A stretch of DNA of 64,000 nt from an uncultured Acidobacteriota bacterium. GTDB lineage: Bacteria > Acidobacteriota > Blastocatellia > RBC074. Shown one piece after another: positions 1-64,000 of this stretch. Below the pieces are notes generated by a model. It did not search any database. It saw only the letters and a program-made list of their open reading frames with translations, and was not told the origin of the DNA. Where the stretch lies: positions 64,001-128,000 of the forward strand of contig CAWCKY010000004.1 of assembly GCA_963796275.1 (NCBI GenBank). The letters run 5' to 3'. A program made the translations under genes and the position numbers. Position 1 is the stretch's first letter; the number at the start of each line of letters is the position of its first letter.

Positions 1-1971
1 GACCAACACCTCCCGATCCAGTTCCGCGACCGTCGTGCGCACGGCGCTCAACCACACCGACGTGGGGCGATCCGTGCGGAAATAGAGCGGCGCATAACGG
101 CTGGGCGCTTGCATAAACGGCAGATAAATGTCGTTCAGATCGATGTCCATGTGCGTTTGCCGTACGTCACGCGCGACACCGACAATCGTGCGCCAGACGC
201 TGCGCACATTGCGATCCGCCTGTTCCGCCGGGCGAATGCGCTGGCCAATGGCGTTGTCTTGCGGCCATAAGCGACGCGCCAACGTTTCGCTGATGATGGC
301 GACGGGTTCCGCACCTTCGCGGTCAGCGTTGGTGAAACTTCGCCCCTGTTGAATGCGAATGCCGAACAAATCAAAATAGCCGTCGCTCACCGCCATCACG
401 CTCGCATTGCGTCGCTCGTTGGTGGCGGCATCCACTTCGAGTGTTTGTGCCGGGTATTCGTAAAAGGGGATGAAATTGGTGAAGGCAAACGGCGCATTTG
501 TCGTCGCCGCCAAACGTTCTCTGAGCCGTTCATAAAATTGCAGAAAGGCTTGCGGATCGGGATACGTGCGATTGGGCAACGCGATGCGTGTGCGCACGAC
601 GTGTTCGGTTTGAAAGCCGAGATCGGTACGCGCCAGATGTACGACACTGCGAATCATCAGGCCACAGCCCATCAGCAACGCGACGGACAACGCCACTTCC
701 AGCGCGATCAGGCTGGAGCGCAACCGTCGCATCGTCGGGCCATCGGTTCCGCTGCGCCCTTCGCGTCGCAAGGTGTCGGCCAGTCGTTTTTCCCACGGCG
801 TTACCATCGGGATGAGCGAGAGCGAAAGCGCAATCAATATGCCTGCGCCTCCGACTAGCAACAACACCGATGGATCTAGCGCAATCGCCGCAGTACCGCC
901 CGGGGCGCCGCGTCCTAATCGTTCTTCCACAACCGGCGCAAGCAAGCGCAATCCCCCTCGCGTCAGCGCCAATCCGATCACGAACGCCGCGCCGCATAGC
1001 AAACCAATCTCTGTAATCAGCATTCGTAGGATGTGATTGCGCCCTGCGCCGAGCGATACGCGCACTGCTATTTCCTTCTGCCGCCGCAACGCCCGCAACA
1101 ACAACAGCACCGCCACATTCACACATACAATCATCAGCGCCAATCCCGCCGCAATCGTGACCGGCAGCAGCAGCGGGCGCAGTTCTTTGACATAGCGTTC
1201 GTGCGTGGATTCGAGTTTTACACCTTGCCAATTGGGCGGAAAGTTCGATCCGATAGCGCGAATCGCCTCGGTAATGCGCTGTTCTGCCACCGCAACGAGA
1301 ACGCCCGCGCGCAGTCGCACCAGGTATGCCTGTCGCGGCGCCGTCAGCGGCACGGCAAATTCCATTACGCCCCGCGCATACTCACGCGCGTAGTGAAAAT
1401 CCGGCGGCAGCACGCCTACGATACGAAATGTTTCCATTGGCTCGGCCAGGTTAGAACGGCTCGCCCGAAACGAACGCCCGACGATATTCGGGTCAGCGTC
1501 GAATCGCTCCTGCCACAGCGCGTACCCAATCAACGCAACCTTTTCTGCTTCGGCGCGAAACTCTTCCGCCAAAAAGGGACGCCCCACCACTGTGCGCAGG
1601 CCCAGCATTTCGCCTGCGCCGGGTGCGACAGACAGCCCTAACGCCTCTCTCTTCTCCGCGCCTTCGCCGATGTAAAACCGCGCCAAGTGCGAAGCATCGG
1701 CTACCTCGACGACTTCGCTCAGGTTTTTCCAGTCCATCGTTGCCACTTCGCGCGGTTCCGGTACGCCCTGCACAGTGTAGATGACGTGATACAACCGATC
1801 CGCTGCCGGGAACGGCATCGAGCGAATCAGATAGGCATTCATCACTGCCAACGCAGTCGCCACCAGCGCAAAGCCCAAAGCCAGGGAAATCACGCCGGCG
1901 AAGGTAAAGCCCGTGTTTTTACCAAGCGAGCGTACGCTGTAGTTCAAGTCACGCCAGAAATCTGCCAGCAT
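1..1971 (-). CDS. ABC transporter permease, ADOP/MacB-FtsX duplicated type (runs off left edge)
   Basis: ATG at 1971 after GAAGGAG; translates MLADFWRDLNYSVRSLGKNTGFTFAGVISLALG...; bases 1-60 read in the same frame (SVWLSAVRTTVAELDREVLV). Absent from the ORF track because the stop lies outside the window. Confidence 0.85.
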   Translation of the reverse strand, partial: MLADFWRDLNYSVRSLGKNTGFTFAGVISLALGFALVATALAVMNAYLIRSMPFPAADRLYHVIYTVQGVPEPREVATMDWKNLSEVVEVADASHLARFYIGEGAEKREALGLSVAPGAGEMLGLRTVVGRPFLAEEFRAEAEKVALIGYALWQERFDADPNIVGRSFRASRSNLAEPMETFRIVGVLPPDFHYAREYARGVMEFAVPLTAPRQAYLVRLRAGVLVAVAEQRITEAIRAIGSNFPPNWQGVKLESTHERYVKELRPLLLPVTIAAGLALMIVCVNVAVLLLLRALRRQKEIAVRVSLGAGRNHILRMLITEIGLLCGAAFVIGLALTRGGLRLLAPVVEERLGRGAPGGTAAIALDPSVLLLVGGAGILIALSLSLIPMVTPWEKRLADTLRREGRSGTDGPTMRRLRSSLIALEVALSVALLMGCGLMIRSVVHLARTDLGFQTEHVVRTRIALPNRTYPDPQAFLQFYERLRERLAATTNAPFAFTNFIPFYEYPAQTLEVDAATNERRNASVMAVSDGYFDLFGIRIQQGRSFTNADREGAEPVAIISETLARRLWPQDNAIGQRIRPAEQADRNVRSVWRTIVGVARDVRQTHMDIDLNDIYLPFMQAPSRYAPLYFRTDRPTSVWLSAVRTTVAELDREVLV

Positions 1972-2109
1972 AGTTGTTCTCCTTCAGTCAGCATGATGCG
2001 TTCCCAGAGAATTGGGAACCCCGCTCAAGCTTAGACGCCGCAGACAACTGTTTTCTTCCGAGTGCGCCGAATAAAATTTCGTCGTCATTCAGATCGCCAA
2101 GCAATGGGC

Positions 2110-2394
2110 CTCAAAGCTCAGCGGAGAACTCGCTCGACTTCCTTGAGTTTGTCGTCGAAGAGTTGCCATTCCCAATCCAGCGAGTCCAGACCGACCGTGG
2201 CTGGAGTTCTTCGTGTACGAATTTCAGCAATGGTTGATAATGCGATCAAGTTTCGCCCGATCAAGCCGAGGTTGCCTCATCTTAATGGGAAAGTGGAAAG
2301 GAACCAGAAGATCGGCTGGGAGGAGTTTTACCAATCCTCCTCGAACATATCGAGGAGGAACTTGACCACTATCGGGTCGAGCGTGATGAGTTGA
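2110..2394 (+). pseudogene. IS481-like transposase (integrase core) fragment
   Basis: Two frames give SAENSLDFLEFVVEELPFPIQRVQTDRG and IKFRPIKPRLPHLNGKVER..EEFY, the TD-G and NGKVER motifs of the DDE core. Confidence 0.75.
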
Positions 2395-2760
2395 GCCTCG
2401 CTTGCGCATCCAATTCGACTTTCCTCAAACTCTATCTCCCCGAAGAGAGCCTGGCGCCCGTCCCGGATGATTGCCTGCGAGTTGGACGGCCTGGATTCCG
2501 GAATCTCGCTTGCTGAAATGTCCAATCACTCCGACCTCGGCGCCGGCGTTGGCGCGGGTCTGCGAGAGTCGAACTATCTGCGGGTCAGTGAGTTTTTTGC
2601 TAGATGCGCGATTGCGTCCGCTCTCCCTTAATGAACGCAGAGAGCGATGAATATCCGGCAAAGTCTGGAAATATTCGACCGTTTCCGGTAAAAACAAGGT
2701 AATAGCGGGCGGTGCAATCGCGCCCTTCACTTTTAAGACCCTTTTTCGAGGACAAAACTC

Positions 2761-4059
<1,299 letters not shown>

Positions 4060-4363
4060 TTCAATAGAAGTTCATGTTCGGTGAGAAAGAGAGATCGCGC
4101 ATAAGAGATCAGAACACGAAAGTGGGCGCGTCAGCAGGCTCGATGTATTTGATCAGCGGCAGATAAGCGCCGTCCGCTTCGGCTGCAGCGTATACTTCAT
4201 CGTGTCTGGGCAATGGGCAATCAAACATTCTCCAACGAGAGCGACCCATTTCCGCCGTGTTCTTTTCTATCTGTACCTCGTCATATAATTCACCGGTGCC
4301 GCGCGAGCAAGCCTTGAATTTCGGATTCACGTTGCGCGCGGCTTGACGGCCGAACGTTGAGCC

Positions 4364-5677
4364 GTTAGACAGCCCTTGAAGTCGAGTGTTACAGCCCGGG
4401 AGGACTAGTTCGCAATGATTTCATCTTTTAGATGTTTGGGCGTGGTTCGGGTCCCGCAGAATCTCTCGGCGCTCGCTATTGCCATCTTGCTGTTTTGGTC
4501 TGCACCAGGCGTTAAACCCGTGCCCGCCGTCGTCTCGGCGCAAGAGCCAAACCTGCGTGCCGCTCCGAACGAGAGCGCCGGTTCGCTCGACGCATGGATC
4601 GATTCGGTTCGTAAGCAGCACAACATCCCGGCGCTGGCCGCCATTGTTCTGCGAGCCGATACTGTTCTTGCGCGCGGCATCGCGGGGGTTCGGCACGCGG
4701 GCATTGCCGGGGCAGTAACCATCAAAGATCGATTCCAGCTCGGGTCAAACACTAAGGCAATCACAGCCACGCTTGTCGCGACCCTTGTCGAGGCGGGCAC
4801 GCTGCGGTGGACGACGACGCCCGCCCAGATCTTTCCAGAAATGCGTGACTCAATGTCCCCTGCGTTTCGGGGAGTGACACTCGAACAACTGCTCTCTCAC
4901 CACGCTGGTGTCTCGGCGTTCACGGATACCGAGGATGAAGACTTCAAGAAAATCCCTCACCTCATCGGCACTCCCATGGAGCGCCGCCGGGCGTTCACCG
5001 CCTGGGTTCTTCGGGGCAAACCAGTCGAGCCGCCGGGTACGAAAGCCATCTACTCGAATGGTGGCTACACGATTGCGGCCGCAATGGTGGAACGTGTAAC
5101 CGGGCATAGCTGGGAATCACTTATTCGCGAGCGTGTATTCAGGCCCCTGGGTATCAATGGCACGTTTGCGTGGTCAGATTCTGCGGATGTTGAACAGCCG
5201 TGGGGACACTATGAAACGCCGTCGGGAGTGAAGGCTGTGGATCCGCGCGATCCTGGAGAACGAGTGCCTCCGATCATGTGGCCGGCTGGTTCAGTGGAGC
5301 TCTCTCTCGACGACTATGCGCGCTTCCTCCAGCTCAATCTCCGCGGGCTCGAGGGTCACGATACATCTCTCCTTAGAGCCGCAACCATCAAGCGGTTGCA
5401 TACTTCGCCGGTCGCTCCGGGCGATGACTTCGCACTAGGCTGGGGGATTCAGGAGTTCGACAATGCGCCAGCACGCGTGCATGTGGGGAGTGCCGGAGCG
5501 TTCTTTGCTGTCACCATGCTGCAGCCGACGCGAGACCTCGCCGTGGCGGTATTCGCGAACGCAGGCGGTGAAAGGGCGGATACGGCTGCAAAGGAAGTGC
5601 TCATAACACTCGTCCGACGCTATGCGACTCCGGCCGCCAAGTAGGAAACTCGGCGGTTGTCTAACGTATCGTTAGGC
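4364..5677 (+). mobile_element. Integron-type gene cassette boundaries around the serine hydrolase
   Basis: GTTAGAC at 4364-4370 upstream; exact complement GTCTAAC at 5659-5665 just after the stop; second core site GTTAGGC at 5671-5677. Confidence 0.6.
4415..5644 (+). CDS. Serine hydrolase, beta-lactamase/PBP-like family
   Basis: FQLGSNTK (SxxK), LLSHHAG, YSN (YxN), HVGS triad; N-terminal signal peptide. Confidence 0.9.
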   Translation: MISSFRCLGVVRVPQNLSALAIAILLFWSAPGVKPVPAVVSAQEPNLRAAPNESAGSLDAWIDSVRKQHNIPALAAIVLRADTVLARGIAGVRHAGIAGAVTIKDRFQLGSNTKAITATLVATLVEAGTLRWTTTPAQIFPEMRDSMSPAFRGVTLEQLLSHHAGVSAFTDTEDEDFKKIPHLIGTPMERRRAFTAWVLRGKPVEPPGTKAIYSNGGYTIAAAMVERVTGHSWESLIRERVFRPLGINGTFAWSDSADVEQPWGHYETPSGVKAVDPRDPGERVPPIMWPAGSVELSLDDYARFLQLNLRGLEGHDTSLLRAATIKRLHTSPVAPGDDFALGWGIQEFDNAPARVHVGSAGAFFAVTMLQPTRDLAVAVFANAGGERADTAAKEVLITLVRRYATPAAK

Positions 5678-5849
5678 GGACAGCGCTACTGTCCAGGCAA
5701 CAACAGAGACCATCACGGGAACAGCTCTCTTGGAAGTGCACACAGGAGCACGCCCGGACGTGGTCCTGAGGAGAAACGATGACGACGCGAATTGCACTGT
5801 TGAGTGGTTTGTTGCTGCTATGGTTCTCTGCGACAACTCCATGTATCTG

Positions 5850-6135
5850 ACCAGCTCATCGTACTGGTTCGAGACGGCGAAGATTGAGGCCAACACGCCC
5901 TGCAGTAGTATCGCCGCAGTCGGAGCCTGAAAGCGCGGGCTGAGCCTGCCCAGCGATTTGAAGAAGACGCCATCTACGCCCATGGCGTAATAGACTCGCG
6001 GGGCCGAGAGCAGAGCCAAGTTCATAAAACCGAAAGTCGAGACGACGATCAGAAAGCTGATCGCTTTGGCTCCGAATGGCCCGGCCAGTTTCGCCGCCAC
6101 GTCGGCTGCCGGAGTTTCGGTCGCCGCCAGCGACG
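5850..6135 (-). pseudogene. APC family amino acid permease fragment
   Basis: Internal segment AISFLIVVSTFGFMNLALLSAPRVYYAMGVDGVFF..P..AILLQG; no native start or end. Confidence 0.75.
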
Positions 6136-6168
6136 ATCCGCAGCATGGCTGCATGGTCGAACAGGCAG

Positions 6169-6360
6169 TCAGGCCGCGGTGGCCGACTCGTCTTGCTGGC
6201 GATAATACATTAATTCAAACTCCGCCGACGGAATGTTGCCAATCGGTTCTAGCAGCCGGCGGTTATTGAACCAATCGACCAATTCGAGGGTGGCGTACTC
6301 GATCTGTTCGAGATTACGCCAAGGACCACGGTGGTGAATGACCTCGGACTTGAACAATCC
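6169..6360 (-). pseudogene. IS3 family transposase OrfB C-terminal fragment
   Basis: FKSEVIHHRGPWRNLEQIEYATLELVDWFNNRRLLEPIGNIP, a characteristic IS3 OrfB tail. Confidence 0.85.
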
Positions 6361-6622
6361 GATTTTGAAATTTAATGGAAAGAGAACGCATTAAAAGTCC
6401 TTCTTGGCTTGATGTTCATGTCGAGATTAAACAGAATATCTTCCTTTACCGCACTCCACAGCAAGCAGTTCAGCTACAAATAAATCGTCAGGGATTTGCT
6501 TAGAGTAACAAAAAGCAACAATTCTCCCGGAGACGCTTTTACAGTCTTTTCGCTTGGCTGGTCGTCAGTCCAGTCAAGATGAGGTCGAGGGTGTTCCACA
6601 AACTTCAATAAAGGAGACTCTT

Positions 6623-8144
6623 ATGCGTATTCCATCATTGAGATACTAAACTGCTGGTACTCTGTCTACTACTAATCTCTTCAGTAATTGGGGGCAGCTA
6701 CGTCGCGCTTATCAACTGGGCACCTGGCGTTGCCGCGGGCCGGGCATCGCTGAACTCGGTCGGCTCGGCGGCGGCCCAGGATGTCTGCAGCGACGGGATC
6801 AATGTACCCAACCGCTATAACCTGCCCTTCTGCGTAAGAGCTGACGAGCTCTTCATCTTCGCGGTCAACTACAGGCCGTTCGAGTACGGGGGGGAGACCC
6901 CGATGCGGACGGCCGACAGGTTCTTCGAGACCGTCATTGGCGCCCGGCTCAGGGAGGCCTTCCCGAACCTGAAGATCAAGTACGCAACGTGGGACTACCC
7001 AGTCAGATACGAGGATCTGGCAAATGCCGGCGTAGTGCCGGACATCATCATCGAAAATCCGCATAATCGCATCGATCGGGACCTCGAACCGCGAGGATTG
7101 GTCGCAGACATGACACCGATGATCATAGGGAGCGGGATCAACCTCAACCAGCTCAACCGGGGCGCCGTCGAGATGGTGAGGTCGCGTTCGGACGGCGGAA
7201 TATACGGCGTGCCGCTCTTCATCGATGAATACATGTTGTTCTACAACAAGAAGATCTTCGATAAATTCCATGTGAACTACCCGACGGTCGGTATGACGTA
7301 CGACGAAGCTTACAGGCTGGCCACGAGGCTGACCCGCCAGTCTGGGCTCAACGCCTACAAGGGATACCTGCAACACCCCGACAGCTATCTGGTCTTCAAC
7401 CAGCTCGGTCTCTATCCGTTCCAACCGACCACGAGCGAGCAGCCTGCGCCTGAGGATATCAGAGTGGATATCACCAGCCCGGGTTGGAGGGAACTCGCCG
7501 AGAACATCGATCGGTTCCTCAACATTCCACGCAATACGTTCACAACCGTCGACGACTACTTGAAAGGAGACATGAGTCGGCCGGGTCATGTCGCGATGAC
7601 GGTGAATACGTTGAGCAAGCTGCCAATGTACGCGGGCAACGAGCTGTACATGGACCCCGCAGCTAGGGACGAAATCATGGGGTGGCTGCCGAGCGTCGAG
7701 ATCGGTATCACGTCCGTTCCGGTGCTCCGTCAGGGCTCGAAAACGATCTATCAGCCCAACATGCTTGCCGCCTTTATCCCGCCTCACTCAAACAAGAAGG
7801 GTCAGGCGATCGCGGTCGTGAAGTGGTTGGTCTCGGAGGAGGCACAGGTCGAGCTGTCCAGGCACGCCATCAAGGGGGTCCTGCAGACTCCGGCCGTCAT
7901 CGGCAGCTTCGGTGCCGCCATTCCGGAGTTGGCCGGAATCGACACCTCCGCCGTCTACTGGGGTAGGAATGCCGTCGTGAGAAACTACCAGAACACCGAG
8001 TATTGGGACATCCCGCTCTTTATGGTGTTTCGGCAGCACGTGCTCAGAGACGGCATGTCGACAGAATCGTCGTTGACCGTCACCGAGCAGGAAGACATCC
8101 CCGCATATATCAAGAGCAGGGCGGCGGCGGGACAGACCTGGTAG
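6623..8144 (+). CDS. ABC transporter extracellular solute-binding protein (sugar-binding type); leader frameshifted
   Basis: IYGVP..LFYNKKIFDKF..YP..GMTYDE motif. AAGGAG+ATG at 6623 is one base out of frame with the signal-peptide-like KLLVLCLLLISSVIGG, which continues in frame into ORF 6903-8144. Confidence 0.8.
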
Positions 8145-8404
8145 TTAGGACTGCGGTGCAGAATGTGAAAGTCTAAATCTAACCACCGGGAGCACGGAGA
8201 AGAACAAAATGCGCCATCGCGCACATGATAATTTCGCGTGATCGCGGCCTCGCGATCAAGTTTCAGAAATCCGGAAAACACAACCGATTGTATGTCGCCC
8301 GCTCATTTCAAATTATCCAGTGGGGGCTACGATGTGCGCGATGGGCGCAGGCACCTGGAGCGGGTTGAATTTGACAAAACCTCAAACCCTGCAGGAGGCA
8401 GCTT

Positions 8405-11041
8405 ATGAAAACCCGATCCAGGTTCGTCAACATCGTCGGCTCAATAATTCTTCTGGGCGCTCTTCTCGCGCGTGTTCCTCAAGGAATGGGAGCAGCGACA
8501 GCACAAACCCAGCAGCTTGGGACTTCGGGTGCTCTTACACCCGCTGCGGAACTTAAGGTGGACATCAACAACAGCGGCCGCCCCGTCTTGGAAGGGAACG
8601 AGCCCACCTATACACCGTGGTCCACCAATCAAATCTGGTTCTCCGGCGGCGACACCGCTTCGGCCGGCTTTTCGGACGTCACGGTGACGTTTACCCGGAA
8701 AGGGTCGGTGGGGAACGGGCTTCAGTCAGGTTATTGGAAGCTCGGTGTCGAGAACAGCGCCTACAATGTCAAGCTGACCAGTGATGGCATCAAAGTGAGC
8801 AATGGCGACTCGGGAGCACAGATCGAAATGCGCATTTCCGGGCTCCCGGCGGGCGGTCATAGCCTCCTGGTTTATCACAACGATTGGGACAATCATGCCG
8901 CTGGCGCGGTCGCGCCACTGACGGTATCGGTCAACGGCAACACGGTCATTTCAAGCCTGCCCATGTCGGTGCGGGCCACCAATGCAACCCAGGCCGCGTC
9001 GTCCTATGTGACCTTCACCGTTGTGTCCGGGCAGGACGTCGTGATCTTGTTCCAGTCGAGGAACACGGCTACCTACAACAACGTTTACATCAACGGATTC
9101 GAGATTGACACCCCCTATGCGAACCTGCGGGCGACCAATCCGGTTCCAAACAACGCGGATGAACACGCAAACGCGGACGGTGGATTGCTCAAACTGAGCT
9201 GGGGCGCGGCGCCCTCGGGCGCGGCTTCGCACGATGTGTATTTCGGCACCGACAGCAACGCCGTCGCGACAGCCACGCGCTATTCTCCGGAGTTCAAGGG
9301 CAACATGACTTCGATTGGCTACCCTGTCAGCGGCCTCAACAGCATGCTCACTTATTACTGGCGTGTGGATGAGATCAGTTCCTCCGGCGAGATAACGAAG
9401 GGCCTCGTCTGGTATTTCCGTCCGCGGCATCTGGCTTTTCCCGGAGCGGAAGGGTATGGCCGCTTTGCGCGCGGCGGACGCGGCGGCGTGGTCGTGAAAG
9501 TGACGAATCTCAACGACAGCGGTCCCGGAAGCCTGCGCGATGCGATTTTGGGCAACTACGGTCCGCGCACCGTCATCTTCGATGTATCGGGCCTCATCAC
9601 GTTGTCGAGCGACATTGTCATCGACGGGAACGCACCTCCGATCACCGTCGCGGGGCAGACAGCGCCCGGCAAGGGCATTTGCGTGAAGCGGCATCAGTTT
9701 GCGATGAGCGGCGCGCGCGACGCCATCGTGCGTTTCATGCGCGTGCGGGTAGGAAAGGAAAGCGACGAGACGCAAAACGCCACCGGCATGGCGGGCGTGA
9801 ATCACAGCATCATGGACCACTGCTCGATCAGTTGGGGCATTGATGAGGAGTTGAGCTCGCGCGGCGCGAAGAATATGACCTTCCAGAGGTGTCTCATTTC
9901 CGAGGCGCTGAACATCGCGGGGCACGACAACTACCCGCCGGGCACGGAGCACGGTTATGCCGCGAGCATCGGTGGGGGCATCGGCAGTTTTCATCACAAC
10001 CTGCTCGCGCATTGCGCAGGCCGAAACTGGAGCCTCGCTGGAGCTCTGGACGGCGCGGGCATCGCCGCAGGCCGGCTCGATATCTTCAACAACGTGGTTT
10101 ACAACTGGAGAAACCGCACCACCGACGGCGGCGCGCACGAGGTCAATTTCGTAAACAACTATTACAAGCCCGGGGCGGCTTCAACCCAGTTTGTCGCGCT
10201 CAACGCGCAATACGAGGGTGCCCCCGGAACCCAACAATATTACTTCGACGGAAATGTGATGCCCGGGTATTTCGACTTGAGCAATCAGACCGACGGACGG
10301 GTGGCCTCCGGCGACGTGCCGACGACATACAGCCCATGGGTGGATGCCCCGTTCTTCCCGTCAGACGCAACAATTGATACAGCCACAACCGCCTATAAGA
10401 AAGTATTGTCGGACGTAGGCTGTAACCAGCCGATGATAGACGACCACGATGTTCGGGTGATTGGCGAGACCCTGAACGGCACCTATACTTACAGGGGCAG
10501 TGTCAGCGGGCTTCCGGGTTTGCCGGACACAACCGATGATGTGGGCGGCTGGGAAGATTACGGAAATGGAGTGCGCCCGCCCAATTGGGACACGGACAAT
10601 GACGGCATGCCCAACTGGTGGGAAGTGATCAAGGGTTTCAACACGAACTCGCCGGCCGGCGACTTCTCCGAGAGCAACAGTGATCCGGACGGCGACGGTT
10701 ACACGAACTTGGAGGATTACTTGAACTGGATGGCCCAGCCGCACGCGGACTGCAAAGCGGGATCGCATGTGTACATTGATCTAAACGCCTTGAGCCGCGG
10801 TTACACCAACAGCAGCCCGAGTTACTCGTTCTCCGGCCAGGTCAACGGAACGGTGGCGTTGGTGAGCGGCCGGTATGCGCGGTTCACGCCGAGCACGAGC
10901 GCCAATGCGCTGGGAAGTTTCAATTACACGGTGACCAATGGTAAAGGCGACGACATGACCCGCACCATCGGGATTCTGATCATCGGTTCGAGGGTTGCGA
11001 CTTCACCTAAATACCCGGTGGGCTTCGGGCTGCAGAAATAA
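8405..11041 (+). CDS. Secreted multidomain pectate lyase (PL1-like)
   Basis: GGAGG RBS, signal peptide, AFPGAEGYGRFARGGRGG..VTNLNDSGPGSLRDA, DHCSISWGIDE, DTDNDGMPNWWE; C-terminal Ig/cadherin-like segment. Confidence 0.88.
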   Translation: MKTRSRFVNIVGSIILLGALLARVPQGMGAATAQTQQLGTSGALTPAAELKVDINNSGRPVLEGNEPTYTPWSTNQIWFSGGDTASAGFSDVTVTFTRKGSVGNGLQSGYWKLGVENSAYNVKLTSDGIKVSNGDSGAQIEMRISGLPAGGHSLLVYHNDWDNHAAGAVAPLTVSVNGNTVISSLPMSVRATNATQAASSYVTFTVVSGQDVVILFQSRNTATYNNVYINGFEIDTPYANLRATNPVPNNADEHANADGGLLKLSWGAAPSGAASHDVYFGTDSNAVATATRYSPEFKGNMTSIGYPVSGLNSMLTYYWRVDEISSSGEITKGLVWYFRPRHLAFPGAEGYGRFARGGRGGVVVKVTNLNDSGPGSLRDAILGNYGPRTVIFDVSGLITLSSDIVIDGNAPPITVAGQTAPGKGICVKRHQFAMSGARDAIVRFMRVRVGKESDETQNATGMAGVNHSIMDHCSISWGIDEELSSRGAKNMTFQRCLISEALNIAGHDNYPPGTEHGYAASIGGGIGSFHHNLLAHCAGRNWSLAGALDGAGIAAGRLDIFNNVVYNWRNRTTDGGAHEVNFVNNYYKPGAASTQFVALNAQYEGAPGTQQYYFDGNVMPGYFDLSNQTDGRVASGDVPTTYSPWVDAPFFPSDATIDTATTAYKKVLSDVGCNQPMIDDHDVRVIGETLNGTYTYRGSVSGLPGLPDTTDDVGGWEDYGNGVRPPNWDTDNDGMPNWWEVIKGFNTNSPAGDFSESNSDPDGDGYTNLEDYLNWMAQPHADCKAGSHVYIDLNALSRGYTNSSPSYSFSGQVNGTVALVSGRYARFTPSTSANALGSFNYTVTNGKGDDMTRTIGILIIGSRVATSPKYPVGFGLQK

Positions 11042-11099
11042 CGATTACCGAAACAATGTGATCTACAACTGGGAAAGCTGCTATGGAGGTGAAAAGCAA

Positions 11100-11772
11100 T
11101 CACCCGACGGGAGTCACAGCGTTGCCGTCTCTTCAATTGCTTCTCCCGTCTGAGCAGAGGGCGCGGATTCTCAAGTCTCTGTCCGTCACTGGTCCTGGCC
11201 AGGGTCTTAATCCCTACGTCAATCCCCACCTCGGCTTTCACCTTCTTCAGAGGCTTGAGGTCGGTTTCGACCAGGACGCTGACAAAGTATCGCTCACTCT
11301 TATCCTTGCTGACTGTCAGATTGACCAGCTTTGCATCATCAGGAAGCGGGCGACTCCAGCAGATATCCAAAGGCTCGGATTGCTTGGCGAGCGTGAACTG
11401 GCTGTCTCTGTATGTGAAAGCGTTGGTGGCGTAACGGACAGACTGTGATCCGTGTTTCGATTTGAACTTGGGATAGTCCGCTCGCTTCGCGAAGAAGTTT
11501 GTGAACGCCGCATCGAGATTACGCAGCGACTGTTGGAGGACTACGGAACTAACTTCGGAGAGAAAGGTTTTCTCAGGCTGCTTTTTCCACTCTGTCAGTT
11601 TCGCGGCAGTTAGGTGATAGCCGACAGACTGTTTCTCCTGCTGCCAAGCTGTAGTTCGAAACTCCAATGCCTGATTGTAAATGTAGCGAGCGCAACCGAA
11701 GGTCTTAGCGAGTTGGGCCGCCTGCTGGTCAGTGGGAAAGAATCTGTATTTGAATGCTTTCTGCACTATCAC
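11100..11772 (-). pseudogene. tnpB: TnpB (IS200/IS605 family) truncated after RuvC-I and the bridge helix
   Basis: KAFKYRFFPT..QLAKTFGCARYIYN, YPKFKSK, VGIDVGIK, ENPR..LKRRQR; RuvC-II/III and zinc finger are absent. Confidence 0.9.
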
Positions 11773-11817
11773 AAAAATATTTTATCTTACATAGATAGCT
11801 GTTGTAAGACCCGTTAA

Positions 11818-11898
11818 TCGTGGGCGAAGCGCCCACGATGCGAAATTCATCTCCATCCAAGCTCGCCAAGATGCTCGCTATGGATGGAGTATTCTTTC
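11818..11898 (-). mobile_element. IS200/IS605 end hairpins upstream of tnpB
   Basis: Perfect hairpin ATCGTGGGC-GAAGC-GCCCACGAT followed by stem CTCCATCCA...TGGATGGAG; the latter recurs at 16328-16380. Confidence 0.7.
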
Positions 11899-12076
11899 GC
11901 CGATTTTGATAAACGCGCAAGCCTTCGCCGGACACGCAAACAATCTGGATTTCGCAGATGCGGCGGATGTCGCGGGTAATCCGTGTTGTTCCGTTGCATC
12001 TGTGAAAATCCGCAGCGAACTCACTGTCCCAATGTCGCGTGTTCTGATACAAAACCTGTCAAGCGTAATGGCTTCC

Positions 12077-13846
12077 TCACAGACCGAAGCAAAGGATGTT
12101 CGGGCCAGCAGCTACGACAATGTATTGCTTGCCGCCAGACGCGAAGGTCATGGGAGAAGCTTTCATTCGTACGTTGGTTGAGAAGCGCCACAGAGTTTTG
12201 CCCGTGCGTTGATCCGCGGCTGTGAAACCGCCGTTGGGTTGGCCGTAGAAAAGCAGCCCGCCCGCCGTGGCTAGAACCCCCGTCCAGGTTTTGGCGCGTG
12301 CTGGCCCGGGTTGCGGGACTTCCCAGACGATATCGCCCGTCTCGATGTTGAGGGCGCGCAGGAAGCGCTGCCCAGTCTGATCGGGATAGCCAGTCGGCTT
12401 GCCAACGCATTCTTCCAGCGCCATGACATAGTACAACCCCGTTTCAGGAGAATACGCGGTGGCATCCCAATTGGCGGCGTCGCTGGGACAGCCGTGGGCA
12501 TCGGTGACGATCGGGCGTCCATCGGGGCCGATGCCTGACGCCCAGTCGACCCGGCGCAGGAATGGTTTGGCTAGCAGCAGGTTTCCATTGGTGCGGTCGA
12601 GCACATAGAAGAAGCCGTTGCGGTCGGCGTGCAACAATAGCTTAGAGGGCTTGCCTTTGTACGTGACATCGACCAGGACGTTGGGCTCGGTGGCATCACG
12701 ATCCTTCACATCGTGCGGCGTGAATTGATAGTGCCATTTGAGATCCCCGGTCTTCGCGTCGAGTGCCAGTACACAGTTGGTGTACAGGTTATCCCCGGGT
12801 CGGTCGCGATCATCTGAATCGGGCCACGGATTGCCCGTGGCCCAGTATAGCGTATCGGTGGACGGGTCGTACGAGCCGGTCAGCCAGGTCGAGCCGCCTC
12901 CGGTGATGGGCTCCTTGCCTTGCCAGGTTTCGATGCCCGGCTCGCCTCGGCGGGGCACCGTCCATCGTCGCCAGACGAGCGCGCCAGACTCAGGCTTGAA
13001 CGCTGCGATAAATCCGCGAATCCCATGATCCGCGCCGGCGACGCCGACGATTACGGTATCGTTGACGACGAGGGGAGCCATGGTGCCACCGTAATAGTGC
13101 CGCTCGTTCGAGGCGGGTGCCATCGGGACTTCCCAGAGCAGGTTTCCGCTGGCGCGATCTAGCGCCAGCAAGTGCGCGTTGTCGGTCACGAAAAAGATAT
13201 TGTCCCGCAGAAGGGCGACGCCCCGGTTTGTGCCTAGCCTTGCATCACCCACCATCCCTGGACTGGGCGGACGCGAGTAGTGCCACAGCGGCGCGCCGGT
13301 GAGCGCATCCAACGCGTAGACCTGGTTTGGGCCCGTGACGTAGACCACGCCATCCGCGGCCAGCGGCGTCACTTCCAGGCCGAAATAAGAGATCGGGAAC
13401 AACCACTTCAACTTCAGCGAAGCCACGTTCCCCCGGCTGATCTGCTTGAGCAGGCTGTAGCGATTTGCCGAGTCGTTGCCGTTATACGTACGCCAGTCGC
13501 CCGGTTGCGGCGGGCCCCAGACAGGTTTCCGATGGGAATCCGCTACGATCGGGGGGCCCAAGATCGTGTCGGCATTGATACGGCGGATGTATCGCACAAG
13601 CAGTGCCAGTTCGTCGGCGGAGAGATCAGCGAAGGAAGGCATACCCGCGCCGACATTGCCCCGCTCCAGATACGCACGCAGCTGCTCGGCAGACTGCCGG
13701 GCGACGCGCGGATTGCCTGCCAGGCCGGGCCCCTTGGCCGTCCCGCGCGCCTCTTCGCCATGACAGGCCGCGCAGTGCTTGACGAACGCCTGCGGGGGAG
13801 ACAATTGCGGTGGGGAAAACAAAAGAAAAAGAGTCAGGATAATCAT
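12077..13846 (-). CDS. PQQ-dependent dehydrogenase with N-terminal cytochrome c domain
   Basis: Signal peptide, CAACH heme motif, WRTYNG..RYS, PQQ beta-propeller repeats, RPGDNLYT, YQFTPHD. Confidence 0.9.
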   Translation of the reverse strand: MIILTLFLLFSPPQLSPPQAFVKHCAACHGEEARGTAKGPGLAGNPRVARQSAEQLRAYLERGNVGAGMPSFADLSADELALLVRYIRRINADTILGPPIVADSHRKPVWGPPQPGDWRTYNGNDSANRYSLLKQISRGNVASLKLKWLFPISYFGLEVTPLAADGVVYVTGPNQVYALDALTGAPLWHYSRPPSPGMVGDARLGTNRGVALLRDNIFFVTDNAHLLALDRASGNLLWEVPMAPASNERHYYGGTMAPLVVNDTVIVGVAGADHGIRGFIAAFKPESGALVWRRWTVPRRGEPGIETWQGKEPITGGGSTWLTGSYDPSTDTLYWATGNPWPDSDDRDRPGDNLYTNCVLALDAKTGDLKWHYQFTPHDVKDRDATEPNVLVDVTYKGKPSKLLLHADRNGFFYVLDRTNGNLLLAKPFLRRVDWASGIGPDGRPIVTDAHGCPSDAANWDATAYSPETGLYYVMALEECVGKPTGYPDQTGQRFLRALNIETGDIVWEVPQPGPARAKTWTGVLATAGGLLFYGQPNGGFTAADQRTGKTLWRFSTNVRMKASPMTFASGGKQYIVVAAGPNILCFGL

Positions 13847-14261
13847 CGATTCGCTCCTACTGCGATTCGAGCGCGCCCATCGGCTAAGGCCGGTCGCACG
13901 CTGAAAAAGACGATTTTTTCATCTGATTGCTGTTTCACGATTCAGGTCCGGCACCGCCCACTAGCGGGACTTTACGAGTTATTCGAGTTCGACCCTTGCT
14001 AATCTCAGTTTGTTTCATTGTCACTCTTTTATTCTCATACCACAAAATTCGTTAGCATAAGGAAAGCCGCAATCCCCTTGTCCGCGATGACGACTAGGCG
14101 TACGATCTCGGCGGATTTGAAAACGATTCTGGGTGTGTTATGCAACTCTTAGCCATTGAACGCAAGCTCGATTTCCGAAAACTGGTGTAGCCGGCACACT
14201 CATTCTCAGCATATCTCAGTTCATCCTCGCGAGTCTTCCGTAAGTACGAAAGTCGTGGGAA

Positions 14262-16046
14262 ATGACAGCTTCGGTAAAGGACCATCAAATTATGCCTGAA
14301 ATGTATACTACCGACAGAATTCCGCTGGCCAATGATTGGAATCAACGCCGCAGCGACGGCTATGACGTGGTCGTGATCGGTTCCGGCTACGGGGCATCAG
14401 TGACCGCGGCACGATTGGCGACTGCCCAATGGCCCGCCAACGCAAAACCGACGATCTGCATCCTCGAAAGAGGAAAAGAGTGGCTGCCCGGCCAATTTCC
14501 TGACACTATCAATCGCGGGGTTCAAGAAACGCGCAGCCCGTTGAATCCTCTCGGCCTCTACGATAATACTTTCAGCCCCGACATCGGCGTGCTCGCGGGA
14601 TCAGGACTCGGCGGCACATCTCTGGTTAATGCCAACGTAGCCATCCGCCCCGATAACGAAGTCTTCGAGCGTGCGGAGTGGCCTCAAGCTATCCGCACGC
14701 TGAGCCAAAACCATCAACTCACGACATACTATGATCGCGCGCGGGCGACGCTCTTCGCCTCACAGCATCCGAACGCCATGCAGCTCAACAAAGTCAAGGC
14801 TCTCAAGAAAGGCGCCGAGGGAGTATCCGGAGCTGTTTTTGAAATCCACGATATCGCAGTCAATTTCAGCTTCGAGGGAGTCAACCAATGGGGAGTTCAG
14901 CAACGCAAGTGCATCAACTGCGGCGACTGCACCACCGGCTGCAATGTGGGGGCCAAGAACACACTCGACACCAACTACCTGGCAATTGCCAAGCATGGCG
15001 GCACCGAGATATTCACACAGGTTGAATGCAAGCATCTGACCAGGGATCCGGCGGGAGGCTATTTGATCCATTACCTGAGGCGGGAGAGTCCACTCGGAGC
15101 TGCTGAACAGGGAACGCTCAAAGCAAAACGACTGGTGATCGTCGGGGCCGGGGCGCTCGGTTCCACCGCCCTCATGCTGCGCTCGCGCCGAGCCGGACTC
15201 AGCCTGCCCGATGGCGTGGGCACACACTTCGGCGGCAATGGCGACTTCTTCGGAGTGGCCTACAATACAGACCAGCGAACCGACGATCTTGGATGGGGAG
15301 CTTACCCGGACAGTAACCGCGCGAAGCGTATACAACCCGGTCCCGGACAGTTGCTTCATCCCGGACCGACCATCGTCTCCCGGGTCAGATACAATACAAA
15401 TCAGACTTTACTGAACAGGTTCAAAGCTGAAGACCTTTCGATCCCGTTGATGTACGTGGACACCGTTCGCCTGGCGCTCGCCTTCGTCGCCGGACAAGAC
15501 ACCGACCCCAACGATTTCTTCGATAAACTGCGTGAGGCGGAGCGCCGGTCGAACGATTTTTTCCGCGATCCTCAATTGCAGAAAGGCGCGCTCAATCACA
15601 CGCTCGCCTATCTGGTCAATGGACATGATAATCAGGGCGGAGTGATCGAGCTGGATCCTATTACCAACGAAGCGAGAGTGAGATGGCCCGGCGCAGGTCA
15701 GCAGGCAATCTTTCAACAAATGAACCAGCGGCTTCTACAGCACACCACGGTGTTGGGCGGGACTTACATAGAGAACCCGCTGTGGGGCTTTATCCCCTTC
15801 CAGACACTGGTGACGGCGCATCCACTAGGCGGTTGCGTGGCGAGCGATAGCCATGCGACAGGAACAGTCAACCACTTCGGACAGGTTTACGACGAACAGG
15901 GCAACCTGCACGATGGCCTCTATATCACCGACGCAGCGACCCTTCCGACCTCACTCGGAGTCAATCCGTTTCTGACGATTTCGGCGCTCGCCGAATGGCG
16001 GGCGGAGCATCTGATCACAGGTCTGGGAGGGGTGCCGAGGAATTAG
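14262..16046 (+). CDS. GMC oxidoreductase, cholesterol-oxidase-like
   Basis: VVIGSGYGA FAD motif, GLGGTSLVNANV, CINCGDCTTGC, TAHPLGG, GVNPFLTI. Confidence 0.88.
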   Translation: MTASVKDHQIMPEMYTTDRIPLANDWNQRRSDGYDVVVIGSGYGASVTAARLATAQWPANAKPTICILERGKEWLPGQFPDTINRGVQETRSPLNPLGLYDNTFSPDIGVLAGSGLGGTSLVNANVAIRPDNEVFERAEWPQAIRTLSQNHQLTTYYDRARATLFASQHPNAMQLNKVKALKKGAEGVSGAVFEIHDIAVNFSFEGVNQWGVQQRKCINCGDCTTGCNVGAKNTLDTNYLAIAKHGGTEIFTQVECKHLTRDPAGGYLIHYLRRESPLGAAEQGTLKAKRLVIVGAGALGSTALMLRSRRAGLSLPDGVGTHFGGNGDFFGVAYNTDQRTDDLGWGAYPDSNRAKRIQPGPGQLLHPGPTIVSRVRYNTNQTLLNRFKAEDLSIPLMYVDTVRLALAFVAGQDTDPNDFFDKLREAERRSNDFFRDPQLQKGALNHTLAYLVNGHDNQGGVIELDPITNEARVRWPGAGQQAIFQQMNQRLLQHTTVLGGTYIENPLWGFIPFQTLVTAHPLGGCVASDSHATGTVNHFGQVYDEQGNLHDGLYITDAATLPTSLGVNPFLTISALAEWRAEHLITGLGGVPRN

Positions 16047-16059
16047 ATCGCATCATCTA

Positions 16060-16321
16060 CAATGAGATTTGGAGGGAGGGCTGGCATCACATAGGGGCCT
16101 TTGGTCACTGGCACATCGCCTCGACCGATATCCACGAGGCAAGCTTTCCTCTTCTCAACTCGGTCATCTCTCGGGGGTTCTTCAGTCATGCCGTCGCCTT
16201 TCACGGGTTCGAAGACGACGATATACAGTATGACATTCTCGTCGGCGGTCTCGCATGCGAGGCCTTGAAGGAGAAGATCAAGGCAGCCATTGAAGGCGTA
16301 CTCGGCTCAGATTTCATCTAA
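16060..16321 (+). pseudogene. Poly-gamma-glutamate hydrolase (DUF867-like) fragment
   Basis: WHIASTDIHEASFPLL..HAVAFHGF resembles the HITST..HG motifs; recognised from memory only. Confidence 0.5.
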
Positions 16322-16327
16322 ACCTCA

Positions 16328-16680
16328 AAAGAATACTCCATCCATAGCGAGCGTCTGGGCGAGCTTGGATGGGGAGGAATCTTGAGACCGCGCGAAATTA
16401 GCACGTTAATCTCATCAAGTATAGAAAGAAGTGTGGGTATCATTCGTTCCGTGAAATTGACGATAGGATTGAAACTGAATCCGACGAAAGAGCAAGCTGC
16501 CGCATTGAAAGAGACGCTTGAGCGAGCCAATGCAGCAGCTAGTGAGTGCTCGCGCATAGCGTGGGAGCATAAGACCCGGCCAATTTCACATCCATAAACT
16601 CGCTTACGCTGCTCTGCGTGAACAATTCGATATTTCCGCTCAGGTTGCCGTTCGAGTAATCGCTAAAGTGGCGTGCGCCC
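16328..16680 (+). pseudogene. tnpB: Second tnpB remnant (different subfamily) with end hairpin
   Basis: VKLTIGLKLNPTKEQAAALKETLERANAA..AWE, then frameshifted FHIHKLAYAALREQFDISAQVAVRVIAKVA; hairpin at 16328-16380. Confidence 0.75.
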
Positions 16681-16807
16681 ATTTTACGAGACAGCCACTG
16701 TTGAAGAGTGGGTGCGAGAATATACGAAGTGGGAGGAGAGCCACGGCCCCAAGACGCCAGGGCTTACAAGAGAGGATGTAAGCAGAGAGAGGATGTACGA
16801 AGACTAA
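16680..16807 (+). pseudogene. Antitoxin C-terminal remnant upstream of PIN toxin
   Basis: ETATVEEWVREYTKWEESHGPKTPGLTREDVSRERMYED*, like the SRESIY tail of PIN-associated antitoxins; 5' end replaced by the tnpB remnant. Confidence 0.55.
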
Positions 16808-16813
16808 ACCGTA

Positions 16814-17246
16814 ATGCTCGTCCTCCTTGATGCTAACATCCTGCTTTATAGCGCCGATCCTGCATCCCCATTCTATCCAGATAGCCTGAGAGCAACGAAC
16901 GAATTACGGCAGAGAGGCGACACGCCTTGTATCGTTCCGCAAAGCCTCTACGAGTTTTGGGTTGTCGCCACGCGCCCGCCGGCGAACAGAGGGTTAGGTC
17001 TGACGCCAGCTCAAGCGCTCGCTGAACTCACCTCTATCAAACGCTTCTTTCCCTTCCTCCCCGACACGCCGGTGATTTATCCGGAATGGGAGAGACTCAT
17101 TGTTCAGCATTCAGTCTTAGGAAAGAATGACGATGCGCGGTATGTGGCGGCAATGAACACATGGCATCACTCACCTTTTGATCGATAATAAAGACGACTT
17201 CAAACGGTTCACGTACATCACCACCCTTTCTACCCCCGATGTGTAA
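16814..17246 (+). pseudogene. PIN-domain (VapC-like) toxin, frameshifted near 17158
   Basis: VLLDANIL, EFWVVATRP..NRGLG, DARYVAAM; a shifted frame continues HGITHLL..DDFKRF. Confidence 0.85.
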
Positions 17247-17289
17247 TCTTCGACAATTCCCTGCCATGCTCCAGGCCCGCCACATCAGG

Positions 17290-17632
17290 GGTTCATCACT
17301 TAAACCAGCCATGACAGCCATCAAACGACAGACACAGAAGTTCAGAGAACTCGCCAGGAGACACCAGCACCAGGATCAAGCAACTTTGATCAGGGTTCTG
17401 AACCCAGTGATTACTGGCTGGTCGCGGTACTTCTCAACTGTTATCAGCAAAAACATCTTTAGCCGGATGGATTACCTTCTCTGGACCCGACTCATGGTCT
17501 GGGCTAAAGCCGTCATCCGCATAAGCCGGTCGACTGGATCGTTCACAAATACTGGAGATTTGACTCCGGGAGCCGCTGGCAGTTTCAGACTTCTGAAGCC
17601 GAGCGGGGGAGCGATCCCCTCGCTTAGGTAAC
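17290..17632 (+). mobile_element. Group II intron remnant: maturase (X domain) fragment fused to the 3' end
   Basis: LIRVLNPVITGWSRYF..WAK(RRHPHK..W..KYW) followed by the domain-VI-like TTCTGAAGCCGAGCGGGGGAGCGATCCCCTCGCTTAGGTAAC ending in AC. Confidence 0.8.
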
Positions 17633-18533
17633 AATACGCACTATACTGCCGCATAAGTATCATCTCGCCCCATGATATAGCTTGTAACCATTCCAAAAGT
17701 TATCCATTACATAACATACATACATAAGGCTTGTTATCGGACGCGGACAAGGTGCTTTCCTTCCTCTCAATTCAATGGATCGGCTGCCCCTATTACTCTG
17801 ATCTCGCACTGTGGGTTATCAATCTTGCGCTCGGGCGCTGTGCCGTATTTTGCTAGTAGAATCAGGAAGGTACAGGTTAGCAGCTCTCAACACAGCTACA
17901 AATTTTCCGCCAGGCTTTTGAAAATTTATATTGACGCCTAGGCCAGTATTGTGGTACCTGATCCTTGCTCAGTGAATACTCACTTAAACACACTTTGAGC
18001 AATACGATCTGTCGTCGAGCCGGATATTCTAGATTGAACGCTATATCCACTGCTGGGTATACCATAAATTGCAAGATGTTCAACTAATACAATTCTAGAT
18101 CGCCCCGACTCACCTTTTGTCTTCACATTAAATTTGTTAGTTAAACGATAACTTTCTCACAACAGGAGCCTCCTCATGATCCGTTTACTCCCCCAAACGG
18201 CGTCTACCCTGGTGCGCCGGATTTGCTTTGTCCTCTATTTTAGCCTACTCCTTTTTCACTATTCAGGTCGTTTTCGGAGCTGTTAAATGCCTTTGTAAGC
18301 GTCTGTTATGATGGTTTAGCAACAAGCTACGGTATTGCTCAAAGCAACCCAAGGGTCACTGCCACACGATGATCCAGCTAGAAAGCATAGCGCGGACTGC
18401 TTACGCCCCCATGACTTACCTTTCTTGCCAATTGTTTTTATCGGCCAGTATAGCCGGTGTGCCATTTGGCAATATTTACAGGGCTTGGATCCAATTCGAG
18501 TTGAAACAGAAGAAATCCTCGTGTAACGATCAT

Positions 18534-19370
18534 ATGAATAAACATAAAACTATCTTGCAACAATTTTCCTATAAGGGGGCTTACCTCGTTCTCACCACTT
18601 ATTTACTTATACAGATCATAACAGCTATTGGGTTTTCTCAGGATGGCGCATCGAAGAGTGGGTTGACGTATAGATCCAATATTCCTGAGCTAGACACCAG
18701 AGCTAATATCGAAATCGATCCCACTACGCTAGGATTAAATATTATCATTCCACTAGTCAACTTGCCCGGAAGGGGCATCAATATGCCCATCAATATGCGC
18801 TACTCCTCGAAGGTCTGGAAAATCCGTCATAGTTTCCACTGGCCAGATCCACAGGATCCAAATCAAATCCTGCTTCATGCCGATTATGCGGGTGGATCCA
18901 CCGCTGGTTGGATTACCACCATCCGCACACCTAAATTTAGTCAAGGAGGCGGCGACTCTGAGCCATATATTGTCAGGTTTGAACATACCCCCCCCAATCC
19001 ACCAACATATCGAGACACTGGTTTTCCAGATGATGGCAAGCCCTGGGATAATAGTTTACCACCTCACTCTTCTGAGACCACATTGCCACTTCAATATGTA
19101 AAAAACAATATGCTAATTCAGATGCCGGATCAATCTGTGCACGAACTGCGTGTTAGCGATCAATTGCACAATCAACTTTCGAATACTTACCGTGGCCCTG
19201 CCTACGCAGTGGATAGCTCCAGAATGAAATTTGACATTGATACACAAATTCTCTATCTGGCAGATGGGTCCCGCTATGATGTGTTTGTCCCCCCCGACGC
19301 AACAGTCAGATATATTGATCGCAATGGCAATACACTTACATATTCAAATTCATTCCATGGCACGACGCAA
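18534..19370 (+). pseudogene. Rhs/YD-repeat protein N-terminal part
   Basis: Signal-like segment; IDPTTLGLNIIIPLVNLPGRG.NMPINMRYSSKVW and YIDRNGN; homology breaks near 19370. Confidence 0.75.
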
Positions 19371-21249
19371 GAACAATGGCAACTTGCTGCGGCAGATACA
19401 TTCCGTGCCGCTGGCAGGAGGTGGTGGGGTTTCCCATGTAAATGATTATTCTTATGACCCGCTCAATCGAGTGACATCAGTGTTTGAGCAACAACAATCG
19501 CAGAACAATCCATTGCTCCCGGTCTTCAGGCAAACCTACATTTATGATCGATGGGGCAATCGGAGGATTGAGCAAGCGGGCACCAGCGAGGTCATGTTGC
19601 AATGGAATGAGAATGGAAGCTGGGAGCATCGAGCATACTGGGGAGCGAACACCATTACGATATGGGGAGTGGATGGGACGGCGAGTCGGAAGAATATAGG
19701 GCCGTTGCCTCCAACAGGACAGTGGGTGCGATTGGAGGTCCCTGCGAGCGCAGTGGGATTGGAGGGGAAGACGGTCAGTGGGATGGCCTTCACGCTCTAC
19801 GGAGGAAGAGCGAATTGGGATAAGGCCGGGAAGGCAAGATTGGTGAATAACGGAGCGATCAACGGGAGGGCATATACGGTCGATCCGGTGAACAATCGGC
19901 TGACAGCTGTAGATGGAGTGATGATGAGTTACGATGCAGCCGGGAATCAGACCAATGACGGCAGCGGATTACGTAAATACGATGGCGAGAACCGTATGGT
20001 GGAAGCGTATAATGCGGATGTGCTGGTGAGCCAGTATGTCTATGATGCGGATGGAAAGCGAGTGAGGCGGATCATCGGTGGGCAGGAGACGTGTCAGGTC
20101 TATGGGATGGGAGGAGAGTTGCTGGCTGAGTACGCTGCTGGTGCTGCGCCGAGTGTGGCTCAGAAGGAATACGGATATCGGAACGGGCAGTTGCTGGTGG
20201 TGTGGGATGGGAGCGAGATGGTAAACCAGCAGTTGAAATGGCTGGTGCAAGACCATCTTGGATCGACCAGGATGGTTGTTGATCGATCAGGAAGCCTAGG
20301 AGGAGTAAGACGAAACGATTTTTTACCCTTCGGCGAAGAGCTTGGAAGTGGGATTGGGCTCAGAAGCGCGAGCATCGGTTATGGCGACGATTCGGTTCGT
20401 CAGAAGTTCACTGGTGAGGAGAGGGATGATGAGACCGGGTTGGATTTCTTCGGAGCGAGATACTACGCAAGCGTGCAAGGGAGATTTACCAGCCCTGATG
20501 AATTTAACCCTATCCTAGGGAAACAAGGAGCAGACGATAAGGAAAAAGCAGAGAAAGAGTTTAGACAATGGCTGTCGCAACCAGCGCGCTGGAATCGATA
20601 TGCCTACTGTCTGAATAATCCCGTAAGTTGTATTGACCCTGATGGGATGGACCCAATCACAGTCAATCTCAATATCATTTATGATCAGGGCTCAAACTAT
20701 ACAGAGGAAGAGAAGAAGCGCATCCGTCAGACTTATATCGAGCAGGCTCAGAAAAGGTTTGGCACAGTAGATATTAAGTTCAACGTTACTGAAACTGTCG
20801 GTAGTGCTATCAATCTAGGAAGTGAGACTAGGCAATCTATTGCGAGTGGAGCCGTTGAAGGGGCTGTAAACGTGTTTTTCACAAAGAGTTACATCGGTTC
20901 CTCAAGTGAGGTATCACGTTATCACAGGGGAGATATATTCATTAACACTGTAAGAGGCCCTGATCCATCTGATTTGACACATGGACTTATCCATGTTTTT
21001 GGCATCGCTAGCGGTGTAAACGGATATTGGGCTACTCCGAGAAATCTTATTGGCGCATCTTTCACTGGTATCGTGCCAGGATTCGCTGAGTATCGCACCC
21101 AAAGTGTTGAATATTTATTAAAGCGTAAAGAAAGTAACTATTATGGAAACTATTATTATGCTAAAACAGGGCTGGAACCGATTGATGGTTATCAACAAAG
21201 GGCGCTGAGAGTTATACGTCAAGGCGCCCAAAGGTATTTGCACAAATAG
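19370..21249 (+). CDS. Rhs core plus C-terminal toxin (zincin-like, HGLIH); internally deleted
   Basis: YD repeats, DHLGSTR, QKFTGEERDDETGLDFFGARYY, YAYCLNNP..DPDGM cleavage motif, then an AT-richer tip. Confidence 0.88.
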
Positions 21250-21283
21250 CATTTCCTCACTTGAGTACAGGGAGGATAATAAC

Positions 21284-21586
21284 ATGGTAATCAATAAAGC
21301 CATTTTGAAACGTGAATTAGCAATCTTAGCACAGTATTTCATCATCTCGCTCATAGCAGCGTTGTGGGCCTATAATGCGATTATGACTGACATATTCCCA
21401 CTTGAGGGAACAGTAGATATTAACCCGCGGAGTGTTCTACGAGTAATGTGGCAGATATACTTGTTCCCCTTTGTAAGCGCCTTTTTTACTTTAAGCGTTT
21501 TGAGAGTTCTATATCTACTCTTATTTGATAAGAAGAGTAGGAAGAATGAAACAGCTGATTCAAATACCATAATAGCGGGTGAGTAG
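21284..21586 (+). CDS. Putative Rhs immunity protein (2 TM)
   Basis: GGAGG RBS; low-GC gene directly after the Rhs tip with two hydrophobic helices. Confidence 0.6.
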   Translation: MVINKAILKRELAILAQYFIISLIAALWAYNAIMTDIFPLEGTVDINPRSVLRVMWQIYLFPFVSAFFTLSVLRVLYLLLFDKKSRKNETADSNTIIAGE

Positions 21587-22003
21587 GCAGGTAGACGAAG
21601 GCGCGCGATTTTTCTTAATGTACGTACCACACAGGCCAATGGGAAAAGGAAAGGTCATCTGATAATGGTTTTATGTTCGCGGGTCAATGGGCGAGGTGGA
21701 AGCGGTTGGTCGGCGCGAACATAAAACGCCATTATCAGGACGCCCGGCTTCCATTGATCCACCCCCCTTGCGCATCGGCTCCGGTCGCGGCTCGCGCACT
21801 CGCACGCTCCCTCCGCCGAACGCCCCCCTCATATGGGGGCTTGCGCCAGAAAGGGCACCGAGGTTCGTCTTCCCTTCCGATCGGTCCTGCCACGAAAGAA
21901 AACAGCAGCTAAAGAAAAAGCAGCAAGGCGCGAGGTTCTTTTCATTGATCGAGTGGCCGCAAGGATCATTGCGCAAGCCCTCAGTTACTTTCGATTCCGC
22001 TCC

Positions 22004-22056
22004 GGTGCGCGGGGAGCCTCCGCAGTAATGAGGGCTGCTCCGGCTCCCCGCGCACC
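22004..22056. repeat. 15-bp perfect inverted repeat
   Basis: GGTGCGCGGGGAGCC (22004-22018) / GGCTCCCCGCGCACC (22042-22056). Confidence 0.85.
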
Positions 22057-22187
22057 TACGCTCCCTCCTGATGAAAGCGCAGAGCTACAACTATAGTAGT
22101 TCTCACAAGAGGCCTGCCTTTACGACCTCTCCGCTTTCCCCAACACCGATCTTCTGCAATTGCGTTCTCTGACCTACAAATGGATAC

Positions 22188-22235
22188 TAACGCATACGTA
22201 AGCATCTTGTCAAGTAAATACTTACGCTTGCGTAA
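22188..22235. promoter_or_regulatory. Paired palindromic operators TTACGC-N2-GCGTAA around a TTGACA hexamer
   Basis: TAACGCATACGTAA and TTACGCTTGCGTAA flank CTTGTCAAG (TTGACA on the minus strand), upstream of the HTH gene. Confidence 0.55.
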
Positions 22236-22263
22236 CTATTCATCCGGCTGTAAGATTCGCCTC

Positions 22264-22449
22264 ATGGACACATACACAACAGTGGAAGCCGCTAAAATGT
22301 TGGGCATCACGTCGGCGCGTGTGCGTCAAATGGTTCTCGCTGGCGATATTAAAGCGGAAAAGAAAGGGCGGGACTTGCTCATTCCGAAAAGCGAGATCGA
22401 GAAAGCCAAACGCCGCAAGACGACGCCTGGCCCGGAACCTCAGAAGTAA
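22264..22449 (+). CDS. Excisionase/MerR-like helix-turn-helix protein
   Basis: YTTVEAAKMLGITSARVRQMV..G.IKAEKKGRDLLIPKSEI. Confidence 0.85.
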   Translation: MDTYTTVEAAKMLGITSARVRQMVLAGDIKAEKKGRDLLIPKSEIEKAKRRKTTPGPEPQK

Positions 22450-23053
22450 GTGGACTAGTTGAGTGCTCGCTACTTGCACTTGGCAATGCTGCCGGCGGAT
22501 TGTGTTCTCGTATCGCTATCGTAGTTCGAAGCGGCGCGCTTTTTAAGAGGCGCGGCGTTGAATCTGCCTCCGGCGCTGTTTGCGTAGTAAAAGATGTAGG
22601 TAGGCAGCCTTTTCATTCAATTCAATTCATCTCATGCCTCCTTTTATTTGGAATTGCGACAGTAAAGGGGCACATCTTTAGATGGACATGGGGGTCAAGT
22701 CTTTAGATGTGCTCCTTCCCGATGTAACCCCTCGTTGAATTTTGCGACTCGTCATTTCGGGATTTTCCATTTCTCTTAGTGGCGCTCTTTTTGTGTTTTC
22801 GTTTGCAGGTGTGTCAAAGCTCGAAAGTTCCGTGACAAAGAAAAAATTGCGGCCTCTCACTCCTGAGCGTTCTCGCCTCTCGCCTGAAATTTTTACTTTG
22901 GCGCGGAACTTTCGAGCTTTGACCCCGAAAACGAAAACCTACAATTGCCACTGGAAATGGAACATTGAGCGCATCGGCTATGCCCAGAGGTGTGGTGAGA
23001 AATTGATCGAGGATTGCCGCGCTGGCCGAGAATCAGGCGGCCAAAGGTTACAG

Positions 23054-23265
23054 TCAGACTTTGACTTTTGTGTGACGACGCAATTGCCGAGTTGCGTCGT
23101 CACACTTTCTATTTAATGGAGAACAGCCTGAGCAAATGCCCTCAGAACCTGGGCGAGTTGAGATATGAATTTCTTTTCGCTGTCCGGCTCTATCTTTGAG
23201 TGTCAGTTTGAGCAGCTTCAATGCTCGTTTCATCGTCGAATGCGAGACCATGGGACCACCTGTAG
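23054..23265 (-). pseudogene. IS630-type winged-helix fragment
   Basis: GGPMVSHSTMKRALKLLKLT matches the repeat unit at 27780-28330. Confidence 0.55.
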
Positions 23266-23570
23266 ACGGACATCAGAATGTGTAGAAAAATGACCGATTG
23301 AACCGAGGCCGACCAAGAGCGTCATCTAATGAGTGAAATCTGACGGAAGAGATCTTCCACCTATCATCATCCTCATTATCCTGATTGTGGTTTTCTGGAA
23401 TCCCTGAGTTCTGATAGTGTGCGTTGCGAGACGGAGCAGATGAACCCCAGTTGTTAGCGCAACTGGGGTTCTACTTTAGTCGCCTCGAGGCCGAGGCAAC
23501 ACACCTAAAAAGCAAGGCTATGTTGCCATCATTGGGCGCCTGAAGTCCACTGCCCCCCGCTCAGTTCGGG

Positions 23571-23999
23571 ATGGTAGCACCTCACGACCTCACCTTTCAC
23601 CAGAAGTTCTGCGTGGCGCCCGACTGCCGCGCCATGTTCTTCATCTGTTCCCGCTGTGACCGGGGGCATCGCTATTGCAGCCATCCCTGCCGCCGCAGGA
23701 CTCGTGTCGCACAACGGCGCGAGGCTTGCCGCCGTCATCAACGCAGCCTTGAAGGCCGGCTCGACCATCGAGATCGTCAACGTGCCTACCGGCTGCGCCA
23801 AGCAGCAGCCAGGCGAGCCGCTCAGGAACTTTCCGTGACGGATCATACTCCCCAGCCCTCTCCAACTTCGGTACGGTTCCTCTCGCCCCATCGCTGCTAC
23901 AGGTCGATACCGGCCGTCCCAGCTTCCGGCCGGGCCGTGTGTCGTGTCTGCGGGCGGGAAGGAACCTTCATCGCCCCTTTTCATCACATTCTGAGGTGA
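23571..23999 (+). CDS. Cys-rich putative zinc-binding protein upstream of istA
   Basis: C-x4-C, CSRC, YCSHPC, Arg-rich helix, CRVC; stop 4 bp before the istA start. Confidence 0.7.
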
Positions 24000-24003
24000 A
24001 GAG

Positions 24004-25486
24004 ATGATCTCAAAAGAACAAATCGCCACCATTCGCCGCCTCTATTATGCAGAGCATTGGAAGGTCGGCACGATCGCCGCTGAAATGCGGCTCCATCCGG
24101 AGACCGTCAAGCGCGCTCTCCTCAATTCCTCTCTCGATCTACGGACCTGCCGGAGAGAGGAGATCAATCCCTGGCTCGGTTTCATCAGGCAAACACTCGA
24201 TCAACATCCGCATCTGCGGGCCACACGGCTCTATGAGATGATGCGCGGCCGCGGCTACCAGGGGAGCCTTCGCCAGGTTCGGCGGATGGCCGAGAAGGTG
24301 CGCCCCCTCAAGCGCGAAGCCTTTCTCCGTCTCTCGGTTCTGCCAGGTGAGCAGGGACAGGCCGATTGGGCGTCTTTCGGCGAGGTCCGCATCGGCAGCA
24401 GTTTCAGGAAGCTCTCCTGCTTCGTCATCACCCTCTCCTATAGCCGGGCTCTTTATCTGGAATTTTTTCTGGACCAGACACTGGAAAGCCTGCTCCGTGG
24501 ACACGTCAATGCTTTTGCCGATTGGGTGTCGGTCCCAAGAGCCGTCTTATACGATAATATGCGCCAGGTCGTGCTGGAGCGCTTTGGCAACTCAATCCGA
24601 TTTCATCCCAGGCTCCTCGACTTGTGCGGCCACTATCATTTCGCCGCTCTCCCCTTGCCGGCCCGGTCGCGGCAATGAGAAGGGACGGGTCGAACGCGCC
24701 ATCCGCTATATTCGCGATTCCTTCTTCGCCGCTCGCCGCTTCACCTCTCTCGAGGACTTCAACCGGCAGGCGCTGGAATGGCGCGATCGCGTCGCGCACC
24801 AGCGCCCCTGGCCCGATGATGATTCCCGCACTGTCGGCGAGGTCTTCGCCGAAGAGAAAACCCGCCTGCTCCCGCTCCCGGCTCACCCTTTTGAGACCGA
24901 TCTGGTCACAAGCGTACACTCCGATAAGACGATCTATATCAGGCACGACGGAAATGACTATTCCATCCCACATACCCTGGTCGGCAAGCGGCTGACGCTG
25001 GTCGCCTCGCAATCCACGGTTCGGATTCTCGACGGCATCGTGGAGGTCGCTCGCCACCGGCGCAGCTACGACCGTCACCAGCGGATCGACGATCCGGTCC
25101 ATCTCGCCAACCTCGTCGCATTCAAACGCAAAGCCCTGGGTGCGACCGCCGTCGACCGCCTCGAACATGCCGTCCCGCAGATCGAGAGCTTTCTCACCGC
25201 CGCTTTCGAACGCGGCGAATCGATCGCACGCCAGACGGCCCAGTTGCTGACTCTGCTCGATGACTACGGCGCCGACCAGTTGCGCGTCGCCATCGCCGAA
25301 GCTCTCGATCACAATACTCCGCGGGCCTCATCGGTGGCCTTCATCTTGACCCGCCGCTTGCGCTCCCATCGTCGCCCGCTACCAGTCGATCTGAGCAGAC
25401 GCCCGGAACTCGATTCCATCTCAGTGCCCACCCATCAACTGGAGCTCTATGACGATCTCTTAAGGGAGAATTCTGATGAACAATGA
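24004..25486 (+). pseudogene. istA: IS21 transposase IstA, +1 frameshift in C-run near 24652
   Basis: HTH, GYQGS, QADW, YDNM, then [14 protein letters not shown] in the next frame. Confidence 0.92.
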
Positions 25487-26261
25487 TCTCGCCGCGAACT
25501 TGACCAGAATCGGCCTCCGGGCCACGGCCGAACACCTGGATGACTTCATCGCCCGCGCCACCACCAGGCGCCTGGCACCACGTGCCATTCTCGAGCAGAT
25601 CGCCGAGGCTGAGATGGCCGACCGCGTGACTCGCAATCATCAGCGGCTCCTGAAACAGGCTCGGATCGGCCGCTTCAGGCCGATCTCCGATTTCGACTGG
25701 GACTGGCCCAAAAAGATCGACCGCGAGTTAATTGAGCGCGCCTTGACCCTCGACTTCATCTCCGAGCCTCGCAACATCATTCTCCTCGGCGCGAATGGAC
25801 TCGGGAAAACAATGATCGCTAAAAATATCGTTGCGGCAGCCGTCAATGCCGGTCACAGCGCCATGTTCCGCACGGCCTCCGATCTCCTGGCTGACTTGCA
25901 ATGCGACTCTCCTCAAGCGCGCCGCCGCAAATTCAGCTACTACGCCCGTCCACGAGTTCTCTGCATTGACGAGGTCGGATACCTCTCCTATGACTCCAAT
26001 GCTGCGGATCTGCTCTACGAAATCGTTAACCGCCGCTATGAGCGGTCGGCGCTTTTGATAACTACTAACAGAGGCTTCAAGGACTGGAATCAGGTCTTTC
26101 CCAACGCCACCTGTATCGCCACGCTGCTGGACCGACTCACGCATCACGCCGACATCGCCATCATCGAAGGCAAAAGTTATAGGGTTCGCGAGAGCGAGTT
26201 GGAGTCGACGGCCCGCCGCAAAACTTCGTCGCCAGATTCAAAGAACGCCAGCGAATCCTAG
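25476..26261 (+). CDS. istB: IS21 helper ATPase IstB
   Basis: DFDW, Walker [31 protein letters not shown]. Confidence 0.95.
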
Positions 26262-26284
26262 TTACCGCAGCATCGGAGATCGCC

Positions 26285-26625
26285 GTGCAGACCGACCAAT
26301 CCAATTATCTCGAGGCTCTTCTCAAGCTCTACCTCGGCTTGCCTGAAACACCCTCTCAGGCAAGCCCCTCCGACATGCGCCTGGCTTGTGGCCTATACCA
26401 ACAGCGGATCACGCTTGAAACCGTGGAAGCGGCGCTGCTACTGGCTTCCGTGCGCCGTTTGTTCCGCGACCCGTCTCTTCCTCCATTGCCGCCGATCCGC
26501 TCGCTCAATTACTTCCTCCCGGTCATCAGCGAAATCTCAGCCAACCTCCGCTCCCCCACAACTATCTTCACTACCTTCGTTACAAACTTGAATCCTATGC
26601 CGCCCGGAATCCGGCCTCGAACTGA
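26285..26625 (+). CDS. Hypothetical accessory protein after istB (frameshift near 26545)
   Basis: GGAG RBS; YLEALLKLYLGLPETP..IRSLNYFLPVI; an alternative frame continues PLPHNYLHYLRYKL*. Confidence 0.55.
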
Positions 26626-26774
26626 ACTGACTGTAACTTTCCAGGATAGCATTTCTCACCAGAGCGATATTGGGCATAATACTTTCGACTCGCCATCGGT
26701 TTTACCGCCAATGCAGGTGGTTGCCACTGAAACAGTGGGCCCTCTAGCGAGCTGTTTCAGTTCGGACAGTTTTC

Positions 26775-27704
26775 GTGAATCTGGTGGCCTCGACAAATCC
26801 GGCAAGGAGGAGACGCAAAGTGAGAGACCTAAAGGAACATCCAGTATGCGGTGACGAGTCACCGCGTGACCTGACACGGCGCGATTTCGTTGCGTTGTCC
26901 CTGGCAGCTAGCCTCGTTGCGGCTGGGCACTCGGCACCGGCTGCAGAACTGCCGGTCACCGAGACCAATGTTAAGGTCAAGACCTCGGACGGCACGTGCG
27001 ATGCGGTCTTTTTTCATCCGACGACCGGTACCTATCCGGGGGTGCTGCTTTGGCCGGATTCAAATGGCCTGCGTCCTGCGCTCCGCGAACTCGGTCGGCG
27101 CCTTGCGGCTGAGGGATATTCGGTGCTCATACCAAATCACCTCTACCGATTGGCCACGGCCCCCGTGTTCGACGAGTCGTTCAATCCTGTTAAGAATCCA
27201 GCCGACAAAGAGAAATATAACCGGATTGCGGCGCCGTTCTTCGCGCCTGGTGCAGTAGAGCGAGATGCTGTCGCCTATGTCGCTTTCCTGGATGCGCAAC
27301 GGCAAGTGGATAAGAAGAAGAAGATCGGAACCCACGGCTACTGTCTGGGTGGGTGGTCCATGGTGAAGACCGTGGCGACATTGCCCCAGCGCGTAGGTGC
27401 GGGAGCTTCTTTCCACGGCGGCCGTCTGGTTACCGACCAACCCGACAGCGTGCATCTGCTTGCACCGAAGATCAAGGCACGCCTCTATTTTGCGGTCGCA
27501 TCAGATGACGACAAGCGACAGCCCGAGGTGAAAGAAAAGCTCAAAGAAGCATTGGCGGCAGCGAAGGTGAATGCTGAGATAGAGATATATCCGAACGCCT
27601 TGCATGGATGGTGCGTGCCCGACAATAAGCCGGCCTCTGAAAACAAGATTGACGCGGAGCGTGCCTGGGGTAAGCTCATAGCCCTGTACAAAGCAGCATT
27701 GTGA
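26775..27704 (+). CDS. Dienelactone hydrolase family protein, Tat signal
   Basis: TRRDFV leader, GYCLGG nucleophile motif, SFHGG, ALHGW. The true start is probably downstream of 26775. Confidence 0.9.
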   Translation: MNLVASTNPARRRRKVRDLKEHPVCGDESPRDLTRRDFVALSLAASLVAAGHSAPAAELPVTETNVKVKTSDGTCDAVFFHPTTGTYPGVLLWPDSNGLRPALRELGRRLAAEGYSVLIPNHLYRLATAPVFDESFNPVKNPADKEKYNRIAAPFFAPGAVERDAVAYVAFLDAQRQVDKKKKIGTHGYCLGGWSMVKTVATLPQRVGAGASFHGGRLVTDQPDSVHLLAPKIKARLYFAVASDDDKRQPEVKEKLKEALAAAKVNAEIEIYPNALHGWCVPDNKPASENKIDAERAWGKLIALYKAAL

Positions 27705-27779
27705 CTCCCATCACTAATTTGCAGTCTGCGACGAGTATTGAAATATTCCACACCTAATAATTCGGGGAAAATACCGCCA

Positions 27780-28330
27780 TTAAATTTGGGAAGTTACATC
27801 TCCCTGTCCCACTCGGCCCAATCGGTCATTTTCTTTCACATTTACATGGCCGGTAACACCACCAGCCCCTTTGATAACCTCACATAGCTTGTTGATTGTT
27901 ACCTTGGTGTCCGCAGCCACCGCTGCGCGAATCATTTCGTCATAATCCTTCAGCATTCTGTCTCTGCCCGGTCCGTCCTTCGGCGATCGCATTTTCAGCC
28001 CTAGCCGCTTCAATGCTTTGCTCATGGTGTTAGGTGAAACGATGGGACCACCGGTGACTGCAAGCGCCGCGCACAACTCGGCGCGCGTTGCCTTAGGGTG
28101 TTCTTCCATTATTGCACGAATCTTTACTTCATCGTCTGGTTGTAAGATTCTTGTTCCCACTCGTGGACCTGTACTTGTGAGAGACAAATTGAGCCGCTTC
28201 AATTCCCGGCCCATGGTGTAACGCCGGACGCTAGGACCGCCGGCAGTTTTTACCAGCTCGCACAACTCAGCCAGCGTTACGTGCGGGTGCACGGCCACCG
28301 CTGCGCGAATCTTTTCCTCGTGATCAGATA
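27780..28330 (-). pseudogene. Protein of tandem 63-aa winged-helix (IS630-like) repeats
   Basis: Three units of IRA..HP..T.AELC....GGP.V...TM...LKRL.L; GCCACCGCTGCGCGAATC recurs at 27916 and 28294 (378 bp = 2x63 codons); both ends look broken. Confidence 0.65.
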
Positions 28331-28813
28331 GCCGCTATTCTCGGAACCAAGGTCAAGATTATCTACAGACGCAAACAAACGCTTGTTCTCAAACTCGCAA
28401 AGCTTGTGCGGAATGGCCAGATATAGCGAAGAAAAATAATTTCGCTGGCGAAGGTGAATTTGCCCGCGAACTGTCTCTATATACATGACAGTCAACAAAC
28501 GATCAAAATCATTTGAGTAAGCGATGTTGCATTGAGTCAGCTTTCTTAGTCTGTAATTGTGCCCACGTATGGGATATGGACGTTAGTAATAAGTAGTAAT
28601 ATTCTCGATGATGGTCTCTCACAACAACTTATCCTTACACTGATCGAGGGTAACTGGATTAATTCCGTTCGTTCAGCGGTCACGCTTCATTTAAGATCTG
28701 GCTCCAAGCAGTCGGACATCACCACATTTATAAGTATTCCACTAGTGGACACAGATTGAGCCACTAGATGAAGTAAACCTAGGAATCATTTCACCGCTTA
28801 GGAGGTTCCAGCT

Positions 28814-31800
28814 ATGTCTCCCCTACTTCAAGCCTGTTTCCTATTTTTCGTTTGCCTGACATATTCTTCGTTTTTTGCCATTAGAACAGCCTGTGCCGCA
28901 GTCCAAGCTTGTCTGTCTCACTGGTTGTATGCGTTCTTGCCTCGTGTTAGCCTGACAGGCTCGCGCTTTGGTCCCTCGGTTCTGCAACGTTTTCTATGCG
29001 TGATGTTGATTGTGGTGATGTCCGGTCAGAGTGTCCTGGCCTCGCCTCAAATTGCATTCTCCGTATTCAACACCGTCTCGCCAGCGGCGATCAATTCTGG
29101 GCAGAATGTGTACTTCTGGTGGCATTCAAGCGGATGGGCGGCGTGGTCTGAGCGATACGTACGAAAACATTTTCCTTTCCTCCATTCCAGTAAGCAACAT
29201 GAGCGGAACTGGGATGGGACAGGCGCCCCGGCTCAGTCGATGCCGGAACCTATGCCGCAAGAAACCCAGGATGAGCGAAACGCTCGGGTGGTTCGTCTTG
29301 AAATTCATCCGAAAGAGATATCTGTCAGACCTGATGAGCCGGTAATCTTCAGCGCCATAGGTTTTGACGGCAACAATTCGCCAGTTGGAGGCCTTCGATT
29401 TAATTGGAGTAGCGAGGAGGAGATGAGCGGAGAACGAGTAAAGGTGATGGAGATGGGGAAGTTCGCCGCATCGAAGAAAGGAAGTTATAAGATCAGGGCA
29501 AGCATGAACGGGCGTGCAGTCGAGACGAAGGTGACGGTGAAGGGCGACAGATTCGCGCCGTGGGAGCAACCGATCGGAACAAGAACAGTCTCGTCGCGTG
29601 ATCTGCCGCCAGCACCGCGATCGAGTTCACCGCTTCCGAAGACGAAAGAGCGTATCGCGAAGAATGCTCTTGACAGATTGGCGACCAGGTTCGCGTCGGC
29701 CGGAACAAAAGTGATGCCCGCGATTCTACAGGCGGGAGACATATATGGCTGGAATAGCAGCAACTATATGACGGCGGATGACCCTGGAAAGCAACGCGGA
29801 GAGCCGGCCGGTCACACACCTGATGGTGGTGCAGGCAACGCCAATTTCGAGTTCGCCACACCAGTACTGGCTCTCGATGGGCGTGGCCTCGATATCAACC
29901 TCGGGCTGTCTTACAACTCACGCATCTGGCATAAAGCCAACTCTGAAATCACCTTCGACATTGACCGTGACTGGCCTGCACCAGGCTGGTCGCTAGGCTT
30001 TGGTAAGATCGTCTCAATGGGCTTAGGGAACGGGTTTATGATGATCGAAGCTGACGGAACGCGCCATCCCTATACTGGCACGATTTCCTATAGTCAATTC
30101 TTTCACGGCTGCACCTGCAAGACCTCTGATGGCTCTTTTATTGATTACACAGTGGCAGATAACACCCCTGGCGGCAGTACGCATGCCTATGCTTATGCTC
30201 ACTTTCCCAATGGTACGCAGATACTTTATGAAGCGCCGGGAGCAAATGCTATCTATCCAACGTGGATCGGTGATTCCAACGGTAACAAGATTCTCATCTC
30301 CTATCGTAATAACCAAGGGCCACAGATAAACACAATTACCGACACACTGGGCCGAGTCATTCGATTCTATTACGATTCAAATAACCTGCTTGTGGCGATC
30401 ACCGGGCCAGGCTTCAACGGCACGACACGCACACTCGTGCGGCTAATCTACGAGTGGAAAAATCTAGTCAATTTGGGAAGCAATTATGGCTTTGCGGGCT
30501 TGACTCCTCGAGTGCGCAACAATGTAATCCCTGTCATCAAAGGCATATATTACCCAGGCACCAATACCGGTTACTGGTTCGGCGAATCGGATTCATATTC
30601 AGCATATGGCATGCTTGCCAAAGTCATCGAGCAGCGCGGGATGTCTTTTTCAGCCGCTCCCCTCCCTGCAGATCCTCAACAACCTGCCGACCCTGGAACA
30701 ATCACGCCAGGAACGATGACGCGCCAGATGGTCTATGACTACCCGATGGTGGCCAGCAGTTTGAGCAGTGAGCCAACATACCAGAATATGACCGAAACGT
30801 GGGCTAATATGGACGTGGCTCCCGCAGTAACTCATTATTTGGTGCAGGAGAACGCCTCTCCGCGCCGGATAGAGATCACCCGTCCGGATGGCGTTAAGAC
30901 TGTGACGCTCTCTCATAACGCTCCGGGTCAGTTCAAGGATGGGCTGATCTATCAGGACGAGACTTACAGCCCTCAGGCGACGCTGCTCGGCCGGTCTTTC
31001 GTGAATTGGGAACAGGGCAGCTGTCCACCCTCTGGGCAGTCGCCCGGACTATACGAATACTGTGCACCTCGCCCGAGCCGTATTGAAATCACTGATGAGC
31101 GAGGTCAGAAGACCGGCAAAGAGTTTAGCTATGGTTCGCACTTCAACCAGGTGACCGAAACTCGCGAATACGGCTATGGATATTCTTTTGGCGGCACCAA
31201 CACGCTATTGAGAAAGACTAGAAAAGAATACCTGAATGATGCTAATTATATCGACTTTGCCCCATCGGCTCTTGAAGGAATTCACATCTTCAACCTGGTC
31301 ACAGTCAGTGAAGTTTTTGCAGGAGATGGCGTCACTCGCCTCGCACGCACCGAATATAGCTATGATCAATTCAGGGGGGCAGCCGGACTGAAAGCTACTC
31401 CAGGGATTACTACTTCAGGTTATGACGCTAGATATAATCCTCATGGCAACCCTTTCTATGTTTTTTTTAAATTTGACAATCGCGGTAACGTGACAACCAT
31501 CAAGCGTTATGGCAACGCTGTCACTTTGGACGAGGATACTGCGGTCATCGAAGTCAGGCATTACGACATCACTGGCAACGTCGTGAAGATCGACAATTCC
31601 TGCTGCGAGCAAACGACCATCAATTACACTCTGAACACCCAATATGCCTGGCCTGAATCGCAGACTCGCGGCTCGGAAACTGACTCGTCAAAACAGAATA
31701 CGACCTCTGCGACCTATGATTTCAATACAGGCCTGGTGAAGACTGGGACCGATGCCAATGGCCGGGTCTCACAAAATACATATTATCCTGACTCACTCAG

Positions 31801-34800
31801 ACCGGAAAAGGAAATTTCACCAACCGGTGCATACAAATATCACGTCTATGACGATTCCCAATTGTCCGTTGTTGATCAGACATACGAAGCGGGCGAGGAC
31901 GGCTCCAACTGGTCCTCGCGCAACGACAAATTCCTCGATGGGCGCGGGCGGGTGCGCATCCAGGACGCCTACGGCAAGGATGATGTGCAGGATCGGGTGG
32001 AGACTATTTACGACCAACTCGGAAGAGTCTGGAAGCAGAGTAGGCCTTACCGCTTTGACGAAGAGACACCACAAGAGACGCCCCAATGGAGCATCGTGAC
32101 TTATGATTTTCTTGATCGTGCTGTGCAAACCACCGCACCCGACGGCACCAGCATCGTGACCAGACAGTACAACCAGGCTCCGGACCCGTCAGGATCATCA
32201 GGCCAGCCAGGGCAGACGATTCGGGTAACGGATCCGTGGGGGCGACAGCGATGGGCACGCTCTGACGCCCTCGGCCGCATGGTCGAGGTTGGCGAACCAA
32301 ACCCCGACGGCAATGGTACACTTGCAACCGGCGCGCTGTTCACAAGCTATAGCTATGATGCCCTCGATCGACTGACACAGGTATCTCAGGGATCTCAGAC
32401 TCGGACGTTCAAATACGATTCTCTCGGGCGGATGACTCATCAGAAGCTAGCCGAACGAGCTGGAACACTCAATGACGCAGGAGATTATGTTGAGACTGGC
32501 ACGTGGAGCGATGTCTTCAGCTACGACAAGCGCTCGAACCTGACTCAGAGGGTGGATGCCCGCGGCGTCAAGACGATTTTCAAGTACAAAGACGAGGAGG
32601 ACATTGAGGATCCACTCAACCGGCTGCTGGCTGTGCATTATGACAAGAGCGGAGTGCCAGCCAGTCTAGCGGTCAATATTCCGGATGCATCGGACGTGAG
32701 TTATGTCTATATGACCACCGATGATAAGACGCGGCTGAAGAATGTAAATGTTGCTTCGGAAATGGGCGACGAGGAGTTCAACTATGACAACGAGGGGAGG
32801 TTGAGCCAGGTCACGCAAACCTTCACCGGGCGCGAGAGCTATCCACTGGTGACGAACTATCTGTGGGACACGCTCAACCGTCTCAAAGAGAAGACCTATC
32901 CAATGCAGCACGGGGCCGGTGATATCCGCAAGAAAGTCGAGCAGACTTTTGACAAAGCGAGTCGGCCCGATAGCCTGAAGTTCGGCGGCGTGACCTTTGC
33001 CTCAGACCCGGTCTACAACGCAGCGAGCCAGGTGAACGAATTGGATGTCGGCAGCCAGATCAAGGAAAGCTACGGCTACGATCCGAAGACAGGGCTGCTC
33101 ACATCTCAGTCGGTAGATCGCGGGACTACTGTTATGCTCAAGCTGTCATACATCTACACACTCGTCTTTGATCCGACCAACAGCCTGGCGAAGACAGGGC
33201 AAGTGGTCTCTATCACCGACGTGCAGAACAGCACGCGCAACCGAGCTTTCGAGTATGACAAAGTTGGAAGACTGAAGAAGGTCAAGAATAAGATGAACGA
33301 TCCGACCTGGTATCAGACATACACATATGACCGTTGGGGCAACCGGACGAACGTGGCGAAGACAGGGAATGCGCCGCAGATTCCGCTAGACGGATTGGCG
33401 AGCCTGAGCTACGACGCGACCAACAACCGGATGACAAGTGCGGGGTTCGCGTATGATCCCGCGGGAAATCAGACAAGAGCGGTTATCAACGATAGCGGGG
33501 TGCAACATCAGTATCGCTACGACGAGGCTGGCAGACTCGCTCAGGTGATCGATGGGAGCGGTACGACTGTGCTTGCGACCTACAGTTACGGGGCGAGCAA
33601 TCAGAGGCTGATGAGCGTCGAGAGCGGCGTGACCAAGTATTTCGGCTGGGATGGAGGCCGAATCGAGACCGAGTATGAGGGGTCCGGGACGAGCGGATTG
33701 CTTTGGAAGACTAGCTACGTCTATCTGGGCGGGCGGCTGCTGGCGACGACCAGTGGAAGCAGTGGGACGGAGACGCGGTTCCATCATCCAGACCGGTTGG
33801 GAACAAGACTGGTGACCGATGCGTCTACAGGAGAGGAAGTGACCAGGCAGTTAGTCATGCCGTTCGGGACGATGCAGCCGTATGGAGCGGTTGGCGGAGA
33901 CAACTCGTACCAGAGCCCGACCAAGAGCAATCCATCGCAGAAGAGGTTCACGAGTTACGACCGGAGCGATTCGACTGGACTGGATTATGCGGTGAATCGT
34001 TTCTATAGTTCACAGCAGGGGCGGTTCACGCAGGTCGATCCGATAGGAATGAGTGGGGCGAGTCTGAGCAACCCGCAGAGTTTGAATATGTATGCGTACT
34101 GCGGGAATGATCCGATCAATCTTACAGATCCTGATGGATTGTTCTTTGGAAAGCTGTTTAAGTGGATCGCAAAGATATTCAAATGGATTGCCATTGCAGC
34201 GGTTGTAGCGATCGCCGTTCTAACTGTCGTGCCTGCAGCTTGGGCGGGTACAGTGATGGCCAAAATCGGTATCTGGGCGGCAAAGCATCAGATACTTGCC
34301 TCACTATTGGGGCTTCATACTCCTCAATTTGCAATAGTCAATCTGGCTTCTACAGCGGGGGCAACTGCGGCGGGATTCTGGATTCTCGCTGGGGTCGGGG
34401 CAGTAAATAGTTTTCTACAAGCTGTTGGCAGTGGTAAGAAAGAAAAACTCAGCAAGGGAGACCAAGAAAAATACGATGAGGCAAGAGAAGAGGCTCAGGA
34501 CTTATCTAAAGATTGCAAGACATTCCTTGGTAACGCTTTGGGTAAGATGAACCTTAAAACCGATGACTTGGTTAATGCTATAAAGAAGCAGTTACCGTTT
34601 AGTAAGAATTCAACCATCAATACTGTTACTGCCGGGGTGGTGCCTAGTGGTTCAACCAACCCAGTAATTGCCTCAGTAGCCAAGCTTTCAGTGAAGGAGT
34701 TTTTTGACAAAACAAACCCCGCAGCAGCAACAGGTTTTTTTCAAAATAGCACACTATATGATGTTTATTTTGATTCAGGCTACATTAGCTCACGAAGGAT

Positions 34801-34942
34801 TATTCACGAGGCTTTACACTCCATTACCAAATTAAATGACGCAGACCTTGCTGTGAAGCTAGGTAGAAGCAGTCAAGAAAGTTTGCAGGGAAGTGTATGG
34901 ATAAATGATAGATTGTTTAAGTGGGGCTGCGGCTCAGACTGA
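28814..34942 (+). CDS. Rhs/YD-repeat polymorphic toxin with HExxH tip
   Basis: AGGAGG RBS, hydrophobic N-terminus, Ig-like segment, YD repeats, HPDRLGTR, DYAVNRFY, YAYCGNDPINLTDPDG, hydrophobic region, then IIHEALH. Confidence 0.93.
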   Translation: MSPLLQACFLFFVCLTYSSFFAIRTACAAVQACLSHWLYAFLPRVSLTGSRFGPSVLQRFLCVMLIVVMSGQSVLASPQIAFSVFNTVSPAAINSGQNVYFWWHSSGWAAWSERYVRKHFPFLHSSKQHERNWDGTGAPAQSMPEPMPQETQDERNARVVRLEIHPKEISVRPDEPVIFSAIGFDGNNSPVGGLRFNWSSEEEMSGERVKVMEMGKFAASKKGSYKIRASMNGRAVETKVTVKGDRFAPWEQPIGTRTVSSRDLPPAPRSSSPLPKTKERIAKNALDRLATRFASAGTKVMPAILQAGDIYGWNSSNYMTADDPGKQRGEPAGHTPDGGAGNANFEFATPVLALDGRGLDINLGLSYNSRIWHKANSEITFDIDRDWPAPGWSLGFGKIVSMGLGNGFMMIEADGTRHPYTGTISYSQFFHGCTCKTSDGSFIDYTVADNTPGGSTHAYAYAHFPNGTQILYEAPGANAIYPTWIGDSNGNKILISYRNNQGPQINTITDTLGRVIRFYYDSNNLLVAITGPGFNGTTRTLVRLIYEWKNLVNLGSNYGFAGLTPRVRNNVIPVIKGIYYPGTNTGYWFGESDSYSAYGMLAKVIEQRGMSFSAAPLPADPQQPADPGTITPGTMTRQMVYDYPMVASSLSSEPTYQNMTETWANMDVAPAVTHYLVQENASPRRIEITRPDGVKTVTLSHNAPGQFKDGLIYQDETYSPQATLLGRSFVNWEQGSCPPSGQSPGLYEYCAPRPSRIEITDERGQKTGKEFSYGSHFNQVTETREYGYGYSFGGTNTLLRKTRKEYLNDANYIDFAPSALEGIHIFNLVTVSEVFAGDGVTRLARTEYSYDQFRGAAGLKATPGITTSGYDARYNPHGNPFYVFFKFDNRGNVTTIKRYGNAVTLDEDTAVIEVRHYDITGNVVKIDNSCCEQTTINYTLNTQYAWPESQTRGSETDSSKQNTTSATYDFNTGLVKTGTDANGRVSQNTYYPDSLRPEKEISPTGAYKYHVYDDSQLSVVDQTYEAGEDGSNWSSRNDKFLDGRGRVRIQDAYGKDDVQDRVETIYDQLGRVWKQSRPYRFDEETPQETPQWSIVTYDFLDRAVQTTAPDGTSIVTRQYNQAPDPSGSSGQPGQTIRVTDPWGRQRWARSDALGRMVEVGEPNPDGNGTLATGALFTSYSYDALDRLTQVSQGSQTRTFKYDSLGRMTHQKLAERAGTLNDAGDYVETGTWSDVFSYDKRSNLTQRVDARGVKTIFKYKDEEDIEDPLNRLLAVHYDKSGVPASLAVNIPDASDVSYVYMTTDDKTRLKNVNVASEMGDEEFNYDNEGRLSQVTQTFTGRESYPLVTNYLWDTLNRLKEKTYPMQHGAGDIRKKVEQTFDKASRPDSLKFGGVTFASDPVYNAASQVNELDVGSQIKESYGYDPKTGLLTSQSVDRGTTVMLKLSYIYTLVFDPTNSLAKTGQVVSITDVQNSTRNRAFEYDKVGRLKKVKNKMNDPTWYQTYTYDRWGNRTNVAKTGNAPQIPLDGLASLSYDATNNRMTSAGFAYDPAGNQTRAVINDSGVQHQYRYDEAGRLAQVIDGSGTTVLATYSYGASNQRLMSVESGVTKYFGWDGGRIETEYEGSGTSGLLWKTSYVYLGGRLLATTSGSSGTETRFHHPDRLGTRLVTDASTGEEVTRQLVMPFGTMQPYGAVGGDNSYQSPTKSNPSQKRFTSYDRSDSTGLDYAVNRFYSSQQGRFTQVDPIGMSGASLSNPQSLNMYAYCGNDPINLTDPDGLFFGKLFKWIAKIFKWIAIAAVVAIAVLTVVPAAWAGTVMAKIGIWAAKHQILASLLGLHTPQFAIVNLASTAGATAAGFWILAGVGAVNSFLQAVGSGKKEKLSKGDQEKYDEAREEAQDLSKDCKTFLGNALGKMNLKTDDLVNAIKKQLPFSKNSTINTVTAGVVPSGSTNPVIASVAKLSVKEFFDKTNPAAATGFFQNSTLYDVYFDSGYISSRRIIHEALHSITKLNDADLAVKLGRSSQESLQGSVWINDRLFKWGCGSD

Positions 34943-34999
34943 ATCAGTGATCAAAGGTGCGTTTCACCAACACATTCATCAATACAAGGAGGGCTAAGA

Positions 35000-35734
35000 A
35001 TGAGAAAGAGCTTCTCTACCATTATTGTTATGCTCAGTATTGGGATGATTGGTTATGCCGGGCAATTGACCGGAACCGTAAGAACCGAAATCGGTAAGCC
35101 GTTAGGCAAGGTCGTAATCTATAGCAGATCTGACGATCAGTATGAAGCTATCGAGAATTTTCTGACTACGACGGACGAACAGGGAAATTTCAAACTTCGC
35201 AATCATGGGAAGGTGGTCTTCTTCCAACTTCCAGGCTTTGAACCGATCGTGAAAGTTCATCAGGATGGTACTGCTCATATTGATGTGATACTCAAATCTG
35301 CAGGAACCACTGAGTGGCTGATTCCGGCGTGTCCCGAGAGATTCGATCCCGGAACATATATCGGGGTTGACAGAATTGGGTACCGACTCCCAATACCAAG
35401 AGGGGTTTTGACCGAAAGGATTAGAGGAGACCATGACCTTTTTTACACCGTTTATTACAGGCAACAAGATCGCAAAGAGTCGTTGGTTTATTACTGGAGT
35501 GTTTATGCAGTCGGTTTTCCTAACGAAAAGTTGATACTTGACTCGACTGAGGTTTCAATAAGGTCTTTCCGGAATGACGAGTTTGGAGGTATAGATATCC
35601 ACGGACGTTTCAAAAACGGGACATACTGGCGTTTTATCGGTAGTGGTGGAACAGAAATATCGTACAAGGGCGTCTCAAAAGAAGCAGCCCATTATTTTGA
35701 CAACATAATTAACGGTATATGTCTCGCAAAGTAA
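35000..35734 (+). CDS. Putative exported immunity protein with carboxypeptidase-regulatory-like N-domain
   Basis: AGGAGG RBS, signal peptide, LTGTV..G.PL..TTTDEQGNF; directly after the Rhs tip. Confidence 0.65.
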   Translation: MRKSFSTIIVMLSIGMIGYAGQLTGTVRTEIGKPLGKVVIYSRSDDQYEAIENFLTTTDEQGNFKLRNHGKVVFFQLPGFEPIVKVHQDGTAHIDVILKSAGTTEWLIPACPERFDPGTYIGVDRIGYRLPIPRGVLTERIRGDHDLFYTVYYRQQDRKESLVYYWSVYAVGFPNEKLILDSTEVSIRSFRNDEFGGIDIHGRFKNGTYWRFIGSGGTEISYKGVSKEAAHYFDNIINGICLAK

Positions 35735-35890
35735 GTCTTTTATCGTGCAATTTTCTTTGGCAATGGCCTTTGATTGAGAAGGTTCTTCCCTATTCCCACC
35801 ATCAAGCCCTGCGCGCGCGAGTGGATCCAATGATTGCTTTACGCCACGACTGACCTTTGAACCCATAGTTAGTAAAGTCTGTCTAACCTC

Positions 35891-36772
35891 TCATTTCATC
35901 AGCAAAATTAGATACCAGAGGCGGGCTCCAGAGCTGATCCGCCATATGTGCCAACGGTCCATTTCACGTGCGGCTCGAAGAACCCCTACCAACCGCCTCT
36001 TCTCCCTTCGATCGATACCTTGCAAGAGCGCGGCAGCTTCTTCTTCGAAACCCTCCGGGCAGAGGCGCCGAAAGTTGTGCACGGCCTCAATCAACGTAAT
36101 CAATGCTCCGGAGCGCTCACTCCCCAGGAATGTACGCAGCGCTGCCCGTTTCGCCCTGATCTTATCGTCAAACCCCTTTGCCCCCTTGCCGGCAGCCGGT
36201 ATGAACGCGCCGCGGTAGTAATTCCTCGGCCGAACGCAATGGGGCCACTCTGCGCATGAGGGAAGGTCCTTGTCCTTTCCGCGCGCTTTGGCGACGCGCA
36301 CCTGACCAAGCCCCAGATTCTTTCCCACGAGGTTGCATATGTCCCTAAAGTGCGGGCCGTGCCCTTTGTAAGAGTCTTCCGTCTTTCCCGTGATTTCGTG
36401 ATGGTACTGGTGGATGGTCTCATGGAGAAGAACGTCGCACACGAAAAGCAACCTCCCTTCCGCGTATCGGTCGCCTTTCTTCATCGCTTTGTGCTGCCCC
36501 GTCAGGAGCGTCGGACGGAGACGAATCTGCGAATGTCCGCCGAAGCCGCTCACTGGAGAATAATCTCCGAAATGCTGTGGAAGGGAAGGAGACGCAAGCA
36601 TTATGTAGAGCGGGATCATCGACTCTTCAGCCAATAGATCCTTAGCGTACTTCTCCCACATAACATAGAGGCGGCGCAGGATCGGTCGATAGGCTTTGTC
36701 GGATTGGGAGATCACGAACTCCTGAAATTCTTCCCTGTGTTTTATGTCCGCAGTCGTAAGGCGTGATTTCAT
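35891..36772 (-). CDS. SprT-like zinc metallopeptidase
   Basis: GGAGG RBS; VLLHETIHQY followed by GHGPHF..ICN..G. Confidence 0.75.
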   Translation of the reverse strand: MKSRLTTADIKHREEFQEFVISQSDKAYRPILRRLYVMWEKYAKDLLAEESMIPLYIMLASPSLPQHFGDYSPVSGFGGHSQIRLRPTLLTGQHKAMKKGDRYAEGRLLFVCDVLLHETIHQYHHEITGKTEDSYKGHGPHFRDICNLVGKNLGLGQVRVAKARGKDKDLPSCAEWPHCVRPRNYYRGAFIPAAGKGAKGFDDKIRAKRAALRTFLGSERSGALITLIEAVHNFRRLCPEGFEEEAAALLQGIDRREKRRLVGVLRAAREMDRWHIWRISSGARLWYLILLMK

Positions 36773-37794
36773 CGCGCACCTCCTCCCGAAAGCGAGGTAA
36801 ATGTCTCTTGCACGAGAGACATCATACTCCCTTTGTCAAATTGGGCGATGCTGGCGAGATGAGCATAAGAGGGTAAGAGGGAGTGGGGCCATCGCAGGCC
36901 TGGCAATGTAGAAGAACGCAATAATCTTTCTGCACTATGATTAGTAAACGAATTATCCTAAGCGTGTGGTTATTCATCAGCGCACGATCACCCCGGCCGT
37001 GTGGTCGCCATTGACGACGGCGATACAATCATCTTACTCGATTCCACCAGGTGTAGTATCTATTGGAATAGTTCCATATGTTGACAAGAGCATGGCTCTG
37101 CGATATAACCTCGGGCCAATTAGCAGTGTATACCCTAATGGCTGAGGACGCTGCTGAATTTAGGGCGCGAAAGCGCCCTATACTCATTTCAGATTCGAAT
37201 CACTATATTCTTCGGACAAGGAGAGGCGCGCCGATATTGGACCGGGACTTCCGACTCGTTCGTGGCCGAGCTCACGGCGTGCGATCAGGTCCTGGCCGAG
37301 TTGAAGATAAATGAAAAAGAAGGACGAAAGACAGCACTCGTTCCAGCCATACATCGCTGCCCCGCGCTTTGGCCACGCGAACTATATGGCATAAATTAAC
37401 ATCGTTGCCATGGGGGTCTACTTTGGCATGCGATGGCGACGGCGCAAGCCTTTTATAACCTTGCCGGACATCAGTGGCAGGGCTTCCCGTAATCACTTAT
37501 TGAAGTTGCCGAGGCTCAATCTCAAAGCCTCAGCTCATCTAGCACCTTCATAGAAACACACCTCTTATACAAGGACGTAAGACAGAGAATTTTATTTGCA
37601 ACATAACCGAGTTATGCTAAAGGTAGGATAGCCACGAGAATTTATTCCGAAAACCATACGCCATGTGGAACTCGTGAATCATATAGTCGGACAGCCATGC
37701 CAATAGATCATATCAGTCTTCATGCAGCCGATTACTAAATCAAAGCAGTTATTATTACGACTTTCTCGCGGCGACCTATAAAGGCGCGGGGTAA

Positions 37795-38445
37795 GTGTTA
37801 TCACGGGACGGGATTGGCGAGCGGGATTTAGGAGTGTGTGTGCCCCGTAAACACAATATAGAGAGTGAGGCCAACGCCACGACGGTCACTGATAAAGGCC
37901 TGATTCTGCGCGTGAGCCATGGCGACGCAAGGGCTTTCGAAACGCTGGTCGATCTCTACCAGAAGCAGGCGTTGCGAATGGCGCAGCGATGTATCGGGCA
38001 ACATGCTGAGGCCGAAGACCTGGTCCAAGAAGCTTTCCTGCAAGTCCACCGGCGCGCTTACCTGTACAACCCTGAGATCGCCTCTTTTAAAACCTGGTTC
38101 TTCTCGATTCTCACCAATCTCTGCCGCAATGCTGTCAGGAGAAACAGGAATCGTACGTTCATCGAACTGTTAAAAGATGCGCGCGCAATTGACGATCTGG
38201 AGGGAGAGCTTGCGCACGAAGAGCGGCGAACTGTCATTGCCGCAGCCATGGCCAAACTGCCGCCCAATCAGCGATTGGCTTTGACCCTGTGCTATGAGGA
38301 AGAGTGCAGTTACGCCGAAACGGCGGCGGAACTGGGCCTTTCGGTCAAGGCCGTCGGGTCGCTGTTGGTGCGCGCGAAGCGGAGGCTGCGGGGGGAATTG
38401 ACAGGGTTGAGAAAAAATACTTTCAACGGAGCGAAGCTTTTTTGA
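37795..38445 (+). CDS. ECF RNA polymerase sigma factor
   Basis: GDARAFETLV, AEDLVQEAFL, FKTW, LPPNQR..SYAETAAELGLSVKAV.SLL.RA. Confidence 0.92.
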   Translation: MLSRDGIGERDLGVCVPRKHNIESEANATTVTDKGLILRVSHGDARAFETLVDLYQKQALRMAQRCIGQHAEAEDLVQEAFLQVHRRAYLYNPEIASFKTWFFSILTNLCRNAVRRNRNRTFIELLKDARAIDDLEGELAHEERRTVIAAAMAKLPPNQRLALTLCYEEECSYAETAAELGLSVKAVGSLLVRAKRRLRGELTGLRKNTFNGAKLF

Positions 38446-38541
38446 GTTTGGTGTGTATTACGAGGTGAGGAAAACTAGGAGACTATTTGGTCAATTAATG
38501 GCCATTTATTCTTCGTTAATATAAAGTCACGGAGGATTGAA

Positions 38542-38841
38542 ATGAAAAAGTATAGACTAACAATAGTATTGCTACTTCTCGTCATAACGGCATCAATCAC
38601 GCCATATGGCGGAGTTACGGGCCGCGAGGTAACATTGCCGACAACTAACTTTGTGGAAAACCCCCATAACGCCCCGCCGTGCGAACCTGCCGCGCAAGGA
38701 TGCACGCTACAGGAGGCGTGTACAAACCAACGGAATCCGGCGGTTTGTTGCGAACGGCTATGCACCTACATATGCGAGGACGGATCAGTGACGCTAACGC
38801 GGCAGATTTCAAACACGGGCCCGTGCAAAGCCCAACCATGA
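38542..38841 (+). CDS. Small secreted cysteine-rich protein
   Basis: GGAGG RBS, Sec signal, 8 Cys in the C-terminal ~50 aa. Confidence 0.65.
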   Translation: MKKYRLTIVLLLLVITASITPYGGVTGREVTLPTTNFVENPHNAPPCEPAAQGCTLQEACTNQRNPAVCCERLCTYICEDGSVTLTRQISNTGPCKAQP

Positions 38842-38899
38842 GAGGTGGTAGATAGTCACCCCCACCACAGTACGCGGCGGCGCAATGATTGTTCCAGCA

Positions 38900-39410
38900 T
38901 CGTAATTCATGCCGTCGGACATGGCTGGCGTAAACGATCTCCCCGAAGCGATCGCGATGTGGACGCTTATACGCGCTGCCGCGCGCAACCTCGCCGATAT
39001 GGATTTGAAAGGCCAACTGGCTTACGTGCGGCGAGTCGAGGACCAGCAGCAGACGACCATCAACTGGCTCAACACGCGGATCAGATCGTGCTGGAGACGA
39101 CCATCGCTTATGAGCAAAGTGGCGATCGATCTGACGGCCTATCTGGCGCGACATGAGCCGGATAAATACGTCAAGGATGTTTTTGACTTCGGCCTCCTGG
39201 AAGATTTCGATCACCTCTACCGCTATAGCCAGTTCCTTGATCTGGTCGCGGGCAAGGACCCGAACGAAATCCTACAGGGGAAGACCGACGTCTTCCCGAG
39301 GCGCCCGACGCAGGATAATCACAACGATCCGCTGCTGCGGCTGCGCAAACATTACGAGAAGAACCAGGCCAGTCCGGTATCGAAGGCGCACATCCTGAAT
39401 CTTCCCTTCC
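38900..39410 (+). pseudogene. Ferritin-like protein remnant
   Basis: Pieces in two frames: DVDAYTRCR, RRVEDQQQ..INWL, VLETTIAYEQ, DFGLLEDFDHLYRY. Confidence 0.65.
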
Positions 39411-39519
39411 GCCGAAACGGAGTAAGTAGGGAGTACATTCCCAGGCTTGATTTAAAGATTTAAAACGGTACTCGGCTTACTTATTGTTGGCACTCTGAAG
39501 TTACCGCGACAACGCATCC

Positions 39520-39566
39520 ACAACAAACAGAAAGGCATTCGGGGCGACTGCTTTTCTGTTTGTTGT
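39520..39566. repeat. 18-bp-arm inverted repeat upstream of the redoxin gene
   Basis: ACAACAAACAGAAAGGCA / TGCTTTTCTGTTTGTTGT, with one G-T pair. Confidence 0.8.
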
Positions 39567-39602
39567 AACAAAGCCTGAGACTACGACAAGGAGGAACCTG
39601 AT

Positions 39603-40166
39603 ATGACTCGACTGGAAAAAGCGACAAATGTAGCCATCATCGTGGCCTGTACCGTCTTGGTCGGGAACCTGGCCTGGAATTACTACCTCAGCTCAAGACC
39701 CAATCCGAGACTCGCGCCTGAGATCGCGAAAGGGGCCGTGGTCAAGCTGCCCGGCGCGGCCCCCACCAGCCCACAACCTACGCTGGTCCTGGTGCTCTCG
39801 AAGAACTGCCATTTCTGCCAGGAGAGCGTCGGGTTCTATCAAAAGCTGACGGCCTTCAAGAATTCCTCCCCGCAAGGGCTGCGGCTGGTGGCGGTACTGC
39901 CCCAGAGCAAGGAGGAGGCCGAAAGCTACCTCAAAGAACAGAGGATCGGGGTGGACGAGGTGATCTCGATGGATGTGTCGAAGCTGGGAGTGAGAGGTAC
40001 GCCGACTCTGTTGCTGCTGGACGGGAAGCATAAGCTGGAGGAGTTGTGGGCCGGAAAGCTCGATCCCACCCAGGAGTCACAAATGATGGAAAGGCTCAAG
40101 AAGGCTTGCGGCGGCTGCGCGATCCCAGCCGCTATCCTCCTTCCCTCTTTCAGCCCGGGCTGGTGA
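39603..40166 (+). CDS. Membrane-anchored thioredoxin-like (TlpA/redoxin) protein
   Basis: AGGAGG RBS, N-terminal TM, CHFC, GTPTLLLLD. Confidence 0.85.
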   Translation: MTRLEKATNVAIIVACTVLVGNLAWNYYLSSRPNPRLAPEIAKGAVVKLPGAAPTSPQPTLVLVLSKNCHFCQESVGFYQKLTAFKNSSPQGLRLVAVLPQSKEEAESYLKEQRIGVDEVISMDVSKLGVRGTPTLLLLDGKHKLEELWAGKLDPTQESQMMERLKKACGGCAIPAAILLPSFSPGW

Positions 40167-40185
40167 AGGCAGCGCTGTGGTTTGA

Positions 40186-40330
40186 TCAAATAGCTAAGGC
40201 TTCTTCTATATATCGTCTGAGTTTTTCTTTTATGCGATATATTCTTATTCTCACCGTGTTGATACTGAGGCCATATTTTTCGGCTATGGCTTTTCTGTCT
40301 TTGATTCCTGCATTCTCCCAATCATCGACC
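40186..40330 (-). pseudogene. Sigma factor region-4 remnant
   Basis: RKAIAEKYGLSINTVRIRIYRIKEKLR HTH tail without an N-terminal part. Confidence 0.55.
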
Positions 40331-40455
40331 GGTGGATTGCGATCACGGTGTTGCTGATATTGGTGGCGCTCCTGGCGTATTTCATACTGCGCGCATGACA
40401 AAAGTAGCCCCGAGGTCGCGCTTCGGTCTGAATGCCTTTTACAGCTCCTAACATG

Positions 40456-41592
40456 TCAAGCGCCGCTAACCTGCCCCCGGCCAGGAAGCGTGAACCGGAA
40501 AGTTGAGCCAACGCCTTCCTTACTTTCCACAGTCACATTCCCGCCATGCGCCTCGACAAACGTCTTCACGATGGCAAGACCCAGGCCTGTTCCACCTTCC
40601 TTTTCCGGATCGGTTTCTAGTTTGTCGAAGATTATTTCGAGCCGGTCTTCAGGGATTCCAGCGCCATTGTCGCGGACCCAGCACTCGAGGCCGCCTTCCG
40701 CTCCGACTTCTCGCACCCCGATGACGACTTCGCCGCGCGGAGTATACTTAATCGCATTCGCGATCAAGTTCTGAAATACACGCTTCAGTAAACTCGCGTC
40801 CGCGTAAACGGTTAGATCCTCGGGGACCTCGTTGATAAGTTGCGTACTGGAGGTCCCAGCCACAGGATGCAGATCGTAGATAAGGGCCTCGACAAGCGGC
40901 CATAAATCGAACTCACGGCGCTCCAATTTGATGCCGGTCTCAGTTTGGATGTAATCGCTCTCTTTTAGGACCTTATCAACCAACGCTTGAAGACGCTGCA
41001 CGTTACGGTGGAGAGTCTTGAGCATCTGGGCCGTTTCAGCGCTGTCATTTTGCCCAGAGAACGGGGGTTGCAGAACATGCGCGGCAAGGGAGATAGCATT
41101 AAGCGGGCTGCGCAGATCGTGCGCCACAAATGCCAAATACTCTTCACGGCGCCGCTGCATTTCTAGTGCTTGCTGAGTGGAAAATGTCTGGACGGCCAAT
41201 CCGATCGCCTTATCCAGGACGCGATTCAAGATATGGAACGCCTTGCCATCCAGGCTGAGGCCATGGGTTTCGGCGAGATCGTAGATGCAGCCGCGAAGGA
41301 TGTTGTACTCTGCCACAACTTCGATGATGTCGAACCCATCTTGATACCGCTGCATGCCGTGGGCTGGCGAGCTGCCTTCCCGAATCTCTTCCGTGATCGT
41401 TTGATCAGACGCAGAGTGGAATGCGGCGGCCAATTCATCAAGGAGGGTGGGAACCTGATCGTTCAGCGTAGGTGTATCGAGATCCTTCGCTGATGGGAGT
41501 TGCCGCACTTGCTCCCTCCACTGAGAGAGCAAAGCATCGCGCTCATGCTCGATGAGTGTTGCCAGTTCGTTGAGATTCTGAATACTCATCAT
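40456..41592 (-). CDS. Cytoplasmic sensor histidine kinase (RsbRD-N-like + HisKA + HATPase)
   Basis: HGMQR..GF, AHDLRSPL, NLIANAIKY, DNGAGI, GTGLGL. Confidence 0.92.
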   Translation of the reverse strand: MMSIQNLNELATLIEHERDALLSQWREQVRQLPSAKDLDTPTLNDQVPTLLDELAAAFHSASDQTITEEIREGSSPAHGMQRYQDGFDIIEVVAEYNILRGCIYDLAETHGLSLDGKAFHILNRVLDKAIGLAVQTFSTQQALEMQRRREEYLAFVAHDLRSPLNAISLAAHVLQPPFSGQNDSAETAQMLKTLHRNVQRLQALVDKVLKESDYIQTETGIKLERREFDLWPLVEALIYDLHPVAGTSSTQLINEVPEDLTVYADASLLKRVFQNLIANAIKYTPRGEVVIGVREVGAEGGLECWVRDNGAGIPEDRLEIIFDKLETDPEKEGGTGLGLAIVKTFVEAHGGNVTVESKEGVGSTFRFTLPGRGQVSGA

Positions 41593-42406
41593 ACGTACCT
41601 AATTTCGAACTAAGTGCCATTAATATTGAATATATCATATAAAAAAATATTAAGATTGCCGTGACACCAAGCACTGCGCCACTCTCTATCAGCAGCCCGC
41701 TTTCGCAGAAGCAATCAGTGAGGGTGAAATCGAGAGGAATAGATATTCGCAGAAGCCCAGAGGAGTTGCTTACCATCTTCATAAACAAGATGGCTTCCCG
41801 CGGAGGGCGAGGAAGTGGCCTAGAGCTGCGGGAGTTTGCGAAAAGGCCTCTGGCTTGCCTACCTCGCGTAGCGCTGACCAGAATCTCATATACGATATCC
41901 GCCTGGTCGATGGCGATTCAAATCACGGTAAAAAAAAACCCCTTCTTTAACATACACTATATTCCCTTAGTCCCTTTTAGTTTTTTCATTTCCCCCTCCC
42001 CCCCCCCAACCTATCCCTAAATATATGGGCCCCCACGTCTCTATCCCTCTCTCCTTGTTTTAATTCCCCCCCCCCCCCCCCCCCTCCCCTCTTCGACCTC
42101 ATTTGCCAGACGGCACCGGGCTTGACCTCTTCTTCTGACGTCCGAGCTGCCGACGGATTGTGTTCGCGTATCGTATCGTAGTTCGACAGAACTAGGTGAT
42201 AGCCTTTTACTCCTATTTGCCCATTTTGCGCAACGACCGAGCGCAGTCACCCAAAAGGGCCCGGAGCGAAGCGAAGGACCCCGGAGCAAAGCGGAGGGGT
42301 TGACGGCGTGAGGAGCGGAGCACGATGCACATAAGAGAAAAAGGCGACTCTATTCGTTTCAATTGTCCTCTGCCTACTTGAAAATGCGTCACTGGCTGGT
42401 TTTTCG

Positions 42407-42976
42407 TTAGTTGATGAAACCAGGCTCTTCGGGACTCCGATTGTCCTGATCTGCCTCGACTACATCTTCATCCACTATGTCCGAGAAAGACATCGCAGCA
42501 TAATGGACCGTCATATAAATGAGACTTGCCCACAAAGTAGGCCGGATGCGGATATCTCCTGAAACAAGACTTTCCGCAAATGAGCGGCCGCTATCACTCA
42601 TGAAGTCTTCCAATAGCGATTCAATATTACAACTGCCTGATCCAACTCGGCACGCCGGGCATCGACCAAATGATCGAAGATTGTTTTGGTCATCATCACG
42701 CCAAGAGCGCCAGATACATTTCTCCTCCATCTTCTCGATCCGCTTCTGATGAAGTAGGACAAACAATTCCTGAACATATTCTCTGTGCCTGGCTGCAGAA
42801 TCTTTTTGATCTTCTTGGGATTTTTTTGCTTCCCCCCACTTTTCCCTTCTTTTGATTTCCAGAGACGAGATCATCCCCCGTCGACAGGCCTCATAGAACA
42901 GGTCATCATCTGATGCCTGTCTCAACGCGTCTTTAATTTGTTTGGGTGAGGGAGTGTCTCGTGGTCTTGCGGCCAT
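42407..42976 (-). CDS. Hypothetical protein (CxxC-containing)
   Basis: AAGGAG RBS inside the upstream gene, start 1 bp after its stop; CPACRVGSGSC. Confidence 0.6.
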   Translation of the reverse strand: MAARPRDTPSPKQIKDALRQASDDDLFYEACRRGMISSLEIKRREKWGEAKKSQEDQKDSAARHREYVQELFVLLHQKRIEKMEEKCIWRSWRDDDQNNLRSFGRCPACRVGSGSCNIESLLEDFMSDSGRSFAESLVSGDIRIRPTLWASLIYMTVHYAAMSFSDIVDEDVVEADQDNRSPEEPGFIN

Positions 42977-42977
42977 A

Positions 42978-43721
42978 TTACCCTCTCCTTCTGCCCATGC
43001 CGCTCAGAGTATCCCTGATCTCTCGGCTGTATCCGTTCTTGATATGTGCGATGTAGTCTTGTAGCGGCAGGTGTTTATATGTCGAACGTGTTTGAGCCTC
43101 TCTAATGCCTACCCTAAACGTATCCCGTAATCGAGCTGCATTCTGTGGATCGTTGAGGGATTCATCGAGTCGCAGCCAAAGACGGGCCTGATCGTCGGCC
43201 GCATCCGGATCGTCGTGAAGTGCATCCGGACTCAAAAATATAAGCCAGTCCCGCCCATCAAACAGAGAATCTTTCCATGCCGTAATCTCGATAGGCGTTG
43301 CCTCTCTGTGATAGAGCAATTCAATTTCATCATTCACAAAATAGATATCTAGGTCCCCCTCGATATATGCCATGTATTCTTCTATGGTCACTCGATTGAA
43401 CTTCGAACGCTTGTGAGCTTCCCTGATGCCGGCGCGAAACGTACTCCGTAACCGCCTGCCGCTCGACCGCTGGTCGAGAGTTTCGTCAAGCCGCAGCCAG
43501 AGGCGAGCCTGCGCGTCAGCCGCCTCCGGATCGCCATTAAGTCCGGAGGCTTTCAGGAAAAGTTCCCAATCTCGATCATCGAGGAGCGACTCACCATCGA
43601 CCGCAGCTCCATGCTTCGCGTTCGTCTGTGAGGGGGCACACGTATGTCTATTAGGGCTGTTCGCTCTTTTCATTGTTCGTATGCTCGGACTACCTGCGTA
43701 AATTCTCTCGCTACTAACCAC
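42978..43721 (-). CDS. Hypothetical protein with a tandem-duplicated ~105-aa domain
   Basis: D.RDW..FL..DP.AAD.QARLWLRLDE.L..RLR.TFR.GIREA..RS occurs twice. Confidence 0.7.
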   Translation of the reverse strand: MVSSERIYAGSPSIRTMKRANSPNRHTCAPSQTNAKHGAAVDGESLLDDRDWELFLKASGLNGDPEAADAQARLWLRLDETLDQRSSGRRLRSTFRAGIREAHKRSKFNRVTIEEYMAYIEGDLDIYFVNDEIELLYHREATPIEITAWKDSLFDGRDWLIFLSPDALHDDPDAADDQARLWLRLDESLNDPQNAARLRDTFRVGIREAQTRSTYKHLPLQDYIAHIKNGYSREIRDTLSGMGRRRG

Positions 43722-43876
43722 TAATCCCTACGAGAGCCTCTCGGCCACGGATTTGTCGCAGGGATTGGGAAGACGCTTTATCGGCTGGTGGATGTTTGTA
43801 CTCTGTGCTCCTGGCTCGGCCGAGACTTTTTATCCCCGATAAATCGCGCATAAGTGATTGAAGCTTTGTGCGTATT

Positions 43877-44943
43877 TTAAAAACGGCCCGATACGCGGCT
43901 CTCGAATCTCTGGAGCTTCGATTGCATCGTTGTGCGAGGCATCCCCAAAAGGAGAGCTGCTTTTCGTTTGTTTCCGCGTGTCATCTTGAGCGCCCCCATG
44001 ACGTCGAGATATTCCCGCATCTCATCCATTTCGGCGTTAGCGCCGCCGCTGCGGTCCTCCGCAATTGCGCCGCTCCGCCCAAACATCTCCCACACAAGAG
44101 CTTCCGTGATGACCCCTCGGTCCTCTTCGCTTTTATAGCCAGCCACAGAATTTTGTTTTCGAACTCGCGGAAATTGCCCGGCCATCTGTAGCCCCAGCTG
44201 CACAGCGTGTCGAGCGCAGCCGGGGCGAACCTGACCTCATACTGTAATCTCGCACGCGCTCCCACTTTCTTAAGCGTGGGCTCGATCAACAGTGGAATAT
44301 CTTCGAGATGCTCGCGCAGCGGTGGCGTCTTGATTGGATAAGGGTTGAGACGATTATATAAATCCTCCCGGAAAGAACCTTCCGCGACCTTTGCTTGCAG
44401 ATCGCGATGCGTCGCGGCAATTATTCGCACGTCAACTTTAATGTTGCTGGTCGGTGTTCCCCCGACGCGTTTGATGTCGCCTTCCTGCAGCGCACGCAAA
44501 AGTTTGACCTGGCTTGCGAGCGACATGTCGCCTATTTCATCAAGAAAAAGCGTTCCGCCATGGGCGGCCTCGAAGTGCCCTATTTTGCGCTGGTAGGCGC
44601 CTGTGAACGACCCTTTCTCGTGTCCGAATAATTCCGTTTCGATCAACGTATCCGCGAGTCCGCCGCAGTTCACTACGATAAGCGGCTTATTGGATCGACT
44701 ACTAAGGTGGTGAACTCGCCTCGCTACCAATTCCTTACCCGTCCCCGATTCCCCAAGTATGAGAACCGTTGCGAGCGTATCCGCGACATCGTCGATCTCC
44801 TTTTTTAATTGATGGATTAGGAGCGAATCGCCCCAAATGTCGTCTGCGCCGGCGCTGTTGTGCCCTTCGCTGTTTTTTCGAGGATCAAGCGCCGTAAGCG
44901 CAACTTCATGATTGTCTGAGAATCTGCCATTGAATCGGGACAT
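43877..44943 (-). CDS. Sigma54-dependent activator (AAA+ and Fis HTH) without sensory domain; frameshift near 44125
   Basis: GESGTGKE, ELFGHEKGSFTGA, FLDEIG, FREDLYNRL, WPGNFRE; the HTH GNKRKAALLLGMPRTTM lies in the adjacent frame. Confidence 0.9.
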
Positions 44944-45023
44944 TATGTGCCTCTTCGGACCTTGCCATCTTTCCTTTTGGGCCGATCTTTGTAAAATAGA
45001 CGCGCAAAATCCGAGCGTAAAAA

Positions 45024-45172
45024 TAGTACAGATAGTTACTTTAGGTGGTGAGGGGTGGCGTCCACCAAAAATGGAAACGATGCAGTCTTATCGGCGCTAT
45101 GGTGGCAGAAGGTCAAAGGATAGCGCCTTCCAGACGGCGAGTATTGCACCTAAATAGTAGCTATTGTTACTA
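45024..45172. promoter_or_regulatory. Inverted pair of AGTA-N8-TACT operator-like sites in the divergent intergenic region
   Basis: TAGTACAGATAGTTACTTTAGGTG (45024-45047) vs CACCTAAATAGTAGCTATTGTTACTA (45147-45172). Confidence 0.55.
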
Positions 45173-45186
45173 AAAAAGACAAGACC

Positions 45187-45495
45187 ATGAGTGACGAGCA
45201 GTTCAGACCCAGGCGGCTGGCGGAGAAGCTCCTTGCGATTCGCATGGGGCTCGATCTTTCGCAAAATGAAATGTTGCATGTCCTTGGATTGAAAGACGTA
45301 TACGATCGGGCGTTCGTCTCGTTTTGGGAGACAGATAAGCGGCAACCTCCCTTGGGCGTGGTGCTGAGATATGCTCGCGCCTATGGCGTTTCTACCGATT
45401 TTTTACTCGATGATAAGTTCAATTTGCCGCCGCCTCAGATTCAACTCAACCGTCCTTCGCGGAAGCGGAGACGTCGTTCGAGCAATCCTTCCTGA
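45187..45495 (+). CDS. XRE-family transcriptional regulator
   Basis: LAEKLLAIR..LDLSQNEM..VSFWETDKRQPPL..VSTDFLL. Confidence 0.88.
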   Translation: MSDEQFRPRRLAEKLLAIRMGLDLSQNEMLHVLGLKDVYDRAFVSFWETDKRQPPLGVVLRYARAYGVSTDFLLDDKFNLPPPQIQLNRPSRKRRRRSSNPS

Positions 45496-45712
45496 CAAGA
45501 AAGCAGCTATCGAGATATATCGAGATCATATTCAATGCCTCGGCTGCGTTCGCCGCTGACTCTCTCTCTCATTTGCTGGTATTCATTCTTCGGCTCCCGC
45601 TCGATCCGTTTCTCTTGGGCGATCTCCTTCTGCCGTGACCGATTCATTAGCTCGGCAATCTTCTCGATAGAGTTCCCAACGTCTTCGACTGCGGCCACTT
45701 CCCTGCACTGCG

Positions 45713-45814
45713 TGTACTGCGCCACGATTGCTCAGACCTTTGAGCAAGGTCAGGCCTTCGTGAAGTAGGCCTGACCTCTCGTTAAATCGCTACGCGTTGG
45801 AATATCCACAGACG
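45713..45814 (+). repeat. 102-bp direct repeat, copy 1
   Basis: Matches 51821-51922 with 3 mismatches by eye; contains hairpin AGGTCAGGCCT-N9-AGGCCTGACCT. Confidence 0.93.
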
Positions 45815-46075
45815 GTCATCCGCTGACTATAGCGTTGCCCAAAGGCCCGCTGAAGATCGGCCGATTCTATCGCCACACTGAAATGATCTGCCGCGAATCA
45901 TCGAACTGAAATCGAAGGATAGTCAGGAACTGGAAGAGGGGGAAGTTGATGATGCGGGCGATCGTCAATACTGCGGGTAGCCGACTGATGATCTGAGATG
46001 CGAAGGAGGACTTGAGATGTGGGTTTAGGGAAGGATGTGAGGATTTACAACTATCATGACGTTGGGAATAAGAGG

Positions 46076-46101
46076 GGAAGGGAGCCGTAAGGCCCCCTTC
46101 C
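46076..46101 (-). terminator. Probable intrinsic terminator after FG-GAP copy 2
   Basis: Minus strand GGAAGGGGGCC-TTAC-GGCTCCCTTCC followed by a pyrimidine tract; a related hairpin lies at about 48683-48713 after copy 1. Confidence 0.55.
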
Positions 46102-46148
46102 TACTCAATTGCAGGGAACTATTTTGTTACCACCCCGAGCCGTCCCTA

Positions 46149-48562
46149 TTACGGCAGGCACTGCGGATCGCCCAGCAAATGGCTGAGAAAATGCAAGAGG
46201 CAAAATTGACTGCTTGAGGATCGACTGCCTGAGGATCGAATACCTGAAAAACTGGCGCAATTGGTTGAATCGAAGTTCGCGCCGCCGTTGGTGCAAGTTC
46301 CGTTATTAGAGCGCGGCACACAGACGGTGACGCTGCCTTGGCAGCTCCCCCCATTTCCATCGCTCGCCGTGAAGAAGATGGTGTAGACCCGGCCATTGCC
46401 CTGACCGCTGCGCTCGGCGCGGATCTGAGCGGTGGAAGTTCCGATTCCCTGGCCATCGGGACAGGTATGCCCGTCACCAGTGCCGTCGGTCGGCTCGTCC
46501 TGTTTGATCTGATCGATGGTGATGGTGACCGGATCGCCGTCGGGATCTGTCACGCCCTGGATGGTGACGTTGACGAACTGGTGATTGGGCGGCCAGATCT
46601 TGGAGATGCTGGGGGAGGCCCCGCTGCAATCGGGCGACTGATTAACCGCGACAAAGACATAGGCCGAGCCTTGATCGGCGCCAGCCGCGCCGTCATCCAA
46701 CTGCGCGGCGACCACGATCGTGTTGCCGCTGATCGCCAACGACTCGCCGAACTGGTCAAATGGCGCCGGGTCCGAGGCCTCAAGCTTCTGCTGCTGGCTC
46801 CAGACTCCAGCGCTGCGCACAAAGACATAGGCCGAGCCTTGATCGAGGCCTCCTGCGCCATTATCTGCCGGCGCGCTTATCACGACCGTCTCCCCATCGA
46901 TGTCCACCTTGAAGCCGAAATGGTCAGTTGCCCCCGGGTCCGAGGCCTCGAGCTTTTGCTGCTGGGTCCAGACTCCAGCCGCTGCGCACAAAGACATAGG
47001 CCGAGCCTGGATCGATGCCCGCTGCGCCATCATCAAACTGCGCGCCGACCACGAGCGTCTCACCGTCGATCGCCGCCGCGCCGCCGAACTGGTCATTTGC
47101 CGCCGCGTCCGAGGCCTCGAGCTTTTGCTGCTGGGTCCAGACTCCAGAGCTGCGCACAAAGACATAGGCCGAGCCTTGATTGCCGCCCGCTGCGCCATCA
47201 TGCATACGCGCGCCGACCACGACCGTTTCAGCGCTGATCGCCAACGCCTCGCCGAACCGGTCACCTGCCTCCGGGTCCGAGGCCAGGAGCTTCTGTTGCT
47301 GGCTCCAGACACCACCGCTGCGCACAAAGACATAGGCGGCGCCCTCGCTGCTGACCGCGACTGTCTCCCCACTGATCGCCACCCTGAGGCCGAACTGGTC
47401 ATTTGCCGCTGCGTCGGATGCCTGCAGCTTCTGCTGCTGGCTCCAGACTCCGCCGCTGCGCACAAAGACATAGGCCGAGCCTAGACTACCGCTAAAGAAA
47501 TCACCCGGCGTGCCGACCACGAGCGTCTCACCGTCGATCGCCACCCAGTGGCCGAACACGGCGCCTGCCGCCGGGTCCGAGGCCAGGAGCTTCTGTTGCT
47601 GGGTCCAAACTCCGCCGCTGCGCACAAAGACATAGACCGAGCCTTGATCGCCGCCCGCCGCGCCATCATCAAACTTATTGCCGATCACGACCGTGTCACC
47701 ACTGATCGCCACCTCGTTGGCGAACCGGTCACCTGCCGCCGGGTCCGAGGGCTCCAGCTTTTGCTGTTGCGTGAAGGTCGGGTCGATCGTCACTGGATAG
47801 ATCGCTCCTTCATCCGCCACCTCCAGCTTCACCTCATCTCCGGACGAGCTTCATCCGCGCCTCGAGCCCTCGCCCAGTCGCGTCGAACGCATGCAGCTTC
47901 TCATAGCGCAGACCTGCTCCAGCTCCCTTACCATTGAGCTGGATCGCCTGCCCACTCTCCAACAGCCGCGTTTTCAAATCTCCACTCAGCTTCAGCCACA
48001 GATTCAACTTCTCTCCGGCCTTTCTCTTTCCAGGAGCTTGCACGATCGTGAAGCCCTGCTCCAATCCGCTCGCACGGTTCACATACCATTCGCCGAGCGT
48101 AGCGCCGTCTTGCGCTCGCCTCTCGTATTCGATCCGCTCCCCACTGGCTTTGAGGCCGCCTGAGGTCACAGCCTTCTTCCGCTCACCATAGCCGTATGCG
48201 GTCAGCTTCATTCCCAGCCGCCACTCGCTCCCCGCCAGGCTCGATCCTCTCACCTCTACGCCCTCTCGCGTAAAGACAGCTCGGTAGCCCTGCTTCGGAT
48301 TGCCTGCCTCATAGATACCCTCTCTCCTCTCCGCGATCTCATAGCGCGCCGCCGTCACCGCGGCTGAAAGCGAGTTGTAGAGTCCCGTTTGTTCCAGATG
48401 CCGGATCGCCGCTGGTCCGCGCAGGGCCGGCATCGGCGGAGCGGCTTTATTCGTCGAATCTGCTCCGGCGGTCCGGATCGCCGTCAGTCCGGCGTAGCAG
48501 CCGATCAGCGCCATCGCTACGATGATCAGAAAACGCGCAAGGCGATTTCGTTGCTTTCTCAT
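46149..48562 (-). pseudogene. FG-GAP 7-bladed propeller protein, copy 2 (frameshifts near 47845 and 46977)
   Basis: Pieces of ORFs 47834-48877, 46924-47832 and 46149-47471 join into a paralog of 48760-51171; ATG at 48562 after AAGGAG. Confidence 0.88.
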
Positions 48563-48759
48563 ACTTGTCTCCTTAATTGATGTTTGAAGTTGACTATTGA
48601 TTGACGGTCGAAGATGCCCGTCGTGATGAAACGATAGATGGCTTAACAGTTCGGTCTGGCGCCGCCGAAAGCGGTAAGGGCGGATGGAAAGGAGCCGCCA
48701 GACTCCCTTCCACCACCCAATTGAAGTGAACGATCTTGCCATCGCCCGAACTGTCCTGA

Positions 48760-51171
48760 TCACTGCAGGCATAGCGGGTCGCCCAGCAGGTGCAGCAGCG
48801 AATCCAAGAGACAAAAAGAACTGCCAGAAAAACCGGTGCAATTCGTGGAATCGAAGTTCGCGCCGCCGTTGGTGCAAGTTCCGTTATTAGAGCGCGGCAC
48901 ACAGACGGTGACGCTGCCCTGGCAGCTCCCCCCATTTCCATCGCTGGCGGTGAAGAAGATGGTGTAGACCCGGCCATTGCCCTGACCGCTGCGCTCGGCG
49001 CGGATCTGAGCGGTGGAGCTTCCGATTCCCTGGCCATCGGGACAGGTATGGCCGTCACCAGTGCCGTCGGTCGGCTCGTCCTGTTTGATCTGATCGATGG
49101 TGATGGTGACGGGATCGCCGTCGGGGTCGGTCACTCCCTGGATGGTGACGTTGACGAACTGGTGATTGGGCGGCCAGATCTTGGAGACGCTGGGGAACGC
49201 CCCGCTGCAATCGGGTGGCTGATTGGCTGGAGCAAACACATAGGCCGAGCCTTGCTCGCTGCCCGCTGCGCCATCATCACCCCTCGCGCCGACCACGATC
49301 GCCTCCCCGCTGATCCCTACCATGTCGCCGAAGAAGTCAAGTTCCGCCGCGTCCGAGGCCTCGAGCTTCTGCTGCTGGGTCCAGACTCCGCCGCTGCGCA
49401 CAAAGACATAGGCTGAGCCTTGAGCGCTGCCTGCCGCGCCGTCATCTTGCGACGCGCCGACCACGACCGTCTCCCCACTGATCCCCACCGAACTGCCTAA
49501 GTTGTCTAATGCCGCGGCGTCCGAGGCTAGGAGCTTCTGCTGCTGGGTCCAGACTCCACCGCTGCGCACAAAGACATAGGCTGAACCTTGATCGCTGCCC
49601 GCTGTCCCATCATCAAACAGTGCGCCGATCACAAGCGTCTCCCCGCTGATCGCCACCGACCAGCCGAACTGGTCACCTGTGTCCGATGCCTCGAGCTTCT
49701 GCTGCTGGGTCCAGACTCCAGCGCTGCGTACAAAGACATAGGCCGAGCCTTGATCGCTGCCCGCTGTCCCATCATCACGCGGCGCGCCAATCACGACCGT
49801 CTCCCCGCTGACCGCCACTGAGAAGCCGAAGAAATCGACTGCCCCCGCGTCGGAGGCCTCGAGCTTCTGCTGCTGAGTCCAGACCCCACCGCTGCGTACA
49901 AAGACATAGGCCGAGCCTTGAGCGCCACCTGCTGTGCCGTCATCTTGCGACGCGCCGACCACGACCGTCTCCCCGCTGATACCCATCGAGTCGCCCAAGT
50001 TGTCAAATGCCGCGGCGTCCGAGGCCTCGAGCTTCTGTTGCTGGCTCCAGACTCCGCCGCTGCGCACAAAGACATAGGCCGAGCCTTGATCGGAACCCGC
50101 CGCGCCATCATCAAACCGCGCACCGACCACGACCGCCTCACCGCTGATCGCCACCGAGAAGCCGAACTGGTCACCTGCTCCCGCGTCCGAGGCCAGGAGC
50201 TTTTGCTGCTGGCTCCAGACCACGCCGCTGCGCACAAAGACATAGGCCGAACCTTGATCGCTGCCCGCTGCGCCGTCATCATCCCGCGCGCCGACCACGA
50301 CCGTCTCCCCGCTGATCGCCACCGAGTTGCCGAAGCTGTCACCTGTCCCCGGGTCCGAGGGCTCCAGCTTCTGCTGTTGCGTGAAGGTCGGATCGATCGT
50401 CACTGGATAGATCGCTCCTTCGTCCGCCACCTCCAGCTTCACCTCATCTCCGGCCAGCTTCATCCGCGCCTCTAGCTCTCGCCCAATCGCGTCGAACGCA
50501 TGCAGCTTCTCATAGCGCAACCCTGCTCCTGCTCCCCTTCCGTTGAGCTGGATCGCCTGCCCACTCTCCAACAGCCGAGCCTTCAAATCTCCACTCAGCT
50601 TTAGCCACAGATTCAACTTCTCTCCGGCTCCTCTCTTTCCAGGAGCTTGCGCGATCGTGAAGCCTTGCTCCAATCCGCTCGCACGGTTCACATACCATTC
50701 GCCGAGCGTAGCGCCGTCTCCCGCTCGCCTCTCGTATTCGATCCGCTCCCCACTGGCTTTGAGGCCGCCTGAGGTCACAGCCTTCTTCCGCTCACCATAG
50801 CCGTATGCGGTCAGCTTCATTCCCAGCCGCCACTCGCTCCCCGCCAGGCTCGATCCTCTCACCTCTACGCCCTCTCGCGTAAAGACAGCTCGGTAGCCCT
50901 GCTTCGGATTGCCTGCCTCATAGATACCCTCTCTCCTCTCCGCGATCTCATAGCGCGCCGCCGTCAGTGCGGCCGAAAGCGAGTTGTAGAGTCCCGTTTG
51001 TTCCAGATGCCGGATCGCCGCTGGTCCGCGCAGGGCCGGCATCGGCGGGGCGGCTTTATTCGTCGAATCTGCTCCGGCGGTCCGGATCGCCGTCAGTCCG
51101 GCGTAGCAGCCGATCAGCGCCATCGCTACGATGATCAGAAAACGCGCAAGGCGATTTCGTTGCTCCCTCAT
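48760..51171 (-). CDS. Secreted FG-GAP (integrin-alpha-like) 7-bladed propeller protein, copy 1
   Basis: Signal peptide, N-domain (EWYVN..GLEQGF), seven QQQKL.ASD..FG.SVAISG..VVGA..GSAYVF repeats, C-domain WPPNH..DPDGD..RAER..GRVYTI. Confidence 0.92.
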   Translation of the reverse strand: MREQRNRLARFLIIVAMALIGCYAGLTAIRTAGADSTNKAAPPMPALRGPAAIRHLEQTGLYNSLSAALTAARYEIAERREGIYEAGNPKQGYRAVFTREGVEVRGSSLAGSEWRLGMKLTAYGYGERKKAVTSGGLKASGERIEYERRAGDGATLGEWYVNRASGLEQGFTIAQAPGKRGAGEKLNLWLKLSGDLKARLLESGQAIQLNGRGAGAGLRYEKLHAFDAIGRELEARMKLAGDEVKLEVADEGAIYPVTIDPTFTQQQKLEPSDPGTGDSFGNSVAISGETVVVGARDDDGAAGSDQGSAYVFVRSGVVWSQQQKLLASDAGAGDQFGFSVAISGEAVVVGARFDDGAAGSDQGSAYVFVRSGGVWSQQQKLEASDAAAFDNLGDSMGISGETVVVGASQDDGTAGGAQGSAYVFVRSGGVWTQQQKLEASDAGAVDFFGFSVAVSGETVVIGAPRDDGTAGSDQGSAYVFVRSAGVWTQQQKLEASDTGDQFGWSVAISGETLVIGALFDDGTAGSDQGSAYVFVRSGGVWTQQQKLLASDAAALDNLGSSVGISGETVVVGASQDDGAAGSAQGSAYVFVRSGGVWTQQQKLEASDAAELDFFGDMVGISGEAIVVGARGDDGAAGSEQGSAYVFAPANQPPDCSGAFPSVSKIWPPNHQFVNVTIQGVTDPDGDPVTITIDQIKQDEPTDGTGDGHTCPDGQGIGSSTAQIRAERSGQGNGRVYTIFFTASDGNGGSCQGSVTVCVPRSNNGTCTNGGANFDSTNCTGFSGSSFCLLDSLLHLLGDPLCLQ

Positions 51172-51820
51172 ACTTGTCTCCTTAATTGATGACTGAGGTT
51201 AACAATTGATTGACGGTCGAAGATGTCCGTCGTGATGAACCCATCGAGCGGGCGCCAGAATGCGACTGTGGAACCCGGCTTCGTAGCGAACGCAAAAGCA
51301 TCTTGACGGTATTGCCGGTAGCACTGGATACACCTTTGCCTGCCCCTTGAGCATCGCTACGTTGCTGGGGAATTGACCGAGAGTCTTAAATACCTCCGCA
51401 CTTGTTAATACACAGGTAAACGCGGGAAAAAAGTGTCGCTCGATTTGAACTGCTTAGAAAGGACGCCGATAAAATGATCTCGCGAAGTGCGCAGAGATGA
51501 GCCTGGACTACCTCCGGCGCCCGCGGCATAGAGACAGTATCATCGAAGCCGATTTTCGCCATCCACCTAAAGATGTGATTTTTTTGATACTTTGGGATGA
51601 CTTGAGGGTACATCTACAGGTAGAGATTCATCAGTTGCCACGGCACCCGCCTTTCATCAGCCGTGTCGGTTCGTAACGCGTCACACGTGCTCGTACTGTA
51701 ACAGAGATATTAATCCGCTAAGATCGGTAGGAGTTGACAGCACGAGATGCTGTGGTTGGACGTCGTTTTGCGCTTTCTCGAAATCCGCAGCTAATGGGAG
51801 CGATGTCTATGATGGCCACA

Positions 51821-51922
51821 TGTACTGCGCCACGATTGCCCAGACCTTTGAGCAAGGTCAGGCCTTCGTGAAGTAGGCCTGACCTTTCGTCAAATCGCTA
51901 CGCGTTGGAATATCCACAGACG
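51821..51922 (+). repeat. 102-bp direct repeat, copy 2
   Basis: Matches 45713-45814. Confidence 0.93.
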
Positions 51923-52749
51923 CGTTGATAAACGATGAAGTAGATATACCGAGAAGATGCCGCGTTGCTAGCCAAAACTCTAAAAAGAACTCAGTATCCT
52001 CGTTAATAACCTCTGACAGACTCTCTACTGCTGGCCGTGATATGCCCGATTTCAGCAGCGCGTTGTTGCTCGATCGCTTCCCTTCCCGACGGAGGGTCAG
52101 GCTATATATTCGAAGGAGCTCGACTCAAACCGGGCCGCAAGGGAAATTCGAGATAACGTCGTCAACGGCGTACAACAGGAAAAAAATATCGCAGCCCAGG
52201 CCATTGGCGAGACATTCCACAACGCTGGCTCAGCAGCAGGTAGCAATGAGAAGGCCATCGGCATCGGGCATGGCGTCAACCTGATCGGGATAGAAGAGAA
52301 ATATAGGCTGTCTACCAAGGCAGCAGATGAGGCCACTAACAAGCGATCCGACAACATTAAGACATATTACGATAACTTGGTGGGAGTTCCTGACCAGCCG
52401 GGCATCCATGACCAGTACCGAGATTTTGTGAGCGCCAATCAGCAGGCTCTCGCGAAAACCCAGTTGGCCACCAGTGATGTATCGTTGAACATGGCTCGTG
52501 ATGCATCAATCGTGCCGCGGGGATCCAGATCGGCACAGCCAACCAGATTTCTCGCATCGAGACGGAGGCTAATCAGGGTCGCTTCGATGCGCAGATGCGG
52601 GCGGCGGACATCACATATAACGCGGGGGTCAAGGCTGCAAACCTGCACGCCATGCAGCACGTGCTGAGCCAGGTCGCGAGCAAGGTCGCAAGAGATATCG
52701 AAAAGGGTATCGAAATGAGGTTCTGAGTTATCGCGCTGAGACCAAGACC

Positions 52750-53287
52750 ATGGGCTGGGCGGCCTCGTCGGCTCTGGCGATGCTCAAGCGCGCGACTGGC
52801 GCCGCTCCCGGCGGTCAGAAAGAAGGGTGCGAAGAAAGAAGGCACGAAGGCCGCGCCCGCGCCGAAAACAGCGGAACTGAAACAGAAACCGCGAATCTGC
52901 GTAGACCTCGATGGAGTGCTGGCGAAATACGATCGATTACGAGGATCGGAGAACATCGGCGCACCCGCACCCGGGGCGCTGGAATTCGCGCGCGGACTCG
53001 CCAAGGTGGCGGATATCATTATCTTCACTTCGCGCTGCTCGGAAGAACGGCGCCGCAACGACGACGGATATTCGCTCTCGCCCGCGCAGATGCGCATCCA
53101 TATCATCGATTGGCTGGAAAACATAAATTTCCCTATACCGACGTTTATATCGGCTATGGAAAACCCCGCGTGGCTGCGTTCATCGATGACAGAGCGGTGC
53201 ACTGCAGCCTGTAGAAGGATAAGAAGGCGTTTGATAGCGCGCTCGCTTCGGTGAAAGCGCTCTTGAAACGAAGAGAGAGTCAGTGAC
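52750..53287 (+). pseudogene. HAD-superfamily hydrolase (capless, phage-type), frameshifted
   Basis: ICVDLDGVL (motif I), IIIFTSR (II), and GKPRVAAFIDDRAV (III/IV) in another frame. Confidence 0.75.
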
Positions 53288-53391
53288 TGGAATCCGGAGA
53301 ATGTATAGCGTAATGTGGGCGCGCGCAGGAACATTTCCGATGAGGCCCGGAGTCTAACGAGGGTCATTCCTATTTCTTCTGGAGGAGCGAA

Positions 53392-54430
53392 ATGAGAGTT
53401 CTACTCACCGCGGTAATGTTTTTGTTTTGCGCAGTTTCAGCGTCTGCGCAGGAATACGCCTCACCGAACAGATCAAACGGGAAGTGATTGAAAAGGCGCT
53501 GGCGACTCTGCAAACGAATTACATATTTCCCGAGACGGCCCAAAAGATGGACGCCGCCATTCGTGAGCGTATGACTCGTGGCGAATATGACAAAATCAGC
53601 GATCCAAAAATGTTCGCCCAGGCATTGGAAGATCATCTACGGGAAATCAGCCACGACAAACACTTACTCATCTACTATCGAAAAGATAGCATTCCCGTGA
53701 ACGCCAACACGTCTCCTTCACGGATAGGAGGATTGGAGGGGCTCGCGAGAGAGAATTTCGGATTTGCAAAAGTGGAACTTTTGGAGGGGAATGTCGGGTA
53801 TCTGGAACTTCGCAAGTTTGCGCCTCCTGAAATGGCGGTTGAAACCGCTGCCGCCGCGATGAATTTTCTGGCCAACACCGACGCGCTAATTATCGATCTA
53901 CGACAGAATGGCGGCGGATATCCACCAATGGTAGCTTTGTTATGCAGTTATTTCTTCGATCAGCCCACTCATCTTTCCTCCCTGTATTGGCGGCCGGAAA
54001 ATTTGAAGCGGGAATTTCGAACATCGGAAACAGTACTCGGGAACGATACGGCGCCAAGCCTATATACCTGCTGACAAGCAAAGAAACGTTATCCGCCGCG
54101 GAACTGCTCGCCTTTGTTCTTAAACACATGAAAAGCGCCGTAATCGTCGGTGAGACAACCGGCGGGGGCGCGAACGGCGCAAGGCTTCGACGCCTGAATG
54201 ATCATTTCGGAATGCTTACGCCAGAAGGGCAAACCATTCTTCCATTCGCCAAAACCAATTGGGAGGGAACAGGAGTGCCGGCGGATTCAGCCGTCCCTGC
54301 GAGTGATGCCCTGCGCACCGCTCATCTGAAAGCTGTACGAAATTTGATGGAGCAAGCCCCGGATCAAACCCGCAAAACGGCGCTTCAGGACATACTGAAG
54401 AAGCTGGAGCCGGCGCCCTCAATAAAATGA
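53392..54430 (+). pseudogene. S41 family peptidase, two frameshifts (~53455, ~54045)
   Basis: GGAGG+ATG signal peptide, DKHL, GNVGYL, IIDLRQNGGG, TLSAAE, VGETTGGGA, WEGTGV. Confidence 0.88.
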
Positions 54431-54544
54431 ATATCAACCACGAAGAGAACAAGTGCGCGAAGATTGTTTTTATTCACTCTTCACGCTCTTCGTCTCTGTG
54501 TTATTGAATATCTCTCGAACCATTGTGATGAGCTTCTGAATGAA

Positions 54545-55040
54545 CTACTCCGATTTCACCAGCTCAGCCTGTTGCGCTGATTCTTCCTCCAATTTGTCTT
54601 CGCGTTGTTTCTCCTGCCGCCGATAACGTTGGCGGTCGGCTTCAGTATCGGGCAATAATTTCTCCAGGACGCGGGCTATCGTCGGAAGGAAACCGGTCAC
54701 CACCACGACACCAACGAGGTTAAATAACAATTGGGTGTTAGCTATCTGACGCCCCACGCTCGGGCCGGAGACGGTCTGCGCGAGCCCGGCCGATTGCGGA
54801 GCGAAGGCGATACCGATCAGGGCGCAGCAGATGTTAAACACGAGATGGAAAACGCCTGTGCGCAACGCCGGGCGGCCACGTCCGATAGTAGCCACCAGTG
54901 TGTCGTATGTATCGGCGCAAGTGCCGACTTCGGCCCCAAGCATCAACGCAATGTCGGTTGGTAGGGTAATCAGTCCCGCCCCTGCCATCGTAATCACGAT
55001 CGCAGCGGTTGCCGAGGAAGACTGGACACTATAGTATCCC
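54545..55040 (-). pseudogene. Na/Pi cotransporter family C-terminal fragment
   Basis: VQSSSAT, MLGAEVGT, HLVFN, RQIAN..LFN; 5' half missing. Confidence 0.8.
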
Positions 55041-55062
55041 AACACGGAACGATATCCTCAGC

Positions 55063-55615
55063 TCAGACAGGAAACGCCAGATGTGTGAGCCGGGCGATCA
55101 GGGCAGCCAGATAACTCCGCAATTCTTCAGTTGAGACGCCGCCTGGTGGGACCAAGTCGTCGCCCAGTTCAATCTGGTTAAGAACCCATGCCAATTGGGC
55201 AGATGTCAATCCACTGTCCTTCAAGGCAGCCGCTGCCAGCGCTTCCTCTATCCTGTAACCGGCCAGTTCGAGTGCACGAGTATCCACCAAGTCACGTACC
55301 TCCGACCGTGATAACAGCGTACAAAGCTTATTGGCCAAAATCTCCTCCGGCGGATCCACACGGATGCCGCTTATGACAAGCTTTTCAGGCAGGCGCTGTG
55401 TGACCCGCTCGCGTACCAGATCAACAACGACAGCTCCCGCACCACGCCGCAACAAGACGCGACGGAAATCCGGGGACGTTTGAACCGGTTCGAGTGTCGC
55501 ACCCATTTCGCGCGCAACCTCGACTACAACCGCGTATCCGTCTGCCATCGTATCCTCAAGTGTAAATAGATACTTAGATCGTGCGTCTCCCGATGCCCCC
55601 AGATGAAAACCACCG
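55063..55615 (-). pseudogene. AbiEii/AbiGii-like nucleotidyltransferase, 5' truncated
   Basis: Degenerate GFHLG(HRETHDL)..LFT; EEILANKLCTLLSRSEVRDLVD. Confidence 0.75.
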
Positions 55616-55688
55616 TTCGGACATCGCCCCGTCGGAGATGGCGTCAGGATAGGTAACGATGGGATGATCGATGGAGCGACGATAACAT

Positions 55689-58600
55689 TCACACACGGTT
55701 ACCGAATCGGGTCTGTTCATGCACCTTGATCTTCTGAAGTGGTAGCAGATCCATGACATCACAGAACAGTGCCCGGTCCTTCCAGTCATCTCTGTCGCCG
55801 ATCACATAGAATCGCCGCTTGGCTCGCGTTGCCGCCACGTTCAGAAGGTTCGGCTCCGAAACAGCCCATTCGCGTGCTCCATATCCCTTGGTATTGCCAC
55901 CTAGCACCAAGATGACGACCGGAGCTTCCTTTCCCTGCATCTTGTGGATCGTGCCGGACACCATCTCGCTGCGCAGCATTCGCTCGAGGTTCTGCAGGAC
56001 AGCCTTGAAGGGCGTTATGACTGAAATGTCTTTGGCCTCCACACCATCTTCATGCAACAAGGCCAGTAATTTCTGCAAGACCTGGCCTTCGGCAGGCACC
56101 CAATTCCCTTCAGACTTACCACTGGTATGTATCCACCCCGTCGGCAGACTGGCGCGTGTTTCTTTGTCGGGGTGAGGTACAAGCGTTCCATACACCATCT
56201 TCTCGTCATAAGCGATGCGGTTGGCCAGATCGTACATGGGTTTGTCGCAACGACGGTGTACGACCAGCGGCAATCCTACCCAGGTCTTCTTATTAGCCGG
56301 TCCTGCCATGCGTCCCCACGGAGTAGCTTCGTCGGCCAGCGTCTGCGCGGATTGCCGATTGGGGAGCCAATGTGTATCGACATCATAGCGCATGCGCATG
56401 TGTTCCAACACCGCGTCGGATATGTTGACGATAGGCTTGAGTTGCAATGGATCACCTACCAGCAACGCACGTTGAGACCGCCATAGTGCGCCCACCGTCG
56501 CTTGTGGGGGAGCTTGGCCGGCCTCATCTACAAGCAGCCAACCGATCTCGCTGTCTCCTAAAGAGCCGAACGAGCGAGCAAACGACGCGAAGGTACTGCT
56601 CAATACCGGAACGACCATAAACAGCGAAGCCCAGGCCGAACGGATGGCGTCGCGTGAAAGACCTTCGAAGCGCTTGCCGGTCAACAGGCCGTTGATCAAG
56701 TTCAAGTTGGAGCGCATCCGTTTCGGTTCCAGCTCGAAGAACGTTTGATGCAGCTTCAGCGCCTTAATGAAGACGCGCGAGCGTGCTTGTCTCCATCCTT
56801 CGATACGCCAAGGCTCGGTCAGCTCAATGGCATGGCCGCGACCGATGGTATCGCCTTGCAGCCAAGCGAGCAGGTGATCGGCGTGGCAGGCGCTTGCTAG
56901 GCTGGTGGCGTTCTGCGCTAGGGCTCGGCTTTGATCCTGCAATTGCTGCAGTGCTCGGCGCGCGTCGGCGATCTGTATATCCCAGCTCTTCCTTGATGTG
57001 TCGAGTTGCTCGGTGAGGCGCACTATCCGCGCGAACTGGGCTTTAGCCAGATCACGTTGACCTTCTAGCAGTTCCCGCGTTGTGTTCCAGTCGCGCTGAG
57101 TCCTCCACAGACTGAACAAATTCGCCCAGAAACCCGGCTTACGCACTTGGTGCTGCCCAAGTGCGTCCAGGCACTGCTTGAGCTCCGTGTTGGCGGGGTG
57201 ACTTTCCTCGGTATCCAGGCGCGAGAGCTGTTTTAACGCGTCGGCTATCTTCTGTTCGAGTGTGCGAAGTTCTTCGGACTTGTCGGCGATCGACCTCCTG
57301 GTCTGGCAGATTGCCTGGATTAACTCTCGGATGTGGCTGGCGTCGGCGCACGCATTGCGCGCTTCATCCTTGGCCGCCTTGTAATCGGAGACGGCTTGCT
57401 GCCACAAGTCTTGGCGTTCCTTCGAAGTGCGACCCTCGTTGAGCTTGGCTTGCGCGTTGAGCCACCCCAGGAAGCCGTTTGGGCCTTTCTCTTTCTCGGG
57501 TGGTGCATCGTCGTCGTGATCGCCGCTGCCGTCATCACTCTCCGCAATGGTGAAAGGGCTGGAGATGATTTCCTCATCAGACTCGGCATCGGTATCGGTA
57601 TCGGTATCGTCTACAGCTTCCGAGTCTGGGCGTTGTCCAAAGAAGTAGCGATTTACGAAGTTGGTCCGTCGAGCCTTGCTACCCAATGCACCGGAAATCA
57701 GTCCCCAAGCCGGTTTGCCGCTGATCAGTTCCCCCAATTCGGCGAAATACTCTGCTTCGGGCAGCCAACTCTCGTCGATCTTGTCACGCTGAGGCAATTC
57801 GAGCGTGACGTTCTCCACGGCGCCGTTATTGGACGAAGCGACCACGATCTCGAAACCATACAGCGCCGGGTTAAGCTTGAAGCTAGACCGCTCCTCGCCG
57901 TCGTCGTTGACAGCTTCGCGTCCGTTGTTCACGAACCCTTCGGAGGCACGGCGCAGTTTGGCAAGCGCATCGGCCCGGCTGGCAATAATGGCGGCAATCA
58001 AGTCGCGCAGCAGTGTCGTCTTCCCCGTACCTGGCGGGCCATTGACGCCCAGCAGGCCCTGGCTATTGGCAAGGGTGGACAGGATCGTATTGACGGCCAG
58101 TTGCTGGGAATGCACGAGCCCCAGATGCCGCTCTGTGGGCCAGCAACTATCTGCGAAGGCATCCGGCATCAGGCGGCCGATCAGCGGCAGCGACGCGCGG
58201 TCGTCGTCCACGTGCAGGCGCGGTTGGGGATCGTGTCGGCGCAGATACTGATTGAATGGTTCGCTTTTCACGCCCTTGCCGATGCTGTCGGCGACATCGG
58301 CAAGATCGTTGAGCAAGAAGCTGTTGAGCGGATCATCTTCCGATTCCGGCTTGTCAGGCCTGATAGGTTGGGAGCGGAAGCGAAAACTATGGCGACCCAT
58401 GTCGCCAAAAAAGCCCGTCACGCCGAGGAACTGGAGAACCCATTGGGTTAGTTCACGGAGAGCGTCGCCGGACACCTCACCTGTGAGCAATGTTTGCGCC
58501 TGATCGCTGATGGCCCTCTGATCGTTCTCGAATCCTCTGGTCCAATCCTTCCCGGTCAACACCCGGCCAAGGAACCACGCTTCACTAGAAAGTACGAAAC

Positions 58601-58952
58601 TGTCATCGACCATCTTGCCTGCCATGGTGAACTTCGCCGCGAATAGGGCCGATTCGCGGGACTGCGGCTCTCGATAGCCATGATCGGCCCCATAGACTTC
58701 CTTGAGCTTTTCGGCAATGAGCCGGCTGTCATACAGGTGGGCATACAGCGTGTGGCTCCAAACGCGCTTCTTGGGCAAACCCTGTTTGTTGACGACGCTT
58801 TCTGGTGCCCAAGGAAGAATGGGATGATTGATTGGCGTGTCATGAATGAACGCCTCGTATAGGCTGCTGCGCTTCTTCCGTTTGGGCGCTGACTGTGGTT
58901 GCAGCAACTCGACTGCATGCCAATATCGGACGATGCTTTCTTGTTCCGTCAA
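55689..58952 (-). CDS. SF1 (DNA2/NAM7-like) helicase, AAA_11/AAA_12 type
   Basis: SQQLAVN, VNGPPGTGKTT, ASSNNGAVEN, VDEAGQ, VGDPLQL, HRRC, VITPF, QGKE, NVAATRAK; GGGGAG RBS before TTG. Confidence 0.9.
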   Translation of the reverse strand: MTEQESIVRYWHAVELLQPQSAPKRKKRSSLYEAFIHDTPINHPILPWAPESVVNKQGLPKKRVWSHTLYAHLYDSRLIAEKLKEVYGADHGYREPQSRESALFAAKFTMAGKMVDDSFVLSSEAWFLGRVLTGKDWTRGFENDQRAISDQAQTLLTGEVSGDALRELTQWVLQFLGVTGFFGDMGRHSFRFRSQPIRPDKPESEDDPLNSFLLNDLADVADSIGKGVKSEPFNQYLRRHDPQPRLHVDDDRASLPLIGRLMPDAFADSCWPTERHLGLVHSQQLAVNTILSTLANSQGLLGVNGPPGTGKTTLLRDLIAAIIASRADALAKLRRASEGFVNNGREAVNDDGEERSSFKLNPALYGFEIVVASSNNGAVENVTLELPQRDKIDESWLPEAEYFAELGELISGKPAWGLISGALGSKARRTNFVNRYFFGQRPDSEAVDDTDTDTDAESDEEIISSPFTIAESDDGSGDHDDDAPPEKEKGPNGFLGWLNAQAKLNEGRTSKERQDLWQQAVSDYKAAKDEARNACADASHIRELIQAICQTRRSIADKSEELRTLEQKIADALKQLSRLDTEESHPANTELKQCLDALGQHQVRKPGFWANLFSLWRTQRDWNTTRELLEGQRDLAKAQFARIVRLTEQLDTSRKSWDIQIADARRALQQLQDQSRALAQNATSLASACHADHLLAWLQGDTIGRGHAIELTEPWRIEGWRQARSRVFIKALKLHQTFFELEPKRMRSNLNLINGLLTGKRFEGLSRDAIRSAWASLFMVVPVLSSTFASFARSFGSLGDSEIGWLLVDEAGQAPPQATVGALWRSQRALLVGDPLQLKPIVNISDAVLEHMRMRYDVDTHWLPNRQSAQTLADEATPWGRMAGPANKKTWVGLPLVVHRRCDKPMYDLANRIAYDEKMVYGTLVPHPDKETRASLPTGWIHTSGKSEGNWVPAEGQVLQKLLALLHEDGVEAKDISVITPFKAVLQNLERMLRSEMVSGTIHKMQGKEAPVVILVLGGNTKGYGAREWAVSEPNLLNVAATRAKRRFYVIGDRDDWKDRALFCDVMDLLPLQKIKVHEQTRFGNRV

Positions 58953-59767
58953 ATTTCTCCCCCCTCAATGGCCAATCTGATCCGTCCCCGTCGGAGACTA
59001 ATTGCTGATCGCGGCAATGGACTTTTCCGCCCCAAGATGGTCCGATGCCCGATGCCGTCTATGGCCTGCTTTCTTTGCGGCTTCTCGCGTTCGGGCTCCT
59101 CCACCTTTCATTCTTCGGTGTCGACTCTCATCTACTTTCCTTCTTTCCACTCCGCTCTCCGGCTCATCGTTTGACTCGCCATTTCTCCTTCTACCTTTTC
59201 AATTTTTCGCTCTACTTACTGAAGACAAGGTTTTGAGCCGCAGCACGGTAATCTTCTTCTTCTCCTATAGATACTCACCCCCGGAGCAACTTCTCCTCAA
59301 TTTGTCCTGCCAGATTTTCTCGATCAGAGTTTCGACATCGGAAAGAACTGATTTTCGGGATATTGTCATCGGATTCGGCTATTCCAATCACACAGCCATT
59401 CTGTGAGGCACGATTGCAGGCCGGTTTTTATCATATTTGGCGCATAGTTACCACCTTTAATTGATGATATCTACAGCTGCCAGAGGTTGCATTCGCCCTC
59501 GGCTATTTGACGCCTGGTGTGAAGAATCGCAAAAGATTCTGGAGGATTGGTGGCATGGCAATCGCGTTACATCATCGTCCCCCCCCAGTTGGTCACCGAG
59601 TTCAATACGCTCCAGAAAATTAGAACAAGAAAGTTACGTCGTAAGGTGCAGAATGCTTTGAATCGGCTCCAAACCAAATTGGAGCGCACGAAATACAATT
59701 GTGAGCCGGTTCAGTGTGCTCTCTGTCGTCGCCAGGTTCGGTCTATACTTTTTAAGAAAGGATCAGC

Positions 59768-60086
59768 ATGATGACATCGAATTATGAACAGATTATCTCA
59801 GGCGTTGAAGCTACCGGCAGCTGAGCGGAAACGCTTGATCGATGCGCTCTCCACTGAGTTGGGTAGAGAATCCCCGGAAAAATTCCCGATCGGCACCAGG
59901 AGATGCACTGGCTAACTGAACATCGTCATGAATACGCCGGAAGTGGGTCGTGATTGAAGGAGATCAACTTATATCTCATGGAGAAAATGCGCAAGTGGCG
60001 CATCAAATGGCGCTACAGGCGGGTGTATCCGTTCCTTTTTGGTGCATGTCGAGCCTCAAGCTCAGCTACCTTTCGGGGGGTGGTAA
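59768..60086 (+). pseudogene. DUF5678-like small protein, frameshifted
   Basis: EMHWLTEHRHEYA(G)KWVVIEGDQLISHG..ALQAGV..PF across frames. Confidence 0.6.
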
Positions 60087-60087
60087 A

Positions 60088-60400
60088 TTGGCGCATAAGC
60101 TTATCTTTTCCGCGCTCCACCGATACGACCCAGCGCAAGATGGGATCGATCCCCCGATTAGGCTGAGCATCGGTGAAAAGATTATCGACCTGGTCGCCAA
60201 AGTGGATACCGGAGCGAGCTGCTGTATATTCAAGCGGTAATATGGTGAGTTGCTCGGTTTGGACATCGAGACTGAATCGGAAAAGAGATTCAGCACGGCC
60301 ACTGGCCCTTTTGATACGTATGGACATGAAGTTAGGATGGTCATTCTGGGCGTCGAAGCTGAGCGGATGGTAATCGAGGTCGAGGACTCGTATCAGGACG
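60088..60400 (+). pseudogene. Retropepsin-like aspartyl protease with internal stop
   Basis: [30 protein letters not shown]. Confidence 0.65.
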
Positions 60401-60738
60401 TCTTTCGTTACATGAAACTATGCCGTTTAATGCATACCATCCTGCGGCGCGAGCGTGGTTACCGATCGAACTTGATGGACCGCTGTCACTCCTTCAAGGA
60501 AGTATCCGCTATGGTGTGAAGATGGCCGTCTTTCTTCCAGCGCTCGCGCTCTGTCGCGCCTGGCGGATGGAAGTCCGACCATGCCGCGGCTGGCTGGATG
60601 CGTGGAGTCTTATGCTTCATCAGCAAAACGGGGGCTCGATTCGGGAGTCCGCGAGAATTCTAATTGCCGCTGATCAGATCAGATCAGTCCTCCCCGTTGG
60701 TGTTCTTGCATTTGCAATACCCGTAGTACAATAGTTGA

Positions 60739-61062
60739 ATGGAACAAGAGATTCTGAATATTCCCATTCCTTCAAACATAGCCGAGATACTGCAGAGCAT
60801 CAGTGGCACGCCGCTCGACCGTCAAATACTGGAACTTGCCGCCATTCAAGCGTACGAATCTGAACTCATTACCGAACGTCATGTGATGAAGATGCTTGGA
60901 TTCGAGAGCCGTGAAGAACTCTACGCCCTTTTCAAGGCTTACGGTTTACAGGACCAAAGCTTCACGATGGAGGAGCTTGTGAGAGGAGAGGGGGATATCC
61001 GCGGCGCTCTCTGTGACATACATGCGCACACATGCGTTAGTGGGCCCGCGGATCATTCATAA
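60739..61062 (+). CDS. UPF0175-like (antitoxin-type) protein
   Basis: IPSNIAE..RQILELAAIQAY..IT..V.KMLGFESR; the 3' end may be altered. Confidence 0.55.
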   Translation: MEQEILNIPIPSNIAEILQSISGTPLDRQILELAAIQAYESELITERHVMKMLGFESREELYALFKAYGLQDQSFTMEELVRGEGDIRGALCDIHAHTCVSGPADHS

Positions 61063-61227
61063 TAATAACGCGGTACCTTCGGTATCGCCAGGTGAGCATC
61101 TCCAAGCTCGTCTGCCGGTCCTTTCTTCAATTGTATGGATAGAGGTGATGTGGGGACCGAAGGATGAATAGACACCATGACAACAGGTAGCCTCGTAAAC
61201 TTAAACGTTACAACTATTTACAAAAAT

Positions 61228-61311
<84 letters not shown>

Positions 61312-61343
61312 TCTCATAATTACATCTGCTAAAGCCAATTTTA

Positions 61344-61736
61344 TTATTTCGTCTCCGGTGATGCCACCGGACTCGCTGAGGGTGCCGGAGATACTGCCGG
61401 TGCTGTGCCGCTTACCGGCGAAGCAGCAGGCGAACCCGCCGGACTGGGCGAGGGCGATGGCTGCGTAGCTGCGCCGCTATCGCGTACAACTGAACTCGGC
61501 CCCATTATTCCAGGTAACGAGAAAAGCAGCGCCAGTAACATAAAGAGCACTGCCGCTACTATAGTTGCTTTTTCTAGTGGCTTCTGCGCGCCTCGTGGCC
61601 CGAAAGCAGTCTGACTCCCAGACCCTCCGAACGCCGCAGCAACATCTCCTCCCTTTCCTGACTGTAACAAGACAACCAGAATCAGAAAGAGGCAATCCAC
61701 TATGAATATTCCAAATAATATGTACTTTAAAATCAA
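61344..61736 (-). CDS. secG: Preprotein translocase subunit SecG
   Basis: [29 protein letters not shown]; tpiA-secG-tRNA-Leu synteny. Confidence 0.95.
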
Positions 61737-61767
61737 CGCTGACTACCTGCCAATATTACAAAGTAAC

Positions 61768-62526
<759 letters not shown>

Positions 62527-62544
62527 AAATCTATTCCAACTTTG

Positions 62545-63735
62545 TTACTTTTCAGTCAGGGCTGCCACACCGGGAAGCGTGTCGCCCGCCAACAATTCCA
62601 ACGTCGCGCCGCCGCCGGTCGAGATATGTGTGACCTTGCCGGCGAATCCCGATTCCTGAATCGCTGCAACGCTGTCGCCGCCACCTATGATCGAGGTCGC
62701 ATTACTCCTCTCGGTGGTTTCCGCTATCGCTCGAGCGACTGCGCGTGTCCCACGATCGAAAGGCGCTTTCTCGAATATTCCCATAGGACCGTTCCAGATG
62801 ATCGTCTGCGCCTTGGCAATGATCTCAGCGTAAACCTTCTGAGTCTCGGGCCCGATATCGAGCGCCACGAGGTTTGCCGGAATCTCCAAAACATTCTTGG
62901 CATTGGCGCCATCATCCGGATTTGACGCGACGACGTGGTCGACTGGCAACTGCAAAACAACATTTCGTTCCCTCGCCATCGTTTCGAGTTTCTTCGCCAG
63001 GTCCGTCTTTTCCAATTCGACGAGCGATTTGCCGATCTCGAGCCCGCGGGCTTTCAAGAAGGTGTATGCCATGGCGCCGCCTATCAGGACGGCGTCAGCG
63101 GATTTCAGGAGGTTTTCGATAACCTGGATCTTATCGGAGACTTTCGCTCCCCCCAGGATCACGACGAACGGACGCCGGGGATTGCTCAGAGCACCGATCA
63201 GATAGCGCAGCTCTTTCTCCATCAAGAACCCCGCAGCTGACTGCTCGACATATTTCGTGATTCCTTCGGTCGAAGCATGTGCGCGGTGAGCCGTTCCAAA
63301 CGCATCATTGACATAAACGTCGCATAATGCTGCGAGTTTTTCGGCAAACCCGGGATCGTTCTCCTCTTCCTCGGGATAAAAGCGCAGGTTTTCAAGAAGA
63401 GTAATATCGCCGTCCTTCATTTCATTGACGATCTTCGCAGCATCCTCGCCTATGCAGTCCCCGGCGAATGCGACGGGCCTGCCAATAAGCTTCTCCAGAT
63501 GCTGGGCTACCGGCTTAAGCGAGTACTTGGGATTGCGCTTTCCTTTCGGACGTCCCAGGTGGGAGGCCAGAATCACACGCGCACCTTTATCCACCGAGTA
63601 CTGAATCGTCGGGATCGCCGAAGTGATGCGCGTATCATCGGCCACTTGGTTATTTTCCAGAGGCACATTGAAATCGACGCGTATGAAAACCCTTCTTCCT
63701 GCAAGATCAAGATCACGTATTGAGAGCTTGGACAT
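62545..63735 (-). CDS. pgk: Phosphoglycerate kinase
   Basis: [45 protein letters not shown]. Confidence 0.99.
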
Positions 63736-64000
63736 GGTAATTCAAAAGATCCTCTTTGAAAGTGTATCTCCGAACAGGACGAGTTCGGACAGCTGAATTT
63801 CGCAGAATAATCCTCGATAGGACTGAAGTAAGGTGCAAGCTATCATAATATGCCGGAGTCAGTAAAGTACGCCAGAACAGGCCCTTTTCTCACGGCGGCA
63901 ATCACGTTCATTTCTCCAGTTTTGACGCAAGGACTCGTCCGATCTGAGCGGACAATTCACGATTCGTAAGCATGTCTCGGTGCCGGCCCGCAACCGGGTG

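Follow-up and report, generated by a model that had tools for sequence, protein, structure and literature searches.

In the present study, we analysed a 64-kb stretch of DNA (the window) and lean, with modest confidence, towards reading one of its loci as an accessory regulatory cassette in the chromosome of a Pyrinomonadaceae-type acidobacterium, and not as a prophage switch. In it, an XRE-family regulator would gate a sensor-less sigma-54 activator (bEBP). The cassette consists of the XRE gene on the plus strand, a spacer of 243 bp and, all on the minus strand, the activator, an HTH segment in another frame and two genes here called p247 and p189. It sits within an island rich in IS and RHS genes.

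Results

The divergent layout of the XRE gene and the activator, which had been proposed from the sequence beforehand, was confirmed by the ORF coordinates (45187-45495 on the plus strand and 43981-44943 on the minus strand), and the control region between them spans 44944..45186. The two AGTA-N8-TACT sites claimed for this spacer are also present. Exactly two such sites occur in the window, both inside the spacer (45025-45040 and 45156-45171), against 0.21 expected, and a count of two was reached in 1 of 100 shuffles. Both are parts of a 20-nt repeat, the copies of which are identical at 16 of 20 positions and stand 131 bp apart. The first operator-like site (45021..45040) occupies the bases 78-97 bp ahead of where the activator starts, and the last base of the second (45152..45171) is 16 bp ahead of the start codon of XRE. 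The motif is found 31 times in the 9,456,497 bp of the genome, where the spacer pair is the sole pair less than 400 bp apart; the 20-mer has no further match with fewer than two mismatches anywhere in this 9.46-Mb genome. At a threshold of at least 9 of 12 positions, the spacer contained no sigma-70 consensus and, on either strand, no sigma-54 consensus, and there was no sigma-70-like promoter in 43600-45800. No sensor- or receiver-domain remnant was detected in the spacer with 97 N-terminal queries (best E 0.13), no operator motif common to other XRE/bEBP spacers was seen, and an Rfam search of 36-52 kb gave no match at E <=0.1.

The XRE gene encodes a protein of 102 aa that matches Pfam HTH_3 (2.5e-06, 27.9 bits against a cut-off of 23) and HTH_31, with no other Pfam domain; an S24/cI-type cleavage domain, a C-terminal peptidase and a sensor domain were all absent from the Pfam result. 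Its NCBIfam matches to RstR (7.5e-06) and DicA are weak and below the cut-offs, and it shows weak similarity to PHROG regulator families. The protein belongs to a Pyrinomonadaceae/Blastocatellia subfamily, with relatives at 40-55% identity in 16 of the 86 other family genomes. This subfamily is chromosomal, with 537 relatives in genomes against 2 viral loci. The spacer palindromes near its own gene would be candidate binding sites for the regulator.

The AAA+ part of the activator (44117..44943, minus strand) is made of an N-terminus of 35-37 aa, the AAA+ sigma-54 interaction domain and the lid. Pfam Sigma54_activat (PF00158) covers residues 38-204 (9.9e-67, 224 bits against a cut-off of 20.2) and AAA_lid_14 (PF25601) covers residues 210-275 (9.5e-10). 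The Walker A motif was read directly as GESGTGKE. Both the N-terminus of about 35 aa and the GSFTGA loop given in the original prediction were verified, the latter in the translation GHEKGSFTGA, and a 22-row alignment shows conservation of its F, T, G and A. GSFTGA is named as an accepted variant of GAFTGA in PMC11999139. The protein is indeed sensor-less, as had been suggested: the AAA+ profile starts at residue 38, no upstream extension of the ORF is possible, and the spacer holds no remnant of a sensor. All NCBIfam matches of the activator are below equivalog cut-offs, and its AAA+ domain matches phrog_7998 at 9.3e-48. Among 5.8 billion proteins the nearest homologs have at most 58% identity and mostly carry FleQ or receiver N-domains; no ortholog above 58% was found there or in five related genomes.

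The host has one rpoN gene for sigma-54 (PF04552, 4.5e-58; C3:1419712-1420188 in genome G000). The promoter scan that had been recommended gave a negative result, with no -24/-12 promoter of at least 10/12 matches in 36-52 kb. Five 9/12 matches occur in the same interval, none of them well placed and none before a cassette gene; a target could lie in another part of the genome. A separate candidate element before the histidine kinase gene (41604-41619, TGGCAC then TCGA) is conserved in three paralog leaders; it was rejected for its missing -12 GC and its position 12-27 nt before the ATG.

The C-terminal linker and Fis-type HTH of the activator (43877..44116, minus strand) are shifted to the -1 frame with respect to the AAA+ part. 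The HTH_8 match (4.2e-08) falls in ORF 43877-44203 on the minus strand, and the HTH is thus absent from the AAA+ polypeptide in the window copy, while the C1 contig paralog and two contigs of run X2 keep it in frame. A frameshift had been placed at 44125 in the original prediction; one is indeed present, close to that position. Compared with the C1 paralog, which reads in frame (...RTEGVITEAL), the window copy has lost 1 nt at about 44117, in a run (44113..44117) of four G instead of five on the minus strand. The linker/HTH part of the window is 97% identical to the in-frame C1 copy. The two contigs of run X2, a second soil metagenome, have an extra base at 44116 that restores ...TEGVIT..., and one contig of run X1 (98.6% identical, depth 4), which may be the source sample of the genome, has the same frameshift as the window. 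Programmed -1 frameshifting at GAG GGG T was considered and rejected, since a slippery heptamer is missing and the reading frame simply continues in the paralog and in relatives; the break was therefore taken as a lesion.

Downstream of the activator, p247 (42978..43721, minus strand) is an orphan protein in which a helical domain of about 80 aa occurs twice in tandem. Translation probably begins at Met17 (43673), which leaves 231 aa. The duplicated-domain protein expected at this place was recovered as such, with 50-58% identity between the N-terminal and C-terminal domain regions, and single-domain relatives of 102-146 aa exist. Neither p247 nor p189 belongs to a Pfam, NCBIfam, PHROG or PADLOC family, and no PspA-family or other known inhibitor was found among them. 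Relatives of p247 are rare (7 among 5.8 billion proteins and 9 among 1.84 billion representatives), and two of them, P0122 and P0123, are encoded on JGI contigs of 29.7 and 39.5 kb. The gene was not found in 85 of the 86 other family genomes, the same-genus genome G060 giving two weak matches (better E 3.8e-4). Metagenome scans with p247 and with its alignment returned no locus, and there were 0 loci on viral contigs. The AF2 model has a mean pLDDT of 68.8; Foldseek against the PDB gave nothing at E <=0.001, the best VIA-align Z of 5.1, to FliS-like helical bundles, is below the chance level for helical models, and the Atlas search gave no usable match. Between paralogs, dN/dS of p247 is 0.3-0.6. 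Complex prediction of the activator AAA+ domain with p247 scored 0.00, which is evidence neither way.

The second downstream gene, p189 (42407..42976, minus strand), is found only in this genome. It had been described as a closely coupled CxxC protein, and of this the coupling stands, with its start 1 nt after the p247 stop, but the CxxC is absent from both paralogs. The window copy alone carries deletions of 26 nt (about 42709) and 1 nt (about 42638). Because 42638-42709 is read in another frame than in the two paralogous copies, and gives CPAC at about 42650-42661, the CxxC is evidently an artefact of the two deletions. In the CPAC region both paralog copies encode a different peptide that is conserved between themselves. 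The dN/dS of the C1 and C3 copies is 0.78, and run X2 gives no cover of the p189 region at 42300-42965. The C1 form, p198, has an AF2 pLDDT of 47.1, too poor for fold search. Atlas scores of 0.83-0.87 for p198 point to small HTH proteins and are kept as a lead only.

Part of the cassette is repeated in the genome. By blastn of the window against the genome, a segment at 37381..44464 is duplicated on contig C1 at 95-98% identity; it contains an ECF sigma gene, a 184-aa unknown, a thioredoxin-like gene, the histidine kinase, p189, p247 and the 3' half of the activator, and its boundary lies within the AAA+ domain. Part of the cassette is duplicated to two other contigs (C1 and C3), and those copies are broken too. 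Every copy in the genome is damaged, and the window copy may be non-functional. The repeated copies end inside genes and for this reason represent segmental duplication, not transposition. Other split genes of the window are IS21 istA, an S41 peptidase and FG-GAP genes.

The arrangement was also found outside this genome. A 513-nt contig of run X2, about 95% identical to the window with 26 differences and 2 gaps, bridges 44899-45411; the order of activator start, spacer and XRE gene is therefore not an assembly accident. A search of relatives for divergent XRE/activator pairs, which had been advised, showed that they recur above chance in related genomes. Around XRE homologs of the family genomes, a bEBP lay within 1.5 kb in 6 of 38 loci, where about 0.5 is expected (169 bEBP matches in 38.3 Mb), so that the pairing is about ten times chance, in genomes that, being related, are non-independent samples. 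Four of these six loci are divergent (L149, L028, L045 and L172). The activators of L045 and L028 have no Pfam N-domain and those of L149 and L172 have short N-termini on ORF inspection; XRE/short-N-terminus activator pairs thus occur at four further loci in four related genomes, with L045 and L172 being near-copies that were counted once.

In the XRE tree, the window protein falls in a six-row cluster (SH-aLRT 81), and four of the six rows are bEBP-paired. Of the 79 genome loci nearest to the main clade of XRE, none carries a bEBP that is both adjacent and divergent, whereby the pairing is limited to an XRE sub-branch; a stand-alone receiver occurs in 20 of the 79. The original prediction had held that closest homologs with a receiver or GAF domain, unpaired with XRE, would speak against it. 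The homologs nearest to the activator do mostly have N-terminal domains, of FleQ or receiver type, and in the free quick tree the window activator does not group with other paired activators; yet forcing the five paired activators into one clade beats that tree by 14.3 lnL, with a p-AU of 0.81, and common descent of the five is thus not rejected.

Discussion

The cassette may be pictured as follows. Dimers of the XRE protein would bind the two 20-nt operator copies, one beside each divergent start, and would thereby repress both the XRE gene itself and the activator operon, in which the activator comes first and is followed by p247 and p189, with the XRE gene transcribed away from it. With no cis sensor in the activator and the operon under XRE repression, the signal input would be taken at the level of transcription, replacing the cis sensor domain of other activators. 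As soon as it is produced, the activator would act constitutively, together with the single sigma-54 of the host.

Parts of this scheme are known from other systems. The phage lambda cI/Cro switch has divergent transcription, a short control region, repeated palindromic operators and a small HTH repressor. The window resembles it in the divergent layout, the small HTH gene and the repeated operator-like palindromes; however, the small HTH gene does not face another gene of its kind, an S24 autocleavage domain and a prophage context are both missing, and two operator-like sites 131 bp apart take the place of three adjacent ones. PspF, the phage-shock activator of Escherichia coli, is composed of an AAA+ domain and a C-terminal HTH without an N-terminal sensor; its activity is governed from outside the protein, through inhibition by PspA. 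The window activator is likewise sensor-less and matches the PspF model TIGR02974 over residues 38-265 (3.8e-71), but its score of 240 bits is far below the equivalog cut-off of 443.55, no PspA-family gene is present in the cassette, and control would be transcriptional through XRE. HrpR and HrpS of Pseudomonas syringae are sensor-less bEBPs whose level is set by transcription and which can be inhibited by the adjacent small protein HrpV; they are two paralogs forming a heterohexamer, encoded within a type III secretion cluster. In contrast, the window has one activator, an XRE partner and no secretion genes.

Three other explanations were weighed. The phage or mobile-element switch of the original prediction, in which induction removes XRE and the constitutive activator drives the genes of the element, could draw on the divergent layout with two operator-like sites, the weak likeness of XRE to phage repressors, the phrog_7998 match and a region rich in IS, RHS and AbiEii genes. 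We nevertheless regard it as very improbable and have given it up. The window ORFs that were scanned (36 ORFs, and 15 in a second scan of 21 proteins) yielded neither an integrase nor a gene for terminase, capsid, tail or replication, and an att-like direct repeat of the nearby tRNA-Leu was not found; p247 has no viral locus, the XRE subfamily is overwhelmingly one of genomes, and its window member lacks the S24 domain. A tblastn search of a phage collection with the activator gave 66 records, all below 60% identity and many of them host DNA filed as phage, and copies that stop within genes speak for segmental duplication. The reverse wiring, in which the 20-nt repeats are enhancers of the activator and the XRE gene is its sigma-54-dependent target, seems a shade less credible still. 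Binding to paired sites ahead of the target is common among bEBPs. A module of this kind is published (PMC11999139): in XrpA-AprX-RpoN3 of Cereibacter sphaeroides, a bEBP with RpoN3 drives an XRE gene from a sigma-54 promoter upstream of xrpA, so that both systems place an XRE-family regulator in the same circuit as a bEBP. The wiring there is opposite to that favoured here, AprX carries a receiver domain and its gene lies apart from xrpA, and the promoter is present, whereas none was found in 36-52 kb of the window. The spacer has no GG-N10-GC element of at least 9/12 on either strand, its best TTGCA has by reading a GG two bases too close, and site 2 is too near the XRE ATG for an enhancer.

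It is also conceivable, though we consider it rather unlikely, that the two genes are chance neighbours in a junkyard island, where a truncated and frameshifted activator pseudogene was moved beside an unrelated XRE gene and no circuit exists. The broken activator, the scrambled p189, the damage in all three copies, the further split genes of the window, the N-terminal domains of the closest homologs and the failure of the 36-52 kb scan to find a target promoter would all fit such a history. Against it, the same arrangement is present in the relative of about 95% identity from another study, where the reading frame of the activator is intact at this point; both starts have an operator copy beside them, and the genome holds no second such pair; the pairing of XRE with short bEBPs exceeds chance by about ten times; and the spacer retains no trace of a lost sensor domain.

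Returning to the XRE-gated cassette, a wider reading can be offered, which we regard as rather improbable. Pyrinomonadaceae may possess an undescribed class of sigma-54 activators of single origin, in which the cis sensor was replaced by a back-to-back XRE repressor, and the two genes would form a portable 'transcriptional sensor' placed before varying cargo, with p247 as a co-factor or first target. The cargo beside the pair would be p247/p189 in the window, whose place is taken at other loci by a TonB-C-like protein or by small membrane proteins. As a caution, the CxxC motif and the phage likeness vanished after comparison with paralogs and context.

Sensor-less sigma-54 activators are constitutively active, and the key question is how the cell silences each of them. 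The known routes are protein inhibitors, such as PspA and HrpV, or upstream regulatory cascades. A back-to-back XRE repressor that returns in several genera of a little-studied soil phylum would, if true, be a further and simpler silencing route, contained in a compact two-gene device.

Results

In the present study, the divergent layout proposed for this locus, an XRE gene facing a sensor-less AAA+ activator with GSFTGA, was borne out by the ORFs, the Pfam matches and the short N-terminus. The sigma-54 activator (an enhancer-binding protein, bEBP) lies on the minus strand at 43981-44943 and matches Pfam Sigma54_activat over residues 38-204 (9.9e-67), with the AAA+ lid directly after this match, and its translation contains GESGTGKE and GHEKGSFTGA. 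The N-terminus ahead of the AAA+ domain has 35-37 residues, and no upstream extension of the ORF is possible. The Fis-type HTH of the activator (HTH_8, 4.2e-08) is at 43877-44203 on the minus strand, in another frame than the AAA+ part. On the plus strand, a 102-aa XRE/HTH_3 protein was detected by Pfam scan at 45187-45495, and 243 bp separate the two starts. Downstream of the activator are p247, an orphan with a duplicated domain (42978-43721, minus), and p189 (42407-42976, minus), with a single base between its ATG and the p247 stop. The earlier observation of the locus anatomy was largely right.

The two AGTA-N8-TACT sites reported in the spacer were found again, and they are the only occurrences in the 64-kb window, where 0.21 are expected and two were reached in 1 of 100 shuffles. 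They form the cores of a 20-nt repeat (16/20 positions identical, 131 bp apart), one copy ending 16 bp ahead of the XRE ATG and the other lying 78-97 bp ahead of the activator ATG. The whole 9.46-Mb genome contains 31 such palindromes, and the pair has no equal there: no second pair less than 400 bp apart and no further 20-mer copy with fewer than two mismatches was found elsewhere. These operator-like sites are not chance. Since the 20-nt motif is confined to one spacer, a local repressor fits better than a regulon enhancer, and from the layout we infer that XRE may repress the locus.

The host has one rpoN gene. The proposed scan for -24/-12 promoters yielded no element with at least 10/12 matches between 36 and 52 kb of the window, and related loci gave matches of only 9/12-10/12 with inconsistent placement; a search for a sigma-70 consensus in 43600-45800 was negative. 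A 60-bp leader with an exact TGGCAC is conserved in three paralogous RsbRD_N-HisKA kinase genes (window 41560-41660; C1:40780-40870 and C7:406790-406880, on other contigs of this genome), and the DNA upstream of it is unrelated in the C7 copy.

Part of the cassette is duplicated in the genome. Window 37381-44464 corresponds to C1:38250-44912 (95-98% identity), a segment in which genes for an ECF sigma factor, a thioredoxin-like protein and a histidine kinase, with one unknown, accompany p189, p247 and the 3' half of the activator; window 42272-44297 corresponds to a copy on contig C3 (93% identity). With both segment boundaries located within genes, segmental duplication is indicated. The C1 copy is without the activator 5' half and the XRE gene, and the C3 copy has a rearranged activator region and a split p247; there is no whole copy of the cassette in this genome. 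By three-way alignment of the window, C1 and C3 copies, the frameshift suspected near 44125 was confirmed as the loss of one base at about 44117, present in the window copy only; the C1 copy reads in frame across the break (...KAKRTEGVITEALVWEMF...). Two further losses are confined to the window copy, 26 bases near 42709 and a single base near 42638, owing to which p189 is out of frame over 71 nt. The CPAC of the supposed CxxC protein lies within this stretch, where C1 and C3 read ...AHT(V/A)PEFAALGV..., so the motif is a decay artefact produced by the two deletions. The window copy is decaying.

Window 42300-45600 was compared with contigs from two soil metagenome runs, X1 and X2. Relatives in X2, a run from another study, are 85-95% alike to the window locus; in two X2 contigs an additional base at 44116 restores the frame and the residues TEGVIT, and a single 513-nt contig spans 44899-45411 from the activator start across the spacer into XRE (26 differences, 2 gaps), with p189 uncovered by X2. 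A related organism thus has a short-N-terminus activator which faces XRE and is intact at the break. The X1 contig (98.6% identical, depth 4) is without the extra base; as X1 is possibly the source sample, this supports a real lesion weakly. Other genes are also split by frameshifts, namely an S41 peptidase (53427-54430) and IS21 istA (24004-25486), which reflects either many pseudogenes in islands or assembly indel errors.

Neither p247 nor p189 matched Pfam, NCBIfam, PHROGs or PADLOC. p247 is a very rare protein, with 7 relatives among 5.8 billion proteins: the C1 copy, five from JGI metagenomes (79-84% identity) and one at 56%. With a profile, 9 matches were obtained among 1.84 billion representatives, some being single-domain proteins of 102-146 aa that correspond to one of its two repeats. 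Its AF2 model is helical (pLDDT 68.8, pTM 0.68) and had no significant match among solved structures, and dN/dS between paralogs is 0.3-0.6. For p189 and its C1 form p198, no relative was found outside this genome, the AF2 model was of poor quality and dN/dS was 0.78; this may not be a functional gene. An element of ~45 bp (42093-42198), located between p189 and the kinase gene, looks REP- or MITE-like, with copies on C1, C2, C4 and C6 at 90-95% identity.

Discussion

The locus had been framed as a phage-like switch. XRE-subfamily genes do occur at 2 viral loci, with no bEBP at either, and no viral locus with p247 was found. Pfam scans of window ORFs (36 ORFs; 15 in another scan) revealed no integrase or phage structural genes, the 102-aa XRE has no cleavage domain by Pfam, and no repeat of the tRNA-Leu (61230-61311) was found elsewhere on the contig. 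The phage framing, like the CxxC motif, was wrong. Among the window ORFs are RHS proteins, AbiEii, a helicase, IS605, IS21 and Tc3-type transposases and a fragment of a group II intron maturase. A 2042-aa RHS-repeat protein and a second RHS fragment (28814-34942; 19231-21249) lie amid IS21, IS605 OrfB and a Tc3-type transposase remnant, and the maturase fragment (17239-17631) is among the RHS and IS genes. A large FG-GAP-repeat gene is present in two tandem copies (46149-51171), one intact at 803 aa and one split into three ORFs, bounded by a 100-bp repeat (45713-45814, 51821-51922; 97% identical), with additional copies on contig C6. At 55063-58952, the last part of a 1087-aa superfamily-1 helicase ORF and an ORF for an AbiEii-like nucleotidyltransferase overlap, and the two may be a defence-type pair.

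Truncation of a sensor-bearing activator was the alternative raised with the original prediction. Top matches of the activator are mostly 440-512 aa long and have a FleQ or receiver N-domain, and there is no ortholog, the best non-self match being 57% identical among 5.8 billion proteins and at most 58% in five related genomes; against truncation, the XRE pairing recurs in related genomes. XRE belongs to a well-defined subfamily present in 16/86 other family genomes, frequently in multiple copies. Among the 38 loci that surround XRE homologs in family genomes, six have a bEBP within 1.5 kb, where the density of about 1 per 227 kb (169 matches in 38.3 Mb) gives about 0.5 expected; L045 and L172 are near-copies, and such kinship inflates any test over these loci. 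The bEBP is divergent at four of the six loci: L149 (same genus) and L172, with bEBPs of short N-termini by inspection, and L028 and L045, whose bEBPs have no Pfam N-domain. The cargo behind the activator varies between loci. The search for conserved divergent pairs was negative in a profile scan of genome contigs (537 XRE relatives among 602 candidate stretches), where the 79 loci kept, titled Pyrinomonadaceae, Blastocatellia or Acidobacteriota, included four with any bEBP less than 6 kb away and none with a divergent adjacent one. The commonest XRE neighbour there was a divergent stand-alone CheY-like receiver of about 125 aa (20/79; L059-L137), another unstudied pairing.

A second XRE/bEBP pair in this genome (about C3:6.4-7.9 kb) is on the same strand with a frameshifted activator; the bEBP (C3 about 6850-7850; L044 2854-3853) is broken at the Walker A motif. 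The XRE-short bEBP spacer of the related genome G055 (L045 2251-2337) contains a run of the 7-nt unit GATATTC, reported by repeat search as five 31-nt copies in 14-nt steps.

The XRE and AAA+ trees were weakly resolved. Window XRE fell within a six-row cluster (SH-aLRT 81) of which 4/6 rows are bEBP-paired, and a quick AAA+ tree placed its activator apart from the other four paired bEBPs. Constraining the five as one group gave a higher likelihood (+14.3 lnL; p-AU 0.81), thus one origin is not rejected. Full-text literature searches yielded no description of an XRE gene divergently paired with a sensor-less bEBP; the nearest published case, PMC11999139, describes XRE/bEBP wiring opposite to that proposed here. 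Overall, the circuit logic is plausible, and it recurs in relatives.
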